Part shown: in pieces, positions 1 through 32,000 of the stretch
How the letters are laid out: every line of letters begins with the position of its first letter
Position numbering within the stretch: position 1 is the first letter of the stretch
NCBI RefSeq assembly: GCF_000017305.1
Contig: NC_009664.2
Span: 4,140,001 to 4,172,000, forward strand
Source of the DNA: Kineococcus radiotolerans SRS30216 = ATCC BAA-149
GTDB lineage: Bacteria; Actinomycetota; Actinomycetes; Actinomycetales; Kineococcaceae
DNA: 32,000 bases
Direction: 5' to 3'
Program-made: the position numbers and the translations under genes
The notes under the pieces: model-generated
Databases searched by the model: none
Seen by the model: only the letters and a program-made list of their open reading frames with translations
Told to the model about the DNA's origin: nothing

Positions 1-172
1 CCTCGTCCGCCCAGGCGCCCTGCGTCCGCCCGTCCCACACCACGTGCCGGATGCCGGGCTCCAGCGCCTCCGGGCGCCGGCTCACCACGACGACCTCGTC
101 ACCGCGGGCGGCCAGCGCCCGCCGCAGCACACCGCCGACCTGGCCCGTTCCCCCCGGGATCACGATCTTCAC
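1..172 (-). CDS. NAD(P)-binding epimerase-like protein, N-terminal fragment (gene runs off the left edge)
   Basis: The reverse complement from GTG at 172 reads VKIVIPGGTGQVGGVLRRALAARGDEVVVVSRRPEALEPGIRHVVWDGRTQ. It has a GxxGxxG Rossmann start typical of SDR/epimerase (TIGR01777-like) proteins. It is absent from the ORF track because it is truncated. Confidence 0.55.
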   Translation of the reverse strand, partial: MKIVIPGGTGQVGGVLRRALAARGDEVVVVSRRPEALEPGIRHVVWDGRTQGAWADE

Positions 173-280
173 GGGGTGAGCCTAGGACCGTCCGCCCGCG
201 CGCGGAGCGCGACGGCCGCGGCGGGCCGGGCGAGGACCGGTCGGTGGCGGGGCGTGTTCCCGCCCGGTTAGCGTCGGTGC

Positions 281-955
281 GTGGAGCTCAGCCCCGTCCC
301 CTCCGGAGCCGACGTCGCACCCGATCTGGTGGGCCCGGTCGCGCACCCCGGCGGGCACCCCGGCGGGCCCCGCCGCGAGGCCCTGGCCCGGCTGGTCTCG
401 GAGGTCACCTCCCCTCCGCGCGTCATGGCCCTGGTGCAGACCCTCGTCGCCTTCGACTCCTGCACCACCACGCGCCGGGCGGTCGGGCTGTCGGCCTGGA
501 CGGCGGGCACGACGGCGCTGCTGCCGGACCTGTTCGTGCGGTGGGGCGCGGCGCGCGGCCACTGGAGCGACCGCGAGGTGAGCCGGCGCCACCAGCGCAC
601 CGTCCCGATCCTGTTCGGCCTGGTCTCCTGCGCGGTGGGCCTGACCGGTCTGCACCTCCTGGACGCCCCCGACGCGATGACGGCCGCCGTGTGGGCGCCC
701 ATCGCCGCCGTGCCCGCCTTCCTGGCCGTGAACCACTCCTGGACGAAGCTCTCCCTCCACGTCGGCTGCCTCGCCGGCGGGGTCGTCCTCACCACGGCGA
801 CGCACGGGCCGGCGGTCCTCCTCGCGGGTGTCCCCGCCCTGGTCGCCACCGCCTGGTCGCGCCGGGAGCTGGGTCACCACACCGTCGGTCAGCTGCTCCT
901 CGGGGGCGTGATCGGCGCCGGGACGACCGCCGCGGTCCACCTGGCGCTGCGCTGA
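281..955 (+). CDS. integral membrane protein, weakly PAP2/phosphatase-like
   Basis: The protein has several hydrophobic segments (VPILFGLVSCAVGLTGLHLL, AAVWAPIAAVPAFLAV, LAGGVVLTTATHGPAVLLAGVPALVA, LLLGGVIGAGTTAAV). A C-terminal SRRELGHHTVGQ resembles the PAP2 SRx5Hx3D box. The start is uncertain. Overlapping Arg/Pro-rich ORFs were judged off-frame. Confidence 0.45.
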   Translation: MELSPVPSGADVAPDLVGPVAHPGGHPGGPRREALARLVSEVTSPPRVMALVQTLVAFDSCTTTRRAVGLSAWTAGTTALLPDLFVRWGAARGHWSDREVSRRHQRTVPILFGLVSCAVGLTGLHLLDAPDAMTAAVWAPIAAVPAFLAVNHSWTKLSLHVGCLAGGVVLTTATHGPAVLLAGVPALVATAWSRRELGHHTVGQLLLGGVIGAGTTAAVHLALR

Positions 956-980
956 GGCGGGGTCCGGGACCCCGCGCCGG

Positions 981-1961
981 TCAGCGGACCGCGGCGGGGG
1001 CGGCGAGCGCGGCGGCGGCCAGCCGTTCCGACAGGGAGCGGAAGGCCTCGGCGAGGGCCGGGGGGCTGACGGCGAGGACGTCGGCGTCGTGGCGGGCGAC
1101 GGCGGCGGCGAGGCCGACCCAGGACCAGGCGCCCAGGGTGAGCCGGCAGCGCTCGGGGCCGAGGGCCTCGACGGTGCCGTCGTGGGCGAACGGGGTCACC
1201 CGGGAGGCGGGGGCGGCGAGCTCGACGGTCCCGGTGCAGGGCCAGGCGCCCGTGGGGTCGGTGGAACCCCGGAAGCGGCGGTCGACGAAGGCGGCGGGGT
1301 CCCCGCCGGGCACCTCGCGCGGGGCGAACCGCGGTCCGGTCGGGGTGCGGGGGGTGAGCCGGTCGGCGCGGTAGGCGCGCCAGTCCCCCCGGTCGAGGTC
1401 GAAGCCGAGCAGGTACCACCGCCCGCGCCGGGTGATCAGGTGGTGCGGCTCGGCCCGGCGGTCGTCCCCGGCGTAGCCGAAGCGCAGGACCTCGCGGGCG
1501 CGGACCGCGGCCGCGAGGGCGGTGAGGACCGCGGGGTCGACGTCGGGGACCGCGCTCGCCGGGAGGGGGGTGAGGTGGACGGTGTCCACCCGGTGGCGCA
1601 GCCGGGTGGGCAGCACCTGGCGCACGGTGCCCAGGGCCCGGGCGGCGGCCTCCCCGATGCCGGCGCCGCTGGTGGCGGCGAGCTGCAGGGCGATGGCGAG
1701 GGCGACGGCCTGCTCGTCGTCGAACAGCAGCGGCGGCAGCGCGGTGCCCGCCTCCAGGCGGTAGCCGCCGCCGGGCCCCTTCAGCGCCCGCACGGGGTAC
1801 CCCAGCCCGCGCAGCCGGTCGACGTCGCGGCGCACGGTGCGGGGGGTGACGTCCAGCCGCTCGGCCAGGGTGGCGCCGGGCCAGTCCCGGCGGACCTGCA
1901 GCAGGGACAGCAGGGTGAGCAGCCGGGACGACGTCCCGTTCCTCTCGGTCACGTCGTTCAT
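981..1961 (-). CDS. HTH + WYL-domain transcriptional regulator (YafY-like)
   Basis: An N-terminal HTH (LLTLLSLLQVRRDWPGATLAERLDVTPRTVRRDVDRLRGLGYPVRALKGPGGGYRL) is followed by a long C-terminal ligand-type domain. The gene is divergent from a VOC-fold gene, a common pairing. Confidence 0.8.
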   Translation of the reverse strand: MNDVTERNGTSSRLLTLLSLLQVRRDWPGATLAERLDVTPRTVRRDVDRLRGLGYPVRALKGPGGGYRLEAGTALPPLLFDDEQAVALAIALQLAATSGAGIGEAAARALGTVRQVLPTRLRHRVDTVHLTPLPASAVPDVDPAVLTALAAAVRAREVLRFGYAGDDRRAEPHHLITRRGRWYLLGFDLDRGDWRAYRADRLTPRTPTGPRFAPREVPGGDPAAFVDRRFRGSTDPTGAWPCTGTVELAAPASRVTPFAHDGTVEALGPERCRLTLGAWSWVGLAAAVARHDADVLAVSPPALAEAFRSLSERLAAAALAAPAAVR

Positions 1962-2056
1962 GGTGCCCGGAGCAGAGGACCGGAACCGTCCTCTTCCGGT
2001 GGGACGGTCCTCCCACCGCCACCGCAGGAGTGGCGGGACGGACCGAGGAGACCGAC

Positions 2057-2488
2057 GTGAGCATCACGACCACCACCCACCTGAACTTCCGCGGCCGCGC
2101 CGCGGAGGCCCTCGCCTTCTACGCCTCGGTGTTCGGCGGGCAGGTCACCGCCTTCACCTTCGCCCAGGGCGGCGACGAGCGGGACACCGCCGACGGCGCC
2201 GTGGGGGAGCAGGTCAAGTGGGGGGCGGTGACCTCGCCCAGCGGGTTCTCCGTCATGGCCTTCGACGTCCCGCCCGGGCGAGCCCACGACCCGGGCACCG
2301 ACGCGGTGTACGTCTCGGTGCGCGGCACCAGCGCCGAGGAGATCACCGGTTGCTGGCGCGCCCTCGTCGACGGCGGGACGGTGCGCGCGGACCTCGCCCC
2401 GGCCGGCTACGCCCCGCTGTACGGGATGGTCACCGACCGCTTCGGGGTGACTTGGGTGCTGGACGTCCTCCCGCCCTCCCGCGGCTGA
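2057..2488 (+). CDS. VOC/glyoxalase-fold protein (PhnB-like)
   Basis: VSITTTTHLNFRGRAAEALAFYASVFGG ... YGMVTDRFGVTWVL is typical of PhnB/3-demethylubiquinone-methyltransferase-like VOC proteins. GTG 2057 is preferred to the ORF-track start at 2030. Confidence 0.7.
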   Translation: MSITTTTHLNFRGRAAEALAFYASVFGGQVTAFTFAQGGDERDTADGAVGEQVKWGAVTSPSGFSVMAFDVPPGRAHDPGTDAVYVSVRGTSAEEITGCWRALVDGGTVRADLAPAGYAPLYGMVTDRFGVTWVLDVLPPSRG

Positions 2489-2780
2489 CCCCGCTTCGGC
2501 CGGCGGCCGCGCCGGGCCGCGGCCTCCGGTGGAGCCACCACCCGAGCATCAGCCCGCTGACCGCGGTGTTGAAGCCGTGCAGCACCCAGAGGGGGCCGGC
2601 CGGGATCGTCGTCAGGTAGAGGGCCTGCGCGACGTTGCCGACGTTGGCGATCAGCAGGTTCGCGCCGCTGTACGACGACAGGTCCCGGCTGCGGGCGGCC
2701 TTGGCCAGCATGGGCAGGGAGCTGAGGACGAACAGGGCCGTCGCGACGACCCCGGCGCTCGCGGCGACGGTTCCCCACAC
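2430..2780 (-). CDS. small three-TM membrane protein, PQ-loop/SemiSWEET-like
   Basis: GTG at 2780 is preceded by GGAAGGA about 6 nt upstream. There are three hydrophobic helices. The loop SLPMLAKAARSRDLSSYS resembles the PQ-loop motif. The low-complexity tail overlaps the convergent VOC gene end by about 59 bp. Confidence 0.5.
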   Translation of the reverse strand: MWGTVAASAGVVATALFVLSSLPMLAKAARSRDLSSYSGANLLIANVGNVAQALYLTTIPAGPLWVLHGFNTAVSGLMLGWWLHRRPRPGAAAGRSGVSRGRAGGRPAPKSPRSGR

Positions 2781-2982
2781 GGGACGTCCTTCCCTGAGGT
2801 GTTGGTGGTGGCGGGCGGCGGTCGCCCGGGCCGGCGCACCGGCGGCCGGCCGCACCGGGGAGTCGCGCGGTGGCCCGCCGGTGTGAGGTGCAGGATCGGG
2901 GGGTGTCCCGGGTGGTCTCGCGGGCCGGTCGCCCCACCGGTCGCGGTGCGGACCTCACACCCGGGCCGTCCCGGGCGACTGC

Positions 2983-3492
2983 GTGGTGATGACGACGCGA
3001 GAGCTCTTCGAAGACGCGGTGCAGCGGCACGGGCCGACGGTGCTGCGGGTCTGCCGCGCCCTGCTGGGCCCGACCGCGGACGCCGACGACGCCTGGTCGG
3101 AGACCTTCCTGGCCGCCCTCCGGGCGTGGCCGACGATGGCCGACGGCACCAACGTCGAGGCGTGGCTCGTGCGGGTCGCCCAGCGGAAGGCGGTGGACGT
3201 CATCCGCTCCCGGGCGCGTCGTCCGACACCGGTCGAGGCGCTGCCCGAGGCCCGCGCCCGGCCCGACGCCTCCGACAGCGCGAGGATCGAGCTGTGGGAC
3301 CTCGTGGCCGCGCTGCCCGAGCGGCAGCGGCTGGCGGTGGCCTACCACTACTTCGGCGGCCTGCCCCACGCCGAGACCGCCGAACTCATCGGGGGGACGA
3401 GCGCGGCCGTGCGGCGAGCCGCCGCGGACGGCGTCGCGGCCCTGCGCAGGAACTACCGCCCGACACCCGCAGCGGAAGGACGACACCCGTGA
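2983..3492 (+). CDS. ECF-type RNA polymerase sigma-70 family factor
   Basis: Region 2-like DDAWSETFLAALRAW...WLVRVAQRKAVDVIR and region 4-like LPERQRLAVAYHYFGGLPHAETAELIGGTSAAVRRAAADG are present. Start candidates are GTG 2983, GTG 2986 and ATG 2989. Confidence 0.8.
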   Translation: MVMTTRELFEDAVQRHGPTVLRVCRALLGPTADADDAWSETFLAALRAWPTMADGTNVEAWLVRVAQRKAVDVIRSRARRPTPVEALPEARARPDASDSARIELWDLVAALPERQRLAVAYHYFGGLPHAETAELIGGTSAAVRRAAADGVAALRRNYRPTPAAEGRHP

Positions 3493-4127
3493 ACCACGAC
3501 GACCACGACCAGGACCACGACCACGAGGGCGACCACGAGGAGGCGGCGGCGCTGTTCCCGGTGACCGCCGCGGAACTGGACCGGCTGCGGGCGCGGCTGG
3601 TCGAGCGGGCGGAGGCCGAGGACCTCGTCGACGTCGCCTACCGGACCCTGGACACGCCGGTGGGCCGGCTGCTGCTCGCCGCGACCGGACGCGGACTCGT
3701 CCGCGTCGCCTACGCCGGCGAGGGGCTCGACGCCGTGCTCCACACCCTGGCCGCCCGGCTCAGCCCCCGCGTCCTGGAGGCGCCCCGGCGTCTGGACGGG
3801 GTGGCGCGCGAGCTCGACGAGTACTTCGCCGGGCTCCGGCGGACCTTCGACGTCCCGCTGGACACGGCGTTGTCCGGTGGGTTCCGGCGGACCGTGCAGC
3901 AGCACCTGCCGCGCATCGAGTACGGCCGGACCCAGACCTACAAGGAGGTGGCCGGTCTCGTCGGGAATCCGAACGCGGTGCGGGCCGTGGGCACCGCGTG
4001 CGCCACGAACCCGCTCCCCATCGTCGTGCCCTGCCACCGGGTCCTGCGGACCGACGGCGGCCTCGGCGGTTACGTCGGCGGTCTGGAGGCCAAGAGGGCG
4101 CTGCTGCGGCTGGAGGGCGCCGCCTGA
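3489..4127 (+). CDS. ogt: methylated-DNA--protein-cysteine methyltransferase with His/Asp-rich N-terminal extension
   Basis: The active-site PCHRV lies in NPLPIVVPCHRVLRTDGGLGGYVGGLEAKRALL. GTG 3489 overlaps the sigma stop codon as GTGA. The N-terminus reads VNHDDHDQDHDHEGDHEE. Confidence 0.85.
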   Translation: MNHDDHDQDHDHEGDHEEAAALFPVTAAELDRLRARLVERAEAEDLVDVAYRTLDTPVGRLLLAATGRGLVRVAYAGEGLDAVLHTLAARLSPRVLEAPRRLDGVARELDEYFAGLRRTFDVPLDTALSGGFRRTVQQHLPRIEYGRTQTYKEVAGLVGNPNAVRAVGTACATNPLPIVVPCHRVLRTDGGLGGYVGGLEAKRALLRLEGAA

Positions 4128-4131
4128 CGCA

Positions 4132-4149
4132 CCGGTCCGCACGGACCGG
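4132..4149. terminator. GC-rich hairpin between convergent genes
   Basis: CCGGTCC-gcac-GGACCGG is a perfect 7-bp stem with a 4-nt loop, starting 5 nt after the ogt stop. There is no U-tract, which is usual in high-GC actinobacteria. Confidence 0.35.
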
Positions 4150-4164
4150 CTGCGCCCGGGCCCC

Positions 4165-4212
4165 GGCCGGGTTCCGGGCCGGGTTCCAGGCCGGGTTTCA
4201 GGCCCCGGCCCG
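4165..4212. repeat. 12-bp tandem repeat x3 plus a partial fourth unit
   Basis: The units are GGCCGGGTTCCG, GGCCGGGTTCCA, GGCCGGGTTTCA and GGCCCCGGCCCG. The third unit contains the stop codon (4198-4200, minus strand) of the epimerase gene. Confidence 0.7.
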
Positions 4213-5115
4213 GGGGTCCGCCAGCACGTCGCGCCACGAGTGCTCGGGGGCGTAGCCGAGCAGGTCGCGGGCCTTGTCGATGCTGTAGAAGGTCTCGTCC
4301 CGGCCCATCTCGCGGCGCACCTCGACCCCCTCGTAGAAGGTGTCGATGATCTCCCGGGTGGTCGCGGCGACGGACAGGTCGGCGTTGGCGACGTTGAAGA
4401 TCTCGAAACCGAGCCCGTCGGTCTCCAGCGCGCGCAGGGTCAGCTGGCCCAGGTCCCGGGTGTCGATGTAGGCGAAGAAGTTGCGCCGTCGCAGCGACGG
4501 GTCCGCCAGGAAGGGCGGGAACTTCTCGGCGTACTCGTGGGGTTCGATGACGTTGTTGATCCGCAGGCCGTAGACGTCCGCTCCGGTGCGGGCGTGGAAG
4601 GAGCGCGCGACGACCTCCCCGGCCACCTTCGACATGGCGTAGGAGTCCTCCGGCACCACGGGGTGCTCCTCGTCGACGGGCACGTAGAGCGGTTTGCGCT
4701 CGCCCTGCGCGAAGCAGATGCCGTAGGTCGTCTCCGAGGAGGCGAAGACCACCTTGCGGACGCCGAGCCGGGTCGCGGCCTCCAGCACGTTGTAGTGCGC
4801 CGAGATGTTCGTCGCGAACGTCGTGGCGTCCGGGGCGATCAGCATGGAGGGGATCGCGGCGAAGTGGACGACGGCGTCGTAGGCCGACCCGCCGCTCCTG
4901 CCGGGGGCCGGTCCGTCGAGGTCGGCCGTCGTGGGCGTGCCCGCCAGCGCGGAGTAGACCTGGCCGGCGTCGGTCAGGTCGACCCGGAGGTCGGTGACGT
5001 CGGGGTGGCGCAGCGGGGTGAGGTCGGCGTTGGTGACCTGGTGGCCCCGGGAGGCCAGGTACGGGGCGACGTGGTGACCGGCCTTGCCGCTGCCGCCGGT
5101 GAAGAAGATGCGCAT
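4198..5115 (-). CDS. NAD-dependent epimerase/dehydratase family protein
   Basis: MRIFFTGGSGKAGHHVAPYLASRGHQV gives a Rossmann start. A YxxxK-type region is YAMSKVAGE. ATG at 5115, preceded by GGAGG, is chosen over the longer ORF-track start at 5292. Confidence 0.8.
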   Translation of the reverse strand: MRIFFTGGSGKAGHHVAPYLASRGHQVTNADLTPLRHPDVTDLRVDLTDAGQVYSALAGTPTTADLDGPAPGRSGGSAYDAVVHFAAIPSMLIAPDATTFATNISAHYNVLEAATRLGVRKVVFASSETTYGICFAQGERKPLYVPVDEEHPVVPEDSYAMSKVAGEVVARSFHARTGADVYGLRINNVIEPHEYAEKFPPFLADPSLRRRNFFAYIDTRDLGQLTLRALETDGLGFEIFNVANADLSVAATTREIIDTFYEGVEVRREMGRDETFYSIDKARDLLGYAPEHSWRDVLADPRAGA

Positions 5116-5212
5116 GCCTCCAGCCAACCACTCGCTCCTCGCCCCGCCACCGCGAGCCGCGCGAGGCCCTCCTCGACGACGGGGCGGCACCCGGCCGATC
5201 GTGTGAGCTGCT

Positions 5213-5779
5213 GTGACATCGCTGGGCACTCCCGGACCCGACCCGACGGCGCGCGACGTCCTCCGTCCGCTGCACGACCTGCTCGACGCCATGGACGACC
5301 AGATCGCCGCCGTCTACGCCCGGCACGGCGTGGCCGGGGTGCGGCCCCGGTTCAGCAAGGCCCTCATCCGCCTGCACCGCCACGGCCCCCTGACGATCAA
5401 GGCCCTCGCCGGCCACCTCGGCGTGACCCACTCCGCCATGAGCCAGACCGTCACCGCCATGCGCCGCGACGGGCTCCTCGACAGCGCCCCCGGTGAGGAC
5501 GCCCGCACCCGCACCGTGACCCTGACCGGGGCCGGGCGGGCGCTCGTCCCGTTCCTGGAAGCGGAGTGGCGGGCCACCGAGGCCGCCTGGGCCGAGCTGG
5601 ACGCCGAGGTGCCCTACGCCCTGACCCGGGTCGTCGACGACCTGCGCCGGGCCCTGACCCGCCGGTCCTTCGCCGACCGCGTCGACGACCACCTCGGCAA
5701 CCCGGGACCGGGCACCCCGGCGGCCGGTGCGGCTCCCGCCACCGGGCGGAGCGCCGGCCCGCCCCCCGGCGGGCGGTGA
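5213..5779 (+). CDS. MarR family transcriptional regulator
   Basis: A winged-helix region reads LIRLHRHGPLTIKALAGHLGVTHSAMSQTVTAMRRDGLLDSAPGEDARTRTVTLTGAG. The gene is divergent from the epimerase and is followed by an MFS gene. Confidence 0.8.
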   Translation: MTSLGTPGPDPTARDVLRPLHDLLDAMDDQIAAVYARHGVAGVRPRFSKALIRLHRHGPLTIKALAGHLGVTHSAMSQTVTAMRRDGLLDSAPGEDARTRTVTLTGAGRALVPFLEAEWRATEAAWAELDAEVPYALTRVVDDLRRALTRRSFADRVDDHLGNPGPGTPAAGAAPATGRSAGPPPGGR

Positions 5780-7116
5780 TGCGGCCGGGCCGCTTCGTCG
5801 ACACCCGGCCCCTGCGGGTCTCCCCGGCCTTCCGGCGGCTGTGGATCGGCAGCACCGCAGCCGGTCTCAGCGGCCAGCTCGCCGCCACCGCCGTGCTCCA
5901 CCAGGTCTGGGAACTGACCGGCAGCCCGTGGTGGACCGGGACCATCGGCCTGGCCACCGCCGTGCCCACCGTCGTCGGGGGTCTCGTCGGGGGCACCCTG
6001 GCCGACGCGGTCGACCGCCGCCGCCTCGTCCTGGTCACCACTACCGCCACCGTCGCCGCCGCCGGGCTCGCCGCCCAGGCGGGGCCCGGCACCGGGTCCG
6101 TGCTCCTGGTCCTGGCCCTGGTCGTGCTCCAGACCACCGCGACCGCGCTCGGCGCGCCGGCCCGGCGAACGTTCACCACCCGCCTCCTGCCGACCGACCT
6201 CGTCCCCGCCGGGGTGGCGCTGAACCACGTCGGCTTCCAGGTCGCCGTGCTCGCCGGCCCCGCCCTGGCCGGCGTCCTCCTGGCCACCGGTGGCCTGCGC
6301 GCCGCCTACCTCGCCGACGTGCTCGGCCTCACCGTCTCCCTGCACGGCGTGCTGCGCCTCCCCGCCCCGGGGACCGCGTCCCCGCCCCGGCACCCCGCAC
6401 GCAGGACACCGGCGGGGCTGCGGGCGACGGGGGAGGGCTGGCGCTACCTGCTGAGCCGGCCGGAACTGCGCGGCTGCCTGGCCGCCGACCTGGCCGCCAC
6501 CGGCCTGGCCATGCCCGTCGCCCTGTTCCCCGCCGTCAACGACGAACGGTTCGGGGGAGGGGAGCACACCTTCGGGTTGCTCGCCTCCGCCGTCGCCGCC
6601 GGCGGGCTGCTGGCCGGGGCGGCCTCCGGGACGATCACCCGGGTGCCCCGGGCGGGCCGCCTCCTGCTGGTCGCCTCCGCGACCTGGGGTTCGGCGCTGG
6701 CGGCGTTCGCGCTGGTGGACTCCCTGCCCGCCACGCTGCTCTGCCTGGCGGCGGCCGGTGCCGCGGACACCGTGGCCGTCGTCTGCCGCGGCACCCTCGT
6801 GCAGGTCTCCACCCCCGACGCCTACCTGGGCCGCGTCAGCGCCGCGGAGAACGTCGTCGGGGTCGCCGGGCCCGGGCTGGGCAACGCCCGCGCCGGAGCG
6901 GTCGCCGGCCTGACCTCGGCCACGACGTCGGCCCTCACCGGTGGGCTCGCCTGCGTCGTGGTCGTCGGCGTCATCGCGGCCACCACCCCCGCCCTGCGCC
7001 GGTGGCGGCCACCCGCCGCCGTCACCCCCACCAGCGCCGCCACCCCGACGGGTCGGGTGCGGGGGCCGGTTCCTCACCGAGGGCGCGGGCGGCCTCGGCG
7101 ACGTCCTCGGAGGTGA
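5779..7116 (+). CDS. MFS transporter (EntS/efflux-like)
   Basis: The protein has about 12 hydrophobic segments. Its N-terminus [22 protein letters not shown] and the motif [13 protein letters not shown] are typical of MFS_3 exporters. The ATG overlaps the MarR stop by 1 nt. The 3' tail is low complexity. Confidence 0.75.
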
Positions 7117-8059
7117 GCGTCATGACCTCGGCGCGGTCGAGGTCCTCCGCGCTGCGGCCCGCGTCGCGCGTCAGCCGCAGCGCCTGGCGGTTGAGGGCCT
7201 GCTCGAACAACGTGCGGGCGAAGCGCGCGTTGCCGGACTCCTCGCCCGGGTGCAGGCCGCCGAGGATGTGGCGGAGCGTCTCCTCCGCACCCGGCGCCAG
7301 GTCGTACTCGTGCTGGGCGGCGATGATCGCGAAGATCTCCTGGAGCTCGTCGGTGGAGTAGTCGGGGAAGTCGACCTCGCGGGCGAAGCGGGAGCGCAGA
7401 CCGGGGTTGGAGAGCAGGAACGACTCCATCAGCCGGGGGTAGCCGGCCACGATCACCACCAGGCGGTGGCGGTGGTCCTCCATGCGCTTGAGCAGGACCT
7501 CGACGGCCTCGGTGCCGAAGTCGAGCCGGCCGTCGCCCTCGGGCGCCAGCGAGTAGGCCTCGTCGATGAAGAGGACGCCGTCGAGGGCCCGGCGGATGAC
7601 CCGGTCGGTCTTGATCGCCGTCTCCCCGACGTACTGCCCGACCAGGGCGGCCCGGTCGACCTCCACCAGGTGACCCTTCTGCAGCAGGCCGAGCGCCCGG
7701 TACATCTCGGCCAGCAGCCGCGCCACCGTGGTCTTGCCCGTGCCCGGGTTGCCGAGGAACACGAGGTGCTGGGACGTGGCCGCCTCGGGCAGGCCGTGCG
7801 CCTTGCGGCGGGCCTGCACCTGCAGGAAGGCGACGAGCGCCCGCACCTGCTCCTTCACCGTGCTCAGGCCGACGAGCGCGTCGAGCTCGGCCTGCAGGAC
7901 CGGGAGCGGGCGGGCCGGCCCGGGGCGGTTCGCGGAGCGGTCCCCGAAGCGGTCGCCCACCAGTTCGTCCACCCCGCGCAGACCGGAGCGCCCGAGCTGG
8001 TCCCCGAGGCGGGCGACCGTCTCGCGCAGGTCGTCGAGCGCTTTGCGGTTGATGGCCAT
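7022..8059 (-). CDS. AAA+ ATPase, CbbX/SpoVK-like
   Basis: Walker A is GNPGTGKTT and Walker B is [19 protein letters not shown]...RSRF is typical of the CbbX family. ATG at 8059 (MAINRK) is preferred to the ORF-track start at 8161. Confidence 0.8.
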
Positions 8060-8259
8060 GCCGCGAGGGTAGGGGCGCCCGACCCGGGTCTCCTCCCGGG
8101 ACCCGGTGACCGCCGGTGGTGGGGCCACCGCGCGCGGCCCGGTCGCCCGGTACGGGGACACGCACCGGGTCCCCCCGCCGGTCGCCGACTGCTACACAGG
8201 AGTTCCACAGTGCGGTGGCGGGTCCGGGGCACCGCACCTCGGCGAGGACGGGGAACGAC

Positions 8260-9573
8260 GTGGCGGTGCGAGGACGGCCCCAGCGGCTGCTGGGCGGATC
8301 GGTGCTGGTGGCGTGCCTGACGGCGACGGTCGTGACGGCGCCCGCCGGGGCAGCGGAGCGGGCGGTCGAGCGGGCCCCGGGCGGGACCCCCGGTGAGGTG
8401 GCGCTGGAGGAGGCATCCTTCGTCGACCCGACGGCGCAGGTGCGCCGCCCGGGATTGGTGGAGCTGGGGGAGCGGGTCTACGTGGGCCCCTTCGCGCAAC
8501 TGGTCCCCGGTCTGCGCGCGGGCATCGCCATCGGCGCGGAGTCCAACGTCCAGGACTCCGTGCGCGTGGAGGCGTGGGTGCCGCGCCGCAGCGGCGAGGA
8601 GCGCGCGCTGGCCGCGGCGGGGCTGCGCCCGCGGGACGGGGTGCGGACCGGCGAGCGGGTCATCCTCGCCCACGGGTCGGCCGTGCGGGGCCCGGCGCGC
8701 CTCGGTGCGGGGGAGGCCGACCCGGCGGACTCCGGGGTCTTCATCAGCTTCGGCGCGCTCGTCGACGGGGCCGTCCTGGAGCGCGACACGGGTCTGTCCG
8801 CCCTCAGCCGGGTGGGGCCCGGCGTGGTCCTGCGCAGCGGCACCCTCGTCCTGCCGGGCAAGGACGTGCGCACGCAGGCCGAGGCCGACGACCCGGCGCT
8901 GGGCAAGGTCCGCCCCCTCGTCGAGGCCGACCGGTTGTTCAACGCCGCCGTCGTGGAGGTCAACGTCGGCCTGGCCCGCGAGTACACCCGCCTGGCGGCG
9001 GAGGAGCCGGACGCGGTGCACGGCATCAACGTCGACCCCGGCGGCAACGTCTTCGACGTCTCGCGCGACGCGCCCACGGTGGAGTCCGCGCTGTGCACGG
9101 GCCCGGAGGTGCGTGAGCCCCGCTTCCGCAACCGGGTCATCGGCGACGTCTGCTTCGAGGACGACCTGAGGACGCTGTCGCAGCGGATGGGTTCGCGCAT
9201 CTCCCTGCGCGCCGACGAGGGCGGGCCGTTCTCCGTGGGCACCGTGCGCAGCATGGGCAACGGCACGATCTTCCACGCCCTGGAGGGCTCGGACCTCTCC
9301 ATCGGCAACCGTGTCACCTACGGCGAGCGGGTCGTCGTCCACGGCGGGGGGCGCCCGGCGGTCGACCCGACGACGGGGGTCGCCGCGCCCACGACGATCG
9401 GCAACGACGTCCACCTGGGCGACGGGTCGGTGGTCTTCCGCTCCCTGGTGCGCAACGACGCGGTCGTGGGGGAGCGCAGCGTCGTCGTGGGCAGCGAACT
9501 GGCGGTCGGGCAGGTCGTGCCGGACCGCACCGTCTACGCCAACGACGAGGTCTTCGGCCCGGTCGAGTGGTGA
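8260..9573 (+). CDS. secreted protein with two left-handed beta-helix (hexapeptide-repeat, gamma-carbonic-anhydrase-like) regions
   Basis: GTG 8260 gives the signal-like VAVRGRPQRLLGGSVLVACLTATVVTAPAGAAE. Hexapeptide-type runs include IAIGAESNVQDSVRVEA and TTIGNDVHLGDGSVVFRSLVRNDAVVGERSVVVGS. Confidence 0.6.
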   Translation: MAVRGRPQRLLGGSVLVACLTATVVTAPAGAAERAVERAPGGTPGEVALEEASFVDPTAQVRRPGLVELGERVYVGPFAQLVPGLRAGIAIGAESNVQDSVRVEAWVPRRSGEERALAAAGLRPRDGVRTGERVILAHGSAVRGPARLGAGEADPADSGVFISFGALVDGAVLERDTGLSALSRVGPGVVLRSGTLVLPGKDVRTQAEADDPALGKVRPLVEADRLFNAAVVEVNVGLAREYTRLAAEEPDAVHGINVDPGGNVFDVSRDAPTVESALCTGPEVREPRFRNRVIGDVCFEDDLRTLSQRMGSRISLRADEGGPFSVGTVRSMGNGTIFHALEGSDLSIGNRVTYGERVVVHGGGRPAVDPTTGVAAPTTIGNDVHLGDGSVVFRSLVRNDAVVGERSVVVGSELAVGQVVPDRTVYANDEVFGPVEW

Positions 9574-9580
9574 GCCGGCG

Positions 9581-10159
9581 GTGAGCAGGGCCGGGGCGGT
9601 GCTGCTGGTGGCCGTGCTGGGCGTCGGGGGGACGGCCGGGTGCACGGCCGCCGAGTCGGTCCCACCCGTCCCCTCGTCGTCCGCCCCCACCGCGTCGCCC
9701 GCCCCGCCGCCGGTCCCGGCGTCGGCTCCCGGTGACCTGCGGGTCGCCACCGTGGAGACCCGCGAGGACGGCGTCGGCCCGGGCGGGACGCCGGTGGTGC
9801 GGTGGAGCGTGGACTGGGAGCTGCGGTGGGCGGCGGTGCCGGACGCGGCCTCGTACGCCGTGCGCTACGCGAGCGCGGAGGGGATCCCCGCCGGGGCCGC
9901 GGCGGACGAGACCACCGCGGGGACCTCGCTGCGGGTCACCGCTGCCGCCGGCACGTCCTCCCCGCAGCGGCAGGCCACCGAGCGCGACGCGGGGCTGCTC
10001 CTGACCTCCTCGCAGCTGCTGGTCTCGGTCGGGGCCGTCGGCGCCGACGGCAGCGAGGGTCCGGCGACGGGCTGGGTCCCCGTGGGCGACGTCCCGGCGG
10101 ACGGCAGGCCGGTGACGACCCTGCCCCACGAGCACGCACCGGGCGAGCACGCGCACTGA
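9581..10159 (+). CDS. putative lipoprotein with Pro/Ser linker and FN3-like domain
   Basis: VSRAGAVLLVAVLGVGGTAGC is signal plus lipobox-like. It is followed by PVPSSSAPTASPAPPPVPASAP, and then VRWSVDWELRWAAVPDAASYAVRY. The gene starts 8 nt after the upstream stop. Confidence 0.55.
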   Translation: MSRAGAVLLVAVLGVGGTAGCTAAESVPPVPSSSAPTASPAPPPVPASAPGDLRVATVETREDGVGPGGTPVVRWSVDWELRWAAVPDAASYAVRYASAEGIPAGAAADETTAGTSLRVTAAAGTSSPQRQATERDAGLLLTSSQLLVSVGAVGADGSEGPATGWVPVGDVPADGRPVTTLPHEHAPGEHAH

Positions 10160-10180
10160 ACCACCCGTCCGCCCCCCGGC

Positions 10181-11053
10181 TCAGCGGGGGCGGGCGGGTC
10201 CTCCGTTCACGCGGGCGCCGGGCGGATCGTCTGCGGCGCAGTGGATGCCGAGGTCGGTGCGACCGGGCAGGAGGTCCGCGCGCAGGGCGCGGGTCCCGGC
10301 GTAGTCCCCGTCGCGCAGGCGCCGGTACGGGCGGGCCGGTTCGGCGTCGAGGGTGCGCAACCTCTCCCGCAGGCGGTCCACCTCCCGGTCCAGGCCCGCG
10401 GTTCCCAGCGCGTCGGCGTCGTGGACGACGTGCAGGGCGAGGGTCTCGATGCCGACGTACCAGAGCACGCCGTGGGTGAGCGGGAACAGCAGGGAGTCCA
10501 GGTCACCGCTGACGCCGCGCGGGCCGATGGAGCGCGCGTCCTCGCCCGCGGTCACGACGACCAGGGCCCTGCGCCCGGCCAGTCCGCCGTCGCCGTAGCG
10601 GCGCGGCACCCCGAGGTCGGGATCGGTGTCGCCGAAGGCGAACCCGGCGGTGAGGACCCGGTCGAACCAGCCCTTGAGGATCGCCGGCGGCCCGTACCAC
10701 CACAGGGGGAACTGCAGCACGAGCAGTTCGGCCCGGGCGAGCTTGGCCTGCTCGGCGGTGACGTCGGGGGGGAGCTGCCCGCGGCGGTGCGCCTCACCGA
10801 GGAGCTCGGCGATGCCGCCGGGTTCCCCGGCGCGGTCCGCGAGGTCGTGGCCGGCGAGGTCGTGGCCGGCGAAGTCGCGGGGACCGAGGACGGGGTCGAA
10901 GCCCTGGGCGTGCAGGTCCGAGGTCGCCACCTCCCGGTCCGCGGACAGGGCTCGCACCCCCTCCCGGAAGAGGTGGCCGTTGAGGGAGGAGCGGCGGGGG
11001 TGGGCGTGGACCCACAGGGCGGTGCCCGGCGTCGGCGGGGGTGTGGTGGTCAC
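10181..11053 (-). CDS. NAD(P)H dehydrogenase (quinone), flavodoxin-like fold
   Basis: ALWVHAHPRRSSLNG...LVLQFPLWWYGPPAILKGWFDRVL is typical of Flavodoxin_2/NQO-type reductases. The protein contains the in-frame duplication AGHDLAGHDL. Confidence 0.75.
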   Translation of the reverse strand: MTTTPPPTPGTALWVHAHPRRSSLNGHLFREGVRALSADREVATSDLHAQGFDPVLGPRDFAGHDLAGHDLADRAGEPGGIAELLGEAHRRGQLPPDVTAEQAKLARAELLVLQFPLWWYGPPAILKGWFDRVLTAGFAFGDTDPDLGVPRRYGDGGLAGRRALVVVTAGEDARSIGPRGVSGDLDSLLFPLTHGVLWYVGIETLALHVVHDADALGTAGLDREVDRLRERLRTLDAEPARPYRRLRDGDYAGTRALRADLLPGRTDLGIHCAADDPPGARVNGGPARPR

Positions 11054-11186
11054 GGGTTCACCTCTCGAGCGGCGGGGTGGGGCCGCCGGTGGTGCGGTTG
11101 TCCATGGCGGCCAGTCAACCCGCGTGGTCTGGACGGATCCATGGGTGAGACGCCGGAGCCCCTGCGCGATCGTCTACCGTGGCGGG

Positions 11187-12158
11187 GTGGATGCGTTCAG
11201 CGACCTGATGCGGGGTGTGCGGGCCCACGGCTCGCTGTTCGCCAGTTCCACCCTGACGGCGCCGTGGTCGCTGCACTTCGTCGACGGGGCACCGCTGACG
11301 CTGTGCACCGTCCTGGGGGGAGCGGGCTGGATCGTGCCGGAGCACGAGGCGGCGGTGCGGGTCGGTGCCTACGACACGGTGCTCGTGCGCGGGCCGGGGA
11401 CCTTCACCTTCGTCGACGAGGTCGGGACCACGGCGGTGCCGGTCGTCTGCGGGGTGGACTGCGCGACGCCCGAGCAGGGCGGCACCCGGCACCGGCTGGG
11501 CTGGCACGACCCCGGCGCGCCGGACGACGACGGGAACGGGACCACGACCCTCCTCGTCGGCGCCTACCCGGCGCGGGGCGAGATCAGCCGCCGACTGCTG
11601 GAGGCGCTGCCCGTGGTGCTGCGGGTCGAGGCCGGCGGTCGCGCCGACCCCGTGCTGGAGCACCTCGCCGCCGAGGTCGCCGTCGACGCCCCCGGTCAGC
11701 AGGTCGTCCTGGACCGGCTGCTGGACTGGATGCTGGTCTGCACGTTGCGCACCCACTTCGACCGTCCCGGCGGGCGCGCGCCGGCCTGGTGGACGGCCCA
11801 GCGCGACCCCGTGGCGGGCAGGGCGCTTCAGCTGCTGCACGCCGAACCGGCGGCGCCGTGGACGGTCGCGGCGCTGGCCGGGCGGGTCGGGGTGTCCCGG
11901 GCGACGCTCGCCAAGCGCTTCAGCGACCTCGTCGGCGAACCTCCGCTGACGTACCTGACCCGCTGGCGCATGACCCTGGCCGCGGACCTGCTGCTGGACC
12001 GGCCGGAACTGACCGTCGCCGGGGTCGCCCGCAGCGTGGGCTACGCGGAGCCGTTCGGTTTCAGCGCCGCGTTCAAGCGGGTCCGGGGCCTCAGCCCGAG
12101 CGAGTTCCGGCGCACCACGGCCGCCGGTCCCGCCGTGGACGCGTCGAGCACCGCCTAG
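11187..12158 (+). CDS. AraC family transcriptional regulator (cupin + HTH)
   Basis: The N-terminal VDAFSDLMRGVRAHGSLF is the cupin_6-type start. The C-terminal HTH reads WTVAALAGRVGVSRATLAKRFSDLVGEPPLTYLTRWRM...GYAEPFGFSAAFKRVRGLSPSEFRR. Confidence 0.8.
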   Translation: MDAFSDLMRGVRAHGSLFASSTLTAPWSLHFVDGAPLTLCTVLGGAGWIVPEHEAAVRVGAYDTVLVRGPGTFTFVDEVGTTAVPVVCGVDCATPEQGGTRHRLGWHDPGAPDDDGNGTTTLLVGAYPARGEISRRLLEALPVVLRVEAGGRADPVLEHLAAEVAVDAPGQQVVLDRLLDWMLVCTLRTHFDRPGGRAPAWWTAQRDPVAGRALQLLHAEPAAPWTVAALAGRVGVSRATLAKRFSDLVGEPPLTYLTRWRMTLAADLLLDRPELTVAGVARSVGYAEPFGFSAAFKRVRGLSPSEFRRTTAAGPAVDASSTA

Positions 12159-13132
12159 GGCCGGTCCTGCGGTTCGCGGGATCGCGACCGGACCCCGGTC
12201 GCGGTGCCCGGGTCAGGGGTCCGGTCGCCCGCGGTCGCGGCGAGGTGGGAGGCGAGGACGTCGCGCACGGTGGTCCACTCCCGGTGGCCGTAGCGGTCGT
12301 TGTCGACGTGGCGCAGTTGGCCCTGGCCGCTGAACATGCTGACGAAGTACTGCATGCCCTGCCAGGCCGGGAACGTCTCGTCGGGGTTCCCGGCGAAGCG
12401 CCGGGCCACCTTGCTCACCGCCGAGAGCGATCCCGCGGTGCCCGCCCACTGGAGCGTGAAGCGCTGCCCCGTCAGTTCGCTCATCGTCCGGGCCACGTCC
12501 CGTGCGCTGACCCGGTCCCCGGCGACCTCCACCACGCGAGGGGCGTCGGGGTCGAGGGCGACCGCGGCGACGATCGCGGCGACGTCGTCCTTGGTGGTGA
12601 AGTCGAGCACCTGGTCCGCGGAGGACCAGAACAGCACGCGCCGGCGGGTGAAGGAGATCATCGGCGCCTGCCCGGTGAGCATGTCGGCGAAGGCGCCGTT
12701 GAGCACCGACGTCGAGCGCAGGGGAGCGGCGTCGACGTCGGCGGCGAACTCGCGGCGCAGTTCGAGGTTGCGGTTGCTGCCCAGCGCGATCCGGCGGTAG
12801 TCCGCGGAGTAGTCGGAGGGGATGAACCGGGCGACGCCGGCTCGCGCCGCCGCGTCCAGCAGGACCCGCTGGGCGTCGACGATCACCGGGCGGGTGCCGC
12901 TGAGCGCGGAGACGACGGTGTCGATCCCGGTGAGGGAACCGGCCAGCGCCTGCGGGTCCGCGTAGGTGGTCTCGACGACGTCGACGCGCGGGTCGTCGGC
13001 GAAGAGGGACCCCGCGGCGCCGCTGCCGGGGCGGGTGAGGACGCGGACACGGGTGTCGCGGGTGAGGAGCTCGCGGGTGATGCGGCGTCCGAGGTCGCCG
13101 GTGGCGCCGGCGACGAGGATCGAGGTGGTCAC
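12155..13132 (-). CDS. NmrA-family NAD(P)-binding protein
   Basis: VTTSILVAGATGDLGRRITRELL is the Rossmann start, and RFIPSDYS is also present. GTG 13132 lies 10 nt downstream of the MarR stop on the same strand. The gene end overlaps the AraC stop by 4 nt. Confidence 0.8.
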   Translation of the reverse strand: MTTSILVAGATGDLGRRITRELLTRDTRVRVLTRPGSGAAGSLFADDPRVDVVETTYADPQALAGSLTGIDTVVSALSGTRPVIVDAQRVLLDAAARAGVARFIPSDYSADYRRIALGSNRNLELRREFAADVDAAPLRSTSVLNGAFADMLTGQAPMISFTRRRVLFWSSADQVLDFTTKDDVAAIVAAVALDPDAPRVVEVAGDRVSARDVARTMSELTGQRFTLQWAGTAGSLSAVSKVARRFAGNPDETFPAWQGMQYFVSMFSGQGQLRHVDNDRYGHREWTTVRDVLASHLAATAGDRTPDPGTATGVRSRSREPQDRP

Positions 13133-13142
13133 GGGTGGGTGC

Positions 13143-13724
13143 TCAGCTTCCGGTGGAGGGGCGCGGGGTTCGACGGGTCGACCGGTGGGGTGCGGCCAGG
13201 GGTTGTTCGGCGGGGGTCCCGGACGAGAGGGGTGAGCACGCCTCGACCGCACCGGCGCTCAGGGCGACACGAGCCAGCAGGTGCCGGAGCTGGGTGCGTT
13301 CGCCGGCGTCGAGGGCGTGCATCAGCGTCTCCTCCACCTCGCGCAGCGCGACGCGGGCCCGGGCGAGCAGGGCTCGTCCGCTGTCGGTGGGGAGCACCTC
13401 GCGCACCCGGCGGTCGCGGGGGTTCGCGCGCCGCTGGACCAGGCCCGCGTTCTCGAGGGCGTCGACCACGTACGTCATGGCGGTCTTGTCGATGCCCAGG
13501 CGCTGGGCCAGGAGGAGCTGCGAGGTCGCCGGTTCGGTGGTGACGGCGACCAGGACCTGGTAGCCGCGGGGGCCTCCGGGGACGGCGTCGACGGCGGTGA
13601 CGGCGGTCCGGGCGAAGCCCTGGTAGACGGCCTGGAGGGACCAGCCCAGTTCGGTCTCGATCCCGCCGGCGTCCCAGTCGATCGCGGCCTCCGCCGCTGG
13701 GCCTCCGGGTGCGCTGTCGGTCAT
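13143..13724 (-). CDS. MarR family transcriptional regulator
   Basis: YQVLVAVTTEPATSQLLLAQRLGIDKTAMTYVVDALENAGLVQRRANPRDRRVREVLPTDSG is a winged helix. The gene is divergent from the epoxide hydrolase gene. Confidence 0.8.
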   Translation of the reverse strand: MTDSAPGGPAAEAAIDWDAGGIETELGWSLQAVYQGFARTAVTAVDAVPGGPRGYQVLVAVTTEPATSQLLLAQRLGIDKTAMTYVVDALENAGLVQRRANPRDRRVREVLPTDSGRALLARARVALREVEETLMHALDAGERTQLRHLLARVALSAGAVEACSPLSSGTPAEQPLAAPHRSTRRTPRPSTGS

Positions 13725-13941
13725 GGCGCCACCGTATCCCGCTCATACCTTCTCAGCAACAAATCGTCTCAAACTCAGAAGATCTGTGCCATGGTGTCCC
13801 CACGAGACGCGGTACGGGGTCGACGCCCACCGCACCCGAGCCGCGACGTTCCCGCGGCGTTCGGACGGCCACGTCCGGGCGGTCCGCCCCGGCCCGACCC
13901 GTCTCGTCCCGTCCCACCTGCTCCGACAGCGAGGAACCACC

Positions 13942-15171
13942 ATGACCACCGGAACCGGCACCCGCGAAGACCGCACGAACCCCGGGAGCGGTGAGGCCGC
14001 GGACGCCGTCCGCCCCTTCGTCCTGGACGTGCCCCAGGCCGACCTCGACGACCTGCGGCACCGGCTGCTGCGCACCCGCTGGCCCGACCGGGAGACCGTC
14101 GCCGACACCACCCAGGGCCCGCAGCTCGAGCGGGTCCAGCGACTCGTCGCGCACTGGAGCGGCGCCTACGACTGGCGTCGCGCCGAAGCGCTGCTGAACG
14201 GCTGGGGGCAGTTCACCACCCGCATCGACGGTCTCGACGTCCACTTCGTCCACGTCCGGTCCCGCGTCCCCGGCGCGCGTCCGCTGCTCCTGACCCACGG
14301 CTGGCCCGGATCCGTCCTGGAGTTCCGCCACGCGGTCGGGCCGCTCACCGACCCGGAGGCGCACGGCGGCGACCCCGCCGACGCCTTCGACGTCGTGATC
14401 CCCAGCCTGCCCGGGTTCGGTTTCTCGGGACACCCCACCGCTCCCGGCTGGAACCTCCAGCGCACCGCTCGGGCGTGGTCCGTCCTGATGCGGCGCCTGG
14501 GCTACACCCGCTGGTTCGCCCAGGGTGGCGACCTCGGCGCCTCGGTCACCGCCGAGCTCGCCGCCCTGCACCAGCGCAACGACATCGGGCTCGCCGGGAT
14601 CCACCTCAACATGGCGCTGTTCAGCCCGACCGACGACGAAGCGGCTGCCGCCGACCCCGCCGAGCAGGCGATGCTGCGGGAGGGCGGCTACTACTGGCAG
14701 ACGCTCTCCGCGTACTCCCAGCAGATGTCCACGCGACCGCAGACCATCGGCTACTCCCTCACCGATTCCCCGGTGGGACTCGCGTCGTGGATCTACGCCA
14801 TGTTCCAGGACGTCGGCGGTTCCCACGACGCGCACGGCGACGTCGAGGCGCTGTTCTCCCTCGACGAGGTGCTCGACGACGTCATGCTCTACTGGCTGCC
14901 CAACGCCGCCGCCTCCGCGGCCCGCATGTACTGGGAGATGAACCAGGTCGGCTGGGCCAACGCCGGCACCCTCGAGGAACCCCTGACCGTGCCGACCGGT
15001 CTGAGCGTCATGCCCGGGGAGTACGTCCGGCGTTCCCGCCGGTGGGCCGAACGCCGCTACACCGACCTCGTCCACTTCAGCGAGGTGGCCGACGGAGGGC
15101 ACTTCGCCCTCCTGGAGCAGCCCGAACTCCTCGTCGCCGACATCCGGTCCACCTTCCTGACCCTCCGCTGA
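13942..15171 (+). CDS. epoxide hydrolase (EHN domain + alpha/beta hydrolase)
   Basis: PFVLDVPQADLDDLRHRLLRTRWPD, IDGLDVHFVH, LLLTHGWPGSVLEF and FAQGGDLGA are present. ATG 13942 has GAGGA about 6 nt upstream, so the ORF-track start at 13723 is judged too long. Confidence 0.85.
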   Translation: MTTGTGTREDRTNPGSGEAADAVRPFVLDVPQADLDDLRHRLLRTRWPDRETVADTTQGPQLERVQRLVAHWSGAYDWRRAEALLNGWGQFTTRIDGLDVHFVHVRSRVPGARPLLLTHGWPGSVLEFRHAVGPLTDPEAHGGDPADAFDVVIPSLPGFGFSGHPTAPGWNLQRTARAWSVLMRRLGYTRWFAQGGDLGASVTAELAALHQRNDIGLAGIHLNMALFSPTDDEAAAADPAEQAMLREGGYYWQTLSAYSQQMSTRPQTIGYSLTDSPVGLASWIYAMFQDVGGSHDAHGDVEALFSLDEVLDDVMLYWLPNAAASAARMYWEMNQVGWANAGTLEEPLTVPTGLSVMPGEYVRRSRRWAERRYTDLVHFSEVADGGHFALLEQPELLVADIRSTFLTLR

Positions 15172-15194
15172 TCGGAGCCCCCACCGGACGGGGC

Positions 15195-15640
15195 TCACCC
15201 CTGACCGTCGTACGGGGACCCGGGGGCCTGAGTTTCCCCGGGTTCCCGGGTGGGGTATCGCGGTTGGAGCCGGTGGGGTCCTCCGCTCCGCCGGGCCGCA
15301 CCGCGGGGCCCGGTCGAGAAGGACCGGCTGGACAGGCTGCCGACCTCGACGGTGAGGATCGCCTCAGGGGTGCTGCGCCGGTCCTCGTAGCTCATCGTCC
15401 AGCCCAGCGGCTGCCCGGTGTCGTGGTCGCTGACCGGCCCGACGTGGACGGCGCGGTCCAGGTCGGGGTCGACGCCGAGGAGGGCGTCACGGAAGACGGC
15501 GGTGGCGGTTGCCTGCGGGCCGGGGGTCGCCGTCGCGGACGGGGTGGACGCCGGGCCGGGAGACGGTGCGCTGGCGGTCGGGGCCGGAGCGGTGGACGTC
15601 GACGGGTCGTCCGAGGTCCACCGCGCACCGGCGACGGCGC
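15195..15640 (-). CDS. hypothetical protein, Ser/Thr/Pro-rich linker plus C-terminal domain; 5' end unresolved
   Basis: Only the C-terminal part looks protein-like (TAVFRDALLGVDPDLDRAVHVGPVSDHDTGQPLGWTMSYEDRRSTPEAILTVEVGS). The only in-frame start (15800) overlaps the sigma remnant by about 100 bp. It may be a decayed partner of the sigma gene. Confidence 0.3.
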
Positions 15641-15696
15641 GCGACGGGGTCGCCGGCCCCGCCGGGGTTCGTCCGCGCCGGTGTCGGACGGGTGGG

Positions 15697-15975
15697 TCAT
15701 GGCCGGCCTCCGGTCTTGGTGCGCTTACCGGAGGGACGAGGGGGGCTGGTGCGAGGCTCCGGACCGCGGCGGTCGAGGCCGGTGCGGTCGTCGCGGTCAC
15801 CGGGTCCGAGGTGGGCCTGCAGGACGCTGCGGGCGTGGTGGACGTGGCTCTTGACGGTGCCTTCAGTGATGCTCAGGGCGGCGGTGACCTCGCCGATGGT
15901 GAGGTCCTCGACGCAGCGCAGCAGGACCACCGCGCGCTGGCGCGGGGGAGCGCGGCGATGGCGTCGGGCGGATGG
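15697..15975 (-). pseudogene. ECF sigma factor remnant: region 4 only, plus a 1-nt frameshift
   Basis: PRQRAVVLLRCVEDLTIGEVTAALSITEGTVKSHVHHARSVLQAHL is sigma-70 region 4. The preceding DAIAALP lies in another frame across a G5/C5 run at 15944-15948. No region 2 exists upstream, where a plus-strand GNAT gene sits instead. Confidence 0.65.
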
Positions 15976-16487
15976 AGGATGAGGTCGTGATCCTTCGAGC
16001 GGTGCAGCCGGCCGCGGACGCGGCGGTGGCCGCCAGGCTCCTGCGGCTGCAGCACGACGCCTACGCGGTCGAGGCGGCACTGATCGGTGACGACCGCATC
16101 CCACCGCTGCACGAGGACCTGGAGGCGCTGCGTGCGACCTCGCTGCGTTGGTTCGCGGCCTTCGACGGGGACGAGCTGCTGGGCGCCCTGGGCTGGACGG
16201 AGGACGACACCGGCGTCGACATAGACCGGCTGGTGGTGGCGGTGCACGCCCACCGACGAGGGGCGGGCACCCGACTGGTCCGTGAGGTCCTGCTGCAGGC
16301 GGGAGGACGTTCCGCGACCGTGTCGACGGGACGCGACAACGGCCCGGCCCGAGCCCTCTACGAACAGCTCCTGTTCACCCGCGTCGGTGATCGGGAGGTT
16401 CTGCCCGGTCTGTGGGTCGTCGACTACCGGCGCCCGTCTGCCACCTCGCAGGACAGCGGTGACAGTTCCGCATCAGGACAGAAGTGA
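15972..16487 (+). CDS. GNAT family N-acetyltransferase
   Basis: IDRLVVAVHAHRRGAGTRLVREVL is the acetyl-CoA motif A (R/QxxGxG/A). NGPARALYEQLLF is also present. Third-codon-position GC is high in this frame. Confidence 0.7.
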   Translation: MEDEVVILRAVQPAADAAVAARLLRLQHDAYAVEAALIGDDRIPPLHEDLEALRATSLRWFAAFDGDELLGALGWTEDDTGVDIDRLVVAVHAHRRGAGTRLVREVLLQAGGRSATVSTGRDNGPARALYEQLLFTRVGDREVLPGLWVVDYRRPSATSQDSGDSSASGQK

Positions 16488-16665
16488 CACTGCTGCCGGT
16501 CTCGATGGTGCACTTCCCGGGCTCCTGATCAGTGGGTGAGGGCGTCCATGCCTGCCGGCGAGGCACCTTCGACTTACTGCTCACTGGTCAGACTCATGAC
16601 GAAGAGCGAGTGGCCTCAAGGCGTAGCCATCGGGGCTGTGACGACGAGTTCCGAGCCCCGGTCGG

Positions 16666-17595
16666 CTAGAGCCAGTAGGGCACGGCCCCGTGGAACGGCA
16701 ACTGCGCGGAGGCGTAGTACTCCTCCACGGACTGCTCACCCCTCGGCAGCACCGGCAGCAGCAACCCCCGCGTGGTGGCGACGTCTTGCCAGGTCATCGT
16801 GCGGATGTCAGCACTCAACTGCAGCCAGACGGACCCGTCGCGGTTCTCCCGCACCCGCCCACCCGCGGGCAGGACGCTCAGCAACGCGCGCAGGGCGGGG
16901 AGCCCACCGATGACCTCCAGGTGAGCAGGGCGCAGCAGGACACCCCAGCCGTACCCCCACAGGGTCCTGCGCAGGTCACGTTCCCACCACGGAGCGCCCA
17001 CGGCGATCTCCCAGGCGCTGCTGGTGTTGCTGGCGCTGACGTGCTCGTCGAGGGTGAGGTAACCGGTCAGAACGTGGTGCTCGACGCCGGCGCGGCAGAT
17101 CCACTCGGCCAGGGCGTGGGCGGGTGCGGTGGCGTCGTGCTCGCGCAGCAACGCCTGGGGGACCGAGATCGAGAGCGTCGCCCCACGCAGGTCGAGGCAG
17201 GCCTGGAGCCTGTCATTCCAGAAGGTTTCAGGATCGGTGGAACGGCCCGGGCGTTGCGCGGAGACGGCGACGTCCTCGAGGCGGTCTGCTCGCAGGTCTG
17301 CCGTGGGGCCCAGCAGCTCTTCTCCCGCGGTGGCGCGTTCCAGGGCGCTCAGTGCGGTCTCGAGGTCGGTGTCGTACTCGCCGCGGGCGGGTGGGCGGCG
17401 ACCTGCGAGATCGTCGCTGGTGCGCAGGTGGTACTCCGTCCAGTCGGTCACGGTGGGGTGCAGGTGCGGGGCGAGGGCGTTGCGCAGGGCGTCGGTGAGC
17501 AGCAGGGCGAGCTGGGCGGGGGTCGCGGTCTCGGGGGGCAGGGCGACCGCGGCCAGCAGCTGGCGGCGTTCCTCACCGCTGGGGACGGCGTGCAC
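16666..17595 (-). CDS. hypothetical protein (309 aa), possibly immunity-like
   Basis: GTG 17595 has GAGGAG 5 nt upstream. I recognise no catalytic motif. The C-terminal WGVLLRPAHLEVIGGLPALRALLSVLPAGGRV is reminiscent, from memory only, of DUF3396/Imm52-type immunity proteins. Confidence 0.6.
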   Translation of the reverse strand: MHAVPSGEERRQLLAAVALPPETATPAQLALLLTDALRNALAPHLHPTVTDWTEYHLRTSDDLAGRRPPARGEYDTDLETALSALERATAGEELLGPTADLRADRLEDVAVSAQRPGRSTDPETFWNDRLQACLDLRGATLSISVPQALLREHDATAPAHALAEWICRAGVEHHVLTGYLTLDEHVSASNTSSAWEIAVGAPWWERDLRRTLWGYGWGVLLRPAHLEVIGGLPALRALLSVLPAGGRVRENRDGSVWLQLSADIRTMTWQDVATTRGLLLPVLPRGEQSVEEYYASAQLPFHGAVPYWL

Positions 17596-17738
17596 GGATG
17601 CTCCTCGGGATCGGCAGGGGTCGATGCAGCAGGTTCAGCGCTCGAAGGCCCGGCGGCGATGTGGAAGTCACGCGAGTGGGCGACCCACATCCACGATCAG
17701 ACCCGTCTCCGCAGTCTGCCGCAGGCACCCGTGCGCGC

Positions 17739-17749
17739 GGTCATCCCGC
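17739..17749 (+). repeat. junction repeat copy a (core GGTCATCCCGC)
   Basis: Context is gtgcgcgcGGTCATCCCGCGgatggtgcgcgg. The second box ACGTCGCGGTCAT follows 45 nt downstream. The copy is intergenic. Confidence 0.8.
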
Positions 17750-17773
17750 GGATGGTGCGCGGCCCAGCCGCCG

Positions 17774-17807
17774 GCAACGTCGCGGTCATGGCAACGTCGC
17801 GGTCATG
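17774..17807 (+). repeat. perfect 17-bp tandem duplication GCAACGTCGCGGTCATG x2 (second-box sequence of junction a)
   Basis: Read directly: 17774-17790 and 17791-17807 are identical. Confidence 0.85.
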
Positions 17808-17912
17808 ACGATGACCAGGAGATCACCGAGAGCTCAGGAAGCCGGATGAGAAGCTGTAGTGCGGTCGTCGTCGACTCGCCGGTCATCACCGCAAGTGGAG
17901 AGGTAGGCGTCG

Positions 17913-18215
17913 ATGGTCCACCTGGAACGTCACGAGTCCACGATCATCCTGTCCATGGGGCTAGAGGAAGCTGCGCGGCTCTCTGCAGCACTCACCGAGG
18001 CGACGTTGGCGCTGTCTCGAGCCGAGTACTGGATGCGGGTGGGGTGCCCGAAGTCTTCCGTGGAGCAGCTCTCGGACCTGCTTCGCCTTGCCTCGAAGGG
18101 GAAGGGGCAGGGTGCCAGCGTCGCGTTGCCGCCCGGTGAGGAGGAGCAGGAGAATCCCCGGCGACCTCGACCTGGTAGCGACAGCACGGCCCAGCGGGGC
18201 GCTTCGCCGGGATGA
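17913..18215 (+). CDS. hypothetical small protein (100 aa), cassette 1
   Basis: The ATG has GGAGAGG 9 nt upstream. The N-terminal ~65 aa are helical (LEEAARLSAALTEATLALSRAEYWMRVGCPKSSVEQLSDLLRL) and are followed by a charged tail. The stop codon lies inside CGGGATGA, which is complementary to the junction b core. Confidence 0.6.
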   Translation: MVHLERHESTIILSMGLEEAARLSAALTEATLALSRAEYWMRVGCPKSSVEQLSDLLRLASKGKGQGASVALPPGEEEQENPRRPRPGSDSTAQRGASPG

Positions 18216-18237
18216 GGCACCAACACACCGACTTTCC

Positions 18238-18248
18238 GGTCATCCCGC
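18238..18248 (+). repeat. junction repeat copy b (core GGTCATCCCGC)
   Basis: Context is ccgactttccGGTCATCCCGCGtggtgcgcgctgcc. The second box GACGTCACGGTCATGGCC starts 46 nt downstream. CGGGATGA (18208-18215) can pair with TCATCCCG (18240-18247). Confidence 0.8.
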
Positions 18249-18368
18249 GTGGTGCGCGCTGCCACCGGCGACCGAGACGTCACGGTCATGGCCAGGCCGT
18301 TGCCGTCGGGTCACCCCCTCGGCTTCGTCATACATGCGCCGAGCACCCCGACTCACTAGCTTGCTGAC

Positions 18369-18662
18369 ATGATCTTCAAGCGGCAGCCCACGCCAACAGC
18401 AGCCGACATCCCCGATGACGAGGACGCCCCCGGCACGCTGCAATGGCTGCAGGCTTGGTACACCCTGCAGTGCGATGGAGAGTGGGAGCACGGCTGCGGC
18501 ATCTCCATCAGCACTTTGGACAACCCCGGCTGGCACGTGAGCATCGACCTCACGGACACCGCACTGGCCGCCCAGGACGTCGCCCGCCAGGAGGTGCACC
18601 GCAGCGAACACGACTGGTACACCGTGGGGTCTGCCCCTACTTCAGTTGACCCTCGTCAGTAG
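18369..18662 (+). pseudogene. Imm53-like polymorphic-toxin immunity protein, 3' end replaced by IS terminal sequence (cassette 2)
   Basis: LQWLQAWYTLQCDGEWEHGCGISISTLDNPGWHVSIDLTDTAL matches my recollection of the Imm53 family signature (W..CDGDWEH..GI.I.TLDNPGW...IDL..T). From codon GGG at 18627 the reading frame runs into the IS inverted repeat. Confidence 0.6.
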
Positions 18663-18668
18663 GGGCGG

Positions 18669-19541
18669 TCAGGCCGCGTGAGCGGCTTGCAGGAGTGTCT
18701 CGTACTCGATGGGTGTCAGTCGACCCAGCGCTTGCTGACGACGGCGGCGGTGATAGGTCCCCTCGATCCACGAGACGATGGCCAGGCGCAGCTCCTCCCG
18801 ACTGGCCCAGCGCCGGCGGTTGAGGACGTTCTTCTGCAGCAGGCTGAAGAACGACTCCATGGCGGCGTTGTCCGCGCAGGTCCCGACCCGACCCATCGAC
18901 CCACGCGCTTGCCCTGCCGAAAGAGCGCGAAGGTAGCGGTGGGAACGAAATTGGGCTCCGCGGTCCGAGTGGACCACGAGCTCAAGGACATCGGTCCCAC
19001 CGCGCAGTGCCAGCGCGTTCGACAGGGCTTGGACGGCGAGGTCGGCAGTCATGCGGGCATCGATGGAGTAGCCGACGATGCGGTTGGAGCAGGCGTCCTT
19101 GACCGCGCAGAGGTAGAGCTTGCCTTCGGCGGTGGGATGTTCGGTGATGTCGGTTAGCCAGAGGGCGTTCGGCTTCTCAGCGGTGAACTTACGGCGGACG
19201 AGGTCGTCGTGCACGGGTGGTCCCGGCCGGCGCCCGGCGCCGCGTCTGCGGGCGTGGGCTGAGAACAGCTTCTGCAGGCTGCACAAGCGCTGGACGCGGT
19301 TGCGCGAGGTCCTGACGCCCTGCTGCTGCAGCTCGTCGGCGATGAAGCGGTAGCCGAACTCGGGGTCGTCGTGGTGGATGTCGACGGCGGCGTTGAGGAG
19401 GTGAGCGTCGTTCCAGTCCCGGTCGGTGACCGGAGCGGCGCGCCACTTGAAGTAAGCCTGCTTGGAGAAGCCCAGCACCCGACAGGTCACCGCGACGGGG
19501 ATCCCGTCGCCGGCAAGGTCACGGACCAGCGGGTAGATCAT
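18669..19541 (-). CDS. IS3-family transposase OrfB (DDE integrase core)
   Basis: The DDE triad context is WLTDITEHPT, VVHSDRGAQF and CADNAAMESFFSLLQKN. The frame is intact. Confidence 0.85.
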   Translation of the reverse strand: MIYPLVRDLAGDGIPVAVTCRVLGFSKQAYFKWRAAPVTDRDWNDAHLLNAAVDIHHDDPEFGYRFIADELQQQGVRTSRNRVQRLCSLQKLFSAHARRRGAGRRPGPPVHDDLVRRKFTAEKPNALWLTDITEHPTAEGKLYLCAVKDACSNRIVGYSIDARMTADLAVQALSNALALRGGTDVLELVVHSDRGAQFRSHRYLRALSAGQARGSMGRVGTCADNAAMESFFSLLQKNVLNRRRWASREELRLAIVSWIEGTYHRRRRQQALGRLTPIEYETLLQAAHAA

Positions 19542-19846
19542 TTTGGCAACGTGTCACGGGCGAAGTACGCCGTCGCCCGCCGCAGGATCTCGTTCTCCTG
19601 CTCCAGCTGCTTGGCCCGCTTACGCAGCTCCCGGTTCTCCGCCTCGAGGTCCACGCCCACGGCAGGCGTGCTGTTGGACGCCGTCTTGCCGTCCTCGCGG
19701 TCAGCGATCCTCAGCCAGCGACCCAGGCAGGACTCGGAGATCCCGAAGCTGCTAGCGATCTTCGCTCGGGTCTGCCCGCCTTGGCGGGCGACGGCGATCA
19801 CGTCGCGGCGGAACTCGTCGGGGTAGCGCTTGTGCACGGTGCTCAT
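19538..19846 (-). CDS. IS3-family transposase OrfA (HTH)
   Basis: MSTVHKRYPDEFRRDVIAVARQGGQTRAKIASSFGISESCLGRWL is followed by the coiled coil LEAENRELRKRAKQLEQENEILRRATAYFA. It overlaps OrfB by 4 nt (CCAAAATGATC). Confidence 0.8.
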   Translation of the reverse strand: MSTVHKRYPDEFRRDVIAVARQGGQTRAKIASSFGISESCLGRWLRIADREDGKTASNSTPAVGVDLEAENRELRKRAKQLEQENEILRRATAYFARDTLPK

Positions 19847-19982
19847 CCTTCCAGCGAGGACCATGATCCTCACAGGTCGGAGTCAACCAAAGCGGGGGCA
19901 GACCCGACGGTCTTCAACGTCGGCAGCAGCGTCACTGCAGGGCCCGAGACCTGATCCCCACCCTGCACGAGCTCAAACCGCG

Positions 19983-19993
19983 CGGTCATCCTG
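19983..19993 (+). repeat. junction repeat copy c (variant GGTCATCCTGC)
   Basis: Context is aaaccgcgcGGTCATCCTGCGatatgggtgcgcc. A GGTCAC box lies 48 nt downstream. The copy sits 28 nt after the putative original Imm53-like stop (19952-19954). Confidence 0.7.
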
Positions 19994-20007
19994 CGATATG
20001 GGTGCGC

Positions 20008-20373
20008 CTACTCGCCCGCCCCGGTGCGCCAGGTCACCGACAAAATGGGCTTGGTCTGCAACCACAAGCCCTCGACAGGCAGCTGATCGTCGAAGACGAG
20101 GCCCAGCAGCTCCCGCCCCGCCCGCTTCTCCACCACCAGCGACCGCACCTGATGCAGCTCCAGACCCACCAGCTCATCACCGCCCGAGCTCAGCGACAGC
20201 TTGACCAGCTCCGAAGCCGGCTCCACCTCAACCTCCACGTGGAGGGAGCCACGAGTCAGGGCGAAGCGGACGCAGGCGTAGGACCACGGCGCGTCCTCGA
20301 CACCGAAGGGGTACACCGGCTCGCTCTCGAAGAGCCAGACCAGGTCCTTCAGCGCGGGCATCGGATCCATCAC
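20008..20373 (-). CDS. hypothetical small protein (121 aa), cassette 3
   Basis: MMDPMPALKDLVWLFESEPVYPFGVEDAPWSYACVRFALTRGSLHVEVEVEP... has a beta-rich, non-repetitive composition. The antisense ORF 20002..20586 is Q/R/H-rich and is rejected. Confidence 0.6.
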   Translation of the reverse strand: MMDPMPALKDLVWLFESEPVYPFGVEDAPWSYACVRFALTRGSLHVEVEVEPASELVKLSLSSGGDELVGLELHQVRSLVVEKRAGRELLGLVFDDQLPVEGLWLQTKPILSVTWRTGAGE

Positions 20374-20428
20374 CTGATCACTGTGCCTGTTGTCCGCGCG
20401 ACTGCGCGCCCCGCCACCGAGACTCCAC

Positions 20429-20439
20429 GGTCATCCCGC
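20429..20439 (+). repeat. junction repeat copy d (core GGTCATCCCGC)
   Basis: Context is ccgagactccacGGTCATCCCGCtggtctcgtg. It is flanked by the 6-bp inverted repeat CGAGAC/GTCTCG. Confidence 0.8.
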
Positions 20440-20695
20440 TGGTCTCGTGTGTCAGGCCGTCCATCCTGGAGCTTCGGCCCTGCAAACGTGCTCAGGCGCG
20501 TCTGGATCTCCGTGCTCCATCTCGTACGAGCACTCCCCGCACCCCTCGGTTGGATCATGCTCTCGCCAGTCATGGCCACAGGTTGAGCAATCGCCGTGGT
20601 AGGCCTACCGGGCTCGCTCCTCCTGCCGGCGGGTCCACCACAGCCTCAGCGTCTGGCGCACGTCATGAGCATGGCAGTAGCGGCGCCGACTTCAC

Positions 20696-20706
20696 GGTCA
20701 TCCCGC
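20696..20706 (+). repeat. junction repeat copy e (core GGTCATCCCGC)
   Basis: Context is agcggcgccgacttcacGGTCATCCCGCagatcgggtcac. The 5' flank is nearly identical to that of copy g. Confidence 0.8.
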
Positions 20707-20853
20707 AGATCGGGTCACTTGGAGCCCTCCACTACTCACCGTTCAGCTCGCTCAACGTCTCCGCGTCCACCGCCCGGGGAGCGGCCTCGATGTAGACCAC
20801 CGCCTGTCGAGGCCCGGCTTTGATGGAGACCTGCAAGTGACGCCTCCGAGAGG

Positions 20854-21183
20854 ATGATGGTCTCCATGGCTGCGCCCAGGAAGTACCCCGACGAGCTGCG
20901 TGAGCGAGCTATCCGTATGGCGCTGGACGCGCGCCGCGACCCCACCACCCGGGTCAACGCCTTCAAACGCATCGGCGGCCAGCTCGGCATCAACGCCGAG
21001 ACCCTGCGCAACTGGGTCCTGCAGGCCGAGGTCAACGCCGGCGACCGGCCCGGTACTACGACCGACGCCGCGGCTCGCCTGGCCGAGCTCGAGCGGGAGA
21101 ACCGTGAGCTTCGCCGAGCCAACGAAATCTTGCGCCGCGCATCGGCTTTCTTCGCGGCGGAGCTCGACCGCCCCTCTCGCTGA
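20854..21183 (+). CDS. IS3-family transposase OrfA (HTH)
   Basis: MAAPRKYPDELRERAIRMALD...NAETLRNWV is followed by LAELERENRELRRANEILRRASAFFAAE. Confidence 0.8.
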   Translation: MMVSMAAPRKYPDELRERAIRMALDARRDPTTRVNAFKRIGGQLGINAETLRNWVLQAEVNAGDRPGTTTDAAARLAELERENRELRRANEILRRASAFFAAELDRPSR

Positions 21184-22102
21184 GCACCTGGCCAAGCACC
21201 GACCGGGTCGTCGAGTTCATCGACACCAACAAGCAGGAGCTGGGAATCGAGCCGATCTGCCGTGAGCTGCAGATCGCCCCCAGCACGTACTACGCCGCCC
21301 GCCACCGACCACCCTCGGCCCGCGCGGTCAGCGACCAGGCCGCCCTGGTCGAGATCAACGAGGTCCACGCCGAGAACCTGCGCGTCTACGGAGCCAGGAA
21401 GCTGCACGCAGCCATCAACCGCCGCCGCGCCCAGCGCTGCCCACCGGGCCAGACACCGGCCCGCATCGCGCGCTGCACCGTCGAACGCCTGATGCGCTCA
21501 GCCGGACTGCACGGGCTACGCCGCAACGGTAAGCCACCACGGACCACGGTCTCAGCCGCACCCGATCAGCGCCCGGACTTGGTGCAGCGGAGGTTCTCCG
21601 CTGAGCGTCCTGACCGTTTGTGGGTCGCCGACATCACCTACATCCGCACCTGCTCGGGCTGGGTCTACGCTGCGTTCGTCACCGACGTCTGCACCCGGCG
21701 GGTCGTGGGCTGGCAGGTCGCCACCCACCTGCGGACCGAACTGGCCCTGGACGCGCTGCAGATGGCGTTCTGGGCCCGCCGGCGCGAAGGCGTGGACCTG
21801 ACGGGGCTGACGCACCACAGCGACAAGGGCGTCCAATACGTCGCCGTTCGCTACAGCGAGCGTTGGCCGCTGAGGGTGCGGTCGCCTCCGTCGGTTCTAC
21901 CGGTGATTCCTACGATAATGCGCTGGCGGAGGCGTTCAACTCCCTCTTCAAGACCGAGTGCATCCGCAACCCTCACGTCCCCGGCCGCGACGGTCCCTGG
22001 CGCGGCATCGACGACGTCGAGATCGCGGTGGCGGAGTACGTCGACTGGTACAACCACCGACGCCTGCACGGCGAGCTCGGGATGATTCCGCCGGTGGAGT
22101 AG
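21180..22102 (+). pseudogene. IS3-family transposase OrfB with internal 1-nt frameshift
   Basis: The frame is open from 21180, with DDE context WVADITYIRT and THHSDKGVQY. After VRYSER (about 21863) the frame breaks. The conserved remainder LAAEGAVASVGSTGDSYDNALAEAFNSLFKTE...WYNHRRLHGELG continues in another frame. CGTTGG is present where CGTTTGG would restore the frame. Confidence 0.75.
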
Positions 22103-22164
22103 GAGGCCCGCTTCAGCACCACTCCCGCCCTGACGGGCGGCTGAGCGTTGCTTCACACCCTCCA

Positions 22165-22461
22165 TCAGACCCGGGCCTTGACAGCCTCAACGACCCTGCC
22201 GCGCTGGCCTCGGGGTGCAAGCACCCGGCGCACCGCAGCAACCGCAGCCTGGACGGCCACTTCTTCATCCGCCTCGGTCAGTGCCGGGCTGATGATGGCG
22301 ACGCGTCCACCCCCATCCGTGGGGTCCTGCACGCAGGGCTCACCCGGTAAGGAAGCGGCCAGGGCGTCGAGGTCCTCAGACGTCCACGGCTGTTCCAACT
22401 CCCAGGTCAGGTAGACGGTATGGCCCACCTCGGTGTCGTCGACCACCACACGAGGATGCAC
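22165..22461 (-). pseudogene. hypothetical small protein interrupted by the IS at its 3' end (cassette 5)
   Basis: The ORF reads MHPRVVVDDTEVGHTVYLTWELEQPWTSEDLDALAASLPGEPCVQDP.... Its stop codon (22165-22167) lies inside the IS terminal repeat. A strongly coding-looking tail (QAVVYIEAAPRAVDAETLSELNGE, stop at 20732-20734) lies left of the IS. Confidence 0.5.
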
Positions 22462-22497
22462 CAGACCCGACAGCTCGCGTCACGTCGGGGAACGTCC

Positions 22498-22508
22498 GGT
22501 CATCCCGC
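22498..22508 (+). repeat. junction repeat copy f (core GGTCATCCCGC)
   Basis: Context is gtcggggaacgtccGGTCATCCCGCcgcctgggcgg. A degenerate second copy ACGGGTCCGCGCTCA lies about 30 nt downstream. Confidence 0.8.
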
Positions 22509-22573
22509 CGCCTGGGCGGTTGACGGGTCCGCGCTCACGACCAAACGCCCCGCACTGCACCACACTGGGTCAC

Positions 22574-23038
22574 GTGCCAGCGCCCACCTCGGATCACCTC
22601 CGATCTGACCTGTGCCGCACCTGGGACGACGTCGCCGCCGGACGCCTCAGCCGCACCGCCGCCGCCGACTGGGCCGCCGACCCCGACCGCGCCCTGGACT
22701 ACTCCAGCGGACCCGAGCCACTGCACCAGGCGTGGCTGCTCCTGCACGACCTGCGCCGCGCCCCGCTGAACGAAGCCGCCGTCATCAGCGGCGGCCACCT
22801 CGCACGCGATGAGCTGGCCATGCGCCGGCGTGAGCAGTGGCAGGCCGAGCTCGCCCGCTACGACGCGGACCCGTTGAGCTGGAACCGCACCCACTGGAGC
22901 GCCTACCTGCGCCGCACCGTCGAAGCGGGCCGCCACCCCGCACCCGACCGCCTCGCTGCCCGACTCATCGAGCACGGCCTCTTCCTCGACCAGGATGCTG
23001 CGGCGGTCCTGGATGAGGCCTGGTCAAACCGTACCTGA
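22574..23038 (+). CDS. hypothetical protein (about 154 aa), cassette 6
   Basis: From GTG 22574 the protein reads VPAPTSDHLRSDLCRTWDDVAAGRLSRTAAADWAADPDRAL...SWNRTHWSAYLRRTVEAGRH.... The ORF-track start at 22433 would read across junction f, so a later start is preferred. It is helical and Trp-rich. Confidence 0.5.
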   Translation: MPAPTSDHLRSDLCRTWDDVAAGRLSRTAAADWAADPDRALDYSSGPEPLHQAWLLLHDLRRAPLNEAAVISGGHLARDELAMRRREQWQAELARYDADPLSWNRTHWSAYLRRTVEAGRHPAPDRLAARLIEHGLFLDQDAAAVLDEAWSNRT

Positions 23039-23055
23039 GCGGGGCGGCACTTCAC

Positions 23056-23066
23056 GGTCATCCCGC
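23056..23066 (+). repeat. junction repeat copy g (core GGTCATCCCGC)
   Basis: Context is tgagcggggcggcacttcacGGTCATCCCGCGctcagtgcgcg. The second box GACGTCGCGGTCTT lies 47 nt downstream. The copy sits 18 nt after the cassette 6 stop. Confidence 0.8.
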
Positions 23067-23159
23067 GCTCAGTGCGCGATCATGGACAGTCGGCGACGTC
23101 GCGGTCTTGTCGATCTGGGGACGTCCAGGTGGGTGGGCTGGCGCCCTTCCGTCGAACGC

Positions 23160-23546
23160 TCAGGCCCGGACCTCCCGCTCCAGACGTCGGGCGGTCACCC
23201 GGTAGCCGCCTTCCCCGAAGCAGTGCCACAGCTTCGCCCCGCTCGCCCGGGCCAGCTGGTGGAGGCCGGTCAGGACGGTGCGGACGTCCTCCTCCCGGGC
23301 GTCGGCGTCGAGGCCGAGCTCACCGACCACCACCCGGCACCGGCCGTCCTCGCCACGCAGGAGATTGATGTCGTACACCGCCGTCGGCAGGCTCCACGAC
23401 CCCTCGTCCTCACCGTCGACCAGGTCCGCGCCCAGCGCGTCGAAGCGCCGCCGCAGCAGCGCCTCATCGAGAACGGCCAGTCGGTCCAGGGCGTCCTCGT
23501 CGTAGTGGCGCAGACGGCCGGCGAAGACCGCGTACTCAGTGCCCAC
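23160..23546 (-). CDS. hypothetical protein (128 aa), distal gene of two-gene cassette 7
   Basis: GTG 23546 is preceded by GGAGGAGG. The protein reads VGTEYAVFAGRLRHYDEDALDRLAVLDEALLRRRFDALGADL...LWHCFGEGGYRVTARRLE. The upstream part of ORF 23160..23930 is off-frame. Confidence 0.55.
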   Translation of the reverse strand: MGTEYAVFAGRLRHYDEDALDRLAVLDEALLRRRFDALGADLVDGEDEGSWSLPTAVYDINLLRGEDGRCRVVVGELGLDADAREEDVRTVLTGLHQLARASGAKLWHCFGEGGYRVTARRLEREVRA

Positions 23547-24144
23547 CGGGACCTCCTCCCGGACCGGTGCCGACCACGGACAGTGCGAAGTCGTGCAGGA
23601 GGTCGGGGTCCTGCCCCCGCTGGTACATGTGCTGAGCCAGGGCCTGGCCGTAGACGATGCCGACGGGGTCGACCTCCGCGGAGCCGTGCGCCCACGGCCC
23701 CTGGAGCATGGTGGCGTGGTGGTTGATGTCGCGGGCCCGGCCCCGGCTCTTCTGCCGGTACACGATCCACCGCGCCTGCGGCACGGCGGTCTGCAGGACG
23801 GTGCCCAGGTAGGCGGCGACCTCGTCGACCAGGCGCAGCTGGCGCGGGGACAGGTAGCGGGTGGGGCGGTCGGTGATCGGGTCGCGGTCGGGCAGCGGCT
23901 GCTGCACGTCCCACCACAGCGGCGACTCATCGAAGCCGTCGTCGGTGTCGTCGGTGTCGGCGTCCAACCGCGCGACGAACCAAGGCCCCAGCTGCCGCAG
24001 GCTGTCCACGCTGCCGTCCAGGCGCGGCCCGCCGGTGCCAGCCACCTGCTCCTGGAGACGCTGCACCAGCCGCGGCAGCGCCGCCATGTAGGCGTCGCGG
24101 TGGGCCAGCGCCTGCTCGTGGCTCATCTCCATGAACTTCAGCAC
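23536..24144 (-). CDS. hypothetical protein (202 aa), proximal gene of two-gene cassette 7
   Basis: The protein reads MLKFMEMSHEQALAHRDAYMAALPRLVQRLQEQVAGTGGPRLDGSVDSLRQLGPWFVARL.... Its stop overlaps the start of the next gene by 11 nt. Confidence 0.55.
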   Translation of the reverse strand: MLKFMEMSHEQALAHRDAYMAALPRLVQRLQEQVAGTGGPRLDGSVDSLRQLGPWFVARLDADTDDTDDGFDESPLWWDVQQPLPDRDPITDRPTRYLSPRQLRLVDEVAAYLGTVLQTAVPQARWIVYRQKSRGRARDINHHATMLQGPWAHGSAEVDPVGIVYGQALAQHMYQRGQDPDLLHDFALSVVGTGPGGGPGGH

Positions 24145-24260
24145 GCGATCACGTTAGAGAGTGCGCTTCAGCCGGAGAGACGCCATCACCGCACCAGGGC
24201 CGGGCAGCCGCCCTGCCGGGCTGGACACAGGCGGCATCGGCAGCTGGTGACGGATCTTCC

Positions 24261-24271
24261 GGTCATCCCGC
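24261..24271 (+). repeat. junction repeat copy h (core GGTCATCCCGC)
   Basis: Context is gacggatcttccGGTCATCCCGCGttgtgggcgccgatcac. Confidence 0.8.
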
Positions 24272-24285
24272 GTTGTGGGCGCCGA

Positions 24286-24735
24286 TCACTCAGGCTGGCA
24301 ACCCTGCCCACTCTCCAGCGCCGCGACGTCAGGACACCGGTCGTGGCTCCACTCCCCGGAGCCGAAGGAGTCCGCGGTGGCGTCGGTGAAGACCTCCACC
24401 CCCTCACCGGGCCGCACCCGGTAGTACGTCTCGATCGGGTCGCCTTCCGTGGTCAGCGACGTCACCAGGACCTCCGCACCTTCGCGCTGCGCACCCGCGC
24501 TGAGCAGGCACTCCGTCAGGGCCGTCGGGATGGGCTGGGCCTGGGGGACGGTGATCGAGGCGCACTGCGGCAAGGGGGAGCGTTCCCGGAACGCCGCCGG
24601 GGCTCGCCCGCCGGCGCTGAGCTGCCACACCACCCATGCGCCCATGCCGGTGGCGAAGAGCAGCAGCACGACGCCCAGCACTGTGACGAGGGGGACGGGT
24701 CGTCTCGGCGGGGCTCCAGCGACTGTGCTGTCCAT
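24286..24735 (-). CDS. membrane-anchored protein with Cys-containing extracytoplasmic domain (DUF4362-like), cassette 8
   Basis: ATG 24735 gives MDSTVAGAPPRRPVPLVTVLGVVLLLFATGMGAWVVW as a TM anchor. VLVTSLTTEGDPIETYYRVRPGEGVEVFTDATADSFGSGEWSHDRC resembles, from memory, the T.EGDPI...D.t.D.fG...C pattern of DUF4362. Confidence 0.5.
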   Translation of the reverse strand: MDSTVAGAPPRRPVPLVTVLGVVLLLFATGMGAWVVWQLSAGGRAPAAFRERSPLPQCASITVPQAQPIPTALTECLLSAGAQREGAEVLVTSLTTEGDPIETYYRVRPGEGVEVFTDATADSFGSGEWSHDRCPDVAALESGQGCQPE

Positions 24736-24795
24736 CTCCGCATGATGCTCGCGCACTGGCAGGTGCGAAGGGTCGTTCGACGCATCCGACGTCAC

Positions 24796-24806
24796 AATCA
24801 TCCCGC
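24796..24806 (+). repeat. junction repeat copy i (variant AATCATCCCGC)
   Basis: Context is ccgacgtcacAATCATCCCGCGctgttg. A related box GAGACGTCACATCAC lies at about 24886. Confidence 0.65.
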
Positions 24807-25090
24807 GCTGTTGTAGGTGGCCGCCGCCAACTCAGCTCCAAGATCGTCGCAGATGTCCTGACCATCGACTGTCGCCGATGTCCTGAGACGTCACATCACT
24901 GAGGCTTCGTCAGCAACGCTTCGTCCTTGCGGGCGAACCCTCACCGGGTCGTTGTTCATGGGCGGACGTCGGAGCGCTGGGCGGTCCACATCGGCCGGTG
25001 ACGATCGTCGTCTGCTCATCGCCCGCGGGTCGCGTGGGGAGCCGCCAGGGCCACGGATCCCACGGCACGACGCTCTGTGACGATGCAGGG

Positions 25091-25915
25091 GTGCGCCGCC
25101 GACGTCTGCTCCTCCTGCTGCTCCCGGTCGTCGTCGTCGGTGCAGGCGTGCGTCTCTGCTCGACGACGTCCCCGGAGGGCATCGCCCAGTCCGCTGCGGA
25201 ACGGGACGCCGACAGCACGGCCGCGGCCTTGGCTCTGTACCTCGACGACGCACAGGATGACGCACCGACCGTGGACGACGCCGTGGCCAGCGCGTTCGAG
25301 CGCGCCCGCTACCGGATGCCGGACGAGCCGGTCGACCTGCTCCGCGCCGACGGGGACCACCGGCGGGTCGAGGGCAGTGACGCGGTCGTCGAGGTCCGCG
25401 TCACCGGCCACGTCGACGCCCACCTGAACTCCGTGCGCCTGTTCGAGAGGACCCATCCCGCCGCCACCGTGGTGCACTGCTACCGCATCGGCCTGGCGGC
25501 CTGGTCGCACGAGGAAACGACCGCGAAGCGCATCCACCGCCTGCACGGCTGCCCCCAGCGGCCGGCGATCGCGGTCCCCGGGGCGCGAGCAGGCGCCGAC
25601 CTGAACGAGGAGAACGAGGTCCTGCTGCGGACGGTCCTCCTCGACATCGACGGGACCAGCACCCGCGAGGACGTGCTCGCCCGGCTCGGCCCCGTGACCC
25701 GGGAGGGACTGCGCGTGGACGCCACCACCGGCGACGGCGCGGTGGGTGTCGCGCTGGCTACGACCCACCGCCGCGACGCGTGCCTCCTCGGCCGCCGGGC
25801 AGTCGACGGCACGGTGGAGGTGTGGTGGCCCGCCGGTGTCCTCCTCGCGCCCGGCGAAGCGGGGTGCACGGCGAGCACAGCCGCGCACGGGGGCGCGCAG
25901 GGCTCGCCCCACTAG
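25091..25915 (+). CDS. hypothetical secreted/membrane-anchored protein (about 274 aa)
   Basis: GTG 25091 gives the signal-like VRRRRLLLLLLPVVVVGAGVRLCSTT. The remainder is non-repetitive, with no motif I recognise. Confidence 0.5.
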   Translation: MRRRRLLLLLLPVVVVGAGVRLCSTTSPEGIAQSAAERDADSTAAALALYLDDAQDDAPTVDDAVASAFERARYRMPDEPVDLLRADGDHRRVEGSDAVVEVRVTGHVDAHLNSVRLFERTHPAATVVHCYRIGLAAWSHEETTAKRIHRLHGCPQRPAIAVPGARAGADLNEENEVLLRTVLLDIDGTSTREDVLARLGPVTREGLRVDATTGDGAVGVALATTHRRDACLLGRRAVDGTVEVWWPAGVLLAPGEAGCTASTAAHGGAQGSPH

Positions 25916-26096
25916 ACCGGACACGGGGCTCAGTCAGCTTCGGCCACGAGCGGAGGTCGCTGCTGACGACGGCTCGCTGGCCTCCAGTGGCTTGAACTCA
26001 CGCATCGGCCGCGTCCAGGACTGGTGTTCCCGCTGCTCGTACGATCGGGACAGGCCCTGAGCGGGGCGGACGTGCCCAGCCCCTGGAGGTCTTGGA

Positions 26097-27775
26097 ATGA
26101 AGCGCGCCGGGTCGGGTCCCCGGGCAGGGGCTGCTCTGCGTGGCCCGGTGCGGGCCGCCGCTGCCGCTCTCACCGCGGTGCTGGTGACCGCCGGCTGCAC
26201 CGGGGGCGGTGGAGGCGTACTGCCGTCCACCCCGACCTCCACCGGCACCGGCACCGGGGCCACCTCTGCCGAGACGACCTCGTCCGGGGCAGGGGAACCG
26301 GCCGTCGTGCGGGCCGCCCCGCTCGACGGCGGCGTCCTGCAGCTCGGGCTGCACCCCCTGGTCCGCGTCGGCGGGCCGGCGGCGGTCGGTGACCTGGTGG
26401 TGCTGACCCTCGACCTCACGGTGGAGGAGGCACCGGACGACGGGGAGATCTCCCTGGGCGACCTGTTCCGCGACCCGGTGGGTGACCGCACACCCATGGG
26501 CGGCGTGCGGCTGCTGGACCTGCGGGCGGACGTGGCGCACTCCGTCGCCCTCGACACCGCGGGCGACGGGGTGCTGACCGAGGGGTACTCGGGCCTGGGG
26601 GGTGTCCGGCCGGGCGAGACGGTGCGCCTGCAGGCCGCCTACGCGGCTCCTCCGGCGGGAACCCCGGACGTCGCGGTGCTGCTGCCCGGCACCGGGCTCG
26701 TCGAGGCACTGGCGGTCGTCGACGGCGAGCTGCCGGGACCGACGCCCGACCTCACCCCAGACGCCTCCACGGGCACGGGTACGGGCACGGCGGAGGACGG
26801 TCCCGCACCGCTCGACCCGGACGGGGCGGCGACGGCGGCGGTGCGTCCGCTGGAGGTCTACGCCGAGGACCTGCAGGGCACCGTCCGCACCGAGACCAGC
26901 GATGCGGGAGCGCGGGTGGCGCTCGCCGCGGACGTGCTCTTCGCCCTCGACTCGGCCGAGCTGAGCCCCGAAGCCAGGGCGGTCCTGGAGACGGCCGCCA
27001 CCGACGTGCTCACCCGCCGGCCGGGTCCGGTGGCCGTGGTGGGGCACACCGACGACCAGGGCGCCGACGACTACAACCTCGACCTGTCCCGGCGCCGGGC
27101 GCAGGCGGTCGCCGACGTGCTCGGACCCCTGCTCGGGGCCGACTACCCGCTCCAGGTGGACGGTCGCGGCGAGGCCGAACCGGCGGTCCCGGGGCCCTCG
27201 ACGGAGGCCCGCGCCCGCAACCGCCGTGTGGAGCTGGTCGTCAGCACGCCGTCGACGGGGGCCGCGCTGGGGCGGCGCACCGGTGAGGTGCTGCCCGCCC
27301 GGCGGCCATCGCGACCGGTCCGGAGGGGCTGGTCGTCGAGTCGCAGACCGGCTGGCCGTTCCGCGTGCGCACCGCGGCGGCTCGCCGGGTGCAGGGGAAC
27401 GTCGTGGTGGACTTGGAGATCACCGCGTTGCCGGCGACGGCCGGCGCGGCGGGCCTGCCGCCGGCCCCGAACCTCTTCAGCACCTTCCGCGACCCCCGCG
27501 ACTTCGCGGTGACCGACGGCTCGAACACCATCCGCGGGGCGGTGCTGCTGCAGGGCAGCACGGCGGTCTTCCCGCTCTTCGCGGCCGTCGGCGATGCGCC
27601 CTCACCCCGGCTGTGCGCGTGCGCGCTGAACGTGCGGGCGCTGGCCGAGGGGCAGGTGCTCACCGCGAGCGCCATCTACCCGGACCTGGACGCCGACGAG
27701 GTGGTGCTGCAGAACACCCCGGTGACGAGCGCAGACGTCGCCGCCCGGCTGACCGGAATCCCCGTGACCGGCTGA
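26097..27775 (+). pseudogene. OmpA-family lipoprotein with an apparent 1-nt frame switch near 27297-27301 (or an assembly indel)
   Basis: The signal and lipobox are MKRAGSGPRAGAALRGPVRAAAAALTAVLVTAGC. The OmpA_C-like region is VVGHTDDQGADDYNLDLSRRRAQAVADVL...GRGEAEPAVPG...ARARNRRVELVV. After EVLPA the ORF-track frame turns Arg/Pro-rich. A frame with very high third-position GC continues as PAAIATGPEGLVVESQTGWPFRV... to 27775. Confidence 0.6.
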
Positions 27776-28413
27776 TCCTCGAATCCACGGCCGCTGCGAG
27801 GTCGGTCGTGTTCTCGCCGCACGTGCTGACGGACCAGCTGACGGGTGGCGAGGAAGCGGAGGGACAGGCAGATCACCGTCGCTCGCCGGCTGACCGTGGT
27901 GGAGGGCAGCGCCGGCAGCGCGAGCGGTGGCGGGACGTCGGGTGCGCAGGTGCTGGGCGTGCAGGTCGAGGGCGGGGCGACCACCAGCCTGGGCCCCGCG
28001 CCGAATCGCAGACGTCTTCACCGACGTCGGTGGGCCAGAGGGGCCTGGCCGGCACTGGACGGGAGGAGGACGCCGTGGCACTGATGGCTCGGGGCGGGAG
28101 GATCGCCGGAGACGAGGTGAGCGCGACCCACGCGATCTGCCCCAACACCGAGGTACGACCGTAGTGAACCTACCGGGTGCCGGCCGATCAGGACGCGGGC
28201 GTGGTCATCGACGGGGGACCAGGAGGCCGGATCCATCTCGCCGTGGCCGCCGAAGCCCACGAGGCCCACCGTTCCACGGACAGTGGCCCGACCGGGTCAC
28301 CCACACGGCGTGAGCGTCGACCGCGTCCACCGGTGCCGCTCGGCAGGGCTGCGTCGTGCGGAGGAGGGCGACGGAGCGCTGCGTGCACTCGTGCGCTTCG
28401 AGGTGCCGGAGAG

Positions 28414-28809
28414 CTACGGCCAGACGCCACCGACGGCGCGCAGGTGCAGGGCGACGTCCTCGGCGCGCCGGTGCGTCGCGGCGACCTCCTCCAGCCACGG
28501 CGTCCACGCCCCGGGGCCGTCCAGGGCCTTGCCGTTGGTCTCCACCGGCAAGGCGGGCAGGTGCGGACCCAGCTGCTGCAGGTCGTCGGCGTCCCAGCCC
28601 TCGGCGAGCAGGGCCTGCACGATCTGCCGGTAGCGGCCGAAGTGCCCACCGTCGTGACCCTGGGAGGACAGCAGGTCCTCCAGCTGAGCGGACAGGTCGG
28701 CCAGCGTGCGCAGCTGCTCGGTGCGCTGCCGCGCGGTGTAGCGCTGGTAGGTCACCGCTGCAGGGTAGTCAGGGCCGGGGGGACTCCACCGCGGCAACCC
28801 GGTCCTCAC
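28414..28809 (-). CDS. hypothetical protein (131 aa)
   Basis: GTG 28809 has GAAGGG 4 nt upstream and lies 16 nt after the upstream stop. The protein reads VTYQRYTARQRTEQLRTLADLSAQLEDLLSSQGHDGGHFGRYRQIVQALLAEGWDADDLQQLGP.... Confidence 0.55.
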   Translation of the reverse strand: MRTGLPRWSPPGPDYPAAVTYQRYTARQRTEQLRTLADLSAQLEDLLSSQGHDGGHFGRYRQIVQALLAEGWDADDLQQLGPHLPALPVETNGKALDGPGAWTPWLEEVAATHRRAEDVALHLRAVGGVWP

Positions 28810-28825
28810 TGACCCTTCGCCGTCC

Positions 28826-29362
28826 TCACCGCCGCAACTGCTGCACCTGGGCCACGGTGAACGGGGAGGTCCAGCCGGCGACTCCGGCTCGAACCGTCGC
28901 GGAGTCGTCCCCGTGGTCGGGCTGGCCGGGGCCGATGCCGGGTACCGCGCCGGTGACGAAGAACGCCCCGGTGGCGAGCACGGTCGAGGACGTGTCCGTG
29001 TGGCAGTGCAGCTGCAGACGCACCGCGCTCTCGGCCTCGGCCACGCCGTTCCCGTGCGCCTCTCCCGGATCGACCTCGTCGACTTCGAAGCCGAGGATCG
29101 TCCACGCGGTGAAGCCCGGTGACCTCCGCTCGGCCTCCCACGTCGGGGACGTGACTCCGCGCGCGAGCAGGACGGCGGTGTCGGCGAGGCCGAAGGAGGG
29201 GCAGGTGCGCAGGTCGATGAGCGCGGCCACCTGGTTGCCCAGCGCGTCGAGGTGGACGCTGACGAGGGAGGACTCCACCAGCAGGTCCGGGTCGGTGAAG
29301 ACGTTGTCGCCGGCCGGCGGCGTCACGGCCAGGACCATCCACAACAGGTCCTCGAGGATCAC
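28826..29362 (-). CDS. hypothetical protein (about 178 aa)
   Basis: The protein-like part starts at VILEDLLWMVLAVTPPAGDNVFTDPDLLVESSLVSVHLDALGNQVAALIDLRTCPSFG.... The ORF-track N-terminus (to 29749) is antisense to the 29564 gene and is rejected. The start is GTG 29362 or ATG 29338. Confidence 0.55.
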   Translation of the reverse strand: MILEDLLWMVLAVTPPAGDNVFTDPDLLVESSLVSVHLDALGNQVAALIDLRTCPSFGLADTAVLLARGVTSPTWEAERRSPGFTAWTILGFEVDEVDPGEAHGNGVAEAESAVRLQLHCHTDTSSTVLATGAFFVTGAVPGIGPGQPDHGDDSATVRAGVAGWTSPFTVAQVQQLRR

Positions 29363-29563
29363 GGTCCCGACGCTACCTCCGCAGCCGCGCCACCAACGGC
29401 TCACGCCGGGATGAGTACCGACCACCCCCGGCGTGCAGGGCGGTGCGGCTGCACCGGTCAGGTGCAACCGTCCGGGTGGAATGAGCACGTCCGCCGCGGC
29501 AGAACGCCGGTCGAGGCGTGCGCGGACCGCGTCCCGGCCCCGGGGAGTCGGCAGGATTGATGC

Positions 29564-30619
29564 GTGCAGATCCTCGTCGACCGTGACAGCGTCGCCATGG
29601 GCGACGACGTCGAGGGCCACCAGCGCATCGTGGAGGTTCCCGACGACGCCACCGTCGAGGAGCTGCTGCGCACGGTGACCCCAGACGTCTCCGTGAACGG
29701 TGGATCGACCTGGATCTGCTGCTGGAACGACGTCCCCTTCGCCGTGCACGCCTCAGCGTGGGGGGAGGGCAGGGTGTGGGACCAGCGCTACCGCACCCTC
29801 GCCGACCTCCCCACCGACATACCGGCCGGTGAGGGTGCTGACGTGCGCACCCCGCGCCTGGTGTTCCGGTACTGGCTGCAGATGGACCCCGACTGGCTGC
29901 TGGCGCAACTGCACGGCGGGCACCCGCTGGACCGGCAGGCGCTACGGACGCGGTGGGACGCGATCGCCGAGGAGCGCGCCGTGGCGGCGATGCGCGCCCA
30001 CGAACCCTTCGTCCGCACGCCCCTGCTGGATCGGGCCACCGTCCAGGTCCTCACCGCCCTGGGCGCCCGCATCGACGTGCACACCGAGGACGTGTGCCGC
30101 CTCTTCGTCGGGCCGCAGGTGTGGACGGTCCAGCGTTCGCACCCGGTGACCTGGATCCTCACACCCGGCGGTGTGCGCGGCGAGCTGCACGTGCGCGAGC
30201 TGCTGCCGCAGTGGCTCACCGCCCTGATCGGCTCGACCCTGGTGGGCACCTGCGCGCTGCCCGACCCCGTCACCGGGACCGAGGTGGAGCACCGCTACGG
30301 GCGGGTGGGGGTGTGGCGCGCGACGGGCGAGGAGCCCGGGCGCCAGGAGCTGGCCGAGTTCGGCGCGGACCGCGAGGCCGACGTGGCGCTGTTCCAGCGG
30401 ACGGTGGGTCGCACGGTGAAGGAGGTCGCGGCCGCCTACGGCATCGGGCCGCGCCCCGCCCTGACGCTGGAGCTGCTCGTGGCACGCGAGGCCGAGGCGG
30501 TGGCGCGGGCGGAGACGCAGACACGAACCGCCGGCGGGCGCCAGGGGCCGTCGCGTCCACTCAGCTGGTGGACACGGACACGGACACGGGCACGGGCACG
30601 GGCCCGCGGCCGACGCTGA
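29564..30619 (+). CDS. hypothetical protein (351 aa) with a possible beta-grasp-like N-terminus
   Basis: The GTG has AGGA about 8 nt upstream. The protein reads MQILVDRDSVAMGDDVEGHQRIVEVPDDATVEELLRTV.... The body is non-repetitive. The C-terminal TRTRTRARARAR is encoded by a hexanucleotide repeat. Confidence 0.6.
   Translation: MQILVDRDSVAMGDDVEGHQRIVEVPDDATVEELLRTVTPDVSVNGGSTWICCWNDVPFAVHASAWGEGRVWDQRYRTLADLPTDIPAGEGADVRTPRLVFRYWLQMDPDWLLAQLHGGHPLDRQALRTRWDAIAEERAVAAMRAHEPFVRTPLLDRATVQVLTALGARIDVHTEDVCRLFVGPQVWTVQRSHPVTWILTPGGVRGELHVRELLPQWLTALIGSTLVGTCALPDPVTGTEVEHRYGRVGVWRATGEEPGRQELAEFGADREADVALFQRTVGRTVKEVAAAYGIGPRPALTLELLVAREAEAVARAETQTRTAGGRQGPSRPLSWWTRTRTRARARARGRR
30571..30606. repeat. 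hexanucleotide tandem repeat (GACACG)3(GGCACG)2(GGCCCG)
   Basis: Read directly at the 3' end of the 29564..30619 CDS. Confidence 0.85.
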
Positions 30620-30901
30620 CAGCGCGCCGCTGGTGCTGCCGGTCGGGTACGGGGGTACAGCCCCGGCTGATCCTGCGCTCGGCGCTCGGCACCTCCACGT
30701 CCTGGGGCTCTCCGAACCCACAGGTGGGTAGCCCACCCTGACCCGCGTCGCCGCCTCCACCAAGGCCGGGTGCGCCGCCCCTCCAGGCGCGCTCCTGGAC
30801 GCCAGCCGCCCCGACGAGGGCTCCACGCCGGGACGACGCACCAGCGAGCGCACCGCGGCGACGGCTCCAGCACCTGGTAGCCATCGCTCGCTGTCCTAGG
30901 G

Positions 30902-30919
30902 ACCGGTGGGCTCACCGGT
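30902..30919. terminator. hairpin between convergent genes
   Basis: ACCGGTG-ggct-CACCGGT is a perfect 7-bp stem, 13 nt beyond the stop of the minus-strand gene ending at 30932. Confidence 0.4.
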
Positions 30920-30931
30920 GTGGGCGCGGCG

Positions 30932-31354
30932 TCAGGCGCTCGTGTTCCCCAGCGCTGCAGCCACTCCGCCCACGCGCAGTTCAGCGTCGAGGGCGCCCTC
31001 GTTGAAGCGCTCGTTGCGCAGCAGACCCACGAGGTAGCGCACCGCGTCGGCTACCGGCGCCCGCCGCAGTGAGTCCGCATCGGTGTGCGTGCTGCGCCCG
31101 TGCCAGTGCACCCAGTCGTAGGGCAGCAGCACCCCCGAGCGGTCGAGCTGGGTGCGCAGCAGTTCGACCCCGGGGCTGTACTGGATGTAGGGGAAGTGGT
31201 GCACGCCCGGCCGGGTCTCGTGCCCGCCCTTCCACTCGTTGCCGGCGGTGGAGGCCGGCAGCACCGCCAGAGAATCCTCGATCTCGCGCCACAGTTGCTC
31301 GGGCACCGCGACCAGCGCCGCCTCGTAGCCCGCATCGCTGGGCTGCTGCACCAC
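30932..31354 (-). CDS. hypothetical protein with C-terminal LLRNERFNEGAL motif (DUF6508-like, from memory)
   Basis: The protein-like part reads VVQQPSDAGYEAALVAVPEQLWREIEDSLAV...FPYIQYSPGVELL...YDWVHWHG...VRYLVGLLRNERFNEGALDAELRVGG. The start is uncertain (GTG 31354, or further upstream to 31468). Confidence 0.5.
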   Translation of the reverse strand: MVQQPSDAGYEAALVAVPEQLWREIEDSLAVLPASTAGNEWKGGHETRPGVHHFPYIQYSPGVELLRTQLDRSGVLLPYDWVHWHGRSTHTDADSLRRAPVADAVRYLVGLLRNERFNEGALDAELRVGGVAAALGNTSA

Positions 31355-31615
31355 CCCAGCGTAGGAGCGGAACTGACACGACGGACCGGTGACGGTGCGC
31401 TGCTCGGGTGATCCCCGCCGCCGTGGCCACCCGGACGGCCCAGCAGCGCCTCGACGCACCCACCGCACCTGCCGTCATGGCCCGCTCCAGCACCGACCCC
31501 GCCGTGCTGCCGGCCGTCGCGCTGGCCGCGGCCACGTTGGCCGGCACCGCGGTCGTCGACGTCACGGTCCTGTCGAAGTTCGGATGATCACAGGCCAGCC
31601 TTCTAAGCTGCTGGT

Positions 31616-31883
31616 GTGCCCGTCGTGATCGAGGTCGTGGTCGACTTCAACGCCGCGCCCGCGGTGGTCTCCGACGTGGAGCTTGACATCGACGAGCACA
31701 TCAACTTCCTTCAGGGCAGCAGCGAGCGAGGCCAGCACCGCCAGCGACCGACACCACCCGCAGCTCAGCGACGAGGCCACTTTCCGCGGCCGCTGCTGCG
31801 AGCTGGTCCAGCAGATGATCAGCCGCACCACCTCGCACCAGCGACCGCGCCGCCTCGTCGATGCGGAGGCAGCGAGACGCTAG
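31616..31883 (+). CDS. hypothetical small protein with an apparent frame switch near 31725
   Basis: VPVVIEVVVDFNAAPAVVSDVELDIDEHINFLQGSSE has high third-position GC up to about 31726. After that the +1 frame carries the coding signal (EASTASDRHHPQLSDEATFRGRCCELVQQMISR..., stop at 31883). Confidence 0.3.
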
Positions 31884-32000
31884 GCAGGCCCGGGTCCTTC
31901 CATGTCCGCGGGTTCGCCCAACAAGCGGTGGACCGATGAACCGGTACACCACGAGCAAGCTGCCAGGCGGGCGAGTGGACGCCAAGCGTTTGACGAGCGC

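Follow-up and report, generated by a model that had tools for sequence, protein, structure and literature searches.

The window analysed here is the whole 32-kb stretch of the Kineococcus radiotolerans chromosome, in which eight inter-site units, or cassettes, lie between nine direct copies of a site of ~30 nt each (17739-24806; Table 1). A search of the window for the core GGTCATCCCGC with at most one mismatch returned nine occurrences compared with 1.8 expected, eight of them within the array; the match at 27565 was rejected as an array site and attributed to chance. The variant AATCATCCCGC at 24796 brings the array to nine sites, all on the + strand, bearing out the sequence-only reading of cassettes that are separated by repeats and share a junction site of their own, and a search with the site profile found no further copies in the rest of the window. 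The site consensus is CGACyTCAC-GGTCATCCCGC-GGTGCGCG, within which CGGTCATCCCGC is the invariant core. The left half of junction site 1 is non-consensus, suggesting that this site is probably the array boundary, and homology of the window to locus L130 begins at 19983, at junction site 3. GC content is 67-72% across the array compared with 74-79% in the flanks.

Table 1. Genes, insertion sequences and junction sites of the cassette array and its left flank, in window positions.
Feature	Position	Strand	Description
Sigma-70 region-4 fragment	15697-16104	-	overlaps GNAT gene
GNAT gene	15972-16487	+	overlaps sigma-70 region-4 fragment
ORF A	16666-17595	-	309 aa, near-orphan; just left of and outside the first site, not demonstrably a cassette
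Junction site 1	17730..17769	+	core GGTCATCCCGC at 17739-17749; partial second half-sites at 17773 and 17790
ORF B	17913-18215	+	100 aa, no family; moderate coding signal
Junction site 2	18229..18268	+	core 18238-18248
ORF C	18369-18662	+	97 aa, Imm53 immunity-family gene
IS3-family insertion sequence	18621..19911	-	within Imm53 cassette; orfA 19538-19873, orfB 18669-19541; inverted repeats 18621-18650 and 19882-19911
Junction site 3	19975..20014	+	variant core GGTCATCCTGC, 19984-19994
ORF D	20008-20373	-	121 aa, all-beta protein, cassette gene
Junction site 4	20420..20459	+	core 20429-20439
257-bp cassette	20440..20695	-	~75-aa zinc-ribbon-like ORF, CxxC...CxxC
Junction site 5	20687..20726	+	core 20696-20706; left half is consensus GACTTCAC
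Second IS3-family element	20804..22184	+	orfA 20854-21183; ALIL frameshift pseudoknot 21144-21281; orfB split
ORF E	22165-22461	-	98 aa, no family
Junction site 6	22489..22528	+	core 22498-22508
ORF F	22574-23038	+	154 aa, no family
Junction site 7	23047..23086	+	core 23056-23066
ORF G	23160-23546	-	128 aa, no family; Shine-Dalgarno GGGAGGAGG
ORF H	23536-24144	-	202 aa; family of 87 representatives; weak DUF6278 signal only
Junction site 8	24252..24291	+	core 24261-24271
ORF I	24286-24801	-	171 aa; ATG inside last core
Junction site 9	24787..24826	+	variant core AATCATCCCGC, 24796-24806; last site, array right end

Open reading frames were called with a GC3 heuristic in this 75% GC DNA. The window ORFs displayed no similarity to one another in an all-vs-all BLASTP comparison, in agreement with their earlier description as small and mutually unrelated. 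ORF C matched Pfam PF15580 (Imm53) with an E value of 5.2e-25 (87.5 bits, cut-off 25), and the Imm53 assignment made from the sequence alone thus passed a profile search. The match is limited to profile positions 1-64 of 92, the C-terminal third is missing, and the 3' end of ORF C enters the left inverted repeat of the first IS3 element; after in silico removal of the IS the match still covered just positions 1-65 of 92. ORF E runs at its 3' end into the right inverted repeat of the second IS3 element and is therefore probably truncated, and the zinc-ribbon-like ORF of the 257-bp cassette carries an in-frame TAG in the window copy. ORFs H and G make up a two-gene cassette; ORF G, which had been missed by the sequence-only reading, overlaps the end (stop codon) of ORF H by 11 nt. 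The hydrophobic N-terminal stretch of ORF I reads, by eye, as a membrane anchor, and the homologues of this ORF (41-52% amino acid identity) are cassettes of two other Kineococcus arrays. Homologues of ORF D were found only in Kineococcus and on unassigned metagenome contigs, none of them with a Pfam family.

Outside the first site, ORF A returned no Pfam, NCBIfam, PADLOC or PDB-sequence match, even at E<=1, and only two homologues among 5.8 billion proteins. Further to the left, DNA at 15806-15983 and 15333-15632 is similar to cassette material of other arrays, and the region 15697..16487 may hold relic cassettes whose sites were lost. The remaining called genes of the window were assigned by Pfam to regulators, oxidoreductases, an MFS transporter, an AAA ATPase, GNAT, an OmpA-domain protein and unknowns. 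Pfam scans of the called genes detected no Rhs, LXG, WXG100, CdiA, nuclease, deaminase or secretion domain, consistent with the earlier claim that toxin and secretion genes are absent from the window, and the window encodes no tyrosine recombinase.

The same repeat builds arrays in at least 12 Kineococcus species, amounting to 161 sites at 21 loci with a median site spacing of 648 bp; the core is exact in 147 of the 161 sites, mixed strands occur at none of the 21 loci, and loci with multiple copies of the site are restricted to Kineococcus. Whole cassettes reappear in different arrays and neighbourhoods, with homology blocks that run from core to core. The ORF F cassette corresponds to positions 60-668 of locus L116, and has full-length counterparts at 86% DNA identity in Kineococcus sp. 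NPDC059986 and at 85% in a second K. radiotolerans strain. The 257-bp cassette, which corresponds to loci L106 and L120, shows 88% conservation at two loci of Kineococcus sp. DHX-1 and 94.5% in the second K. radiotolerans strain, where ORF D together with the 257-bp cassette, and ORF F, are present in a different chromosomal setting. Since the core delimits the homology on both sides, every unit has a half-site of the post-core type at one end, with GACyTCAC and the core at its opposite end, and exchange takes place within the core or at its edges. Genes lie on the site strand in 53 cases and on the opposite strand in 72, with no orientation bias, which differs from integrons.

A candidate enzyme is encoded by other Kineococcus species in the form of a XerD-like recombinase in which the RHRY residues are present. 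The gene lies within arrays and on the site strand at loci L021, L029, L125/126 and L128, the enclosing arrays being up to 17 kb long, and in SYSU DK001 the recombinase and arrays share contigs. A related core, G[GC]TCATGCCGC, adjoins relatives of the recombinase in Cellulomonas, Motilibacter, Jatrophihabitans and soil metagenomes. Across 80 metagenome loci this core occurred 32 times on the recombinase strand and twice on the other, where ~2 were expected per strand, and a core-like motif lay at most 220 nt upstream of the recombinase start at 23 of 67 loci compared with 4 of 56 control windows; the Kineococcus recombinase gene has no site immediately upstream of it. The evidence that ties the recombinase to the site is correlational, and the recombinase could instead be a mobile element in its own right, with the site as its target or as part of its sequence.

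The ~140 ORFs of the arrays include acetyltransferases, methyltransferases, sigma factors, toxin-antitoxin parts, transporters and, for the most part, unknowns, and are mostly singletons in all-vs-all BLASTP. Their Pfam matches comprise GNAT, methyltransferases, sigma-70 r4, PIN, Phd, GrpB and HIT, and further LysE, MFS, LytR, CN hydrolase, peptidase M19 and TerD-T5orf172. The cargo is generalist and mostly of no assignable function. Immunity genes account for ~1% of what can be recognised; the truncated Imm53 gene adjoining IS3 is the one immunity-family match among ten window ORFs, none of 43 other small Kineococcus array ORFs matched an Imm family, and no other Imm family was found among the 25 commonest of 56 Pfam families in 100 array ORFs. 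A truncated Imm53 gene in a single cassette thus implies that toxin-immunity genes turn up in the cargo occasionally and are not what the island is for.

These data bear on the proposal that the window is an AID/rAID-like stockpile of orphan immunity genes, most cassettes of which would neutralise incoming polymorphic toxins. The significant Imm53 match and the small, unrelated ORFs without accompanying toxins fit such a stockpile, as do the rAID-1-like skewed GC, intergenic repeats and XerD-like recombinase (the last in other genomes), and Imm8 and SMI1_KNR4 genes adjoin the related recombinase in Jatrophihabitans and Motilibacter; since most cargo has no assigned function, it may include novel immunity families. 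The Imm53 cassette and the absence of toxin and secretion genes are the parts of the proposal that stand. The cargo as a whole does not follow it, being metabolic, regulatory or toxin-antitoxin wherever it is recognisable, with one truncated immunity gene in ten window ORFs and none in the 43 from other arrays. ORF A, whose C-terminus had been likened to Imm52/DUF3396 proteins, was negative in every profile search for these families, and ORF H gave a confident AlphaFold2 model that had no structural neighbour in the PDB or among the viral protein structures of BFVD and matched no known immunity fold of the PDB. Homologues would on this reading be expected beside toxin genes; the sole ORF A homologue elsewhere, in K. 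aurantiacus, lies outside any array with no polymorphic-toxin neighbour, and the single ORF D homologue whose surroundings were inspected lies in a further cassette array that lacks toxin genes. The genes are also not co-directional downstream of a recombinase, as the rAID-1 definition has it, and we consider a dedicated stockpile quite unlikely.

Two further explanations concern the repeat itself. One is that the recombinase family is a selfish element in its own right, with the core as insertion site or as part of its sequence, and that the cassettes are moved otherwise, for example by homologous recombination between repeats. This would accord with a recombinase family that shows 70-92% identity between several actinobacterial orders and has multiple copies in some genomes, with the toxin-antitoxin pair that often follows the gene, with a metagenome core just upstream of the gene, as for an element with its own attachment site, and with an array in the K. 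radiotolerans window, which has no recombinase. We regard this as unlikely, given that around the recombinase, at distances like those of cassettes, the core shows strong enrichment and keeps to one strand, that the Kineococcus recombinase sits inside arrays of up to 17 kb in the orientation of the sites, that a conservative site-specific recombinase needs just such an invariant 12-nt core flanked by half-sites that vary, and that 11 nt of repeat do not suffice for efficient RecA-dependent exchange. Highly improbable, in our judgement, is that the repeats are dispersed REP/MITE-like or regulatory (terminator or promoter) elements of an ordinary variable genomic island, as might be supposed from a short, GC-rich site with a small palindromic segment (CGCG-GTG-CGCG) 3' of the core and from + strand genes that stop 18-23 nt ahead of it. 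No copy lies elsewhere in the 32-kb window, the strand is strictly uniform within each of the 21 loci, the blocks of homology shared between genomes are bounded by the core and stand in shuffled contexts, the site folds with marginally lower energy than shuffled sequence does (-5.3 vs -4.3 kcal/mol), and no Rfam family matched.

The absence of a recombinase from the window, two cassette genes that abut IS3 elements and one premature stop together give the array a recombinase-less, decaying, CALIN-like appearance, a CALIN being a cluster of attC sites without an integrase (Cury et al. 2016, PMC4889954). The single truncated immunity match, the failed Imm52 reading and the cargo of other genomes favour a likeness to integrons and CALIN over a dedicated AID/rAID island. 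It is therefore likely that the window is a recombinase-less, decaying cassette array, with generalist cargo, of an undescribed actinobacterial integron analogue; the literature searched contains no description of such an actinobacterial system, in keeping with the earlier suggestion that an actinobacterial counterpart would be new. From the distribution of homologous cassettes we infer that the units are mobile: they would be excised as circles and reinserted through conservative site-specific recombination between cores, like integron cassettes, by an enzyme that is putatively the Xer-like tyrosine recombinase, as suggested by its position in arrays, its agreement with the site strand and the related core nearby.

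Among known systems, polyimmunity loci (Zhang, Aravind and co-workers 2012) reportedly hold several recognisable Imm families in tandem; the window likewise has an Imm gene (Imm53) without an adjacent toxin among small genes, but a single Imm family, and repeat-bounded cassettes fall outside the polyimmunity definition. In Acinetobacter plasmids, pdif modules have inverted XerC/XerD site pairs on their flanks and rely on housekeeping Xer proteins, and CIMEs (cis-mobilisable elements) accrete site-specifically at ICE attachment sites. Both share with the Kineococcus arrays gene modules that lie between short Xer-type or integrase sites in varied contexts and an enzyme acting in trans, whereas the Kineococcus sites are direct repeats that form long arrays in the chromosome, and the enzyme implicated belongs to a dedicated family of accessory recombinases. 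The rAID-1 islands of Bacteroidales have a 5' recombinase followed by co-directional genes, largely immunity homologues (Ross et al., bioRxiv 10.1101/471110); they resemble the present system in being linked to a recombinase of the XerD family, in their skewed GC, intergenic repeats and orphan immunity genes and in arrays that can reach tens of genes, and differ from it in phylum and site, in that the window has no recombinase and genes facing both ways, and in the ~1% share of immunity genes in the recognisable cargo. With integrons and CALIN the Kineococcus arrays have in common small, diverse cassettes of mostly unknown function between sites of one orientation, cassettes shared and reshuffled among arrays, toxin-antitoxin cassettes and IS insertions, the occurrence of arrays without a nearby integrase, and a tyrosine recombinase as the candidate enzyme. 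An integron attC site, however, is a 60-140-nt imperfect palindrome with GTTRRRY whereas the Kineococcus site is ~30 nt with an invariant 12-nt core, the XerD-like recombinase had no integron integrase structure among its PDB matches at E<1e-5 and lies inside the array on the site strand whereas the integron integrase is divergent at the attI end, and Kineococcus cassette genes, unlike those of integrons, face both ways. A 2016 survey found no complete integrons in Actinobacteria (Cury et al. 2016, PMC4889954); the Kineococcus system resembles integrons in a phylum thought to lack them.

Because plain ORF lists are useless at the ~75% overall GC of the window, genes were called from third-position GC, which placed ORFs A to I, together with two IS3-family elements (IS3a and IS3b), between 16.6 and 24.9 kb. 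The array region is 67-72% GC and its flanks are 74-79% GC. The core GGTCATCCCGC, with at most one mismatch allowed, occurs nine times in the window versus 1.8 expected; eight of these fall inside the array and the one at 27565 is attributable to chance, while a variant core, AATCATCCCGC, brings the array total to nine sites. A profile built from the nine detected no further copy in the 32 kb. The window sites share a consensus of about 30 nt, CGACyTCAC-GGTCATCCCGC-GGTGCGCG. An all-versus-all comparison revealed no similarity among ORFs A to I, so that the description of small, mutually unrelated ORFs in repeat-separated cassettes, made in the sequence-only reading, is borne out.

Coordinates of the junction sites, ORFs and associated features (window positions, except for recombinases, which are placed by locus)
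Feature	Position or locus	Strand	Size	Remarks
ORF A	16666-17595	-	309 aa	
ORF B	17913-18215	+	100 aa	
ORF C	18369-18662	+	97 aa	Imm53
ORF D	20008-20373	-	121 aa	
ORF E	22165-22461	-	98 aa	
ORF F	22574-23038	+	154 aa	
ORF G	23160-23546	-	128 aa	missed in the sequence-only reading; 11-nt overlap with stop codon of H; ribosome-binding site GGGAGGAGG
ORF H	23536-24144	-	202 aa	
ORF I	24286-24801	-	171 aa	
Nine junction-site cores	17739, 18238, 19984, 20429, 20696, 22498, 23056, 24261, 24796	+ (all)		core; variant core at 24796
IS3a	18621-19911	-		inverted repeats 18621-18650, 19882-19911
IS3b	20804-22184	+		right inverted repeat 22160-22184
ALIL pseudoknot	21144-21281			in IS3b
257-bp unit	20440-20695		257 bp	
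AAA ATPase gene	7022-8161			AAA_lid_6
Sigma-70 region-4 fragment	15697-16104	-		overlaps GNAT gene
GNAT gene	15972-16487	+		
Recombinase in array	L029, L021	site strand		Kineococcus
Recombinase in array	L125/126	site strand		K. endophyticus
Recombinase in array	L128	site strand		K. aurantiacus, array at least 17 kb

Between the sites, three genes lie on the + strand, with stop codons 18-23 nt upstream of a site, and five on the - strand, with starts 0-144 nt past one. The ATG of gene I falls inside the variant core at 24796-24806 (reverse strand GCGGGATGATT), and recombination at the core would change the context of this start codon; that - strand genes generally start at the core ATG was rejected, as the rule holds for I and fails for D, which is out of frame with the core ATG. 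The post-core segment gave no RNAalifold consensus structure of the kind expected for an attC-like hairpin, and its energy gain over shuffled sequences was small. Partial second left half-sites (GACGTCGCGGTCATGGC) occur ~35 nt past some cores (17773-17806, 18272-18289 and 23092-23108). The motif TCrCGGTC lies downstream of 74 of 154 Kineococcus sites, with preferred offsets of 23-25 or 40-43 nt, versus 33 in the upstream control, and these second half-sites may serve as accessory binding sites.

An exact scan with ACTYYMCGGTCATCCCGC, restricted to one genome per species, returned at least 120 loci, and among those listed every multi-copy locus belongs to Kineococcus. When the site profile was applied to the scan loci, to six Kineococcus loci added via protein look-ups and to the window, 161 sites were counted in 21 loci, the core being exact in 147 and the consensus reading CGACyTCAC-GGTCATCCCGC-GGTGCGCGCG. 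Site spacing has a median of 648 bp (interquartile range 390-1277 bp), and mixed-strand loci were absent (0/21). Cassette F (22472-23082) is 86% identical to positions 60-668 of a locus in Kineococcus sp. NPDC059986 (L116), with unrelated flanks, and the 257-bp unit recurs at two places in the chromosome of Kineococcus sp. DHX-1 at 88% identity, where the alignment becomes context-specific left of the core at its left boundary and right of the core at its right boundary. In a second K. radiotolerans strain, whose array counts at least 19 sites and lies in other chromosomal surroundings, two blocks match the window core to core: D with the 257-bp unit (window 19983-20715, 94.5% identity) and F (window 22492-23066, 85%). 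Several further cassette pairs follow the same core-bounded pattern. As the homology blocks run from core to core, the exchange point lies within the invariant core or at its edge, and on these alignments what stands between two sites behaves as a discrete cassette that can be exchanged. In tandem 'empty' units of other Kineococcus arrays (L114, L120 and L125 among them), two cores stand 25-35 nt apart and are joined by ggtgcgcgcggagcgcac, a right half-site followed immediately by a left half-site, an order that would be as expected for the outcome of cassette loss. The 257-bp unit, itself seemingly empty, contains a ~75-aa CxxC...CxxC zinc-ribbon-like ORF on the - strand, interrupted in the window copy by an in-frame TAG. 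No conserved gene flanking the other arrays is shared with the window, no tRNA gene was found as a possible integration target, and a plasmid search with the array DNA returned IS3 relatives only.

Neither a tyrosine nor a serine recombinase is encoded in the window. Some arrays of other Kineococcus species encode, on the site strand, a ~310-aa Xer-like tyrosine recombinase; its best PDB relatives are XerD (1e-21), XerA and an XerC-like protein, and its catalytic region is conserved. In SYSU DK001, recombinase fragments share contigs with an 18-site array and with a homologue of D. The family is large (6,532 matches at E<1e-20), with identities of 70-92% from Kineococcus to Cellulomonas, Motilibacter, Jatrophihabitans, Actinomadura and Pseudonocardiaceae. 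The surroundings of the gene in Cellulomonas, Motilibacter and Jatrophihabitans contain numerous small ORFs without annotation, toxin-antitoxin pairs, one SMI1_KNR4 gene and one Imm8 gene, and a related core, G[GC]TCATGCCGC, is present there in several copies. The 80 metagenome loci that encode relatives total 427 kb and contain 32 instances of the core pattern on the recombinase strand and two on the opposite strand, where ~2 per strand are expected. Upstream of the recombinase start, a core-like motif falls within 220 nt in 23 of 67 loci, versus 4 of 56 control windows. In the metagenome loci (L133-L212) and in L127, L131 and L132, the protein has an invariant C-terminus, HPNYILAAYM(A/S)SGT, and its gene often has a tccG[GC]TCATGCCGCgcctgg site at most ~100 nt upstream of the start and a toxin-antitoxin pair just downstream.

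The recombinase-site association is strong, and it is correlational; as an alternative to an array-building enzyme, the recombinase may be a selfish element in its own right that uses this site. In the proposed mechanism, a dedicated Xer-like tyrosine recombinase would excise cassettes and insert them at a short site whose core is GGTCAT(C/G)CCGC, and its action would build integron-like arrays in a phylum considered to be integron-less.

The sequence-only reading took the window cassettes for a stockpile of orphan immunity genes. Its assignment of ORF C to Imm53 was confirmed by profile search (Pfam PF15580, E 5.2e-25, 87.5 bits; cut-off 25), with the match limited to profile positions 1-64 of 92, an incomplete domain. 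The last codons of ORF C overlap the left inverted repeat of IS3a, and when IS3a was removed in silico and the flanks were joined, Imm53 still covered only positions 1-65 of 92; as the missing third is not regained, the gene is most likely inactive. The Imm52/DUF3396-like C-terminus proposed for ORF A found no support in profile or sequence similarity, with no Pfam, NCBIfam, PADLOC or PDB-sequence match even at E<=1. Two homologues of ORF A were retrieved among 5.8 billion proteins, namely itself and a K. aurantiacus protein (57% identity), neither with a Pfam domain; the latter is encoded outside repeat arrays next to GmrSD_C and NOV_C genes, and the toxin neighbour looked for is not there. 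ORFs B, D, E, F, G, H and I gave no significant family in Pfam, NCBIfam or PADLOC, NCBIfam had no match for any cassette ORF, and PADLOC matched none of the ten window ORFs, which speaks against an anti-phage island as far as known defence-system models go. Sequence searches of the PDB with A, D and H gave nothing meaningful, and exact-sequence look-ups of H, I and the recombinase (P0005) returned no record.

The AlphaFold2 model of H is confident (pLDDT 90, pTM 0.88) and retrieved no structure at E<0.001 from the PDB or from BFVD, a set of viral protein structures; that of D is poor (pLDDT 55) and below the quality for structure search. The 13 homologues of D come from Kineococcus or from unassigned metagenome contigs, and all lack annotation. 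The H family (87 representatives) shows a sub-threshold DUF6278 signal only, its longer members carry no extra Pfam domain that points to function, and tblastn of H against plasmids gave no match. The remaining window genes encode regulators, oxidoreductases, an MFS transporter, an AAA ATPase, an epoxide hydrolase, a GNAT, an OmpA-domain protein and unknowns; domain scans found no toxin or secretion domain among them, in agreement with the absence of such genes noted from the sequence. The AAA ATPase, whose architecture with AAA_lid_6 is CbbX/SpoVK/EccA-like, is the sole window gene conceivably related to secretion, and no other type VII component lies near it.

The content of the other arrays bears on the same question. 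About 180 ORFs were called in the Kineococcus loci, nearly all singletons, and three Pfam scans covered ten large, 100 array and 43 small ORFs, respectively. The families recovered include enzymes (GNAT acetyltransferases, methyltransferases, CN hydrolase, peptidase M19, luciferase-like monooxygenase), regulators (sigma-70 region-4 proteins, HTH regulators, MarR, TetR) and others (DUF6518, GrpB, PIN, Phd, HIT, LysE, MFS, LytR-CpsA-Psr, TerD-DUF4041-T5orf172, IS elements). In the 100-ORF scan, which is reported for the commonest 25 of 56 families, Imm53 appears once, as the window's own copy. Existing annotations of three further arrays are 65-80% blank and include GNATs, an APH-family kinase and an ECF sigma factor. 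What stands of the stockpile claim is the one Imm53 match; it accounts for one of ten window ORFs, no Imm family was matched among the 43 small array ORFs, and the step from that match to a stockpile finds no further support in the window. The cargo is generalist and mostly of no known family, typical of chromosomal integrons and not of a dedicated immunity island, and the proteins without a family could conceal new immunity families. For work on interbacterial defence, a single Imm match amid small genes of no family does not amount to an immunity stockpile. One cassette in the Kineococcus sp. DHX-1 array (L106, 4524-6635) encodes a 703-aa TerD-DUF4041-T5orf172 (MUG113) protein; since this domain combination occurs in candidate anti-phage genes, defence genes may be another cargo class.

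The window array itself bears marks of decay. IS3a adjoins the truncated Imm53 gene, and ORF E runs at its 3' end into the right inverted repeat of IS3b, so that E would be IS-truncated as well and two cassette genes abut IS insertions. With its orfB split into two frames, the IS3b copy is probably defective. An ALIL pseudoknot (Rfam RF01497, E 3.5e-8, under the gathering score) lies at the orfA/orfB frameshift site of IS3b, and the Rfam search returned nothing else. A premature stop interrupts the zinc-ribbon ORF, and the array has no recombinase in its vicinity. The left half of the first site departs from the consensus and the last site carries a variant core, features consistent with array boundaries at 17739 and 24806. 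Further left, parts of 15333-16487 match cassette material from other Kineococcus arrays at 73-77% identity, and the GNAT gene and the sigma-70 fragment in this stretch (15.3-16.5 kb) may be relic cassettes; no degenerate sites were found left of 17739 over these two genes.

We therefore read the region, with reasonable though not full confidence, as a member of a hitherto undescribed, integron-like cassette system of actinobacteria with cargo of a generalist kind; this member lacks a recombinase and has a broken Imm53 gene among its cassettes. We consider plausible, at about even chances, the broader proposal that this capture system is widespread in Actinomycetota, with an Xer-like family building integron-like arrays and immunity genes (Imm53, Imm8, SUKH) forming one traded class. 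Integrons are the standard example of a bacterial gene-capturing, gene-shuffling platform; if the proposal is true, cassette platforms would have evolved more than once, with an unrelated site and an Xer-like enzyme. It would also expose a large mobile pool of genes without known function in soil actinobacteria, the main antibiotic producers, and provide a short defined site and an enzyme perhaps of use for genome engineering in high-GC bacteria.

Among known systems, the Bacteroidales rAID-1 clusters have as their defining features a recombinase at the 5' end, genes that run in one direction and a content rich in immunity genes (bioRxiv 10.1101/471110). Likenesses are the XerD-like recombinase (in other Kineococcus arrays), skewed GC and repetitive intergenic sequences (the nine window sites). 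However, the 5' XerD-like recombinase is absent from the window and internal in other Kineococcus arrays, genes are not co-directional (three + and five - in the window; 53 on the site strand and 72 opposite across arrays), and immunity homologues are not dominant (1/10 window ORFs, 0/43 small array ORFs). Complete integrons were absent from Actinobacteria in the IntegronFinder survey (PMC4889954), and the literature covered, which is incomplete, holds no description of the site, of Kineococcus integrons or of an actinobacterial integron-like cassette system. Judged from its consensus, the site differs from those of integrons and CALINs (clusters of attC sites without integrase) in lacking the R''-L''...L'-R' imperfect palindrome and GTTRRRY; judged from sequence matches, no integron integrase is among the PDB relatives of the array recombinase at E<1e-5; and enzyme position and the lack of gene-orientation bias in Kineococcus arrays differ as well. 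Nevertheless, discrete site-bounded cassettes are traded between arrays as core-to-core blocks set in different contexts, and integrons and CALINs are the closest functional analogue.

Follow-up and report, generated by a model that had tools for sequence, protein, structure and literature searches.

An array of putatively mobile gene cassettes bounded by co-oriented sites in Kineococcus radiotolerans

The array and its sites

The window, i.e. the whole stretch of DNA that was analysed, covers 32 kb of the chromosome of K. radiotolerans SRS30216. It contains an array extending from 16568 to 24816 on the plus strand, in which ten cassettes are accompanied by nine canonical sites and a site-like boundary sequence and the GC content is 0.67-0.72, against 0.74-0.79 across most of the flanks. 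The nine sites, each of about 30 bp, lie on the same strand at 17739-24806, and the rest of the 32 kb is devoid of them. Exact plus-strand copies of the core GGTCATCCCGC were found at 17739, 18238, 20429, 20696, 22498, 23056 and 24261, and plus-strand variants at 19984 (GGTCATCCTGC) and 24796 (AATCATCCCGC), in agreement with the original prediction except that the first variant had been placed at 19983. Allowing up to one mismatch to the core, shuffled sequences gave a mean of 1.8 matches and none of 100 shuffles reached nine. Scanning of the window with a 30-bp weight matrix, trained on 136 Kineococcus junctions, returned the same nine sites only, all on the plus strand and scoring 18.7 to 35.7 bits (shuffle maximum 13.4). 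The predicted conservation of the flanks was retained, but their consensus was refined to cGACyTCAC-GGTCATCCCGC-GgTsyGsGCG. Common orientation and location in gaps between ORFs, both predicted as well, held for all nine sites by matrix scan and ORF comparison. The sole overlap, at 24796, involves a longer alternative start of an ORF for which RefSeq has a shorter 149-aa product. The motif is intergenic and does not belong to a conserved coding sequence.

The left limit of the array was provided by a second K. radiotolerans strain, which is 97.2% identical over window positions 5836-16583 and loses synteny at about 16583-16586. Homology stops at a left-arm-like sequence, CGACTTACTGCTCA/CTGG (16568-16590, plus strand), and the alignment of the window (GACTTACTGCTCA/CTGGTCAG) with L129 (GATTTACCGCTCA/TGGCGAAAG) splits after TCA. 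This sequence scores below the threshold of the canonical matrix and may represent a variant primary site. The variable region begins at about 16586, further left than predicted, which brings the 309-aa ORF at 16666-17595 into the array as a tenth cassette. The second strain has six sites and other cassettes at this chromosomal position.

This ORF, numbered cassette 1 (minus strand, WP_012087437, a Krad_2852-side hypothetical, GC3 0.89), gave no match in Pfam, NCBIfam or PADLOC and is missing from the corresponding locus of the second strain. It is followed by site 1 (17730-17759, core 17739-17749, 23.1 bits), whose left arm GTGCGCGC is atypical and which has on its 3' side two half-site repeats ACGTCGCGGTCATG and then a Box B palindrome, GGTCATGACGATGACC, at 17801-17816 on the plus strand. 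Cassette 2 (17913-18215, plus strand) encodes 100 aa (Krad_2851) without assigned function and ends at site 2 (18229-18258, 33.6 bits). The ORF of cassette 3 (18369-18662, plus strand) encodes an Imm53 polymorphic-toxin immunity protein (Pfam PF15580, E=5e-25, profile positions 1-64 of 92) truncated at its 3' end by an IS3-family insertion, beyond which a short remainder of the cassette runs to about 19954. Site 3 (19975-20004, 24.8 bits), with the variant core GGTCATCCTGC, precedes cassette 4 (20008-20361, minus strand, 117 aa, Krad_2847) and site 4 (20420-20449, 25.4 bits), whereupon cassette 5 (20440-20706, plus strand), a 267-bp unit without convincing ORF, leads to site 5 (20687-20716, 34.1 bits). 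Cassette 6 (22165-22461, minus strand, 98 aa as read) is interrupted at its 3' end by the second insertion and followed by site 6 (22489-22518, 25.0 bits), and cassette 7 (22580-23038, plus strand, about 150 aa, function not assigned) by site 7 (23047-23076, 35.7 bits), with a Box B-like GGTCTTGTCGATCTGG downstream at 23103-23118. The pattern TCWTGNCGA was present at 19 of 184 Kineococcus sites, at a modal distance of 47 nt downstream. Cassette 8 (23160-24132, minus strand, Krad_2842-side) consists of two overlapping ORFs of 127 and 198 aa with a weak, sub-threshold match to DUF6278. Site 8 (24252-24281, 33.4 bits), cassette 9 (24286-24735, minus strand, 149 aa, WP_238985776, N-terminal segment hydrophobic) and the last recognisable site, site 9 (24787-24816, 18.7 bits), whose core has decayed to AATCATCCCGC, complete the array.

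Both predicted IS insertions proved to be genuine IS3-family elements, with rve and HTH_Tnp_1 domains. The first (18611-19922, ends approximate, minus strand; orfA 19538-19873, orfB 18669-19541) has rve, HTH_21 and HTH_Tnp_1 domains and terminal inverted repeats. The second (20804-22184, plus strand; orfA 20854-21183, orfB disrupted) has an ALIL frameshift pseudoknot at 21144-21281 and 25-bp terminal inverted repeats with TG...CA ends. The raw site spacings are 499, 1746, 445, 267, 1802, 558, 1205 and 535 bp; since the inverted repeats set the IS3 ends, the two long ones are corrected to about 440-465 and 420-440 bp, close to the 462 and 439 bp estimated originally.

Distribution of the sites and modularity of the cassettes

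Genome contigs were scanned for the site, and the counts given here are among the matches listed, which come from genomes other than that of the window. Among these, at least 147 weight-matrix matches fell into at least 39 loci of at least 15 Kineococcus genomes, 37 of the 39 loci showed a single orientation, and exact cores were co-oriented within loci by 180 to 3. The motif is thus clustered and not a REP- or MITE-like element dispersed in two orientations. Outside Kineococcus, 81 loci had one match apiece among the matches listed, and these are single chance hits.

Homologous cassettes were found again across other arrays, strains and species. Six groups of them, in 15 contexts, could be compared, and the edges of homology lay at the core in all six: homology begins immediately past the 5' core and, on the 3' side, runs through the left arm and core before stopping. 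Neighbours were unrelated on both flanks in most groups, the exception being the pair formed by the window and the second strain, in which two adjacent cassettes are syntenic. Cassette 4 also occurs in arrays of two other genomes as the full core-to-core interval (95% identity in L001, 86% in L040), and its upstream neighbours are unrelated between contexts. Cassette 5 has been kept as a unit in the second strain (94% identity to interval 14 of L001, core to core), and cassette 7 recurs in another array of that strain (L001 interval 4, 85%, 569 bp, core to core). Strain polymorphism at the level of cassettes and at the motif boundaries, as anticipated, was therefore seen both in this strain comparison and in the cassette groups. 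None of the three observations that had been named as contrary to the original prediction, i.e. dispersal of the motif, lack of polymorphism and a coding motif, was made.

Most genes of the related arrays are without assigned function; the others include acetyltransferases, phosphotransferases, toxin-antitoxin pairs and immunity proteins (WapI, Imm5-like, Imm8 and SMI1/KNR4). The cargo is accessory and defensive, the example in the window being its single Imm53 immunity protein.

Site anatomy and the associated recombinase

Tandem gene-less units yield a full site, CGCGCACGG-TCATCCCG-CGGTGCGCG, with arms 8/9 inverted around an asymmetric 8-bp centre, an organisation shared with simple tyrosine-recombinase sites. 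In gene-bearing cassettes the symmetry of these putative arms is limited to the inner 5 bp, and no fixed-register covariation was found; both points count against the preferred reading given below.

A Xer-like tyrosine recombinase of 308 aa (PF00589 and an N-terminal SAM-like domain), hereafter the P0041 family, was found within co-oriented arrays of seven other Kineococcus genomes (L086, L045, L113, L025, L122/L123, L126 and L127, the last with 29 sites in 21 kb), on the strand of the site in all seven. Its R-K-H-R-H-Y residues align to the XerD structure 1a0p, the catalytic residues being intact. Its homologues from Cellulomonas, Motilibacter, Jatrophihabitans, Actinotalea and a Nocardioidaceae MAG have related TCATGCCGC sites in their flanks, the majority of which share the strand of the recombinase (exact 9-mer 6:0 and 4:0 against 0.4 expected; relaxed pattern 40:10). 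The site centre is TCATCCCG in Kineococcus and TCATGCCG in these other five genera, and thus varies with the recombinase lineage. In the window, tblastn detected no tyrosine recombinase, as had been noted originally, and no K. radiotolerans-labelled homologue was present among clusters at 79% identity or more; present-day activity at this locus is therefore doubtful. The family is very large: its 7495 hits show 75-80% identity across orders, and some genomes carry several copies. The recombinase could itself be a mobile element with a mere preference for these arrays.

Clustering, co-orientation, core breakpoints and strain polymorphism support the predicted array of cassettes bounded by recombination sites. 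In our judgement the region is probably an integron analogue, an array in which the gene cassettes move individually, with the P0041-family recombinase as likely catalyst. It is unlikely, but conceivable, that the site-bounded cassettes are real and this enzyme only a passenger, self-mobile like the IS3 and IS110 copies, the mover being housekeeping XerC/XerD, another integrase or a nuclease. The size, conservation and copy number of the family would fit this, as would the gene's mid-array position without a defined end, which counts against the preferred reading, and the presence of arrays in a species with no detected homologue. Against it, the gene lies on the site's strand inside an array in seven of seven independent Kineococcus genomes, and the site centre shifts with the recombinase lineage; moreover, most loci examined, L045 excepted, have a site-like sequence (ACTTCAC and TCATCT...) after the stop codon of the gene, and the site is unlike dif.

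Under the preferred reading of mobile cassettes, each junction would act in recombination as double-stranded DNA over about 26-30 bp. Its left arm (cGACyTCACGG) would come from the upstream cassette and its right arm, resembling CGGTGCGCG, from the downstream one, on either side of an invariant and asymmetric centre, TCATCCCG. A cassette between two direct-repeat sites would be released by recombination of these sites as a circle with one site, which could then be inserted at any site. The asymmetric centre would set the orientation of the site, leaving the gene within free to face either way, and the Xer-like recombinase encoded in arrays of other Kineococcus genomes would be the likely catalyst. 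The array of the window is probably an orphan, CALIN-like one, served in trans either formerly or from another part of the genome, and now gathering IS3 insertions and decayed sites.

Comparison with known systems

These conserved, GC-rich sites are short and lie between genes, and about a tenth of them are accompanied by additional half-site repeats, which might serve as protein-binding iterons. Such features could also belong to a regulatory or structural element (operator, promoter part, terminator or REP-like), modularity then arising through homologous recombination of short repeats. This is very improbable: site orientation is fixed whatever the gene orientation (42 ORFs on the same strand, 47 on the opposite one), the motif is confined to arrays in the window and among the Kineococcus loci listed, tandem gene-less sites 20-37 nt apart leave nothing to regulate, and the junctions have no hairpin, T-run or Rfam match. 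Identity over 11-30 bp is also short for RecA-type exchange, yet breakpoints lay at the core in every cassette group.

The pdif modules of Acinetobacter plasmids, which depend on XerC/XerD, are likewise short, occur in varied contexts and are bounded by tyrosine-recombinase-type sites of about 28 bp. The best PDB match of the recombinase is XerD and its domain architecture is Xer-like. Nevertheless, movement of Xer/dif-type modules by the host XerC/XerD is highly improbable here. The dif consensus has an AT-rich centre, to which the Kineococcus site is unrelated; pdif modules have inverted flanking sites (XerC-XerD/XerD-XerC) in alternating orientation, whereas ours are all direct repeats; and the enzyme, multi-copy and located in accessory regions, scores about 118 bits against XerC and XerD models with cut-offs of about 330. 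Polyimmunity loci (Zhang et al. 2012, PMC3482391) also carry tandem immunity genes that vary by strain, sometimes beside XerC/D-like recombinases and in some actinobacteria. They are described as co-oriented, closely spaced, probably polycistronic and without a defined junction site, unlike the Kineococcus units, which are bounded by a recombination-type site and among which recognisable immunity genes are a minority.

A classical integron remnant, i.e. a cluster of attC sites without integrase (CALIN) once handled by IntI as folded single strands, would account for the architecture, the small cassettes, the many ORFans, the toxin-antitoxin cassettes and the missing integrase (PMC4889954), but it is effectively refuted by junctions conserved in sequence with single-strand folding z-scores of about 0 (nine junctions, both strands), by the absence of RYYYAAC/GTTRRRY boxes, by ORFs in both directions, by a recombinase at 53 bits against an integron-integrase cut-off of 265, and by the lack of complete integrons in all Actinobacteria genomes surveyed (Cury 2016, PMC4889954). 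The original statement that the sites are neither attC nor dif was thus upheld.

By analogy, integrons and the recombinase-associated acquired interbacterial defence clusters (rAID-1) of Bacteroidales appear to be the closest relatives in organisation. Small, swappable modules bounded by a common site of about 30 bp are what makes the system resemble an integron. Common to integrons and the Kineococcus arrays are small cassettes, in Kineococcus probably mobile one by one as in integrons, with one co-oriented site per junction, turnover between strains at a fixed chromosomal locus, a cargo mainly of ORFans, toxin-antitoxin pairs, acetyltransferases and defence-type genes, an associated tyrosine recombinase and some arrays without a nearby integrase. 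The Kineococcus site differs from the structure-defined, folded attC in being a conserved sequence of double-stranded type without GTTRRRY boxes. Its recombinase is Xer-like, far under the IntI cut-off, and lies in the array on the site's strand, whereas the integron integrase is divergent at one end. Since the cassette genes face both ways, there is no common Pc-driven expression, unlike in integrons.

Of the systems named in the original prediction, the Bacteroidales immunity arrays turned out to be the best parallel; sister Kineococcus arrays contain a Xer-like recombinase. As far as the description of rAID-1 in Ross et al. 2019 (10.1101/471110) goes, they share a XerD-family tyrosine recombinase, arrays of small genes with repetitive intergenic sequences, a GC content skewed from that of the genome and orphan immunity genes (Imm53 in the window). 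In the same account, rAID-1 is defined by genes that run co-directionally behind a 5' recombinase, close homologues of which are reported from Bacteroidales only; in Kineococcus, of the phylum Actinomycetota, genes lie in either orientation, the recombinase is missing or located mid-array, and the cargo extends far beyond immunity genes. Cassette exchange at the repeat, demonstrated by comparison in Kineococcus, is described there as only suggested for rAID-1. No earlier description of a Kineococcus cassette system was found in the literature, and the arrays would represent an integron-like system in a phylum without known true integrons.

Sites and cassettes of the window array

The 11-mer core GGTCATCCCGC was found exactly, on the plus strand, at 17739, 18238, 20429, 20696, 22498, 23056 and 24261, and two variant cores, GGTCATCCTGC at 19984 and AATCATCCCGC at 24796, brought the total to nine. 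Pattern search, shuffles and a weight matrix upheld the original prediction of seven exact and nine plus-strand copies in all; concerning its two variants, the one at 24796 stood, on the plus strand, and the other had been placed at 19983, one position too early. With up to one mismatch, 1.8 matches were expected by chance, and nine were reached in 0 of 100 shuffles. A 30-bp weight matrix derived from 136 Kineococcus junctions returned exactly nine sites over the 32 kb, all on the plus strand and scoring 18.7 to 35.7 bits (shuffle maximum, 13.4), which leaves the remaining 24 kb of the window without a copy.

Exact protein look-ups assigned the window to the chromosome of Kineococcus radiotolerans SRS30216, at Krad_2841 to Krad_2851, and the GC content of the array was 0.67-0.72 versus 0.74-0.79 in most flanks. 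Codon-position GC analysis yielded one plausible ORF per core-to-core interval, on either strand (+ + + - - + - - -). As expected, there were two exceptions: 23160-24132 contained two ORFs and 20440-20706 none. Two cassettes were broken by IS3-family elements with rve and HTH_Tnp_1 domains and terminal inverted repeats, the second copy being probably dead because its orfB is disrupted. An ALIL pseudoknot, the programmed-frameshift element of IS3, lay inside this second copy at 21144-21281 (41.8 bits, short of the gathering score, which is 50); it was the sole match of an Rfam search of the window, which returned nothing at the junctions. A second element ("Box B"), GACGTCGCGG-TCWTGNCGATGASC, accompanied 19 of 184 sites (about 10%), modally 47 nt downstream, and was present in the window at 17801-17816 and 23103-23118. 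An 1100-aa plus-strand ORF at 10241-13543 was considered as an upstream polymorphic toxin and rejected as a high-GC artefact, antisense to flavodoxin-like, NmrA(-like) and MarR genes.

Cassette exchange between strains and arrays

The same locus in a second K. radiotolerans strain (GCA_014191015; locus L129) displayed 97.2% synteny over window positions 5836-16583, ending directly after ...GA(C/T)TTAC(T/C)GCTCA. Past this break, six co-oriented sites were associated with cassettes unrelated to those of the window, e.g. PadR/HAAS. Since synteny stops there, the variable region of the window begins at about 16586 and a 309-aa ORF represents a tenth cassette. An inverted copy, 87% identical, of the window cassette 22544-22994 was observed at L129:15979-16429, past the final site recognised in this array; this suggests that the scored boundary is followed by further cassettes that are older, decayed or inverted.

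The second strain carries another array (L001), with 20 co-oriented sites over 13 kb in a different genomic context. It holds the window block 19984-20696 at 94-95% identity and the window cassette 22498-23056 at 85% identity, in another order and with different neighbours. The location of the two-cassette block in different arrays of the two strains points to movement between arrays within the history of the species. The 267-bp cassette 20440-20706 has no convincing ORF, yet it was conserved at 94% from core to core in L001; it could harbour a promoter or a tiny ORF, or code for a small RNA.

Six groups of homologous cassettes were identified in 15 contexts. In every group, the sequence upstream of the 5' core was unrelated; homology began directly past the core, spanned the gene and ended with the 3' left arm and core, beyond which the sequence was again unrelated, except for two adjacent cassettes common to the window and the second strain. 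Such breakpoints imply that exchange occurs within or next to the invariant core, and that each cassette carries the right arm of the site before it and the left arm of the site after it. Core-to-core homology across contexts, together with the difference between the two strains at this locus, identifies the cassettes as discrete, site-bounded mobile units, as in integrons. Gene content thus changes at motif boundaries in L129, in L001 and in the six cassette groups, and these comparisons support and extend the cassette array proposed initially: the window region is very probably a site-bounded mobile cassette array.

A search with ACNTCACGGTCATCCCGC, based on one genome per species, gave, among the matches listed, at least 39 Kineococcus loci, which came from no fewer than 15 species or strains and in many cases lay on several contigs of one genome. 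At least 81 loci from unrelated taxa were also among the matches listed, each with exactly one matrix site, the chance seed. The 39 listed Kineococcus loci contained 147 matrix sites, with at least two sites in 35 loci and a single orientation in 37. Exact cores within them were co-oriented in a ratio of 180:3, and the median core-to-core interval was 748 bp.

The junction site and its candidate recombinase

The logo of the 136 junctions was conserved only from -9 to +20, as cGACyTCAC-GGTCATCCCGC-GgTsyGsGCG. These junctions were gathered by the 11-mer core pattern, so that the set demonstrates conservation of the flanks only, and independent support for conservation of the centre comes from the nine cores of the window (seven of them exact) and from the genus-wide arrays. 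Simple tyrosine-recombinase sites (lox, FRT, dif) consist of two inverted arms around an asymmetric centre of 6-8 bp, identical between partner sites. This layout was found in tandem gene-less units, 20-37 nt apart in several arrays, of the form CGCGCACGG-TCATCCCG-CGGTGCGCG, where 9-bp arms, inverted at 8 of 9 positions, surround an asymmetric 8-bp centre. The symmetry of the arms was apparent only in these units, that in gene-bearing cassettes being limited to the inner CACGG/CCG(c)G. We infer that the near-invariant centre would be the strand-exchange region, which must match between partners, its asymmetry setting the direction; this would explain both the conservation of the centre and the strict co-orientation of the sites. 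Runs of up to four tandem gene-less sites with perfectly mirrored arms (GCGCAC...GTGCGC) were observed in L099, L122, L126, L127 and L038; slippage, repeated integration of empty circles and a landing pad are possible origins.

Folded as single strands, the nine window junctions showed no excess stability on either strand: z ranged from -2.4 to +1.3 around a centre of 0, and junction 20429 alone reached -2.2 to -2.4. No fixed-register covariation or pairing was detected among the 136 junctions, where a dyad-symmetry scan returned only a small CGG/CCG dyad, and no GTTRRRY boxes were found at junctions. The lack of a folding signal and of fixed-register covariation indicates that the site is not attC-like.

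ORF clustering over all Kineococcus loci yielded one recurrent enzyme, a 308-aa tyrosine recombinase (family P0041) with PF00589 and an N-terminal SAM-like domain. Its closest structural relative by sequence was E. coli XerD (1a0p), with which the catalytic R, K, H-x-x-R, H and Y aligned; it scored 118 bits for XerC and 116 bits for XerD (curated cut-offs of 335 and 330, respectively). The gene was located within co-oriented arrays, on the strand of the site, in seven independent Kineococcus genomes: K. vitellinus (L086), TRM81007 (L045), SYSU DK001 (L113, frameshifted), SYSU DK025 (L025), K. endophyticus (L122/L123), DHX-1 (L126, 15 sites) and NBC_00420 (L127, 29 sites in 21 kb). A cassette-type left arm with a variant centre, (C/G)ACTTCAC-TCATCTGCCGATGA, followed its stop codon in L086, L113, L122, L126 and L127, and was not found at this position in L045. 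The site 3' of the P0041-family gene was CACTCATCTGCCGATGA, and the TCATCTGCCGATGA palindrome was also present 3' of a Jatrophihabitans homologue. A stretch of the window at 16480-16590, resembling by eye a 3'-end remnant of the recombinase gene (GGCACCT..CGACTT.AC), was rejected, since its local alignment scores (19-25) did not improve on those of shuffles (mean 20).

The recombinase family had 7495 matches, with 75-80% identity across orders. Five homologues outside Kineococcus were compared, from Cellulomonas (L124), Motilibacter (L125), Jatrophihabitans (L128), Actinotalea (L130) and a Nocardioidaceae MAG (L131). Each was flanked by related sites with the centre TCATGCCG(C), often followed by TGCCGATGAGCG; nearby genes were small ORFs, toxin-antitoxin pairs and Imm8, Imm5-like, SMI1/KNR4, GNAT and APH genes. 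Most of these sites lay on the strand of the recombinase gene, in ratios of 6:0 and 4:0 for the exact 9-mer at two loci (0.4 expected) and of 40:10 overall for a relaxed pattern. The site centre thus changes with the recombinase lineage, which argues for functional pairing. Judging from these sequence data, it is fairly likely that the Xer-like recombinase is the catalyst of cassette exchange. A PLSDB search for a plasmid-borne recombinase returned only a 41%-identical Pseudonocardia match.

Further features were observed around these genes. A conserved ORF of about 176 aa without Pfam match, on the minus strand just upstream of the recombinase gene and divergent from it, was present in several Kineococcus arrays (L122:5008-5538, L127:9166-9696 and L025:6733-7410), and could encode an accessory or directionality factor. 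Toxin-antitoxin pairs (Phd/ParE, RHH with a partner, HicB, VapBC) lay immediately beside the recombinase gene in four genera (L124:11055-11578, L125:11028-11542, L130:1140-1768 and L086:1029-1723), and may stabilise the array, as proposed for the toxin-antitoxin cassettes of chromosomal integrons. In Motilibacter peucedani (RBWV01000009, L125:14990-15530), a 34-bp unit, GCATCGCGCGC TCTTGCCGC TCTGCGCGCGGGTA, is repeated perfectly in tandem 16-17 times, the run starting directly after a TCATGCCGC-type site. This run has no spacers and was rejected as a CRISPR array; it looks like a series of recombination sites without genes, comparable to the tandem units of 26-29 bp in Kineococcus arrays. In Jatrophihabitans (L128:3028-11300), a longer repeat of about 55 bp, ACATCCGGTCATGCCGCTGACGTGATCGTTTCCGACGCACTGATCTGCCGATG, occurs in six copies, of which two are inverted and lie on either side of a DUF1254/DUF1214 gene, so orientation is not strictly uniform in every genus.

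Relation to known cassette systems

As predicted, no tyrosine recombinase was found in the window (tblastn, 32 kb), and none of the named members of clusters at 79% identity or more was labelled K. radiotolerans. With its two IS3 insertions and two decayed cores in addition, the window array looks like an orphan, comparable to the CALINs (attC clusters without integrase) of integrons (Cury 2016). It could be served in trans by a recombinase encoded elsewhere or by a more divergent one, or it could have ceased to be active.

The system closest in kind is rAID-1, the recombinase-associated defence cluster of Bacteroidales, in which a XerD-family recombinase accompanies immunity genes, with repetitive sequences between genes and a skewed GC content (Ross 2019, 10.1101/471110). 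Repetitive intergenic sequences (the nine sites) and deviating GC are also found in the window array. However, the operational definition of rAID-1 requires a 5' XerD-like recombinase at least 44% identical to BF9343_RS08045 and at least two co-directional downstream genes (Ross 2019, 10.1101/471110), whereas here there is no 5' recombinase (it lies mid-array in the sister arrays), genes are not co-directional and the phylum is another one. The cargo of rAID-1 consists of orphan immunity genes. In the window, Imm53 was found in one of ten cassettes (Pfam, E=5e-25), the others having no family match in Pfam, NCBIfam or PADLOC. Precomputed Pfam labels of five related loci included, besides the immunity proteins WapI, Imm5-like, Imm8 and SMI1/KNR4, toxin-antitoxin systems (VapBC, Phd, ParE, HicB), GNAT acetyltransferases, APH phosphotransferases, regulators, MFS transporters and a TerD/SNIPE protein, and roughly half or more of the genes were without family. 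This cargo profile is that of sedentary integrons and of rAID-1, and is broader than that of a pure polyimmunity locus.

Integron attC sites are recognised in folded, single-stranded form; they are imperfect palindromes whose sequence varies outside the R''/R' boxes (RYYYAAC ... GTTRRRY). The present array works alike functionally, but differs in having no attC structure, no IntI and no ORF co-orientation. No IntI-type integrase was present in the window, and the array-associated recombinase scored 53 bits for the integron integrase model TIGR02249 (cut-off 265) and 29 for PRK15417 (cut-off 435). Integron cassette ORFs are co-oriented with their sites and share a common promoter, whereas the longest good ORF per cassette was, genus-wide, on the strand of the site in 42 cases and on the opposite strand in 47. 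According to genome surveys, complete integrons are missing from Actinobacteria (Cury 2016, PMC4889954). Polyimmunity loci near XerC/D recombinases have been described, actinobacteria included, but without junction sites (Zhang et al. 2012, PMC3482391). Our literature search, of incomplete coverage, found no account of such arrays in Actinobacteria, which is absence of evidence only.

The pdif/Xer modules have a 28-bp dif-like site (XerC arm, 6-bp centre, XerD arm) and oppositely oriented flanking sites. The Kineococcus site bears no likeness to the dif consensus as generally known, and instead of alternating, all nine window sites are on the plus strand, and genus-wide nearly all cores within a locus share one orientation (180:3); the view that the site resembles neither attC nor dif was correct. 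A dispersed REP/BIME or MITE-like repeat is unlikely, the motif being clustered and mostly in a single orientation in related genomes, without folding signal, and absent from the remaining 24 kb of the window. None of the three outcomes named beforehand as fatal to the proposal arose: the motif is neither dispersed in both orientations in the loci compared nor part of a conserved coding sequence, and cassette content does vary at its boundaries.

Taken on sequence grounds, the explanation as a whole, a cassette array together with a Xer-like recombinase, appears quite probable. A wider reading has about even chances: an unrecognised, integron-analogous gene-capture system would be widespread in Actinomycetota. 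A distinct, highly conserved Xer-like clade, with thousands of homologues (Kineococcus, Cellulomonas, Actinotalea, Motilibacter, Jatrophihabitans, Nocardioidaceae and further taxa), would act on sites of about 26-55 bp that are defined by their sequence (centre TCATSCCG), and a genome could hold several arrays, some of them, like that of the window, without recombinase. The cassettes stockpiled and shuffled in this way would comprise genes for immunity proteins and antibiotic-modifying enzymes, toxin-antitoxin pairs and genes of unknown function.

The 30-bp site would offer a simple sequence handle for harvesting thousands of unknown cassettes (including immunity, toxin-antitoxin and resistance-like genes), and a recombinase with a compact directional site would lend itself directly to assays of excision and integration in hosts of high GC content. 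The textbook device of gene capture and shuffling is the integron. If the wider reading is true, a system of equivalent function, built on another recombinase clade and on a site of the ordinary double-stranded type, would mean that cassette stockpiling evolved more than once. It would also account for some of the accessory genes that differ between strains of soil actinomycetes.
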